NCBI GenBank assembly: GCA_947632415.1
Contig: CANRPB010000003.1
Location: forward strand, 1 to 32,000
Length of the DNA: 32,000 nt
Reading direction: 5' to 3'
Origin: an uncultured Bacilli bacterium
GTDB lineage: Bacteria; Bacillota_I; Bacilli_A; RF39; UBA660
In this document: positions 1 to 32,000 of the stretch, piece by piece
Layout of the letters: every line of letters starts with the position of its first letter
Position numbering within the stretch: the stretch's first letter is position 1
The notes under the pieces: model-generated
Told to the model about the DNA's origin: nothing
Database searches by the model: none
The model's input: only the letters and a program-made list of their open reading frames with translations
Program-made: the position numbers and the translations under genes

Positions 1-24
1 ATTACAACAAAAAATCAATACATA

Positions 25-2067
25 ATGAGTCAAGATTTTTATTTTGATATTGCGGATTTTGTTGAAATGACAGATTTTCAACCTATAGGCGTTCATGAAG
101 ACAACCCTAATGATAGAAATTTATATGTAGATGTAAATAATGAAGAGGGCATAGCATCTTTTAGATTTAGTAATCATTCTGCGGTTTATGGTACTTTACA
201 TATTTGTCGTTCATCTAGTATTAGTAATTTTACAATTTGGGAACACATATATGAAGGTCATGTCAACGACGCTATTGATATGACTATTACTGATAATACT
301 ATTGGTAGTCATATATGGTATCAATATTCTATTCAATTAGAGAATAGTGCTGGCGGTTTATCACAAGTTTATTATACTGATAAGTTTTTCCCAGAATTTT
401 ATGATGCTTTCTTTAGTCGTGGAGATATGCAATTAGCTATCAGATATGACTTTAAAGTAAGTAGCATGAAACCTGTGGTCAATCGTGCTAAAATGGATAC
501 TTTAGGTGGAAAATATCCAAGGTTTGCGGAAAATGCAGTTCTTGGATATAAACAATTTTCTATATCTGGCATTATATCTGCTGAAGCAGACTATAATCAA
601 TTATTTTTAAATAAAAGTAAATATTTCGGAAAAGAATATGATAATTATAGAGTTTATCTTTCACAAAATAAAATTCATGATTTAGTACGTAACGATTCTA
701 AAGATTATTTTGATAAACGTGGTAATTATTTAACTACAACAGAAGATGATTGGTTCTGGGAACGTGAATTCCGCGAAGAAGCTATGAAATTTTTAAATGA
801 TGGCGAGCCTAAACTTTTTAGATCTATGACTGAAGGACTTATACCAGTCATGCTAATGGATATTAATCTTACTCCAAAAGCGCAATTAAATCGCAAATTA
901 TATGATTTCACAGCTACAATGTATGAAATTGCGGATGGTCATTCGTTAGATGAATTAGCTGCTCTTGGAATTATTAATGTTCCAAGAATCGTACAAGAGC
1001 TTGGCGGAGCTCAAGAACAACAACCTACTGAGGACTACCGTACAGTTAGTATACCTGGTCAAGTATATGAGTTTTATCCGACAGATAATAATAATATGAT
1101 AACTAGTGGTATTATATATAGTAAATTGATGGATAGATATGCGGCAGGTGGTGTATATTCACTCAAAGAAGCATACGAGCCGTATATTAAAAATACTCGT
1201 ATTTATTTTCATACTGATCCACATATGTTCTTATTCGGACCCAATAATAGTATACAATTAATAAAGACTCCAACTACTGAACAATTACAATCTAAAAGAA
1301 TTAAACTCGGATACACTTTTCAGTTACAAACTGCGGATAGCATTGGATGGACTACAATTTTTGTTAATGAACGAGGATATTATCAAATTCCTAACAAATT
1401 AAATGTAACGGGTATTGCATTCAATCAATATCAAGATTTAGAGAGTAGTTTTGAGGGTGATAGAGTAACGATTAATTATATTATCACTTATAAAGAAAAA
1501 AGTTCTGATAAAACTATTGTTAGTTCTCAAACTATTGATAGAACAATTATTGGGCAATATCAAAGTGTATTTCCACCTAATTATTATCTCGGAGAAGTTA
1601 TTAGAGCAAGATATAATTATATTACAGAGTACTATGAACAAATGATGCAATTTTGGCGCGGTATTTGTTTAGATGTTACTCCTTATGCGGTTGCTTATAT
1701 TAAATATTATAATCAAAATGATTATCAAGAATTTGTTGTAGGTGAAACGGGAATACTCCATATGTTAAAAGATGTACCTGTTTCTGATATGTGTTTCTTA
1801 GGGAAATATATGGTTGAAAAGCCATTTGAACGACAAAAATATTTAGATGAACAAGAGTATGTCACTGATCCTGGAACTTATATAGAAATAGAAGAGATTA
1901 AAAAGCCTATAAATAATACTGTTTATAATATCGGAGATAAAAAATATATTTATTATCATGATGCTTGGGAAGATTTTAAAGATAAAGGAAATGGCTCTGG
2001 TATTGCGGCTGTTAATATAGAAGGCGCAATTAATTTCTTAGGGGACGTAGTACAAATAAATAGATAG
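25..2067 (+). CDS. virion structural protein (tail/baseplate block), function unassigned
   Basis: 680-codon ORF from ATG 25. The next gene starts 10 nt after its stop, behind a GGAGG. Same-strand packing with the tail-fibre genes downstream. No motif recognised. Confidence 0.6.
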   Translation: MSQDFYFDIADFVEMTDFQPIGVHEDNPNDRNLYVDVNNEEGIASFRFSNHSAVYGTLHICRSSSISNFTIWEHIYEGHVNDAIDMTITDNTIGSHIWYQYSIQLENSAGGLSQVYYTDKFFPEFYDAFFSRGDMQLAIRYDFKVSSMKPVVNRAKMDTLGGKYPRFAENAVLGYKQFSISGIISAEADYNQLFLNKSKYFGKEYDNYRVYLSQNKIHDLVRNDSKDYFDKRGNYLTTTEDDWFWEREFREEAMKFLNDGEPKLFRSMTEGLIPVMLMDINLTPKAQLNRKLYDFTATMYEIADGHSLDELAALGIINVPRIVQELGGAQEQQPTEDYRTVSIPGQVYEFYPTDNNNMITSGIIYSKLMDRYAAGGVYSLKEAYEPYIKNTRIYFHTDPHMFLFGPNNSIQLIKTPTTEQLQSKRIKLGYTFQLQTADSIGWTTIFVNERGYYQIPNKLNVTGIAFNQYQDLESSFEGDRVTINYIITYKEKSSDKTIVSSQTIDRTIIGQYQSVFPPNYYLGEVIRARYNYITEYYEQMMQFWRGICLDVTPYAVAYIKYYNQNDYQEFVVGETGILHMLKDVPVSDMCFLGKYMVEKPFERQKYLDEQEYVTDPGTYIEIEEIKKPINNTVYNIGDKKYIYYHDAWEDFKDKGNGSGIAAVNIEGAINFLGDVVQINR

Positions 2068-2076
2068 GAGGTTTTA

Positions 2077-4290
2077 ATGTTTAGAAAAAATTATCCTTGG
2101 CTAAATAGCCCTTGGGTAAATAATATCAATGAACAAAATGAACGACAAAACTTCCTATCTTTAATTGATAATTTCGTTAATCAAAAGCAATATATAAAAA
2201 TTACTTTACTTGATTGGCAAGAAAATGGTCTTAAAGAAATAGAAGGAGAATTAACTTCTGGTACATTAACTAAAGATGGTTCTTCTAGTGTTCGTTGCAC
2301 AGGTACTTTATCTACCTCTGTAAGTGGTACAGCATATTCTGTAGATGATGCGAATATGGACTTTGCAATAAATAAAAAAATATTTATTGAAATAGGTATT
2401 CAAAATAAAACTCCATATTACCCTAATTATCCAATTATATATTTCCCGCAAGGGGTATTTTTTATTTCTACTTTTAATATCGCATCTAGCGCTACTGGGA
2501 GTGTTAATATATCTTTACAATTAAAAGATAAAATGGCTGGTTTAAATGGCGATGTAGGTGGGGTGTTTCCTGCCACTACTATTTTAGATGAAATGGATAC
2601 TCAATTACCAGATGGCAGTTATGCTACTCAAAAAGTATTAGTTCTCAATATTATTAATGAAGTAGTAAATCATATCGGGGGAGAATTATTAAGTAATATT
2701 GTAATTGAAGATGTTCCTCCACGTATCCAACGCGTAATGCAATGGAACGGAGAAAACCCTTTATGGATGCGAGAACAAGGTAATATTACAACTGGTATAT
2801 ATTACGATGTATCAGTAGAAACACCGGCAGATCCAGAAGAATGGGTTCAATATCGTCGAGGAGATGATGTTGGATATATTTTTGACGATTTTTATTATAC
2901 TGATGAATTAGTTGCAGCTCCTGGAGAAAGTGTTACTTCTATTCTTGATAAATTAGTTGAATATCTAGGCAATTTTGAATATTTTTATGATGAATTTGGA
3001 GTATTCCATTTTAGAGAAATCAAAAACTATATGAATACTACACAAGCATCTATTGTAGAAATGGCATATAAACAATATGATTATTTAGTAGATATTACAA
3101 CTGGTAAAAGTGTATTTAATTTTAGTGATGATAAAAATTTAATTAATATTACAGCGAATCCGCAATATGGCAATATTAAAAATGATTTTGTTGTACAAGG
3201 ATTGCGGAAAGGTACTAATTCTGATATTAGCTATCCTGTTACTTACCATTTAGCTATTGATTATAAACCAAGAGTAGGAAACACTTATAGAGATTTATTT
3301 ATTTATAAATCTCCTACTGATGGTTTAATTAAAGCTATTTTCCCATTACACGTAGATAAACTGCCAGAAGTAGGTAATTTTAATATTTTTTATATGCTTG
3401 AAAATGATACATCACAATGTTGGTTCTGGGCAGAAAATAACGAGTATATTCCAATAGAACCAATAAAATATTATTCTCGTAATGAAATGGATGAAGGATA
3501 CGTAACTAAAGATTGGCGTACAGAGATTTATTTGCGGGGCTTATTGGCTCGTAATAACGGAACTGATGCTTCTCAATATTATACAAGATTAACTAATAAT
3601 ATAGAAAATAATACTGGTATTGCTTATCCTTGGATTGATAATTTATTTAATATAACGAAGCATGAAAAAATAGATGTAGATTTTTATTATGAAGAACTAC
3701 AAGCTTTTTGGCCTGAAATATATGATTTAGAAAAACAACAATTCTGGGCAGAAGCAGAAGATAAAAGTTTATCTCATACTGCTCTTACCCAAGGTAATTA
3801 TTTTTTAGATTTTATTGATCCTTCTACATCTGGTATGGGTAAGTTTGCGGTTAATGCTATAGGTCGTCGTACTCAAGTAATTTCAAATGATAAAATTAAT
3901 TGTTTATTTGAACCAGTATTTCCTGATATTAATTTTATTAATATTGATGAAGATAATGCGGAAGAACTTCGCAATGAATGTATTAGAGTAGGTAAGCCTT
4001 TCTCGCAAATACATGGAGAAATATTTTATGCATTTGCGACTGGTGGGTATCATAATGCAGCATTTGATGAAATTAAATATCAATTATATGTTCATACGAA
4101 TTATGCAACCACTCTTTCTTTAATAGCACTTCCCGCGTATTATCTTGAGCCAAATAGCCGTGTTACTATTAATGATAAATCTACTAATACATATGGGGAT
4201 TATATGATTAGTACTATTACCTTACCTCTTGGAGCGGGTAATACTATGTCAGTTGCAGCAAGTGAGTTAAATATGGACAGATATTTTTAA
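2077..4290 (+). CDS. virion structural protein (tail/baseplate block), function unassigned
   Basis: 737-codon ORF. ATG 2077 is preceded by taggagg (2064-2070). No motif recognised. Confidence 0.6.
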   Translation: MFRKNYPWLNSPWVNNINEQNERQNFLSLIDNFVNQKQYIKITLLDWQENGLKEIEGELTSGTLTKDGSSSVRCTGTLSTSVSGTAYSVDDANMDFAINKKIFIEIGIQNKTPYYPNYPIIYFPQGVFFISTFNIASSATGSVNISLQLKDKMAGLNGDVGGVFPATTILDEMDTQLPDGSYATQKVLVLNIINEVVNHIGGELLSNIVIEDVPPRIQRVMQWNGENPLWMREQGNITTGIYYDVSVETPADPEEWVQYRRGDDVGYIFDDFYYTDELVAAPGESVTSILDKLVEYLGNFEYFYDEFGVFHFREIKNYMNTTQASIVEMAYKQYDYLVDITTGKSVFNFSDDKNLINITANPQYGNIKNDFVVQGLRKGTNSDISYPVTYHLAIDYKPRVGNTYRDLFIYKSPTDGLIKAIFPLHVDKLPEVGNFNIFYMLENDTSQCWFWAENNEYIPIEPIKYYSRNEMDEGYVTKDWRTEIYLRGLLARNNGTDASQYYTRLTNNIENNTGIAYPWIDNLFNITKHEKIDVDFYYEELQAFWPEIYDLEKQQFWAEAEDKSLSHTALTQGNYFLDFIDPSTSGMGKFAVNAIGRRTQVISNDKINCLFEPVFPDINFINIDEDNAEELRNECIRVGKPFSQIHGEIFYAFATGGYHNAAFDEIKYQLYVHTNYATTLSLIALPAYYLEPNSRVTINDKSTNTYGDYMISTITLPLGAGNTMSVAASELNMDRYF

Positions 4291-4373
4291 AATATTTGGG
4301 TATTTTATTAAAATTTATATCTTGTATTTTTTATATATTAATGAGGATTTTATGAGGTATAAGGAGGTTATTA

Positions 4374-5315
4374 ATGGCATTAACATTAGGCCAATATCGT
4401 TTTAGCGGTAGAGGCGCTACGTCAGAAATGACTCCTGTCCTTAGTTATAAGCCAGTTAGCGTTTCAACTGGCTCTTCTACTGATAATGCTTCTTTTTATG
4501 ATGTTCAAATTTCTCCTAATGAGGGACAATTTGTTCAAGATCAAGACTATTACTTACGTATAGCTATTCCAAGAGATATGAACTATACCATGAGTTTTGA
4601 TTTACAACTTACTAAAGTTGAAGGTAGTTCTGAAGAAGTTTATCAATTTATTAAAAATATTACTTTGGAACGCGGCGGTACAGGAGATAATGTTTATAAA
4701 ATTGTATTATTTGAAAATGCCGATGGTGTTATAGATGTACAAATTCCATTACCCTATGTCAAGAATAATTCGAGTACCCGCAATAAAATATATTATGATG
4801 CAGAAAATGATAAATATTACATCGGTTTAGGTGGGACAGATTATCAATTAACCGATAAATTTAATGCTATGTCAGTTCTCGCTTCTTGGATCGTAGAACT
4901 TGATGATAATTATGGTGTTTTTGAAATGGTATTTAGACCTATTGATATAGGCTTTACACATATCCATTTGCGGATGGTACGTACTGCGGAAGATTACAAT
5001 ATTCAAAGAGTAAATGAAGATATGCAAACAGAGTTTGGTCGCAAATTAGATATATCAAAAATTAGATGTGAACTTTATCAATTAATTAATTTAGTTGATA
5101 CTCTTTCACCTATCGGAATACTTGAAAGAATCGGTATTTGGTCGCATCCTGGACTACTAATGAGTATTAATGGTGAAGAAATTAGAGTAACTGCGAGTGG
5201 CTTTTATGAATTAGATGCGATACCTATTACTTCTCTTGGTATTGTTGCTAAAGATAATGATTATACTGATTTCTTTACTATTGATTATGAATATGATGCC
5301 GAGACAGAAGGATAG
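4374..5315 (+). CDS. virion structural protein, function unassigned
   Basis: 313-codon ORF. ATG preceded by aaggagg. It follows an 83-nt intergenic gap (4291-4373). Confidence 0.6.
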   Translation: MALTLGQYRFSGRGATSEMTPVLSYKPVSVSTGSSTDNASFYDVQISPNEGQFVQDQDYYLRIAIPRDMNYTMSFDLQLTKVEGSSEEVYQFIKNITLERGGTGDNVYKIVLFENADGVIDVQIPLPYVKNNSSTRNKIYYDAENDKYYIGLGGTDYQLTDKFNAMSVLASWIVELDDNYGVFEMVFRPIDIGFTHIHLRMVRTAEDYNIQRVNEDMQTEFGRKLDISKIRCELYQLINLVDTLSPIGILERIGIWSHPGLLMSINGEEIRVTASGFYELDAIPITSLGIVAKDNDYTDFFTIDYEYDAETEG

Positions 5316-5325
5316 GAGGTCTTAG

Positions 5326-7542
5326 GTGGATAGCTTATATGGTGGCCATCCTGGGGTCAGTTTTATCCTTTCAGCAAGTTATAAATCTGTTGAAGAAATG
5401 ATTAATGCCTTCAAACAAGGATCTGATTATAAAGATGTTTGGTTTGGAGAATATTGTTTAGTTGATACCATTAACAAACAAGATATTGATAATGGTAAAA
5501 TTTATAGACGTGGCTTAGATTATCAAAATGCAGTAGGTGGAGCTGAATATATAGGCCAGATAGTTGGTCCTTCTGGGCCTACCCCATATTTCCAAATTGA
5601 TACATTAGAAGAAACTAAAGAACGAGCTGAGATTGAAGCTGATGGTGAATTAGTTTGGAAAACTTATCCAACTGGTCGTAGTGAAGATGGAAAATATACT
5701 TTAGAATATAATGGTAATGGTCAAGATATAGCAGAATTTGAATTTGATACTTCTAATGTACTAGTCCCAGGAAAAGTTGATGAAGATGTATTCAATGATT
5801 CTATTAAATATACTTGGGTAAATATCAGAGATAATACTAATGCCGCTGATTCCTGGTTTTATGTTGGTTTTAAAATCCCTTATACAGTAATTGAATATGG
5901 TATTCATAGTGTTAGTCCATATGATGAATTAGGAAATCGTAAAGATCAAGCAGATATTGAACGTAAAGATACACAGCAACATCCTTTTTATGAATTTTGG
6001 GAATTAGGCGTTCCTAAAGGCATTAAAGGTGATGTACTTCGTAATTTACGAGTTATTATTCCAACACAAGAAGATGTTATATATTCTATAGATAATATTA
6101 CTGTTGAAAAAAATGAAAAAACTGGTCAATATACTTCTAAGTTTGGTAAAGCTGGTTATGATGGACAGCAAGAAGATATTAACGGTAAACGCAAAATTTT
6201 AGTTTTTGACTATACAGTTTATGACGAAACTGAGCAAGGTACGACTGTTATGGTTTACCTTGGTGATTTTAATTTAATTGATGCAGTTAAATTAGATGAA
6301 GAAGGTACATTAACTTTTGAATTTAGTCATGATGATGATGGAATATTTGAAAAGAAAATACGTTGGATCGATTTAATCGAATTAACTGAAGGTACCGGCA
6401 CTCAAGGGGGACATATTACATTTACATGGAATAATGACTCTCCGCAAGATAAAACTGAATTTGATATTTCATGGCTTAAAGTTTTAGAAATATTAGAAAA
6501 CGGTACTATTCGTTATACATTTGCAGGTACTCCTGAAATATCAGAACTCCCGCGAGGTATAGAGAGTATAGAAGATGGCGTTTATGAACTTAAAAATTTC
6601 TTAACTTGGATTCAAGGCGCGGATTTTTCTAATGAAACTGGTAAATTAACTTTTAAAAATAATCGTGGTGAAGTAGTTTATGAGACTACTGTGAGTATTA
6701 TAAATAGTGCGATTATTGATTCAGAAGGCCATATTACTTTTTATACTACAACAGATGCAGAAATACCTGTTTTAGATAAAGATGGTGAAAATCCTTTTAT
6801 AGTTAAAACGATTGAAGATATAAAATTATCTAATGATTTGCGAGAAGATCATCATATCCAAATTAAAACGAATGTTGATGAAGATTATGTCTCTATTGGA
6901 GATCCGATTAATTTTATAGAAGATATTGTTATATTACCTAGTAATTTTCATCTATTAGTTTTATTTAGCGATCCTGAACATAGAGTAACCGCAGAAGATT
7001 TAGATGAAGATGGCTATGATACTTATGGTAATCAATGGTATAATAATATTCAAAATAGTAAAGGTATAAATCTTGGTGAAGATATATATTGGCGAGATTA
7101 TGGCGCAGTTAAAGACCAAAGTGGCATTTTAGTTGGTTTTAATATTCTTCAACAAGAAGTTTTAGATGCGGGCTTTACTGATGTATTAGAATATTTAAAT
7201 AATAAATATCCTAATGGCTTGACTGAAGAACAAAATAAGCCAGGTTATCCTCCGCTCGTTGGTAAAATTATTACTTGGAGCGAAGGAGATGAAGATAGCA
7301 AACAATTTTATGGTTATGACTATAATCTTGAAACATGGTATTATTTAGGTGAAGTTGAACCTAATACAGCTATGCGAGATGTACGTCTACTTAATCATAC
7401 CGTTGTTACTACTGAAGATGCTATTAAAGAACTTAAAAGATGGATTCCTTCAAATGGTGTACTAATTGAAGGAGATAATTTTAATTATAATAATGAAGCC
7501 ATACCTGTTTATTGGGAACCTGGATATACAGCATGGACTTAA
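5326..7542 (+). CDS. virion structural protein, function unassigned
   Basis: 738-codon ORF with a GTG start shortly after taggagg, 10 nt after the upstream stop. No motif recognised. Confidence 0.6.
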   Translation: MDSLYGGHPGVSFILSASYKSVEEMINAFKQGSDYKDVWFGEYCLVDTINKQDIDNGKIYRRGLDYQNAVGGAEYIGQIVGPSGPTPYFQIDTLEETKERAEIEADGELVWKTYPTGRSEDGKYTLEYNGNGQDIAEFEFDTSNVLVPGKVDEDVFNDSIKYTWVNIRDNTNAADSWFYVGFKIPYTVIEYGIHSVSPYDELGNRKDQADIERKDTQQHPFYEFWELGVPKGIKGDVLRNLRVIIPTQEDVIYSIDNITVEKNEKTGQYTSKFGKAGYDGQQEDINGKRKILVFDYTVYDETEQGTTVMVYLGDFNLIDAVKLDEEGTLTFEFSHDDDGIFEKKIRWIDLIELTEGTGTQGGHITFTWNNDSPQDKTEFDISWLKVLEILENGTIRYTFAGTPEISELPRGIESIEDGVYELKNFLTWIQGADFSNETGKLTFKNNRGEVVYETTVSIINSAIIDSEGHITFYTTTDAEIPVLDKDGENPFIVKTIEDIKLSNDLREDHHIQIKTNVDEDYVSIGDPINFIEDIVILPSNFHLLVLFSDPEHRVTAEDLDEDGYDTYGNQWYNNIQNSKGINLGEDIYWRDYGAVKDQSGILVGFNILQQEVLDAGFTDVLEYLNNKYPNGLTEEQNKPGYPPLVGKIITWSEGDEDSKQFYGYDYNLETWYYLGEVEPNTAMRDVRLLNHTVVTTEDAIKELKRWIPSNGVLIEGDNFNYNNEAIPVYWEPGYTAWT

Positions 7543-7868
7543 AACAATTTATTGGCCCGTTCAAAAAAGGCCAACGTTTAACAGTTCCCGCGGAAATAGG
7601 TAGTACATATGTTCATATTGGTATTCAAATACCAAAGATGGCGCCTATAGGAATTGCAGCAACAGTTGTTAATGATGATGGAACAATTACAAAAACAGGT
7701 GAATGGCGAGAATCAAGAGAAAAAATTCAACTTACCGTGAATGGAGTAAATTTACAAATTCATAGAAGAGGAATTTTAGAATTTGATTTATTGGGTGAAA
7801 TTGAATGGAATATAGTATTTCAACAAGATTTACCGCATGAAACTATTATTGATATAGTGAGAGAATAA
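7533..7868 (+). CDS. small structural-module protein, function unassigned
   Basis: ATG 7533 overlaps the upstream stop (ATGGACTTAA). The ORF-track start at 7512 is a non-ATG codon inside the upstream gene, so I prefer 7533. Confidence 0.5.
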   Translation: MDLKQFIGPFKKGQRLTVPAEIGSTYVHIGIQIPKMAPIGIAATVVNDDGTITKTGEWRESREKIQLTVNGVNLQIHRRGILEFDLLGEIEWNIVFQQDLPHETIIDIVRE

Positions 7869-7883
7869 AGGGGTGATATTAGG

Positions 7884-8897
7884 GTGACTAAGGGTAATCC
7901 AAATGATGAGTCATTGCGAGAATCCGTACAAATAAATATATACGATGATAATGCTCAAAAACTTAAACCTTTGTATATCGCCCCTGATGCTACAGACCAA
8001 ATTCGTGGTGATGTATATTTAACAGATACAATAAATAATGAATTAGATGCTACTACTGGAGTTACAGCTATTACTCCAAAAGCAGTATCTGACACAGCTA
8101 TAGCTGATTTAGTTAAAGATGCAAAACTTGCAGCCCAAGCTGCTCAAGAAGCTGCTCAAGCTGCTAAAGATATATCTGATACTATTGGATCAACAGTTAA
8201 AGCTGAAGTAGCAGCTTTTATGAAAGATCTAATTATTGATATTGAACATGGCGGTACTAGTGCTAATAATATAGAGCAAGCAAGAACTAATTTGGGGTTA
8301 GGTACTATTGCTACATTAAATACTCCACTTGCTATTGAATATGGAGGTACTAATGCTATTACCGCTCCAGCTGCAAGAGCTAATTTAGGTCTTGGCACTA
8401 TTGCAACACTTAATAGTCCTCTCCCTGTTACCAATGGTGGTACTGGTGCTAATATTGCTAAGGCTGCTATTCATAATCTTGGAGGTATATATGCAGGTGG
8501 TGCCTTAGATTATGTTGCTGTAGGTGCTGATCTGAATACAGCTCCATATATCAACTTCGGTCAGTGGTCTAAGAATGCTAATAATACCACCATAAAAAAT
8601 GGACCTGCAGGAGTTGAGGGTGAATGGTGGATGCTCTACTGTCTTCAGGCTTATGGAGATGGTAATGCTAGATTCCAAGTTATCATCACTCTTAAAAGCC
8701 GTATGTTCATACGTCATATTACGAGTGCAGGAGATCCTGGTATCTGGGGTGGATGGAATGAGTTCTATAACTCGGTATCTTCACCTGCAGTTCCTATAAC
8801 TAAAGGTGGTACTGGAGCTACAGCAGTTGCTGCTGCATTGAATAATTTGGAAATTACACCTATTACTAATGCTGAAATAGATGCAATGTTTGTATAA
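7884..8897 (+). CDS. tail fibre protein, paralogue A
   Basis: GTG start after aaagggg. The N-terminal ~70 aa (KGNPNDES..YIAPDATDQIRGDVYLTD..TGVTAITPKAV) are paralogous to the N-terminus of 11942..13309. Ala/Gln-rich coiled-coil stretch. Several copies of a GGT(G/S/N)..A..NLGLGTIATLN motif typical of phage tail-fibre repeats. Confidence 0.75.
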   Translation: MTKGNPNDESLRESVQINIYDDNAQKLKPLYIAPDATDQIRGDVYLTDTINNELDATTGVTAITPKAVSDTAIADLVKDAKLAAQAAQEAAQAAKDISDTIGSTVKAEVAAFMKDLIIDIEHGGTSANNIEQARTNLGLGTIATLNTPLAIEYGGTNAITAPAARANLGLGTIATLNSPLPVTNGGTGANIAKAAIHNLGGIYAGGALDYVAVGADLNTAPYINFGQWSKNANNTTIKNGPAGVEGEWWMLYCLQAYGDGNARFQVIITLKSRMFIRHITSAGDPGIWGGWNEFYNSVSSPAVPITKGGTGATAVAAALNNLEITPITNAEIDAMFV

Positions 8898-8922
8898 TTA
8901 ATAGAAATAAAAGGAGAAAATT

Positions 8923-10527
8923 ATGGACAGTGTCCTTACTAAACCGGGGACAATTCATTTGGTTGAAAAAATTAAAAATAAATTAGCTCCTATACAAAAA
9001 TTATTATATTTACAATCTAAAATATATTTTAATGAAAAGACTCAAAGATATGAGGGTATTGGAGAATGGCTTAATAGTCGTAGGGATGGTTTGATATATG
9101 GTGTAAAAATTCCTAAGTATAGCTTTTCTACAACAACAACTGCAACTAAAATAGGTGCTAACGCAAATTTAATATTAGAACCTTCTACAGAGACTAGTGC
9201 TGGTAGAAATGATTATGAAAATATTGTATTATTTGAATGTATAAGATGTAATGGTGGAGTTGACGCAGATGGCATGCCATATGTAACTGCTATTGAAGGG
9301 TTAGATGGAAGATTTGATCCAATTAAAAATAATACATATATCATAACACCAGTATATTATAGAAAAATAACTTCAGACACGCAATATAGCACCTTTGAAT
9401 ATACTGATACTCCAACTACTGGTTTTACTGCTTGTTATGGAGCATATACAGCGACAAATGTATTGCGGCCTTTCATTTTACGAGCCTGTTATTTAGATTC
9501 AGACGGCAAGTGTAGTTCTAAATCTGGGACTATTCCTGGAACTTATAGAAGTCCTACTTCTATTGCTCACTCTCTTAATTATGATTTAACTAATAGTAAA
9601 AATAGACAAGATGGTTTAACATTTTTAACTTATGGGGATATTTGTTATCAAGAAGATTTTATGGAGCTTATGCTTGGAGTAAAAGCTCCACGAAGTCAAG
9701 TTGTTGGATGTTGTAGTTATAATTATCAATATAATTTAGCTGCGGCAGAAACAAATGTTAAACGTATTATACTTACAGATGCACAAGCTGCATTTTTTGA
9801 AATTGGCTCTACTGTATCAGTGGGCAATGAAACTGTAACTAATAAAGATCGTAATAATATTGCGAGCCATGCTATTGCGAGTTCTGTGAAAATTATTTCT
9901 AAAACGTCTCTTGGAAATGGTAATACTGCACTTAATTTAAATTTATCTAGTAATATAACAACTAAAACGAATTATTTTGTTTCTTCTATGCCGTGGTATA
10001 ATGGTACTTGTGATAAAATTCAAGGGACTTATGGTGCTCGCACTACTGCTGCATTAAAAAATAGTAAAGAACCTTTCAGATTTCAAAATTGTGAATGGAA
10101 TTTGGGAGTTTGGGAAGTTTTTTGTAATTATATGGGCATCTGCTCAACTGATGGTACAAATGATACTTATGAATATTATTTAGCACCTGATATATCAAAA
10201 GTAACTACTTCAGATGGTCAAACTGGGTGGGTTAAAATGACACATATTACAGTAGATACTAAAAATGCGAAATATATTAAAGATTATGAAGTTGAAAAAG
10301 GTGCTCGAATCCCCTCTGCTTGGAGTGGAACTGCTACTACTGGTTATATGAGTGGCTGTTGGCTATTTGGATCGGCTGGTTCCCATGAAATCCTGGCCGG
10401 TGGGGACTTGCGCGCTGGTGCTCTGGCTGGTGTTGGTGCATTCGATGCGGACTATGCCACGGGGTCTGCGTATTGGTCCTTTGGGGGCCGCTCATCTACC
10501 ATCGGGCATTCCGCGCCAGCGGAATAG
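8923..10527 (+). CDS. DGR variable (target) protein, probable receptor-binding fibre/tip protein
   Basis: 534-codon ORF behind aaaggag. Its last ~45 codons contain the VR. The VR peptide AGGDLRAGALAGVGAFDADYATGSAYWSFGGR matches the TR-encoded SGGNLNNGALAGVGAFNANNATGNANWNIGGR, a pattern typical of C-type-lectin-fold DGR targets. Confidence 0.85.
   Translation: MDSVLTKPGTIHLVEKIKNKLAPIQKLLYLQSKIYFNEKTQRYEGIGEWLNSRRDGLIYGVKIPKYSFSTTTTATKIGANANLILEPSTETSAGRNDYENIVLFECIRCNGGVDADGMPYVTAIEGLDGRFDPIKNNTYIITPVYYRKITSDTQYSTFEYTDTPTTGFTACYGAYTATNVLRPFILRACYLDSDGKCSSKSGTIPGTYRSPTSIAHSLNYDLTNSKNRQDGLTFLTYGDICYQEDFMELMLGVKAPRSQVVGCCSYNYQYNLAAAETNVKRIILTDAQAAFFEIGSTVSVGNETVTNKDRNNIASHAIASSVKIISKTSLGNGNTALNLNLSSNITTKTNYFVSSMPWYNGTCDKIQGTYGARTTAALKNSKEPFRFQNCEWNLGVWEVFCNYMGICSTDGTNDTYEYYLAPDISKVTTSDGQTGWVKMTHITVDTKNAKYIKDYEVEKGARIPSAWSGTATTGYMSGCWLFGSAGSHEILAGGDLRAGALAGVGAFDADYATGSAYWSFGGRSSTIGHSAPAE
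10397..10500 (+). repeat. DGR variable repeat (VR)
   Basis: Hand alignment to 10604-10707 at a constant offset of 207 nt with no gaps. There are 17 mismatches, 14 of them at TR adenines. The other three are 10425, 10493 and 10499, the last two at the 3' end where IMH/IMH* differences are expected. Confidence 0.9.
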
Positions 10528-10534
10528 GGGTGAA

Positions 10535-10566
10535 TTGGCCGAAGGCCAAGAGGGGTGCTAACCCCT
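10535..10566 (+). promoter_or_regulatory. two adjacent GC-rich hairpins downstream of VR (candidate DGR target-recognition structure)
   Basis: ttggcc-gaa-ggccaa (10535-10549) and aggggt-gcta-acccct (10551-10566) are both perfect 6-bp stems. They lie just 3' of the target-gene stop (10525-10527). Confidence 0.5.
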
Positions 10567-10603
10567 ATGGGGAGTTTGACCGTCTCGGTTTCTTTTCCGC
10601 GCT

Positions 10604-10707
10604 CCGGTGGGAACTTGAACAATGGTGCTCTTGCTGGTGTTGGTGCATTCAATGCGAACAATGCCACGGGGAATGCGAATTGGAACATTGGGGGCCGCTT
10701 ATCTAGC
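10604..10707 (+). repeat. DGR template repeat (TR)
   Basis: Invariant partner of the VR. In the VR reading frame it holds nine AAY codons plus ATT. It lies in non-coding space 126 nt upstream of the RT start. Confidence 0.9.
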
Positions 10708-10832
10708 ATAAATTTAAAGGTCAAATTCACTGTCTTTGAATGTAGACAGCTTAGCCATGCTTAACTAAGTGAAATAAGAGGACTGCCCGACTCCCTAGTA
10801 CAGATAATATGGAACGGGAGTTACTTCTCTAG
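10604..10832 (+). ncRNA. DGR template RNA (TR plus TR-RT spacer)
   Basis: Inferred from DGR architecture: TR followed by a 125-nt spacer immediately upstream of the RT gene. Transcript ends are not determinable from the sequence. Confidence 0.45.
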
Positions 10833-11906
10833 ATGAAAACGTATTGTAAAAATATTGACATCACAAGCTATAAACATTTAAATGATAGCTTCGATAAATT
10901 TATAGAAAAAGGATACCGCCGTAAAGGTATCAAACGTTTTTTAAAGAGGGGCAGAAAAAATATTATAAATTCTGCTAGACAGATGCTTTTAAACCATAAT
11001 TTAATTCTTAATGAAATAAATTATTTTTATAGAACTGAACCTACAACTTTAAAAACTCGTCTTATTGCACGTGAAAGTGCAATGCAACAATACTTTGATT
11101 ATATTGCAGTTGTTGCATTAAAACCTATGTTCGATGCAAAAATTGGATATCATCAATGCGCATCTATTAAAGGCAAAGGCCAAGCACATGCACAACGATA
11201 TTTAAAAAGATGGGTACGGGATTTAAATAATAAATATTATGTTAAATTAGATATACGTAAATTTTATGAATCAGTTGATACTGCAATTTTAATGTCAATG
11301 TTAGAGAAAGACGTTAAAAATAAAGATTTGTTGTGGTTAATAGAAACATTAATTAGTACGTATAAAAAAGGTTTAAATATAGGTTCTTTTCTTAGCCAAT
11401 ATTTAGCTAATTATTATTTATCAGAAGCTTATCGGTATGCAAATAATTTATATAGATATAAAAGAGATAAACGAGTTAAATTAGCTAAACATATTTTAGT
11501 TTATATGGATGATTGGATTTTTATAGGTAGTAATAAAACTAATATAAAAAATGCAGTAAAACAAACAATTAATTTTATTGAGCAACAATTAAAATTAGAA
11601 GTAAAACCTTGGAAAATATGCCAAATAGATTCTGAACCAATAGATATGGTTGGATGGGTATTTAGACGTCAACGTACTTCGATAAGAGATACAATTTTTT
11701 TAAGAGCACGTAGAGCTTTTAAGAGAGCTGCCCGCAAACAATTTATTAATCCGCATGCAGCCGCACGTTGTATTTCATATTGGGGTTTCTTTAAATGGGC
11801 AGATAATGACTTGTTTGAACAAAATAACAATTTAAAAAAAATATTAAATGATTGTAAAAATAGTATATCACTATCTGCTATAGAAAAAAATCTTAACGTA
11901 ATCTAA
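10833..11906 (+). CDS. DGR reverse transcriptase
   Basis: 357 aa. YMDD catalytic box (ILVYMDDWIFIG) and the DGR-type IGSFLSQYLANYYL motif (SQ..AN). Adjacent to the TR/VR pair. Confidence 0.9.
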   Translation: MKTYCKNIDITSYKHLNDSFDKFIEKGYRRKGIKRFLKRGRKNIINSARQMLLNHNLILNEINYFYRTEPTTLKTRLIARESAMQQYFDYIAVVALKPMFDAKIGYHQCASIKGKGQAHAQRYLKRWVRDLNNKYYVKLDIRKFYESVDTAILMSMLEKDVKNKDLLWLIETLISTYKKGLNIGSFLSQYLANYYLSEAYRYANNLYRYKRDKRVKLAKHILVYMDDWIFIGSNKTNIKNAVKQTINFIEQQLKLEVKPWKICQIDSEPIDMVGWVFRRQRTSIRDTIFLRARRAFKRAARKQFINPHAAARCISYWGFFKWADNDLFEQNNNLKKILNDCKNSISLSAIEKNLNVI

Positions 11907-11941
11907 TAATGAGTAGAGATAAAAGGAGGTTTAACTTAGAT

Positions 11942-13309
11942 ATGGCGAAGGGTAATCCTAATGACGAATCTATGAAATTAAATTTCATACCTAAAGTCTG
12001 GGATGATGAAGCAAAAGAATTTAAACCATTCTATATTGCTCCTGACTCTACTGATAAAGTTCGTGGGGACGTTTATTTATCTGATGATTTTAGTGAAAGC
12101 GATGCGGCAACTGGTGTAACAGCTGCTACTCCTAAATTATTGTCTACATTACGGGATGCTTATATTGATTCTGCGACCGAATCCGCGGAAGCTGCTAAAA
12201 CTGCGGCTGAAGCTGCTCAGGCCGCCGCAGAATCTGCAAAAAATATCGCGGATAATTCAATTCAAAAAAATGACCCTAGCGATCAAAAAATACAAGGTAG
12301 TATTATACCGACTGCCCCAGGGACTCAAAGTTTAGGAACCGAAGAGTTTCCTTGGGGCGATATATATGGTACATTAAAAGGAAATGCGGATAGTGCTACT
12401 GAAGCAGAACATGCTAAATCTGCGGATAAAGCTACGACTGCTGAGAAAGCAACAACAGCTGATACTGCCACTAAACTAGGCGCAGCTACTATAGGTGGAG
12501 TCGCACAAGGTATATATCTTAATCTTGGGGTTCCAACTGCGAAAAATGCTAATATAGGATCTGCATATTTACCTAGTTATTTAAAAGGCGGGATAGATAC
12601 TGTTTGTACTTCGCCTTCACTTTTGGTAAATTTAGGTGTGGGAACTGCTGCTAATATTTTTGCGCAAGATCCTAGACCTGGAGTTACTGGTGTTTTACCT
12701 ATAGCTAATGGTGGTACTGGTAAAACTGATGCAGCAGGAGCTCGTACTGCTTTAGGTTTAGGCAGTTTAGCTACGTATAATTTACCTACTGGAATTCCAG
12801 AAACTATAAATAACTTATTCATAAATGGAGCAGGACAATGGGTAGAAGTAAAAGGTGGGGGTATTGGAGGAGATATTCTTGCTGGAGAAAAATTGTCTAC
12901 TAATTCTGCTAATAGTTTAGCTACAGATAACTCAGCTTCTTCGGGAAAAGCAATAACTATTCCTTCTAAGGATAATAAAGAACTTATAAGAAAAACGTTT
13001 GAAGTTCCTTTCGGAAGTTATTCTATTATAGTAAGAGCAAAAGTCACTGCTAATACTAGTACTAGTACTATTTTTCAAATTATTGCTTATGCTGGTACAA
13101 CTTTGTTAAAATCAGTAGACATAAAGCCTAATTATTTTCTTGCTGCTAATACTTGGCGTCCTATTGGAATAGGTGTTGATTTTGCGGCAACAGCAGCATG
13201 TAATTTAGTTATAGTTATAAAATCTGTAGGACTAACTGAGAACATTACAGCTTATATAGATAGTTTAACTGTTATGCTTGCTCCAGTTGCAATTAATATG
13301 ATAGGATAG
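11942..13309 (+). CDS. tail fibre protein, paralogue B
   Basis: ATG 11942 sits behind aaaaggagg (11921-11929). The ORF-track start at 11909 lacks an RBS. The N-terminus MAKGNPNDES..YIAPDSTDKVRGDVYLSD..TGVTAATPKLL is paralogous to 7884..8897. Ala/Glu coiled-coil stretch and an IANGGTGKTDAAGARTALGLGSLATYN fibre motif. Confidence 0.75.
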   Translation: MAKGNPNDESMKLNFIPKVWDDEAKEFKPFYIAPDSTDKVRGDVYLSDDFSESDAATGVTAATPKLLSTLRDAYIDSATESAEAAKTAAEAAQAAAESAKNIADNSIQKNDPSDQKIQGSIIPTAPGTQSLGTEEFPWGDIYGTLKGNADSATEAEHAKSADKATTAEKATTADTATKLGAATIGGVAQGIYLNLGVPTAKNANIGSAYLPSYLKGGIDTVCTSPSLLVNLGVGTAANIFAQDPRPGVTGVLPIANGGTGKTDAAGARTALGLGSLATYNLPTGIPETINNLFINGAGQWVEVKGGGIGGDILAGEKLSTNSANSLATDNSASSGKAITIPSKDNKELIRKTFEVPFGSYSIIVRAKVTANTSTSTIFQIIAYAGTTLLKSVDIKPNYFLAANTWRPIGIGVDFAATAACNLVIVIKSVGLTENITAYIDSLTVMLAPVAINMIG

Positions 13310-13313
13310 CATT

Positions 13314-14642
13314 ATGGATAATTATATTAGAAAAGAGGACGTAGCTGAATTAAAAGCTAGATTAGTAGCTGTATATGATAAAAGAGATGGATGGGGTTCA
13401 TCTGAAGTTATTAAGCATAAATTACTTAATAATAGTGCGAATATTACAAAAGATGGATATATTATTGGTGAAGATTATGCAGCACTTGATAATGCTATTT
13501 TAGATTTTAATGATGCTTTTGTTAATAATGTAATATACACTAATACTATACAATCTGTATATCCTGCAAGAGAAGTACAAGAAAATATAGCAATTTCAAA
13601 ATTAGAAAAACATTCTGAAAGTGACCACGGCTGTCGCGGAGCTTGTATAGGTCTTTGTACTGGTACTTGCGATAATACTGTAGCTGGCAAAACAACTTCT
13701 AGTTCAGGTTGCAGTAGTTGTGAGGGTGGATGCTATAATACTTGTGAAAGCGCTTGCGGGAGTAATTGTATAAATGGCTGTACTGGTAGTTCTGGCTCAC
13801 AAGGTAGTAATGGCTGTTCTGGATGTTCAGGTGGATGTTCAGCATGTACTGGCGGTTGTAGTTCTGGCTGCGGGTCTGGATGTACCAATGGATGTATCGG
13901 TTGCTCAGGTGGATGTCAAGGATGTTCATACTGTACTGCGTCCTGTCAAAGTAACTGTACTGGTACTTGTTATAACTCTTGTACTTCACAATGTGGGCAA
14001 AGTTGTTCTGGGGATTGTAACGCGCAATGTACTAATTGTTTTAATATGTGCAGTGGGTGTACTGGTACATGCGATGGATCATGTAGAACTGGTAGCGGAA
14101 GTAGTTGTGGCTCAGGATCTACAAACTGTACTTCAAATTGCGGATCTTGTCGATCTTGTGTAACTGTGTGTGGAAGTGGCTGTAGTGGTAGGTGTACGGG
14201 TTGTTCAAATACGTGTACCCAGACATGTTCTGAGGGAAGTGCCGGAATAGCAGGCGGTTGTGCACTCTGTGCAGGTGGTTGTAAGTCTGGCTGTGGTAAT
14301 GGATGCACAGGAGGTTGTGGTTCTGGTTGCTCAACAGGTTGTACAGGTTATACTAGCTCTAGAGGAACTAGTGGTGGTTGTTCAAGCTGTTTAGGCGGAT
14401 GTTCAGCATGTACTGGTAGTTGTAGTTCTGGCTGCGGATCTGGGTGCACGGGGAGCTGTTCTCAAAATTGTGTTAATGAGTGTGGACAAACATGTGGGAC
14501 AGGATGTACTAATCAATGCAATAACGTATGTACTTCTTGTTCATTAGGATGCTATAGTGGTTGTAGTCAGTCATGTTCATCAAATTGTGATAGCACTTGT
14601 TTTTCAAATTGTTCAAATACCTGTTTTGGACAATCAAAATAA
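13314..14642 (+). CDS. cysteine-repeat (C-x3-C / C-x2-C) protein, putative radical SAM substrate
   Basis: 442 aa. The first ~105 aa are of ordinary composition. The next ~335 aa hold about 77 Cys (my count), spaced almost only C-x3-C or C-x2-C with G/S/T/N/Q between them, in blocks split by Cys-free G/S/T linkers. Starts 5 nt after the fibre-gene stop. Confidence 0.8.
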   Translation: MDNYIRKEDVAELKARLVAVYDKRDGWGSSEVIKHKLLNNSANITKDGYIIGEDYAALDNAILDFNDAFVNNVIYTNTIQSVYPAREVQENIAISKLEKHSESDHGCRGACIGLCTGTCDNTVAGKTTSSSGCSSCEGGCYNTCESACGSNCINGCTGSSGSQGSNGCSGCSGGCSACTGGCSSGCGSGCTNGCIGCSGGCQGCSYCTASCQSNCTGTCYNSCTSQCGQSCSGDCNAQCTNCFNMCSGCTGTCDGSCRTGSGSSCGSGSTNCTSNCGSCRSCVTVCGSGCSGRCTGCSNTCTQTCSEGSAGIAGGCALCAGGCKSGCGNGCTGGCGSGCSTGCTGYTSSRGTSGGCSSCLGGCSACTGSCSSGCGSGCTGSCSQNCVNECGQTCGTGCTNQCNNVCTSCSLGCYSGCSQSCSSNCDSTCFSNCSNTCFGQSK

Positions 14643-14666
14643 CATAAAGAGAAAAAAGGAGATCAA

Positions 14667-15002
14667 ATGAGAAAAATAATAGTTTCATGTCCACAAGATT
14701 TAGCTTTAGAATTAGAAAAAAATTATTATGAAATAACTGTTTTACAACAATTAATTGATAGGTACATTGACAATCATCCAGAAATTGAAGACATATTTGA
14801 AACTAAAATTGGATTTAATTTATTACAACGACTTACCGAAAAACAAACTAACTATGAAACATTAAAAAATATTTTAACTAAAAATGTTATTCCAGAATAT
14901 TTGCAAAATCATAGTCTTAATTGGTCATTAGATTTTTTAAATAATGAAGTAACAATTAATATTTTATGCGATTGCGAGATCCCAGAATGCCCAAAAGAAT
15001 AA
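14667..15002 (+). CDS. small partner protein of the Cys-repeat/radical SAM cassette
   Basis: 111-aa ORF behind aaaggag, between the Cys-repeat gene and the radical SAM gene. Its 3' end overlaps the latter. Function is inferred from position only. Confidence 0.55.
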   Translation: MRKIIVSCPQDLALELEKNYYEITVLQQLIDRYIDNHPEIEDIFETKIGFNLLQRLTEKQTNYETLKNILTKNVIPEYLQNHSLNWSLDFLNNEVTINILCDCEIPECPKE

Positions 15003-16315
15003 TAGAATTTGGAGATCAAATATCGCAACTTTATCCTTCTTTTAAACCAAAAACACCAGGTAGTATTGTTAAAAATATTACTCTATGTGTAACTAATGAT
15101 TGTCAATTAAGATGCACTTATTGTTATGAACATCATAAATCTAATCAATATATGGACTTTAATACTGGAAAAAAGTTTATAGATTTAATTCTTACTGGCG
15201 ACAAAGGAATGGATCAATATGTGTCAACAGAAGATTCTAAAGGTGTTATATTAGAATTTATTGGTGGAGAACCAATGCTAGCTGTTGATCTTATTGATAA
15301 ATTACTTGATTATTTTATAGAAAAAGCGTTAGAATTAAATCATCCTTGGGCTTATTGTTGGAGAGTATCAATTAGCTCTAATGGAGTAAATTATTTTGAA
15401 CCTAAAGTTCAACAATTTTTAAAGAAATGGGATCAAGTACTAGCCTATTCAATTTCATTAGATGGCAATAAAGAATTACATGATGCTTGTCGTCATTATG
15501 CGGGAACTACTATAGGATGCTATGATGAAGCTCACGCAGCCGCATTAGATTGGATGTCAAAAGGGCATTACCTTGGTTCTAAAATGACTTACTCTCCTGA
15601 TAATATCCCCTATATGTATGACGCAATGGTTGCAATGTTAGATGATGGTTACACTGAAATTGCATCAAACCCAGCTTTTGAACCTAAATATACTATAAAC
15701 GATGCTAAATTATATTACCAACAAGGGAAAAAAATAGCTGATGAAATTTTGCGTCGTAATCTTGATATGGATAATGAATATAGTATTACTTTATTTGATG
15801 ATGGTTTATTTGGCCCAATAGCAGAAGATGATATTCAAAACTGGTGCGGCGGTACTGGTTTAATGATTGCTTGTGACTATGACGGGCTTATCTATCCTTG
15901 TTTACGGTATATGTCTATGTCTCTTGGAGATGACCAACCTCCTCTTATTTTAGGTAATGTAGATGATGGTATTTTACAAACTAAAAAAGAGCGAGATACT
16001 CTAAAATGTTTGCAATGTATAACTCGTCGTACACAATCTACTGACGAATGTTTTTATTGCCCTATTGGACGAGGTTGTGCTTGGTGTTCTGCTTGGAATT
16101 ATCAGCTCTATGGGACTGCTGATAAAAGATGTACTAATATTTGTGTTTTACATAAGGCAAGAGCACTGTTTAACTATTATTTTTGGAATAAATACTATCG
16201 TAAAACACATCAAAATAAAAGAATGAAGATATTTATTCCAGAAGAATGGGCTTTAGAAATTATTTCTAAAGATGAATGGAATGAATTACTAGAGTTAGAA
16301 AGGGTTGATAGATGA
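14966..16315 (+). CDS. radical SAM / SPASM-domain peptide-modifying enzyme (maturase)
   Basis: CQLRCTYC (CxxxCxxC) and GGEPML SAM-binding motifs. The C-terminal Cys-rich auxiliary-cluster region (CGGTGLMIACDYDGLIYPC ... CLQC ... CFYCPIGRGCAWC) resembles a SPASM domain. The start may instead be ATG 14987. Confidence 0.85.
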   Translation: MRLRDPRMPKRIIEFGDQISQLYPSFKPKTPGSIVKNITLCVTNDCQLRCTYCYEHHKSNQYMDFNTGKKFIDLILTGDKGMDQYVSTEDSKGVILEFIGGEPMLAVDLIDKLLDYFIEKALELNHPWAYCWRVSISSNGVNYFEPKVQQFLKKWDQVLAYSISLDGNKELHDACRHYAGTTIGCYDEAHAAALDWMSKGHYLGSKMTYSPDNIPYMYDAMVAMLDDGYTEIASNPAFEPKYTINDAKLYYQQGKKIADEILRRNLDMDNEYSITLFDDGLFGPIAEDDIQNWCGGTGLMIACDYDGLIYPCLRYMSMSLGDDQPPLILGNVDDGILQTKKERDTLKCLQCITRRTQSTDECFYCPIGRGCAWCSAWNYQLYGTADKRCTNICVLHKARALFNYYFWNKYYRKTHQNKRMKIFIPEEWALEIISKDEWNELLELERVDR

Positions 16316-16638
16316 AAATTCAATTAGACGCTAATGAACCTTTTGAAGTAAATGGCGTTACTCAATCTTATAATAAAGATAGATTAAATAATCCTTATCA
16401 TCTTTATATTACTATTATGGATCAAGATAAACCTCTAAAAGATTATATCGAATTAGTAGAACATATATCTACTATTACAATTTTACCTGAAGATGGGGGT
16501 AAAAAAGTAAAATTTAATATCATTGCAACAGATGGAGAAAATCAAGGGGCTACTTATAGTAAAACGTTTGATGATAATAATCAAATAATTAATTTAACTT
16601 TTGTTATTGATCCCAAAGAGTTACCAGTGGAAGAATAA
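16312..16638 (+). CDS. hypothetical protein, translationally coupled to the radical SAM gene
   Basis: 108-aa ORF whose ATG overlaps the radical SAM stop (ATGA). No motif recognised. Confidence 0.5.
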   Translation: MKIQLDANEPFEVNGVTQSYNKDRLNNPYHLYITIMDQDKPLKDYIELVEHISTITILPEDGGKKVKFNIIATDGENQGATYSKTFDDNNQIINLTFVIDPKELPVEE

Positions 16639-16733
16639 TAAGATATAAATAAAAATATAATCTTAATAATTATAGTACTACAATTCAATGCACTCTTGGC
16701 ATTAAATTAATAGAAAATTAAAAGGAGATAAAA

Positions 16734-17079
16734 ATGAAACTTCTTGATTCAACGGGGGGGGCATTTAGTCTCTAAAATAAAAAGTTGGGTTAATTCTAGA
16801 TTAAATTTATTAGCTTGTAGACAATTGCATATTGCTCCTAACAATGATTATTCTGCTCAATTTGTAGTATATTATGCAAAAGAAGGGTACAGTACATATA
16901 AGCATGATTGTTTAATATTGACCCCTAGCTGGACAAAAAATAATATATTGCAATTAACATTTTCTCGTAGAGATGGTGGAGGCTATACTGCTGCATGGAA
17001 ATTGTCTATAGACGAAAATGGTTTTGTCAAAGGAACATATTATGATGATCCCAGCACTCCAGTATTACCAGAAAAATAA
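16734..17079 (+). CDS. polyG cassette 1 (conserved MKLLD..GG N-terminus, unique C-terminal domain), out of frame at G8
   Basis: aaggag, 6-nt spacer, then ATG 16734 gives MKLLDSTGGAFSL-stop. The long ORF (16744..17079) is in the +1 frame after the G8 tract and contains no in-frame ATG. G7 or G10 would fuse the two frames. Confidence 0.6.
16754..16761 (+). repeat. G8 homopolymer in the 5' coding end of cassette 1
   Basis: Read directly: aacGGGGGGGGcat. Confidence 0.95.
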
Positions 17080-17095
17080 GTATAGGAGGATATAT

Positions 17096-17630
17096 ATGAA
17101 ACTTTTAGATGGGGGGGGCTCGGCATATAATAAATGCTTTTACCTCTCATTTTGATGCAGGTGTCTTTAAAATCGGTAAAGAAAGCAAGATAGATGATTG
17201 TTATTTCCCAGAACGCGGATGCATGATCGCTAATGTAAAATTTCATCATGAGTTTGAGGCTCCTCCTTTTGTTTTCATACAGTCTGTTCACGGCTTTGGC
17301 GCAGGATCGAACGTGTCTACCGAGATGCCTGACTATATTACCTCTAAAGGAGAGGTCTTGCACCCTGGAGAGTTGCAATCTAATACTTTTGCTAATAACA
17401 GAGCAGCTAAACAGATGTTAGCCAACTTTATGTGCACTGTGTCAGATCATCCCGCTAAAGATGGATTTAGAGCGTATTTAAGTATGGATGATATTACATG
17501 GAGTCAGATGACTACGTTAGATGACCCTCCGCAAGAAGTCCATGGGACGTGGGGTTTGGGCTTTTCTTGGTTTGCTTTCTTACCATTTGATAAAGATTTA
17601 GCCAACATTTCAGTTTATTCTTATAAATAA
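17096..17630 (+). CDS. polyG cassette 2 (conserved N-terminus, unique C-terminal domain), out of frame at G8
   Basis: aggagg, 6-nt spacer, then ATG 17096 gives MKLLDGGGSAYNKCFYLSF-stop. The long ORF (17109..17630) is +1 relative to it. G7 gives MKLLDGGARHIINAF. ATG 17109 abuts the tract and could allow weak initiation of a form lacking the N-terminus. Confidence 0.6.
17111..17118 (+). repeat. G8 homopolymer in the 5' coding end of cassette 2
   Basis: Read directly: gatGGGGGGGGctc. Confidence 0.95.
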
Positions 17631-17646
17631 TAACTAAGGAGAAAAA

Positions 17647-18060
17647 ATGACAAAGCTATTAGATCAGGGGGGGGCAACTTATTTAATAAATAAGTTTAAT
17701 AGTTCTGGTTTACAAGAATATCAAAAGAATAAAATACATCCGTTAGATAAATTTCTTCGTAAAGCAACAAATTATACAACTTTAGATACTATAGGGAGCA
17801 ATGCTAATACTCTATATTATAACTCTAATGTATGGGGTCAAGCAGATGGCAAAAAATATATTGGTATTCCTTCATCTGTAAGAGGTCGTTTTCATTTATT
17901 AACTTTTAATAGTGGTAATAGTGGCAATGCTTTGCAAAATATATTTCAAATATTAATTTGTCTTGATCCTCCTAAAGGGTTATTCTTTAGACAAAGTTGG
18001 GATAGATGGGAAAGTTGGTATCAAGTTCCTATAACAGAAGTAACTGATGTAATAAAATAA
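17647..18060 (+). CDS. polyG cassette 3 (conserved N-terminus, unique C-terminal domain), in frame at G8
   Basis: taaggag, 5-nt spacer, then ATG 17647. MTKLLDQGGATYLINKF reads through the G8 tract in frame for 137 aa. Confidence 0.7.
   Translation: MTKLLDQGGATYLINKFNSSGLQEYQKNKIHPLDKFLRKATNYTTLDTIGSNANTLYYNSNVWGQADGKKYIGIPSSVRGRFHLLTFNSGNSGNALQNIFQILICLDPPKGLFFRQSWDRWESWYQVPITEVTDVIK
17667..17674 (+). repeat. G8 homopolymer in the 5' coding end of cassette 3
   Basis: Read directly: cagGGGGGGGGcaa. Confidence 0.95.
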
Positions 18061-18063
18061 AAA

Positions 18064-18102
<39 letters not shown>

Positions 18103-18228
18103 TAGAGCATATAACAAACCATTTTTTCTGTAACAAAAACTTCAATTTTACCAAACATCATAATTAGCTTTTTGCATTAACAATAATTTGCAAAATGACA
18201 ATTATAAAATTTTTCAAAGGAGGGGTAT

Positions 18229-18765
18229 TTGGATTCTTTAACAAATTTATTGCAGCAATACTCCTTTGAAAGTATTTTTATTTTTATAATATTACTTGTT
18301 GTTGCTTTTAAATTTATTAGTGAAGCATTTGAATGGTTATGGGGAAAGATTAGAAAAGTGTCTAATAAACAATATAAGGAAGAGCACTTTGACGAAAAAT
18401 TCTCTAAGTTAGAAAAAAATATAAATAATCACTTTCAAAATTCTGACCAAAAGATGGTCGAATTAGAAGAAAGACTTAATTTACAATTTAATGAGTCTAA
18501 ACTAAGAATCCAGGATATTGATAATAGATTAATTGTTATGGAAGAACGTCAACAAGAAGCAACACGTTCTTATTTAATAGAATCATATCATAAATTCTGC
18601 AAAGAACTAAAAATAATAGATGAATTAAGTCTACAAGAAATAGAACGCCGTTATTTGTATTATAAAACAGCGGGTGGAGATGGTTTTATAGATAATTTAA
18701 TGGAAGAAATTAGAAATTTACCTTTAGCACCACTCGCAAATCAAAAGGAGGAGAATAATGATTAA
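18229..18765 (+). CDS. membrane-anchored coiled-coil protein
   Basis: TTG start behind aaaggagggg. N-terminal hydrophobic helix (IFIFIILLVVAFKFI) followed by a charged heptad-like region. Confidence 0.5.
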   Translation: MDSLTNLLQQYSFESIFIFIILLVVAFKFISEAFEWLWGKIRKVSNKQYKEEHFDEKFSKLEKNINNHFQNSDQKMVELEERLNLQFNESKLRIQDIDNRLIVMEERQQEATRSYLIESYHKFCKELKIIDELSLQEIERRYLYYKTAGGDGFIDNLMEEIRNLPLAPLANQKEENND

Positions 18766-19543
18766 TTATTTAAAGACAAATGTTATTTTCCTCAAACATC
18801 TAGATCAAAAAATAGAGACTCCTGTTATAGCGGGGGCTGGTGAAGCAGGCGGCCGCAAATTAACTTTAGTTCTTACAGAAGAAGCCGCGGCCCGCTTAAC
18901 GCCTTTAACTCAAATATATTTAAACTGGAAACATTTAGATGTACCTAACCTTAAAGGTTTTAATATATTCACGCAAGAAGAGCCTATAGAATTGTCATGC
19001 GGGAAATTGTATCCTGTTTGGTCTATTGGATGGCCCGCCGCAATGAAACAAGAAGGTACTGTTCTTGCGAATATTGTATTTTTAGATGAACAAAGTAAAG
19101 ATGAATCTAATTCATTTGAAATAGAAATATTATCAGATATAGCTGGTAGCGAAGATTTAATGAATGAAGAAGATTTTTCTTTATTTGAAGAAATGTTACT
19201 TAAAATGAATAAGCAACTTGATAAAATAGAAAAACAACAAAAACAAATAGAAACAACTCTTAAAAAAGTAGAAAAATTGCAAGAACAATTAAACCAAGCT
19301 CAAAAGAATTTAGAAACTTGGCAAAAAGCTGTAGATGAAGAAATAGATACTCTTGAAAACGAATGGTTAGAGTTCTTAGAAGATCTTGATAATAATTATA
19401 AATATCGTATAGAAAAATTAGAAAAACAAATGTACTTATGGTATTCATACCATGGTTTATCTTATTATCCAAGATTTGATACTACTAATATAATAGAACC
19501 AGGTCTACCAGAATATGATGATTGGAATTATAATGGAATATAA
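18758..19543 (+). CDS. coiled-coil protein, possibly BppU-like N-terminal domain
   Basis: 261 aa. The start overlaps the upstream stop. The C-terminal half is strongly coiled-coil (KQLDKIEKQQKQIETTLKKVEKLQEQL). The N-terminal resemblance to baseplate upper protein domains is a weak recollection. Confidence 0.45.
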   Translation: MINYLKTNVIFLKHLDQKIETPVIAGAGEAGGRKLTLVLTEEAAARLTPLTQIYLNWKHLDVPNLKGFNIFTQEEPIELSCGKLYPVWSIGWPAAMKQEGTVLANIVFLDEQSKDESNSFEIEILSDIAGSEDLMNEEDFSLFEEMLLKMNKQLDKIEKQQKQIETTLKKVEKLQEQLNQAQKNLETWQKAVDEEIDTLENEWLEFLEDLDNNYKYRIEKLEKQMYLWYSYHGLSYYPRFDTTNIIEPGLPEYDDWNYNGI

Positions 19544-20045
19544 AGTTATTTCTTCTGACATAGATTGTTATGATAAACCTAATCTTTTTACTGGTAAAAT
19601 TATAGATTCAAAATCAAATGGTGATATTATTAATTTAGATAAAACTAATTTAATTTCAGGGAATTATACATGGGGGATATATCAAGATTCAAATTACCCT
19701 GAATTATCTGTATATATCCCAATCAAAGATAATAATAGCAATGATATTTATCTCATTCCAATAGTAGAGAATGAAATAAACTTAATAGGCGGACTTGAAC
19801 CAGTTTCTATTACTGTAGAACCTGGGATATATGAAATAATTGTATCTAGTTTACATATACGTTCTGGTCCTAGTTTAAGCGCTCCTATTGTAGGAAAATA
19901 TGTTAAAGGTCAACAAATAAATTTAGTTAATTATTTTAATATTGCGGATGGCATGATATGGGGCAAATTTTATACATCAGGTAGGTTTGAAAGATATATA
20001 GCTGTTCGCAATACAAATGGAAAAGTATATGCTAAGAGGATATAA
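19533..20045 (+). CDS. SH3b-like domain protein
   Basis: ATG 19533 overlaps the upstream stop. The C-terminal IRSGPSLSAPIVGKYVKGQQINLVNYFNIADGMIWGKF resembles bacterial SH3 cell-wall-binding domains. Confidence 0.5.
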   Translation: MEYKVISSDIDCYDKPNLFTGKIIDSKSNGDIINLDKTNLISGNYTWGIYQDSNYPELSVYIPIKDNNSNDIYLIPIVENEINLIGGLEPVSITVEPGIYEIIVSSLHIRSGPSLSAPIVGKYVKGQQINLVNYFNIADGMIWGKFYTSGRFERYIAVRNTNGKVYAKRI

Positions 20046-20329
20046 TGAGTAAATTTGATGTAATTCTAATAATTATAGGATTATTTATTTTAGCTGCATG
20101 CGGAGCTGACTTTTGGTTAATTATTAATGATTATCCTGAATTTGGCGGTGGATTCTGGAGCGTAATTTTAGGAATAGCAACTGGCGAAGTTGTTTCATTT
20201 TCTATCTACCGCATGGTTAAACGTGTACAAGAAACTAAACTTCCCCGTGCTTTAACTGGCAAACATGCACTCATACAAGAAATGGAAGATACCGAAGAAA
20301 TAGAAGGAGTGAATACAGATGGAGCTTAA
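20045..20329 (+). CDS. holin-like membrane protein
   Basis: 94 aa with two predicted hydrophobic helices and a charged C-terminus. TAATG overlap with the upstream gene. Lies immediately upstream of the endolysin region. Confidence 0.55.
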   Translation: MSKFDVILIIIGLFILAACGADFWLIINDYPEFGGGFWSVILGIATGEVVSFSIYRMVKRVQETKLPRALTGKHALIQEMEDTEEIEGVNTDGA

Positions 20330-20618
20330 AAACAAATTAATGAGCCGCAAATTTTGGATGGCAGTCGCTGCGTTTCTTGCTTCTATTGGAAGTTCAATAG
20401 CTGGCTTTGCTACACAAAATGAAGTTTTAGCTACTGCTGGTATTATTTGTTCAGTAGTTTCTGCGGCTATTTATGCGGCTAGTGAAGCATATATAGATGC
20501 GGCTAGTGTTGAGGCTAACCAAAGTATTACAACTACTAATGTAACTGCTTCAAGTAATTCTAAAGAGACGGTAGAGAAGATTCTTACTCCTACTGTTGCA
20601 ACAGAAGTGGTAGAATAA
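20319..20618 (+). CDS. holin-like membrane protein
   Basis: 99 aa. SRKFWMAVAAFLASIGSSIAGF and AGIICSVVSAAIYAA hydrophobic helices. Overlaps the previous gene. Confidence 0.55.
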   Translation: MELKNKLMSRKFWMAVAAFLASIGSSIAGFATQNEVLATAGIICSVVSAAIYAASEAYIDAASVEANQSITTTNVTASSNSKETVEKILTPTVATEVVE

Positions 20619-20714
20619 TGGCAGAAGAATTAACTCAAATTTTTGATATACCTTTAAAAGAAGGTGAAGAAGCTACTCTAGCTACTGAAGAAGAATTATC
20701 ATGCGGAAGAGGGG

Positions 20715-21683
20715 ATGACGAAGATGAGTAATAGCTCTTTAGTAAGCTATACTAAACTAAGTCCTAACTATTCTAATCGTACAGAAAAAATTTCTAAAAT
20801 CACTGTCCATTATATGGCAGGCAATTTATCGGTAGAGACATGCGGCGAAGTATTTGCACCATCTTCAAGACAAGCATCTTCTAATTATGGTATTGGCTCT
20901 GATGGTCGAGTGGGTATGTATGTACCCGAAGATAAACGTGCTTGGACGTCTTCAAGTGCCTGGAATGACCAAAGAGCAGTAACTATTGAAGTTGCTAATA
21001 CTGATAGTTATGGTACTTTTACAACAGCTGCTTGGAATACACTTATTGATTTAGCTGTAGATATTTGTAAACGTAATGGAATTACTTCACTTAATTTTAC
21101 AGGGGATAAAAATGGTTCCGTTACTTGGCATTGTATGTTTTCTGCTACAAGTTGCCCAGGTCAATATTTTAAAAATAATACACAACGATTTGTACAAGAG
21201 GTAAATGTAAAATTGGCGCCAGCAAAACAACGTACACATAAATTACAAATTTGGGATTGGTCTAATAATACCAATCAAAAATTCTGGTATCGCTCATTAG
21301 GCAATAACTTATATGGCATTCGTTCAGTTGCTACTAATGAGTGGATTAGTGATCCAAATTCTTCAACAACTCAAACTGATGCAGAAACTTGGGGCGGAGC
21401 AGATAATGGTACTGCTACTGATGATCCAAGAGATCCACAAATTTTAGTATTTGAAAAAGTACATGAACTTGGCGGATATTATATTCATCCACAAGTTGCT
21501 CCTAATCTTTCATTAGATGTCGCGGGCGGTAGTACAACTAATGGTACCAAAGTACAATGGTATCCAAGTAATAAAACTCTCGCGCAAGAATGGCACTTTA
21601 TCCCTGCCGATGGAAATGCTTATTATATTATTAATGCGGCAACCGGCAAAGCCTTAGATATGAAAGGCGGGGGTTGGGTCTAA
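20715..21683 (+). CDS. endolysin: N-acetylmuramoyl-L-alanine amidase with a ricin-type lectin-like C-terminal domain
   Basis: Amidase_2/PGRP-like motifs (ITVHYMAGN, SSNYGIGSDGRVGMYVPEDKRAWTS, AVTIEVAN). C-terminal Q-x-W type repeats (LQIWDW, AQEWHF, LDVAGGSTTNGTKVQWY). The start may instead be ATG 20724. Confidence 0.8.
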   Translation: MTKMSNSSLVSYTKLSPNYSNRTEKISKITVHYMAGNLSVETCGEVFAPSSRQASSNYGIGSDGRVGMYVPEDKRAWTSSSAWNDQRAVTIEVANTDSYGTFTTAAWNTLIDLAVDICKRNGITSLNFTGDKNGSVTWHCMFSATSCPGQYFKNNTQRFVQEVNVKLAPAKQRTHKLQIWDWSNNTNQKFWYRSLGNNLYGIRSVATNEWISDPNSSTTQTDAETWGGADNGTATDDPRDPQILVFEKVHELGGYYIHPQVAPNLSLDVAGGSTTNGTKVQWYPSNKTLAQEWHFIPADGNAYYIINAATGKALDMKGGGWV

Positions 21684-21691
21684 AATAAGAA

Positions 21692-21727
21692 ATGGAGACC
21701 AGTCGAAGCTGGCCTCCATTTTTTTTA
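21692..21727 (+). terminator. rho-independent terminator of the late/lysis block
   Basis: atggagacc (21692-21700) pairs with ggcctccat (21711-21719) with one mismatch, followed by a T run through 21726. It starts 9 nt after the endolysin stop. Confidence 0.8.
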
Positions 21728-21768
21728 TGCGCGTGTAGGAAAACCGAAGCCCAAGTCGCGAAATTACG

Positions 21769-21795
21769 GTATTTGCCGCTTATAGCGGCAAATAC
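21769..21795. other. perfect 12-bp hairpin between the convergent blocks
   Basis: gtatttgccgct-tat-agcggcaaatac. No flanking U-tract on the plus strand. Role unclear. Confidence 0.5.
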
Positions 21796-21796
21796 T

Positions 21797-21829
21797 AAAA
21801 GGGGTAGTATGCAGAAAGCATACTACCCC
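21797..21829 (-). terminator. rho-independent terminator of the minus-strand block
   Basis: ggggtagtatgc (21801-21812) pairs with gcatactacccc (21818-21829) across a 5-nt loop. On the minus strand it is followed by TTTT (21800-21797). The resolvase stop codon (21823-21825) lies inside the stem. Confidence 0.7.
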
Positions 21830-22308
21830 TTTATTACTTTCTTCTCTATAAGTCCTGCGATTCCAATAGCAATAGAATCTGCTTCATCTTCTGTAACATC
21901 TTTATTAAATACTGTTTTTATCCATTGCACGCATCCCTGTTTCTGTTCTACACGAGTTTTACCAAATTTAACTCCATATTTATCGCTAATAACTTTGCGC
22001 CAATGTGATGGAAGCATTGCCGCGTATTTAACATCATTAAAATAGCACCATAATAAAATCGTTGCTTGTACAAATGCTAATTTTTTATATGTTTCTAAAT
22101 TAGGTTGTTTATAACAATCTTCAAAAAACAAATAATTAAAATTATATTCATTATGCAAATTATTAAGTTCTTGCCAAATTTGTCCTAATCTTTGCTCTAT
22201 TGGAGCCACACCATTTGTTTCCCAAGTACTAGTTTTAATTAATTTTCCTTGGTCGTTAAAAATACTCCAACCTGTAACTCTCAGAGCATTGTCTAAACTT
22301 AAATACAT
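21823..22308 (-). CDS. RuvC-like Holliday junction resolvase
   Basis: LSLDNALRVTGWSIF (first catalytic Asp), FFEDCY (Glu) and TEDEADSIAIGIA (D..D) match the RuvC catalytic motif order. Confidence 0.7.
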   Translation of the reverse strand: MYLSLDNALRVTGWSIFNDQGKLIKTSTWETNGVAPIEQRLGQIWQELNNLHNEYNFNYLFFEDCYKQPNLETYKKLAFVQATILLWCYFNDVKYAAMLPSHWRKVISDKYGVKFGKTRVEQKQGCVQWIKTVFNKDVTEDEADSIAIGIAGLIEKKVIKG

Positions 22309-22316
22309 AATAATCC

Positions 22317-22538
22317 TTATTTCTTATCGTATACTTCCTCAACTTTTTTTATATATTTTGTCCAATGTTGATTTTTAATATACGTGACATAGCAATCAGG
22401 ACAAATAATATAATGAGATGGCTTATGAGTTTCACGAGAAAGCTGCGGATGTTGCACTTTTAAATCTCGCCATAACTTATATTCATCTTTATGTTCTTTA
22501 TACGGCTTACCGCATATAGAACAATTAGGTAACTGCAT
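22317..22538 (-). CDS. small zinc-ribbon protein
   Basis: 73 aa with CSIC ... CPDC pairs. Confidence 0.5.
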   Translation of the reverse strand: MQLPNCSICGKPYKEHKDEYKLWRDLKVQHPQLSRETHKPSHYIICPDCYVTYIKNQHWTKYIKKVEEVYDKK

Positions 22539-22540
22539 AA

Positions 22541-23050
22541 CTATGCTCCTGTACTACCAAATCCTCCACGGTTAGCATTGCCAAGATTTTTTACTGATTC
22601 AAAAAGTAATTGCGGTTGTCTTTCCATAATACGGAATTGACACAATCTTGTATCTTTTGGAATGACAATTTCATCATCTCGTAAACCAATAACTGGCATT
22701 TGCCAAATATCATTATCACCACAATAGCTACTATCAATAATTCCGATATGATTAGCTTGAATAATTCCCCACTTTTTAAAGGTAGAAGAACGAGGAACAA
22801 GCCACGCTTCTGTGTTGGGAGGAAGTTGCATAGCCACACCAAGATTAACTAAAGTTAATTCTCCCTTTTTTACCGTAGTATCTTCATAAACGTATAAATC
22901 TACCCAATCACCTTTATCATTATGCTTTAATTCATGGGCTCCTTCTAAATATTTAATCCGCACCATGTGCCCAATAGTGATAATATCGTTTTCAGAAAGC
23001 TGATCTACGATAACTTGAAAAGGAAAATTTCCATTTGTATAAAATTCCAT
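22541..23050 (-). CDS. dut: dUTPase
   Basis: GIIDSSYCGDND (motif III) and the C-terminal RGGFGSTG (motif V) of trimeric dUTPases. Confidence 0.85.
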   Translation of the reverse strand: MEFYTNGNFPFQVIVDQLSENDIITIGHMVRIKYLEGAHELKHNDKGDWVDLYVYEDTTVKKGELTLVNLGVAMQLPPNTEAWLVPRSSTFKKWGIIQANHIGIIDSSYCGDNDIWQMPVIGLRDDEIVIPKDTRLCQFRIMERQPQLLFESVKNLGNANRGGFGSTGA

Positions 23051-23316
23051 TATTCTTCTACAATTCTACTCTTTTGAATATAATCAATATGATCTAAAGG
23101 ATAATCAGGATCAGCTAATTTATTAAATATAAATTTATATTTTACTTGATAATAAGTTTCATCTAATTTTTTATTATATTTCTCTGCCCATGAGAATGTT
23201 GCTAAAGTGCATCCAAGCTGTTCAGCTTCTTCTTGAATTTGTTTATGAAATTGTTCAACATCATCCATACTCTCTAGCCGCATCTCATTCGTAGAAGATA
23301 CTAGGAACTTAATCAT
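23050..23316 (-). CDS. hypothetical protein
   Basis: 88-aa ORF. Its stop overlaps the dut start. Confidence 0.45.
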   Translation of the reverse strand: MIKFLVSSTNEMRLESMDDVEQFHKQIQEEAEQLGCTLATFSWAEKYNKKLDETYYQVKYKFIFNKLADPDYPLDHIDYIQKSRIVEE

Positions 23317-23328
23317 TAATTCTCCTTT

Positions 23329-23595
23329 TTACTCCGCTATAAGTTTAACTCTACTATGCTCAAAATAATTTGATAATTTTTTATAAAGAGGTTCATAATA
23401 GTGTTTATTGCCTTTGATAACTACTTCATCTAATTTAGTCCTATTAAATAACGCGGGAAGCGGCATATCACTTAGTAGCGTAGGCATCCACATAGTACCT
23501 TGCTCAGCAATGCCTGCATTATCCATCAAAATATACTTAATTCCAATAGGAGAAGTAATTAATACTAGACTTGTCATTAAACAACCACCACCCAA
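23329..23595 (-). CDS. hypothetical protein
   Basis: 88-aa ORF in the same-strand packed block. Confidence 0.4.
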   Translation of the reverse strand: MGGGCLMTSLVLITSPIGIKYILMDNAGIAEQGTMWMPTLLSDMPLPALFNRTKLDEVVIKGNKHYYEPLYKKLSNYFEHSRVKLIAE

Positions 23596-23945
23596 TCATC
23601 ACATGGGAAAAATGCATACATATTTACTTGTCCATTATCTCTGCGAACCCAGCATTCAAAGAAATTTGAAGCATGAGAAAAAGCAATTTCTAAAATAACG
23701 CCTCTACTTTCAAGTACTTCTTTTATTTCTTCAGTAAGTTCAAATAATTTTTCGTGCTCCATATAAAAAATAGTATAGTCATTTAATTCTCTACAAAGCA
23801 ACATATAATATTTTTGTTGCGTAAGAGATGCCCATTCTGCACAATGCTTAAGTTCTTGTCGCAAAATAGGCTCTGCAGGCGGCTCAATATGTTGAAAAGC
23901 AGTTTGATTTAAACTATATGTAGTCCCAAGTTCTACTTCAGTCAT
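23577..23945 (-). CDS. hypothetical protein
   Basis: 122-aa ORF from an ATG behind aaagga, downstream of the promoter-like element at 23973-24001. Confidence 0.5.
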   Translation of the reverse strand: MTEVELGTTYSLNQTAFQHIEPPAEPILRQELKHCAEWASLTQQKYYMLLCRELNDYTIFYMEHEKLFELTEEIKEVLESRGVILEIAFSHASNFFECWVRRDNGQVNMYAFFPCDDWVVVV

Positions 23946-23972
23946 ATATAATCCTTTCTAATTTCTATAAAT

Positions 23973-24001
23973 ATTATACCATAAAATTTTTATTCATGCA
24001 A
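23973..24001 (-). promoter_or_regulatory. sigma-70/SigA-type promoter (TTGCAT, 17 nt, extended TG-n-TATAAT)
   Basis: Minus strand: TTGCAT (24001-23996), a 17-nt spacer ending in tgg, then TATAAT (23978-23973). The -35 element lies just 5' of the nrdG stop (23990-23992), inside the nrdG coding end. It sits 28 nt upstream of ATG 23945. Confidence 0.5.
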
Positions 24002-24470
24002 GTTATATATGACTTGATTAGAACTTCCGCGGAATTTCAATCCCAAATCTTTTAACTCTTCTATGAATGGTCCAGCTACTAAATAATCAATTTTGCTTAT
24101 TAAATCTTGCAGTAATTCATTTTTTTGTTTTTTAATATATTCATAAGTATAACCAGTATATAACCAAATTTTTATATCTGGCCGCTTATTTTTTATTTTA
24201 TCTAATAATTGATTAAGTTCATACCAATTAAAAGGCTCTAAAGGCTCACCGCCAAGGATACTAAATCTTTTTATAATGGGATTTTGTACATAAGATAATA
24301 TTTTCTCTTCTTCTATTGGAGTCCATACTTTTCCACTATCAAAGTCCCATGTTTCTGGTTGAAAACATCCTTTACAGCGAATAGAGCTAAGAGCAGCCTT
24401 GAACAAACAACGCAACACCTATTCCTTCTCCATTAGATATATCAAGCGGTCTGATCGTGGCATACCTCAT
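23990..24470 (-). CDS. nrdG: anaerobic ribonucleotide reductase activating protein, interrupted by a 7-nt insertion
   Basis: ATG 24470 gives MRYATIRPLDISNGEGIGVALFVQGCS-stop (stop at 24387-24389). The ORF 23990..24418 continues in another frame with SIRCKGCFQPETWDF ... LGGEPLEP. Removing 7 nt restores GCSIRCKGC, a canonical CxxxCxxC. Confidence 0.8.
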
Positions 24471-25366
24471 TAGCATCACCTCCTATAATAAAAGCGCTAG
24501 TTTCTAACAGTAAATCTTCTATTATTAAATTATTATAATGCCAATAAGGAATTCTAATAATTGGAATATTGTTATCAAAACAATATTGATTCTTAAATTG
24601 ATCTTTATCTTTAATTTTTTGTAAATCCATAGGAGTTCTTGCCCAAGTATTACTTTTGTAATGTTGTCGTCCGTCAAATTTAATGATATATTTATTATTA
24701 ACGTAAAAGTCAAAACGTAAAGATCTTTTAGGGTTATTGTAAAATAATTTAGGAGCATATTCTTGAATATAAGGAATATTTGCTTGATTTAATAATGTTT
24801 TAATTTTTTCTTCTCCTTTAGAAAAGGAAATACAACCACAACTAATAGTGCCATTTGTAATCAAATGACTGCCATATATATCTTTTAATTGTGCCACATT
24901 CGCATTTACAAGTATATTTCACCCCATTTATAACACGATCATTCCATGTTTGTGTTTGAGAAGGTTCGATAACTGTTAATAATCCAAATTTTTGACCAGA
25001 TAAATTATTTCTTAATTTTGTTTCCTTACATTGTGAGCTACCACAACTTTTTGTTTTTCCAGTTCTTAAATGATTTTTATAGACAGATAAAATTTTTCCA
25101 CAATTACATTGACAAATATATTTTTGGCTATTGTTTTCATCTTCTTTTAAAACCATTAATTTACCGAATCGTTTCCCTATATCATCTATTTTTTGAGCGC
25201 ACCCACAGCTTTTGGTGCGCCCTTTCCTTAGTTCTGATCCATAAATACTTTTTATAGTACCACAATCACATTGACAAATCCAGTATCCACGCTGTTTAGT
25301 ATTATCTCGTTTTAATACTGTCCATTTACCATATCTATGCCCTGTTTCATCTATTAATCTAGGCAT
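24442..25366 (-). CDS. free-standing homing-endonuclease-like gene, frameshifted
   Basis: Three repeats of G.(R/K)FG.L.V....C.C.CG....Y...L..G.(T)KSCG. The third repeat is split between ORF 24842..25366 (..KCECGTIK) and ORF 24442..24897 (DIYGSHLITNGTISCGC). One A fewer in the A4 run (plus-strand T4 at 24883-24886) joins them. The C-terminal LRFDFYV...IIKFDGRQHY resembles a Vsr/PD-(D/E)xK-like nuclease. Confidence 0.55.
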
Positions 25367-26418
25367 TAATAATCCTCTTCATTATGATCTGTCACATGAA
25401 TAAAGCGATGGAACATTTCATCAGCACGTCCTTCATTAAATGGGCTTGTTGAAATATACCCACATACCCTACGTGCAATATTCATTTTATCAAAATTGCG
25501 GTTTCCACATTGCGGGCATTCAAAATAATGTTTTCCATTTTCATCTTCATGTAAAATAATTTCACCCTCAAAACTGCATTCCATACAATTATCTAATTTA
25601 GTATTAAATTCACAATACATAATCTTATCGTACATAAACTTTAATAATTCTAAAATAATATCAAGATTATTTTGTAAATTAGTCGTTTCAATATAACTAA
25701 TACATCCGCCTGGACTAAGTTTTTGAAACTCAGCTTCTTTTTCAATCTTATCCCAAGGGGTAATAGGTTCTTCTACCCACACATGGTAGCTATTAGTCAC
25801 ATAATCTCTGTCTGTAATTCCTGGAATCACTCCAAAGCGTTCCTGCAATTTCTTAGCAAATTTATATGTGGTAGTTTCAATGGGCGTGCCGTATACTGAA
25901 TAATCTACTGGTTCTTGTTTACGCCACTCCATGCATTTATCATTTAAAAATTGTAAAGTTTTTAATGCAAATTCTCTACCTCTTGGTTGAGTATGGCTTT
26001 CTCCTACAATTATCATAGAGGTTTCATATAGTCCAACATAACCGATACTTGAAGTAAAGTGTTTTTCTGCAATTACTTGTCCTATAGTATCTTCTGCTTT
26101 TAATCTTGATAAAGCGCCATATTGCCAAAGAATAGGATTAACTTCTGCTGGAGTATCCTGCAGTCTTTCCCAACGTACTCTTTGTACATCATGACAAAGT
26201 TCTAATCGTTTTTCTAATATTTCAAAAAAGATATTTTCTAATTCCTCTTGATCTATTGGAGCTCCATCCATTCTTAAAAACATATTATTAAATTGCTCTT
26301 TTGCTGTTAATGCTGCGTCAATTAAATTAACAGTAGTTACTCCTATATTACCTCTGCCATAGAACTCTGGTTTGTTGGTCTCGGGATTGATATAGGTATC
26401 TGTAAGAAAAGATCTACA
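25366..26418 (-). CDS. nrdD: anaerobic ribonucleoside-triphosphate reductase, exon 2
   Basis: Begins CRSFLTDTY. Contains the Zn ribbon CMEC...CPQC and the glycyl-radical motif RRVCGYIS near the C-terminus. Confidence 0.85.
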   Translation of the reverse strand, partial: CRSFLTDTYINPETNKPEFYGRGNIGVTTVNLIDAALTAKEQFNNMFLRMDGAPIDQEELENIFFEILEKRLELCHDVQRVRWERLQDTPAEVNPILWQYGALSRLKAEDTIGQVIAEKHFTSSIGYVGLYETSMIIVGESHTQPRGREFALKTLQFLNDKCMEWRKQEPVDYSVYGTPIETTTYKFAKKLQERFGVIPGITDRDYVTNSYHVWVEEPITPWDKIEKEAEFQKLSPGGCISYIETTNLQNNLDIILELLKFMYDKIMYCEFNTKLDNCMECSFEGEIILHEDENGKHYFECPQCGNRNFDKMNIARRVCGYISTSPFNEGRADEMFHRFIHVTDHNEEDY

Positions 26419-27507
26419 CATATTATCCTATGTCACCATAGGTACTGACTATATCTTCTACTTTTATAAGTAGTCGTCCGCTTCGAGTTGGTGCCTATCT
26501 CCAACCCTACTCCCTTACATTCATCAGGGATAGTCGATACACTTTTATCAAAGTTTTTCTAATGTAAAATTTTTTACAGTAAAAATTTTTCCATATTTAT
26601 AGGCATCTCCACTAAATGTTTTTGTATTAACACCAAAATATTTTTCCCCAGCAGTATAATTTGGAAAATCTTTTGTTTCATTAGTAATATTATTTGTAAT
26701 TCTAACTGGTTGTGCTTTTCTATTATTTTTATATCTGGTATAATCTGTCATATATTCATCATTTTGATATGCAAAAATCCATAAACCTTTATAAGCATAT
26801 TTTGTTTTATGAGAAGCTCTTCGTGTAATAAAATTGTGGTTTTTTTCATTAAAATATTTTTGACATTCACTACAAGAATCAAAAAATAATTCTTCTTCTG
26901 TATCTATATTTTTACATTTAATTTTTGTAGCATTAGGATTTTTTCCACCTTTTTTAGACTCACTAAGTTTTTGTTTAGTAATATCCATTTCTTCTTTTAT
27001 GCGACCAGAATAACTATCTCCTCCACGAGTTACAGCATCTAAAATATTATATCCTTTATGAATTGCATCATATTTATGAATATAATAATTTTCTAATTTA
27101 TTTAATTCATCTTGATTCGTAGCAGAAGTATCTATCGCTTCAATTTTAAAATTTTCTTTACCATATTTTCTAATTGCTCTTGCAAAGTGAGTCTGTCCTG
27201 TTTTTGCATATGATAAATGAGATTTCCATCTTTCTTGAATAGTTTTAGTGGTTTGCCCAATATAAATTTTATTATTTATTAAATTTGTAATTTTATAAAC
27301 TGTAAACATTCATTATCTCCTTATTGTCGTAGTTTTTTTACCTATTATTTATAATTTTTACAATAAGAAGATTATTGAATTTTGACCATTTTTCCTTTGA
27401 TACTTAGCACGGTCTCAACTCTAAGAGTCCTAACCGTTAGCATTTACTTTAGTAAATACACCCTCTGGCGAGGTTCAAACGATTTTACATGAGCTGTAGC
27501 TTAGCTT
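26419..27507 (-). mobile_element. group I intron in nrdD carrying a homing endonuclease gene
   Basis: Exon 1 ends ..DCYPCMG and exon 2 starts CRSFL. I recall the conserved class III RNR sequence as MGCRSFL. The last exon-1 base is U and the last intron base is G. The exon-1 end AUGGGU (27513-27508) can pair with intron GCUCAU (27494-27489), including the U.G pair at the splice site. An in-frame stop follows 10 codons into the intron. Confidence 0.75.
26548..27309 (-). CDS. GIY-YIG homing endonuclease (intron-encoded)
   Basis: N-terminal VYKITNLINNKIYIGQT...ERWKSH GIY-YIG module. Lies wholly inside the nrdD intervening sequence, behind aaggag. Confidence 0.85.
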   Translation of the reverse strand: MFTVYKITNLINNKIYIGQTTKTIQERWKSHLSYAKTGQTHFARAIRKYGKENFKIEAIDTSATNQDELNKLENYYIHKYDAIHKGYNILDAVTRGGDSYSGRIKEEMDITKQKLSESKKGGKNPNATKIKCKNIDTEEELFFDSCSECQKYFNEKNHNFITRRASHKTKYAYKGLWIFAYQNDEYMTDYTRYKNNRKAQPVRITNNITNETKDFPNYTAGEKYFGVNTKTFSGDAYKYGKIFTVKNFTLEKL

Positions 27508-28683
27508 ACCCATGCACGGATAGCAATCTCCAGTCCCGTTAGGATTAATTTTCTGCTCTTTCATAACTTTTTCAGAAATATAATCGGGAACCATTCTTTT
27601 TGCGGTACATTCTGCAGCGAGCTCTGTTAAGTACCAATAAGGAGCATCTTCTGAAATATTATCTTCCTCAAGAACATAAAGTAATTTAGGAAACGCTACT
27701 GTAATATATTGTCCAGCTTCATTTTTCATACCTTGAATACGCTGCCGCAATGTTTCTTCGATAAGCATTGCAAGTTCTTCTTTATATTCTTCTGTCTCTC
27801 CTAAATACATACAAATACTAACAAAAGGAGTTTGCGCGCGTGCTACACAAAAAGAATTAATTTGATAATTTAAAGTTTGAATAGCATCTTGCACTTCTTT
27901 GCGAGTATCCTTCATTGCAAGTAGTTCAACTTGTTTAGGAGTCAAGTCTTCTTCCATATATTTTTCAAGATAACGTTCATAAGAATCCCGCACAAAAGGT
28001 GCTAAGTGAGTCAATGTAATAGTTTGTCCGCCATATTGCGCTCCGCTAACCGCCGCAATAATTTGTGAAGCAATAGTTGCGGCAGTTATAAGACGATGCG
28101 GTTTTTCAATCATAATGCCATTAATAACGGTGCCATTTTGTAACATGTCTTCTAAATTGACTAAACAACAATTAGTATACGTTCTTTCTGCACTAAAATC
28201 AATGTCATGAATATGAATTTGACCTAAATCATGCGCTTCTACTGCGGCTTTTGGAAAAATAAACTCTCTTGCTAAATCTGTGTCAATAATACCAGCGATA
28301 TAATCTCTTTGCGTGACAGCTAGTTTTGAATCTTTATTGCTATTTTCTGTACGCCAATATTCATTATCGCCGCGGATCATTTCTAAAATTTCTGCTTCAT
28401 TACGATTTTTTCTAATCAATTCTCTTTTATATCTATATCTAATATATGCTCTAGCTTCATCATAATAGCCCCATACCATAAGGGCAGTTTCTACCAAGTC
28501 TTGAATTTCTTCTACTGAAATAATAGGATTAGGCCATTGTTGAATTAAATCATCAATATCATCAAGAATTTCTTCATCATCAAATTCTTCTTCTAAGTCT
28601 TCAAAAGCCCCTGCAATAGCTACAGCAATTTTATCTAAATCATAAGGTACTAATGATTCATCTCGTTTCATAACTTGTACCAT
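27508..28683 (-). CDS. nrdD: anaerobic ribonucleoside-triphosphate reductase, exon 1
   Basis: ATG 28683 has aaggag 6 nt upstream (the ORF-track start at 28689 is a TTG). ATP-cone-like N-terminus VMKRDESLVPYDLDKIAVAI. The ORF-track tail KLSYSSCKIV is intron read-through. Confidence 0.85.
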
Positions 28684-28742
28684 AGGCAACTCCTTTTTTT
28701 TAGATTATATATAAGTATATAAAATTTAAAATGTATAAATTA

Positions 28743-29357
28743 TTATAATTTACCCATTTCATTTAGTCTTTTTAAAATTTCATTAACAGCTAATAAACTC
28801 GATTCTAACCCATTATTACTATTAGTTTGTTTAATAATAATAGGAGCTACTTTAGAATTATGTTTTAGCCATGTTTTAAATCCTAAAAAATCTTTAAAAT
28901 CTGCAAACATACGACGTATATATTCAAAAGACCATTGATTTTCTCTCTCTTTTGCCCTCTTTAAACGACTAGGCCAATTTAATTCTAAAAACACAGGGAT
29001 AGTATAGTTAAATAGTTCACTATCCATTAAATGTTTAATCCCATTTGGATCTACTACTGCAATATTAAATCCATCTTTAAACTCATCTGTACTTATCCCA
29101 TAAAAATTATTATTAAACTCTGTAGATTCTATATATTTCCCCGCAGATAATTTTTCTAAAAATGTAAGTTTTGATACAAAATGATAATCTGTGCCATCTT
29201 TCTCATTTCTTCTTTGCATACGAGTTGTATCACTTACTACAAAATGGACAGGAAGGTACTTCTGTACTAGTGCTCTAAGCAACTGTCTTGCAACGGTGTC
29301 TTTTCCTGTCGCACTTTTCCCGCATATTGCTATTAAAACTTTATCCATTAATTTCAT
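28743..29357 (-). CDS. guanylate-kinase-like nucleoside monophosphate kinase
   Basis: P-loop CGKSATGKDT and SDTTRMQRRNEKDGTDYHFVS (the TTR.pR..E.dG.dY.F motif of guanylate kinases). Confidence 0.7.
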   Translation of the reverse strand: MKLMDKVLIAICGKSATGKDTVARQLLRALVQKYLPVHFVVSDTTRMQRRNEKDGTDYHFVSKLTFLEKLSAGKYIESTEFNNNFYGISTDEFKDGFNIAVVDPNGIKHLMDSELFNYTIPVFLELNWPSRLKRAKERENQWSFEYIRRMFADFKDFLGFKTWLKHNSKVAPIIIKQTNSNNGLESSLLAVNEILKRLNEMGKL

Positions 29358-31998
29358 CCCATCTTTTATTTGTCATATCAAAAGTACCATCTTCATATAT
29401 ATTTGTAATTTTATATAGTTGATGTGATTCTGTTTTTTTGTACGTTTTTGCTATAAACATATCCCCTTTTCGTATGCCATTAACTACAATTAATGAACCT
29501 TTTTGAAACCATCCTGCTTCTCGTACTTTTTTAGTGCCATCTGACATAATTTCACTAATTCGTCTATTATATTTTGCATAATAATCTCTATTAAATTTTA
29601 CATGTACTACCCCACTATTTAGAGTTAAAATAGATACAATAGATTTTGTATCATCTTTCATAATAGCTGTCCCTGCTATTCTACATGTTTTATATATAGG
29701 AAAATCAATACCATTTCTTGTATACATGTAGTCTACGATTGGATTTTGCGGCAAGTCTTTATATTCTTTAATTTGCTCTAAACTTAAACGCGCCTCCCGC
29801 AATTCATGGTCATGATAATAGCATCCTAAACTATCCATCTCCCATTTTGATAACGTGCCTGCCGCATATTTATTCCATTGCTCTTGGAATAGTTCATCAT
29901 TTAATTTGTTTAATAATTCTTGTTTGTGTTGAGTTAAATAAGTTTTAGCTGGCGCCATTGCTTTATCATAACATTTCTTTTTCCAAATTTCTTTATCAAT
30001 AACGAGATGATTATCCTCAGTCTCTAATAAATCAATATCAAAAAATTGAGAATAAAAATCATAATAATTATTTTCTATAATATATTTGTTATTTTTTAAT
30101 ACATTCTTTAATGCTTTATTAAAAATAAATACTCGTTTTTGGAAATCTAATTCATTTGGTAATAATCCTCGTTCATTTAAACCATTAAAGTTTTGCATTG
30201 TTATGCGCTTTTTAGGCTCACTAACAATTTGCATATATTCTTTCATATTTTCTATACGATCATTAAATTGGTCAAATGCACCGGATTTAATTAATGAAAC
30301 CATTACTGTTTTATTACAAGATGTCCTATTTATAAAATCTTGCATACTTGTATATGGCCTTTTTTCAATAATTTCTTGAATAATTTCTCCACCAACACCA
30401 TTTAATGCTTTCATACCATATAAAATTGTATTATTCTCAATATCTGGCTCAAACATATATTGAGAACGATTAATATCAATTAATGAAATATGAATACCAT
30501 GATTTTTCATATTTCCTACTGCAGTTGCAATTTTACCATAATTCGTTGTAGCATCTTCATCTAACCCGCTATCCACTCGTAGACAGGCAGTGTTCCAATA
30601 GATAGGATTAAAATAAGTCGCTAAATAGATAGTTTGTAACCCAACATAAGAATATGCTAGTGAATGAATCATAGAAAAACTATATCCCAACTGAATTTTT
30701 ATTAATACCTCCCAAACATATTCCCCTAAAGCCGCACTCTTTGCTTTACTTAATACTTGTTCTTGAAGTTTAGGGATCTCATCCATTTTCTTTTTTGCAA
30801 CAATTTTTCTAGCTTTATTTGCTTCTGCTAACGTAAACCCACATATATCTTGATCCATTAAAATCATCATCATATCTTCTTGTTGCGCGGGTGTGCCATA
30901 ATTTGCTTTACAATATTTCTCTAACGTACGCTGTTCTTCTTTAGATAAACCCCATCTATTCATTTCATCATACCAAAGAAATAAATTATCTTTTAATCGT
31001 TTATATCGCTCAGTTGGTGTTTCTCCGCCTTTCTCTTGCGCCATAAGCCGCATAATTGAATTACATGTTGCCATTTCTTGCGGGCTTTGTGGTTTTAATG
31101 TTTTAATAGTTTGCCCACCAACTAAACTATCAAATTGGAATAATTTTAAAATATTTCCACTAATTGCTGCGTCCCATAATTTTTTATCTTCTATTGGTAA
31201 TACGTCAGGATGCAAATATTTATTATATAATTCTCGTAAAGTTAAATTAGATTCAATTTCTCCATGATCTTGTAATATTTGAAGACATTGCGTAATTACA
31301 TCTTGAATTTCTGTTACTAAGAAGTCATATTTAACGTCTCCTACATATTCTGCATCTTCAAGAGAAAATTGTGTTGTAATTGCTCCATTACGAGCTTTCA
31401 TAAAGCATGCCGATTCATATGGATCATTACCATAAAATACAACGCCAGATGCATGAATCCCTCGTCTACTAATTAATCCTTCAATTTTTTCAATAATTTC
31501 TAATAATCCAGGATATTTATTTACTTCATTTAAAAAAGTTTTAACAGGCTTCCTGTCTTTCTCTTTATTCCCATAAACTACATCGGCAATAGGCCATAAA
31601 AAACCCCTCTCTGATGGAATCAGAGACGACATATATTGTGCTATATCATTATCGATACCATGCGGAAATTGTTCTGTACTATACCCTCTACAGGCTGTTG
31701 CAATCGCTGATTTAGTTGATTCAGTACCATAAGTACATACTTGGATACAGCCTAATTCTCCTCGTTCTTCTCTAATTTTGGCAAAAATTTCTTCCCTTTT
31801 ACTGGGGCAGATATCTATGTCAATATCAGGTAATTCTGTTCGAGATTTGTTGAGGAACCTCCAGTAAGGAAGTTCATTCTTCAGCGGGTCTAATTGAGTA
31901 ATTCCCAGCAGGTAGTGATTCAATCCTGAACAAGCGCTACCTCTTCCAGCACCTACAGTGCTCCCGCATTCCCAAATTAGATCAATATATTTCTGCAA
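29341..31998 (-). CDS. dnaE: DNA polymerase III alpha (DnaE-type) replicative polymerase, N-terminus outside the window
   Basis: GRGSACSGLNHYLLGITQLDPL, LPDIDIDI and GIHASGVVF match conserved DnaE palm/fingers motifs. The reading frame is open to the window edge. Confidence 0.85.
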   Translation of the reverse strand: MQKYIDLIWECGSTVGAGRGSACSGLNHYLLGITQLDPLKNELPYWRFLNKSRTELPDIDIDICPSKREEIFAKIREERGELGCIQVCTYGTESTKSAIATACRGYSTEQFPHGIDNDIAQYMSSLIPSERGFLWPIADVVYGNKEKDRKPVKTFLNEVNKYPGLLEIIEKIEGLISRRGIHASGVVFYGNDPYESACFMKARNGAITTQFSLEDAEYVGDVKYDFLVTEIQDVITQCLQILQDHGEIESNLTLRELYNKYLHPDVLPIEDKKLWDAAISGNILKLFQFDSLVGGQTIKTLKPQSPQEMATCNSIMRLMAQEKGGETPTERYKRLKDNLFLWYDEMNRWGLSKEEQRTLEKYCKANYGTPAQQEDMMMILMDQDICGFTLAEANKARKIVAKKKMDEIPKLQEQVLSKAKSAALGEYVWEVLIKIQLGYSFSMIHSLAYSYVGLQTIYLATYFNPIYWNTACLRVDSGLDEDATTNYGKIATAVGNMKNHGIHISLIDINRSQYMFEPDIENNTILYGMKALNGVGGEIIQEIIEKRPYTSMQDFINRTSCNKTVMVSLIKSGAFDQFNDRIENMKEYMQIVSEPKKRITMQNFNGLNERGLLPNELDFQKRVFIFNKALKNVLKNNKYIIENNYYDFYSQFFDIDLLETEDNHLVIDKEIWKKKCYDKAMAPAKTYLTQHKQELLNKLNDELFQEQWNKYAAGTLSKWEMDSLGCYYHDHELREARLSLEQIKEYKDLPQNPIVDYMYTRNGIDFPIYKTCRIAGTAIMKDDTKSIVSILTLNSGVVHVKFNRDYYAKYNRRISEIMSDGTKKVREAGWFQKGSLIVVNGIRKGDMFIAKTYKKTESHQLYKITNIYEDGTFDMTNKRWDEING

Positions 31999-32000
31999 AA

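Follow-up and report, generated by a model that had tools for sequence, protein, structure and literature searches.

The closest described counterpart of the locus analysed here is the CXXX-repeat system, which is already defined computationally by the NCBIfam/TIGRFAM models TIGR04115 ("radical SAM peptide maturase, CXXX-repeat target family", curated cut-off 350 bits), TIGR04116 (CXXX repeat peptide modification system protein, curated cut-off 50 bits) and TIGR04119 (CXXX repeat peptide maturase domain). A preliminary description of this DNA had named CXXX-repeat maturase and modification-system families, which are real and the main one of which applies, and had stated that no experimental characterisation of the system was known; our literature search likewise found no experimental paper on CXXX-repeat maturation. 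Judged by sequence, the locus represents a phage-borne, protein-size version of this system. It shares with it an enzyme scoring above the TIGR04115 cut-off, a target with Cys at every third or fourth residue and a gene for a partner of ~100 aa directly upstream of the enzyme gene.

Among characterised enzymes, the nearest family by score is that of PapB, which like our enzyme combines a radical SAM domain with SPASM and belongs to the PapB/PapA pair of the ranthipeptide freyrasin. PapB forms six links from Cys sulfur to Asp C-beta in CX3D motifs, each with a loss of 2 Da (PMC9413430), and this repeated C-x3-acceptor motif has the four-residue period of our target. PapA, however, is a short peptide that bears a leader and six CX3D units, whereas the target here carries ~70 units in a protein and has no conserved Asp or Glu. 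The solved structure closest to our enzyme is PDB 5WGG (E 6.7e-31), which we take to be CteB, the thioether-forming SCIFF maturase of the CteB/CteA (thermocellin) system. CteB is a radical SAM/SPASM enzyme that forms thioethers and has two auxiliary clusters, and the SCIFF substrate is ~45 aa long with six Cys. The alignment begins only at 5WGG residue 88, and the preceding ~87 residues are presumably the N-terminal RRE domain of CteB; we therefore conclude that our enzyme, with its 442-aa substrate, is without an N-terminal RRE domain.

The cassette and its cysteine-repeat protein

Within the window (the whole stretch of 32,000 nucleotides that was analysed), four consecutive genes follow a tail-fibre-like gene, and the features are as follows.

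11909..13309, + strand: tail-fibre-like protein, 466 aa (PHROG tail-fibre matches, E 3.7e-6 to 2.5e-4)
13314-14642, + strand: Cys-repeat protein ORF, 442 aa, 77 Cys
13314..13631, + strand: N-terminal non-repeat domain, aa 1-106 (from iterated local HMM and alignment)
13632..14642, + strand: CXXX/CXX repeat domain, aa 107-442, predicted substrate region (from Cys count and spacing)
13830..13886, + strand: internal duplicate copy 1, 57 nt, GGCSACTGGCSSGCGSGCT
14394..14450, + strand: internal duplicate copy 2, 57 nt, GGCSACTGSCSSGCGSGCT
14667..15002, + strand: 111-aa partner protein, a divergent relative of TIGR04116
14966..16315, + strand: predicted radical SAM/SPASM maturase, 449 aa (TIGR04115, CXXX-repeat target family)
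16312..16638, + strand: 108-aa protein, fourth of the conserved products of the phage-type cassette (start overlaps the enzyme gene in ATGA)

The preliminary description had placed three further + strand genes directly 3' of the Cys-repeat gene, with an ATGA overlap for the last, and the coordinates agree with this: the three overlap or nearly abut, the enzyme ORF overlaps the partner gene, and the partner gene is preceded by a strong ribosome-binding site, AAGGAG. The gene upstream, described earlier as encoding a tail fibre, does match tail-fibre PHROGs, and its stop codon and the start of the Cys-repeat gene are 4 nt apart. From 11909 to 16638, terminator prediction on the + strand gave only one weak match, which falls within the enzyme gene. 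The phage-type cassette contained neither a protease nor an exporter, and likewise no immunity gene and no signal peptide (none was seen in the Cys-repeat protein by inspection), and among the ORFs of 8923-21683 no protease or transporter family was found. With a 442-aa substrate and neither of these functions in that interval, the locus was rejected as a RiPP pathway in the usual sense of a short precursor whose leader a protease cleaves off, commonly with an exporter.

For the Cys-repeat protein, the earlier account of 442 aa with an N-terminal region of ~105 residues, ~77 Cys spaced mostly C-x3-C or C-x2-C, and Cys-free linkers was correct. The Cys number exactly 77 and begin at residue 107, behind a 106-aa non-repeat domain; spacings are four residues in 55 cases (C-x3-C) and three residues in 15 (C-x2-C), interrupted by six longer Cys-free linkers of 7-14 residues each. 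The composition of the 336-aa repeat part is dominated by C77, G72, S66, T37, N23, Q12 and A11. The repeat domain opens with the cap CRGACIGLCTGTC, conserved in L001, L002, L004 and others, and closes with a conserved cap, ...CSNTCFGQSK; C-terminal C(F/Y)G ends recur among its relatives. Across 131 non-redundant relatives the repeat consensus is C-[STG]-[GS]-[GST], and Asp and Glu together make up <10% at each repeat position across relatives, leaving no conserved acidic acceptor. The repeat domain had a sole PHROG match, phrog_6085, which was weak. The N-terminal domain is a divergent member of a ~100-aa family (consensus LKAKVKAEMxRR...YDF...EH..K...PLL) that an iterated local HMM detected in 127 of 168 sources, namely 167 related loci and the window; searches of Pfam, PHROG and PDB gave no relative for it.

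The two 57-nt copies confirm the internal duplication reported earlier, although they differ by 7 nt and not by "about 8". The encoded 19 aa differ by one residue, which indicates that the duplication is maintained at the protein level. Tandem Repeats Finder detected almost no DNA-level tandem repeats in the gene, and the periodicity therefore belongs to the protein and not to recent slippage. An AlphaFold2 model of the Cys-repeat protein alone had a pLDDT of 38.9 and did not support a rod.

The radical SAM/SPASM enzyme and its accessory proteins

By profile score, the 449-aa enzyme belongs to the CXXX-repeat target family: it matches TIGR04115 at 404.1 bits (E 6.7e-121), above the curated cut-off, over profile positions 2-359 of 359. 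Its public gene call, P0001, starts instead at an ATG at 14987 and gives 442 aa; relatives of the enzyme score 271-610 bits with this model. The radical SAM motif is C46-x3-C50-x2-C53 and the SPASM-type C-terminal Cys are C294, C312, C362, C365, C371, C374 and C393. All ten are invariant in an 18-sequence family alignment, in accord with the radical SAM motif and SPASM-like Cys of the preliminary description. The nearest other families by profile score are PapB, the SCIFF maturase and QhpD, all of them thioether-forming. Membership of the PapB family (NF047865), the second-best match, was rejected at 142.1 bits (E 2.3e-41) with a cut-off of 340 and a substrate without CX3D/E motifs, as was membership of the SCIFF maturase family (TIGR03974) at 90.5 bits with a cut-off of 425, no counterpart of the RRE domain and a 442-aa substrate. 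That the PapB and SCIFF models score the enzyme so far below their own cut-offs is an observation that counts against the reading favoured below.

The 111-aa partner scored 12.7 bits with TIGR04116 (E 0.11; cut-off 50), and among 40 diverse partner homologues only three matched that model at E <= 0.01. A local iterated family profile, on the other hand, recovered the window partner at E 2.9e-34 and also recruited the partner of L076 (E 4.8e-11) and, weakly and as a late-round addition, that of L080 (E 1.8e-5), which pass TIGR04116 at 62.6 and 57.9 bits. On profile evidence, then, the partner joins the TIGR04116 family solely through intermediate sequences. Relatives of the window partner fall into 240 clusters at 50% identity among 1.84 billion proteins. 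The AlphaFold2 model of the partner (pLDDT 85.5) predicts a beta-alpha-alpha-beta-beta arrangement, for which Foldseek gave no PDB match at E <= 0.001; the profile found nothing below E 0.06 among PDB sequences, and a Pfam search gave no match. We considered and rejected an RRE or PqqD-like leader-binding protein, defined by a winged helix in which three strands precede three helices, or by similarity to PqqD, since the predicted fold differs and there is no sequence similarity to PqqD. With no similarity to RRE domains, any role assigned to the partner is a guess. For the 108-aa protein and two members of its family, searches of Pfam, PHROG, NCBIfam and PDB gave no significant relative.

The window also lacks the TIGR04119 domain; of the three models, only TIGR04115 was passed outright. 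This sets it apart from a distant, non-phage branch of the family (L074-L080, ~35% identity), in which the enzyme is fused at its C-terminus to a 210-aa TIGR04119 domain and the partner passes TIGR04116; a local profile of that domain gave strong matches in L074-L078, L080 and L082 only. The precursors of this small-peptide branch are 42-65 aa long with the leader MKLSSM..SSVQPRWCPCQG, whereas the window has a 442-aa target with a folded-looking 106-aa N-terminal domain, an extra conserved 108-aa protein and a setting in a phage tail-fibre module. Phage markers (baseplate J, gp48, RT and fibre families) were not found in the small-peptide branch.

Linkage and phage tail setting among relatives

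We found 2528 relatives of the enzyme at E <= 1e-30. Relatives of the cassette occur in at least 540 viral contigs and 243 bacterial species, mostly anaerobic gut Bacillota; the hosts are strict anaerobes almost throughout, which in our view fits an oxygen-sensitive enzyme. No cultured phage in a collection of 50,697 records carried the cassette, the best matches there being unannotated faecal contigs.

The pairing of enzyme and Cys-repeat substrate is well supported by gene linkage. In 115 of the 126 related loci with at least 2.5 kb of flank on both sides, the enzyme gene has a Cys-repeat ORF of its own strand within 3 kb, lying upstream in 110 loci and downstream in 5. Of the 11 exceptions, several are members of the small-peptide branch or carry a Cys-repeat ORF that overlaps the enzyme gene at its end. 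Pairs of Cys three or four residues apart number 70 in the window protein, and the richest control ORF, taken from the same 126 loci at a distance of more than 3 kb from the enzyme, has 6, so that the pattern is far beyond chance. The partner gene stands immediately upstream of the enzyme gene in 141-151 of the 168 sources, and the 108-aa family is present in 79 loci, its gene standing immediately 3' of the enzyme gene or else separating the Cys-repeat and partner genes; both accompany the enzyme-substrate pair despite these changes of gene order. The preliminary description had proposed a substrate/partner/maturase order, and this order is kept in well over 100 relatives. It had also allowed for an enzyme whose best-scoring family has an unrelated substrate and does not co-occur with Cys-repeat genes; the best family is instead that of CXXX-repeat targets, and the co-occurrence is as given above.

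The Cys-repeat ORFs of relatives range from ~60 to ~830 aa with a median of 64 Cys per ORF. In 13 of them the repeat is followed by ALK/LTK-type glycine-rich domains (two such domains each, E 1e-99, in the two ORFs that were scanned), and 11 show the order N-terminal domain, repeat, C-terminal domain of 100-190 aa. ALK/LTK glycine-rich domains are extracellular in the receptor kinases after which they are named.

In the window, the cassette sits amid tail-fibre genes, a DGR and an endolysin, which bears out the earlier placement of a full-size substrate inside a tail-fibre block. In relatives at 50% identity, one flank of the cassette carries Baseplate_J, a tail-fibre N-terminal domain and Mu gp48, and the other a reverse transcriptase preceded by a 760-aa protein. 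Within 8 kb, 70 loci have baseplate J and 33 a reverse transcriptase. Sampled neighbour genes matched Mu gp48, Baseplate_J, amidases, holin, Mtd_N and BppU_N, and across relatives the usual neighbours are baseplate, tail-fibre, DGR and lysis (endolysin) genes.

Proposed maturation and alternative roles

On balance, and with moderate confidence, we favour a phage-borne form of CXXX-repeat maturation in which the enzyme would install many intramolecular thioethers in a fibre-like virion protein; we infer both the chemistry and the virion location, which the preliminary description likewise put forward as possibilities. The four genes following the tail-fibre gene would probably be read from one late transcript and are translationally coupled. 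By analogy with relatives, C46, C50 and C53 would hold the SAM-cleaving [4Fe-4S] cluster and the SPASM region two auxiliary clusters; the enzyme would generate a 5'-deoxyadenosyl radical that takes a hydrogen from a carbon of a repeat unit, to which a nearby Cys sulfur would then be bonded. This cross-linking would be reiterated many times along the 336-residue C-x3/C-x2 array. Because PapB joins Cys to a residue four positions further along, the same period as here, the next repeat unit could serve as acceptor, and a chain of small thioether rings would result. The repeat has no conserved acidic acceptor like the Asp of PapA, however, so another atom may be the acceptor and the modification may not be a thioether. 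The enzyme has no RRE domain of the usual leader-binding kind; the partner probably holds or presents the substrate, and the element recognised would be the repeat itself with its conserved caps.

With no protease or exporter in the cassette, the product is expected to be made in the cytoplasm and to stay full-length. Its most likely fate would be incorporation into the virion as a stiff stalk resistant to protease and reduction, with attachment or binding perhaps provided by the N-terminal domain here or by the added C-terminal domains in relatives. Phage fibre stalks of the collagen-like Gly-X-Y or coiled-coil type offer an analogy only: they too are short-period repeats of small residues and variable length, the repeat of the window type likewise stands after an N-terminal domain and, in relatives, before C-terminal globular domains, and the Cys-repeat gene lies among tail-fibre genes. 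The two have no sequence or fold relation, and the rigidity that stalks draw from trimer packing would come here from the proposed enzyme-made covalent rings.

A different role is suggested by position, as phages classically carry non-structural 'moron' genes between their tail-fibre and lysis genes, and genes found there often are morons. A RiPP-like product of this kind would aid the lysogen or act on competitors, as a bacteriocin, signal or surface coat, and would be freed at lysis or processed by host proteases. The nearest characterised enzymes are indeed all RiPP-making, the non-phage branch has classic precursor peptides, and ABC-transporter and LytTR/response-regulator neighbours each occurred twice in a 25-locus sample (source loci within the sample untraced). 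We consider this role unlikely, given that the cassette of relatives lies inside the fibre genes and not at a prophage edge, that in the window its genes are closely coupled to the tail-fibre gene ahead of them, the weak intragenic terminator match being the only one, and that the phage-type cassette has none of the protease, exporter, immunity and signal-peptide functions. The large substrates fused to glycine-rich or other folded domains, together with the lack of signal peptide, protease and exporter, we count in favour of a structural role and not a small diffusible product.

The array might also work mainly through its thiols, as a metallothionein-like, iron-sulfur-binding or disulfide-rich protein, with the enzyme making a different or limited modification. 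A content of ~23% Cys with small G/S/T spacers resembles metal-binding arrays, the repeat has no conserved acceptor residue, and PMC10177961 describes direct binding of substrate cysteines by SPASM auxiliary clusters. A plain metal-binding protein would nevertheless need neither the dedicated radical SAM/SPASM enzyme nor the two accessory proteins that are linked to the array in more than 100 loci; moreover, each close characterised relative of the enzyme makes C-S bonds, and disulfides would not be expected in an anaerobic cytoplasm, all of which makes the idea improbable to us. Genes just 3' of tail-fibre genes often encode fibre assembly chaperones, and neither the partner nor the 108-aa protein has a known fold or family, both of which would suit a modified protein that serves only as a chaperone, scaffold or tape in fibre assembly and is absent from the finished particle. 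Some 70 enzyme turnovers per molecule would seem wasteful for such a transient helper, and the ALK/LTK-type glycine-rich fusion suggests a working part of the particle; we regard an assembly-only role as very unlikely.

Returning to the thioether-linked virion protein, we propose tentatively, as a possibility that we would not yet bet on, that phages of anaerobic gut bacteria build part of a tail fibre or receptor-binding appendage from a protein-size, RiPP-like polymer, a 150-400-residue array of C-x3/C-x2 units turned into an unbroken thioether-ring ladder by a phage-encoded radical SAM enzyme. If true, the protein would belong to a new structural class and would be the first virion component with a radical-SAM post-translational modification, and a new accessory protein fold would replace the usual RRE domain.

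Further observations concern the neighbouring genes. Three G8 tracts lie downstream of the cassette in the window. An iterated local profile seeded with the whole 466-aa tail-fibre-like protein found relatives in 59 loci. In L004 a 200-aa gene stands directly upstream of the Cys-repeat gene, and its own profile found relatives in 60 loci; by eye only, the C-terminal parts of the 466-aa and 200-aa proteins look alike.

The cassette in the phage tail module

The window comes from a phage, with tail proteins and tail-fibre paralogues, and the features needed here are the following:

8923-10527, tail-protein ORF, with the VR of a diversity-generating retroelement (DGR) at its 3' end (10397-10502)
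10604-10709, DGR TR, 84% identical to the VR, the differences concentrated at TR adenines
10833-11906, DGR reverse transcriptase (PF00078, phrog_1423)
11909-13309, plus strand, tail-fibre-like gene (the window fibre)
13314-14642, plus strand, Cys-repeat protein, 442 aa
14667-15002, plus strand, partner protein, 111 aa
14966-16315, plus strand, radical SAM enzyme, 449 aa
16312-16638, plus strand, 108-aa protein
16729-18060, three ORFs with G8 tracts (16754-16761, 17111-17118, 17667-17674)
20715-21683, endolysin, Amidase_2 with a ricin-type lectin domain
29341-31998, minus strand, DNA polymerase, 42% identical to YorL of Bacillus phage SPbeta

The region 8923-11906 is a complete, textbook DGR, followed by the fibre gene, the cassette, the three G8-tract ORFs and the endolysin, with the replication module on the opposite strand; the YorL-like polymerase suggests a Bacillota host. 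All four cassette ORFs were found where the preliminary description had placed them, on the plus strand between a tail-fibre gene and the polyG ORFs, and the overlaps that it claimed were also present. The cassette genes are translationally coupled to the Cys-repeat gene: the partner gene has a strong ribosome-binding site, its 3' end is overlapped by the radical SAM gene, and the gene for the 108-aa protein begins within an ATGA overlap. The fibre gene stops 4 nt upstream of the Cys-repeat ORF, and terminator prediction on the plus strand from 11909 to 16638 returned nothing except one weak match inside the enzyme gene.

Each G8 tract lies about 20 nt past a ribosome-binding site and ATG that open similar N-termini (MKLLD.. 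or MTKLLDQ). Of the three ATGs, the third (17647) alone shares the frame of its long ORF, so these ORFs, for which no Pfam or PHROG match was found, resemble phase-variable alternative cassettes. Because the Cys-repeat cassette adjoins DGR-diversified and phase-variable receptor-binding genes, it may bear on host recognition.

A comparable setting was seen in a very common Blautia-type prophage with an enzyme 50% identical to that of the window. Its gene order begins with tape measure, baseplate J, Mu gp48 and a protein with a tail-fibre N-terminal domain; next is a product of 200 aa, similar by eye to the C-terminal part of the window fibre. Then come a pair of Cys-repeat genes, partner and enzyme, and finally proteins of 240 and 760 aa and a reverse transcriptase. 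Baseplate J homologues lay within 8 kb of the cassette in 70 loci and reverse transcriptases in 33, and relatives of the window fibre occurred in 59 loci, all three counts being lower bounds given that the seeds came from one phage type. The association with tail-fibre genes first described for the window thus recurs in relatives. When 141 proteins encoded nearby in 25 diverse bacterial loci were scanned, the recurrent Pfam families were Mu gp48, Baseplate_J, amidases, holin, Mtd_N, BppU_N and Phage_tail_fib.

The radical SAM enzyme and its small partners

The radical SAM gene encodes a CXXX-repeat maturase by the NCBIfam model, as the preliminary description had suggested, scoring 404.1 bits against TIGR04115 ("radical SAM peptide maturase, CXXX-repeat target family"; curated cut-off 350). 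The next-best families were PapB (142 bits) and the SCIFF thioether maturase (90.5), then CcpM, HxsB and QhpD, each under its own cut-off. The radical SAM motif is C46-x3-C50-x2-C53, and seven C-terminal cysteines in a SPASM-like arrangement are invariant in an 18-sequence family alignment. The closest relative with a solved structure was PDB 5wgg (E 6.7e-31), which is CteB, the match starting at chain residue 88. The preceding CteB residues form the RRE leader-binding domain, so the window enzyme is without one. The enzyme has about 2500 homologues; several of 590-780 aa (P0020, P0026-P0029, P0052, P0056, P0104) contain intein domains (Hint_2, Intein_splicing, LAGLIDADG_3).

By score the partner did not belong to the corresponding system-protein model, TIGR04116 (E 0.11 only), and at standard thresholds neither the partner, the 108-aa protein nor the Cys-repeat protein had a Pfam or NCBIfam match. 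A direct homologue search with the partner returned four proteins only. We therefore relied on local HMMs iterated over 5171 ORFs of the fetched loci; counts refer to 168 sources, 167 related loci and the window. In 141-151 of the 168, a partner-family gene lay immediately 5' of the enzyme gene, and the first-round count of 141 is given beside the final 151 since the iteration may drift at its margins. The window partner matched the local profile at E 2.9e-34. Partners from two loci that exceed the TIGR04116 cut-off, L076 (62.6 bits) and L080 (57.9 bits), also joined it, the former at E 4.8e-11 and the latter weakly and in a late round only (E 1.8e-5), which makes the window partner a divergent TIGR04116 relative and not a member by the curated test. 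A profile search against 1.84 billion representative proteins matched 240 clusters. An AlphaFold2 model of the partner from a four-sequence alignment (pLDDT 85.5) placed a three-stranded sheet against a helical hairpin, and Foldseek found no PDB match at E <= 0.001, so the partner is not an RRE/PqqD-like domain. Proteins of about 205-233 aa with a tandem double partner domain were also observed among the 240 clusters (P0160, P0167, P0177, P0179, P0188, P0206, P0211 and others).

The 108-aa family is conserved as well and was present in 79 loci, its gene lying either directly 3' of the enzyme or with the Cys-repeat gene on one side and the partner on the other. The Cys-free N-terminal region of the Cys-repeat protein (the N-domain) belongs to a family of about 100 aa found in 127 of the 168 sources. 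In profile searches of the PDB, no match to the N-domain, the 108-aa family or the partner was better than E 0.06.

The Cys-repeat proteins and the distribution of the cassette

In the window protein, residues 1-106 are without Cys and the 336 residues starting at 107 hold 77, spaced mostly by four residues (n=55) or three (n=15) and interrupted by six linkers without Cys, 7-14 residues long; apart from Cys, the repeat domain is nearly all G, S, T, N and Q. The array opens with the cap DHG-CRGACIGLCTGTC. An internal 57-nt duplication was confirmed, the copies differing at 7 nt, not about 8 as first counted, and at one of 19 amino acids. Tandem Repeats Finder reported almost no DNA-level repeat in the gene, which rules out recent DNA slippage as the source of the periodicity and, together with the 7-nt/1-aa difference, indicates that the periodicity is kept at the protein level. 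An artefactual Cys-rich frame was likewise ruled out by that same difference and by conservation in more than 100 loci. An alignment-free AlphaFold2 model of all 442 residues was uninformative (pLDDT 38.9), and a homologue search with residues 1-158 found no relatives.

The repeat unit deduced from 131 non-redundant Cys-repeat proteins is C-[STG]-[GS]-[GST], with spacing 4 (n=4163) exceeding spacing 3 (n=1521) and no conserved acidic residue at any repeat position. A conserved cap, S-S-S-x-C-R-G-A-C-T-G-L-C-x-G-T-C, opens the array, which usually ends in C-(F/Y)-G. Among 182 Cys-repeat ORFs, 107 have the window arrangement of N-domain and then repeat, 45 consist of repeat only, 13 carry more than 300 further residues after the repeat, 11 add a C-terminal domain of 100-190 aa to the N-domain and repeat, and a few have the repeat first and an N-domain-like region last. 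Scans of two long-tailed ORFs of about 820 aa (L132 4723-7221 and L089 4761-7214) showed in each a Cys-repeat domain of 240 aa with a pair of ALK/LTK-type glycine-rich domains behind it (PF12810, E 1e-99). Only the repeat is therefore constant, and it is spacer-like between folded domains. An obligatory leader function of the N-domain is unlikely, as it is dispensable, being missing from the 45 repeat-only and the 13 repeat-plus-glycine-rich-domain ORFs.

Two adjacent Cys-repeat genes were observed in the very common Blautia-type prophages (L004 8327-9661, also L005-L007, L010 and L092-L114), one encoding 176 aa with an N-domain and the other 264 aa of repeat throughout, starting MACSKGCGTSC, with a stop codon plus 9 nt between them; about 1000 contigs are recorded as carrying the partner protein of this lineage.

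The enzyme profile gave at least 540 confirmed matches in IMG/VR and 243 in one-genome-per-species bacterial contigs, and 80 loci were fetched from each collection. The bacterial carriers are mainly anaerobic gut Bacillota (Lachnospiraceae, Oscillospiraceae, Eubacterium, Faecalibacterium, Blautia), with a few Eggerthellaceae, spirochaetes, Desulfosporosinus, Brevibacillus and Margulisiibacteriota. Cultured carriers include Eubacterium pyruvativorans i6 (L013), Anaerolentibacter hominis CSJ-1 (L018), Desnuesiella massiliensis mt10 (L034), Anaerobacterium chartisolvens DSM 27016 (L044), Neglectibacter timonensis SN17 (L048) and Brevibacillus sp. SYSU BS000544 (L068). Under a strict test (at least 12 Cys pairs at 3-4 residues, same strand, within 3 kb, in loci flanked on each side by 2.5 kb or more), a Cys-repeat ORF lay beside the enzyme in 115 of 126 loci, upstream in 110 and downstream in 5; several of the 11 exceptions had a Cys-repeat ORF overlapping the end of the enzyme gene or belonged to a small-peptide branch, and ORFs more than 3 kb away in the 126 loci never rose above 6 Cys pairs. 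A CXXX-family radical SAM/SPASM enzyme, a divergent partner and a further small protein, the fourth of the cassette, share a locus with a giant Cys-repeat protein and are co-inherited with its gene inside phage tail modules. We consider it highly probable that enzyme and Cys-repeat protein are an enzyme-substrate pair. Among 50,697 phage records, megablast with window 11000-20000 gave no match and tblastn with the enzyme found the cassette in no cultured phage; matches at 25-27% in Erwinia and Salmonella jumbo phages were to a different radical SAM protein.

The small-peptide branch (L074-L080, for example L076 1166-4022 and L080 7941-10859) has enzymes about 35% identical to that of the window, scoring 523-543 bits against TIGR04115 and fused to a TIGR04119 domain. 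Its partner clears TIGR04116, its targets are two CXXX peptides of 42-65 aa with a leader (MKLSSM..SSVQPRWCPCQGGCTGC...), and the phage markers seen in other loci were absent from L074-L080. The top TIGR04115 score, 610 bits, belonged to the phage-type enzyme of L004, indicating that this model already covers both branches. A search for a hidden TIGR04119-like domain in the phage cassette gave no match and ruled one out. The window system differs from the curated CXXX system, with an enzyme inside TIGR04115 but a partner that fails TIGR04116 by score and no TIGR04119, and unlike PapB, SCIFF and the classical RiPP pathway it is without their defining features.

Proposed chemistry and fate of the product

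The closest characterised relatives of the enzyme all link a Cys sulfur to the carbon of another residue after hydrogen abstraction by a 5'-deoxyadenosyl radical, and this is the basis on which we infer its chemistry. PapB forms six thioethers at CX3D motifs, each link lowering the mass by 2 Da (PMC9413430). Its period of four residues is that of the window array. Our best guess is that the enzyme would form thioethers one after another along the Cys array, though we hold such chemistry to be about an even chance. Since neither Asp nor Glu is conserved in the repeat, candidate acceptors are the Cys of the next unit, or Ser, Thr or Gly. For handling its substrate, the enzyme, being without an RRE, probably depends on the partner and on the repeat with its caps. 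A function based on thiols or metals, with a different modification, seems improbable to us.

By inspection the Cys-repeat protein has no signal peptide, and no protease or exporter was found near the cassette, which points to a full-length cytoplasmic product. The synteny and the domain fusions point toward a virion appendage, and we lean slightly toward a structural role in the virion. A non-structural moron product is unlikely, on a par with the thiol- or metal-based function, and a helper acting in assembly only is somewhat less probable still.

The system is computationally known, widespread and experimentally unexplored. Full-text literature searches turned up nothing published on CXXX-repeat systems or on phage structural proteins modified by radical-SAM enzymes, and the ranthipeptide clusters in a Clostridia preprint are SCIFF clusters, not of the CXXX-repeat family. 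If the fibre model is right, it would surprise RiPP enzymologists and phage structural biologists alike. Radical-SAM "RiPP" chemistry would then reach beyond small secreted peptides to full-size structural proteins, phage particles would contain covalently cross-linked material that could explain the survival of gut-phage fibres under proteases and reducing conditions, and a function would be assigned to a family known from 540 or more viral contigs and from 243 bacterial species. To enzymologists the cassette would offer a natural substrate that is highly repetitive, and an enzyme working without an RRE domain. Should the virion role prove wrong, the finding would keep its use: genome-mining tools that annotate radical SAM/SPASM enzymes as peptide maturases could call such loci RiPP clusters, although most of the loci sampled here sit in phage tail modules.

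Follow-up and report, generated by a model that had tools for sequence, protein, structure and literature searches.

A G8 tract within a common N-terminal module in each of three tandem genes: a candidate polyG contingency array in an uncultured gut-type phage

We describe three consecutive phage genes that share an N-terminal module and each carry an uninterrupted run of 8 G residues (G8) close to the start codon. They lie in a window of 32,000 nucleotides (the whole stretch of DNA that was analysed), which is part of a 54.9-kb NCBI contig and takes in an uncultured phage's late region together with a portion of its replication region. We consider it fairly probable that these runs are DNA-level polyG contingency switches gating three alternative, probably virion-associated proteins, with a switching that is demonstrated in part.

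Cassette 1 (16722..17079, forward strand) begins with the SD sequence AAGGAG at 16722-16727, followed by an ATG at 16734, a G8 tract at 16754-16761 and a zero-frame stop codon at 16773-16775. Cassette 2 (17084..17630, forward strand) has AGGAGG at 17084-17089, an ATG at 17096, G8 at 17111-17118 and a zero-frame stop at 17153-17155, and cassette 3 (17636..18060, forward strand) has AAGGAG at 17636-17641, an ATG at 17647 and G8 at 17667-17674. The spacer between SD and ATG is 5-6 nt in all three cassettes, and each G8 falls on Gly-Gly codons, 6-10 codons past the SD-led ATG. At this tract length the zero frame of cassette 1 reads MKLLDSTGGAFSL and terminates after 13 codons, while that of cassette 2 reads MKLLDGGGSAYNKCFYLSF and terminates after 19; the long ORFs of both genes, which extend to 17079 and 17630, respectively, are in the +1 frame. 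Cassette 3 is in frame at G8 (17647-18060, 137 aa) and opens with MTKLLDQGGATYLINKFN. By frame arithmetic, a tract of G7 or G10 puts cassettes 1 and 2 in frame, and the ON products are MKLLDSTGG(G)HLVSKIK... of 114/115 aa and MKLLDGG(G)ARHIINAFT... of 177/178 aa. A change of 1 nt in either direction thus toggles between a full-length product and an early stop, as follows from the same arithmetic and from a natural 7-nt allele that encodes a 114-aa protein, P0129. A preliminary description of this DNA had claimed three G8 tracts on Gly-Gly codons behind an RBS and an ATG, with only gene 3 in frame and genes 1 and 2 ending after 13 and 19 codons; coordinates, SDs and frames were all confirmed. 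Its proposal that G7 or G10 would switch on genes 1 and 2 agrees with the frame arithmetic, and the 7-nt allele gives the predicted protein.

In this AT-rich genome neither +1-frame ORF, of 111 codons in cassette 1 and 173 in cassette 2, is broken or carries a further lesion. Spurious ORFs of at least 100 aa are rare in the window, where we counted four; the GC-rich Cys-repeat gene accounts for three of them, and the fourth lies antisense to cassette 2. The GC content of cassette 2 (~41-43%) differs from that of its neighbours (28-32%), which suggests that the cassettes have separate origins.

A run scan of the 32-kb window found no run of G or C longer than 5 nt besides the three G8 tracts, as had been noted before; there are nine G5 runs, and no C run reaches 5 nt. 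Under an order-0 model at the window's GC content of 32.5%, 0.02 runs of G8 or longer are expected, compared to the 3 seen. Across 19 window ORFs, GGG accounts for 12% of Gly codons, and GGGGGG is used at none of the 46 other Gly-Gly dicodons. The tracts are non-random, each being an uninterrupted homopolymer of at least ~7 nt within the reading frame and far above compositional expectation. The absence of GGGGGG elsewhere, combined with the occurrence of G8 at homologous codons of three diverged genes, indicates that the tracts are maintained, and the expectation of 0.02 together with the lack of GGGGGG at other Gly-Gly pairs speaks, in line with the earlier view of a selected homopolymer, against a chance origin.

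To compare tract lengths between samples, we used ENA SPAdes contigs from other samples, found by exact-protein look-up. The ENA contigs of the same phage are 99.8-100% identical to the window. At tract 1, the window and contigs L001 (ERZ27249300) and L003 (ERZ27249068) have G8 and L002 (ERZ27249295) has G9; L035 (ERZ27249285) reads ACG GGG AGG CAT, a 7-nt, interrupted (GGGGAGG) and in-frame form. The lengths across the five assemblies are therefore 7, 8, 8, 8 and 9 nt, and tract 1 is the sole differing site in ~470 bp that are otherwise identical among them. The G9 and GGGGAGG forms rest on few reads, since the k-mer coverage of the variant contigs is only 1.5-2.7, and that of the ENA contigs as a whole 1.5-3. 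L035 encodes P0129, a member of the 90% cluster of the cassette 1 protein that reads MKLLDSTGRHLVSKIK... and is exactly the full-length cassette 1 protein predicted for a 7-nt tract. Tract 2 is G8 in all three assemblies that cover it (window, L002 and L003). Tract 3 was read in the window only; the other contigs end at 17662 and restart after 18097, beyond a (TA)16 repeat at 18067-18098. From sample to sample, tract 1 thus appears to take three lengths, of which one is interrupted and in frame ('locked-ON'), and the G8 OFF state of cassettes 1 and 2 is reproducible across independent assemblies. The comparison of tract lengths that the preliminary description had proposed consequently gave a mixed outcome, with variation between samples at tract 1 but a constant 8, 8, 8 at tract 2.

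The same data bear on whether the G8 lengths could be homopolymer sequencing or assembly artefacts, the true tracts being all in frame. Homopolymers are error-prone, but G8 was reproduced by SPAdes from different samples, at tract 1 in L001 and L003 and at tract 2 in L002 and L003. Because the OFF state of genes 1 and 2 recurs in independent assemblies, we exclude an assembly error, and an artefact of this kind is barely credible. It is also highly improbable that the long ORFs are translated from alternative starts in the +1 frame, TTG 16744 and ATG 17109, with the SD-led MKLLD mini-ORFs serving as leader peptides. This is how gene callers arrive at products of 111 and 173 aa, and ATG 17109 does stand at the start of tract 2; however, the SDs are located 5-6 nt before the MKLLD ATGs, compared to 16-19 nt before the alternative starts, and MKLLD...GG runs straight on into the protein body in cassette 3, as it does in the in-frame cassette 1 allele.

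The three tracts are equal in length and the two OFF genes need the same +1 shift, a pattern that recoding at a fixed ratio would predict likewise. Under such programmed recoding, with G8 fixed, the RNA polymerase would slip or the ribosome would shift by +1, and a small, constant share of cassettes 1 and 2 would be made in full length next to a fully expressed cassette 3, setting a stoichiometry rather than acting as a switch. All assemblies that cover tract 2, and most of those that cover tract 1, have G8, and since GGG is a rare Gly codon, the P-site tRNA-Gly could re-pair in +1 on the run. Nevertheless, the length of tract 1 varies (7, 8 and 9 nt), RNA structure 3′ of the tracts is no better than in shuffled controls (z +0.95, +0.31 and −0.79), and no Rfam element was found. 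The zero-frame products are peptides of 13 and 19 residues and not functional short forms, and slippage would equally cost the cassette 3 product. In bacteria, A/T runs and not G runs are the documented sites of efficient transcriptional slippage, which also counts against recoding. The combination of a slippery run of conserved length, a stimulatory element and two functional products, the mark of a programmed frameshift, was not found here, and we regard this explanation as decidedly unlikely.

The shared N-terminal module spans ~20 residues and can be written as M(T)KLLD-x0-2-GG-x-(H/Y)(L/I)(V/I)-x-(K/A)(I/F)(K/N/T). The N-terminal 20 residues of the cassettes resemble one another in every pairwise comparison (z 4.5-9.6; 0/500 shuffles reach the score), compared to no similarity among the C-terminal parts (z < 1), in agreement with the common opening peptide and motif followed by full divergence that had been reported from the letters. 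Two further proteins open with the same motif. One is a 534-aa tail protein of this phage (8923..10527, forward strand), the target of a diversity-generating retroelement (DGR), which begins with MDSVLTKPGTIHLVEKIKNKL; its N-terminus matches those of cassettes 1 and 3 with z ~4.9-5.9 (0-3/2000 shuffles). The other, L014:19847, is encoded by a late-region gene of a related phage and begins with MSIELLDKNGLSHLVKKIK; it matches cassettes 1 and 3 with z 7.2-9.7 (0/2000 shuffles reach the score) and cassette 2 with z 3.0 at G7 (29/2000) and 6.4 at G10 (3/2000). As controls, the first 23 residues of 29 other window ORFs scored lower, except in the comparison with cassette 2 at G7. The motif was not seen in MT836575, a homologue of the DGR target, and an HMM of the wider N-terminal motif, built from the looser GLxxLxxKIK-type N-termini of relatives, gave no significant hit to the cassettes. 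A tract of G10 restores the 5-residue spacing found in cassette 3, the 534-aa protein and L014:19847, and aligns better than G7. We considered G10 rather than G7 as the ON length and did not retain this restriction, since the natural in-frame allele is 7 nt long and both lengths are possible.

L035 also differs from the window in the second position of the array. Past the shared SD-ATGAA of cassette 2 it has another gene, MNFTGIVKDIID..., and this replacement sequence is absent from the window, IMG/VR and JGI. Because a different gene occupies the place of cassette 2 in this strain, the cassettes are exchangeable between strains, and the layout of swappable modules that was first proposed gains support from this one case.

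These observations also allow the significance of the OFF state to be weighed. Cassettes 1 and 2 could be recently frameshifted paralogues nearing loss, the G runs being mere indel hot spots with no adaptive switching. Consistent with such decay, both genes are OFF in the window and in most assemblies, the cassettes have no detectable homologues, and the array is dispensable, in that relatives lack it and one strain has replaced cassette 2. However, decay does not account for three G8 runs at homologous codons when GGGGGG is unused for other Gly-Gly pairs, for long ORFs free of further lesions, or for a natural in-frame allele of cassette 1. In addition, the motif in related genes has a single Gly (NGLS, PGTI), which argues that the G run was built up on that Gly position and not inherited. 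We therefore judge decay to be unlikely, and the reading of the tracts as contingency switches is retained below.

The array is preceded by tail and baseplate-like genes and two fibre paralogues. The VR of the DGR target is located at 10397-10502, the TR at 10604-10709 and the RT at 10833-11906, and 14 of the 17 mismatches between TR and VR are at TR adenines. After the DGR come a Cys/Gly/Ser-rich 442-aa protein, a 111-aa ORF and a radical SAM enzyme, of which a 50%-identical homologue is named CXXX-repeat peptide maturase in one source. Downstream of the array are genes for a protein with a transmembrane segment, a coiled-coil protein, small hydrophobic proteins that are candidate holins and an amidase/ricin-lectin endolysin. 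The DnaE-like polymerase is ~42% identical to the polymerases of SPbeta-like phages, and for a baseplate-like protein and for the DGR target, the matches are confined to Enterococcus phages and to contigs of human faecal phages that carry no annotation. A search with the endolysin gave one Adlercreutzia match, which is uninformative on the host.

The polyG array is absent in the closest relatives, whose radical SAM genes are 60-66% identical to the one here. Their corresponding slot, flanked by homologues of the 108-aa and 178-aa genes, holds a 586-aa fibre with a Gp10_C domain in one relative and is empty in others. No G or C run of 7 nt or longer was found in 247 kb of distant gut-phage relatives, and the loci of closer relatives have no G/C run of such length save a C9 in L011/L013. 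In one relative, an in-frame C9 run lies within a second CXXX-repeat gene. Neither the same phage nor a similar array was found in INPHARED (megablast, 50,697 phage records), IMG/VR or JGI metagenomes, and a degenerate MKLLD-polyG DNA pattern gave 7 unrelated matches in IMG/VR, at or below the chance level estimated by hand.

Switching of the cassettes by an invertase or by the DGR was also considered and set aside. The inverted matches in the window are all AT-rich and of low complexity, there is no recombinase among the annotated ORFs, and no DGR-type TR/VR repeat touching the cassettes was found in the window.

By database search the three cassette products are ORFans. Cassettes 3 and 1 matched only themselves in a word-indexed search of 5.8 billion proteins, cassette 2 had no homologue in a full HMMER search of 1.84 billion cluster representatives, and there was no Pfam, PHROGs or PDB sequence match for any of them. 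Single-sequence AlphaFold2 models were unusable (pLDDT 37 for cassette 3 and 32 for cassette 2), and no transmembrane segment was predicted in the cassette proteins. The products are probably virion components, distal tail or fibre accessory proteins that would dock via the common N-terminus. This assignment is proposed because the motif also opens the DGR-diversified tail protein and a late gene of a related phage, because the slot of the array is variable and holds a 586-aa fibre in one relative, and because the proteins are soluble, without a transmembrane segment. From their position and the shared N-terminal motif we infer, in addition, a possible receptor-binding role.

Our favoured model for the array is as follows. 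Each gene joins the conserved N-terminal module to a C-terminal domain unrelated to the others, and an unbroken G8 run encodes the two or three Gly residues of the module. Slipped-strand mispairing during replication of the phage DNA would add or remove G's, so that each cassette could be toggled independently. With the tract so close to the start codon, no more than a short peptide is spent in the OFF state. In the 8/8/8 configuration, cassette 3 alone would be made, and cassettes 1 and 2 would need 7 or 10 nt; a phage population should in this way contain sub-lineages with different subsets of the three proteins, in up to 8 combinations. The 7-nt interrupted natural allele would represent a locked-ON cassette 1. 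On this model we infer that switching within one population may be reversible and of high frequency. A more far-reaching proposal, which we put forward tentatively and with more doubt than conviction, is that the array presents combinatorial polyG-gated distal-tail or receptor-binding modules on one anchor, the homopolymer having been built de novo on the Gly of that anchor, and that the DGR, acting on a fourth protein with this anchor, supplies a second tier of host-range bet-hedging. Of the two tiers, one would be a discrete ON/OFF choice among strain-exchangeable cassettes and the other a continuous mutagenesis of the main adhesin by the DGR.

Several known systems share parts of this arrangement. 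Phages Mu and P1 (Gin/Cin) and the shufflons have invertible tail-fibre cassettes that place alternative modules behind a constant part. The proposed array is similar in having alternative C-terminal or accessory modules behind a constant part and a stochastic choice among them, but here the choice would be made by frameshift, and cassettes can be ON in any combination. The Mtd protein of Bordetella phage BPP-1 is the target of a DGR, a device for host-range diversification. The present phage likewise has a DGR, whose target protein bears the N-terminal motif of the cassettes, whereas the cassettes themselves, unlike DGR targets, are without a TR/VR repeat. In bacteria, 5′ homopolymers act as reversible switches for gene inactivation, and in Listeria a poly(A) tract in inlA leads to an 8-aa product (Orsi et al. 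2010, PMC2831843). The contingency loci of Campylobacter, Neisseria and Haemophilus are related cases. As in these 5′ switches, including the one of the Firmicute Listeria, the tract of the cassettes is within the first few codons, and interrupted tracts represent locked alleles (PMC2831843); in contrast to the phage array, those loci are cellular and not viral, and the Listeria tract is poly(A) and not polyG.

Among phages, polyG tracts result in phase-variable RBP expression in the Fletchervirus phages of Campylobacter (Sorensen et al. 2021, Cell Rep 35:109214, as cited in PMC10579305). The likeness lies in polyG runs inside structural or host-recognition genes of a phage, several per genome, with ON/OFF control by frameshift, the RBP identity of the present products being presumptive. 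In contrast to Fletchervirus, the array belongs to a gut-type phage of low GC content, related to Enterococcus phages, SPbeta-like phages and uncultured phages from faeces; there is no sequence relationship between the two (no match in the phage collection, and the cassettes are ORFans), and the tract recurs here in three paralogous cassettes arranged in tandem, each time at the same N-terminal codons. Contingency loci in which homopolymer slippage produces reversible frameshifts, as a form of bet-hedging, have also been described for T2/T4 and other phages (Gomez, Barrick & Waters, bioRxiv 10.1101/2025.10.21.683753). These T-even loci differ in being mostly poly(A), scattered in single genes (agt, rIIA) and connected with anti-defence trade-offs, with no array of cassettes behind a common N-terminus. 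The earlier attribution of polyG switching of phage receptor-binding genes to Campylobacter phages was thus roughly right, and needs to be widened by the T-even and other phages of the 2025 preprint.

PolyG or SSR contingency switching in phages is already known, and the array does not represent a new category. What is new is, first, the lineage, since this uncultured gut-type phage of low GC content is not related to Fletchervirus; second, the architecture of three tandem strain-exchangeable cassettes, whose common N-terminal module has the tract at one position throughout; and third, a DGR that acts in this genome on a protein bearing that module. The array also matters for the annotation of metagenomes, where such genes are split or given a wrong start by gene callers (products of 111, 84 and 173 aa here, in place of 114 and 177 aa) and assemblies are interrupted at the tracts. 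Homopolymer phase variation is a classic bacterial strategy; in phages, its experimental demonstration is essentially confined to those of Campylobacter and, with the recent preprint, to T-even phages. If the array switches as proposed, a low-GC lineage of gut phages would have acquired polyG contingency switching of virion genes on its own, each of the tandem alternative cassettes with the common anchor would have a gate to itself, and a single phage would combine polyG switching with a DGR.

In the same-phage strain variant L035 (ENA ERZ27249285), the Shine-Dalgarno sequence and the ATGAA start of cassette 2 (17084-17630) are retained at L035:470-506 and are followed by a different gene (MNFTGIVKDIID...), placing the recombination breakpoint at the start of the cassette. 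The 33-mer of this variant occurs neither in the window nor in IMG/VR or the JGI metagenomes. Cassette 2 is also overlapped by an antisense ORF of 112 aa (17040-17378, minus strand), which is probably a spurious by-product of the locally raised GC content of the cassette (41-43%). The intergenic region that follows cassette 3 and precedes the next gene contains a (TA)16 dinucleotide repeat (18067-18098), with which the assembly breaks of independent assemblies of this phage coincide, two of them (L004 and L017) beginning just past it; the repeat may itself be variable in length.

Two separate minus-strand ORFs within 25366-28689 encode the anaerobic ribonucleotide reductase NrdD, one for the N-terminal part (27475-28689) and one for the C-terminal part (25366-26421). 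The presence between them of an ORF for a GIY-YIG-type homing endonuclease (26548-27309) suggests that nrdD either is a split gene or is interrupted by an intron, although no intron family in Rfam scored above threshold.

A three-gene group (13314-16315) sits inside the tail-fibre block and comprises a Cys/Gly/Ser-rich repeat protein of 442 aa (13314-14642), a 111-aa ORF (14667-15002) and a radical SAM enzyme of 449 aa (14966-16315), a homologue of which, at 50% identity, is named "radical SAM peptide maturase (CXXX-repeat target family)" by one source. Target homologues in relatives match PF27846. The trio recurs in a large number of phage contigs (homologues at E <= 1e-30: 2528), and this conservation suggests a virion protein that is cross-linked post-translationally. 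In a related phage, whose radical SAM gene is 65% identical and whose ENA accessions also fall within the ERZ2724xxxx range, a second gene for a CXXX-repeat target (ORF 3962-4747, ...RTTPPLPL...) carries an in-frame C9 run (contigs L011:4098-4106 and L013:4133-4141). Long G/C homopolymers in the tail-region genes of this phage group thus include a further case.

A complete-looking diversity-generating retroelement occupies 8923-11906. Its target ORF (8923-10527) contains the VR (10397-10502) at its 3' end, and the TR (10604-10709) is 84% identical to the VR, with 14 of the 17 mismatches falling on TR adenines. The reverse transcriptase (10833-11906) matches PHROG 1423 and Pfam RVT_1. The interval from the target to the reverse transcriptase showed no ORF resembling Avd.

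Two fibre paralogues (7884-8897 and 11909-13309) have in common an N-terminal module of a second type, GNPNDES...KPLYIAPD(A/S)TD..RGDVYL(T/S)D, which is present too on several fibres of relatives (L008 and L014). The phage group thus equips multiple fibre-like proteins with at least two recurring N-terminal modules.
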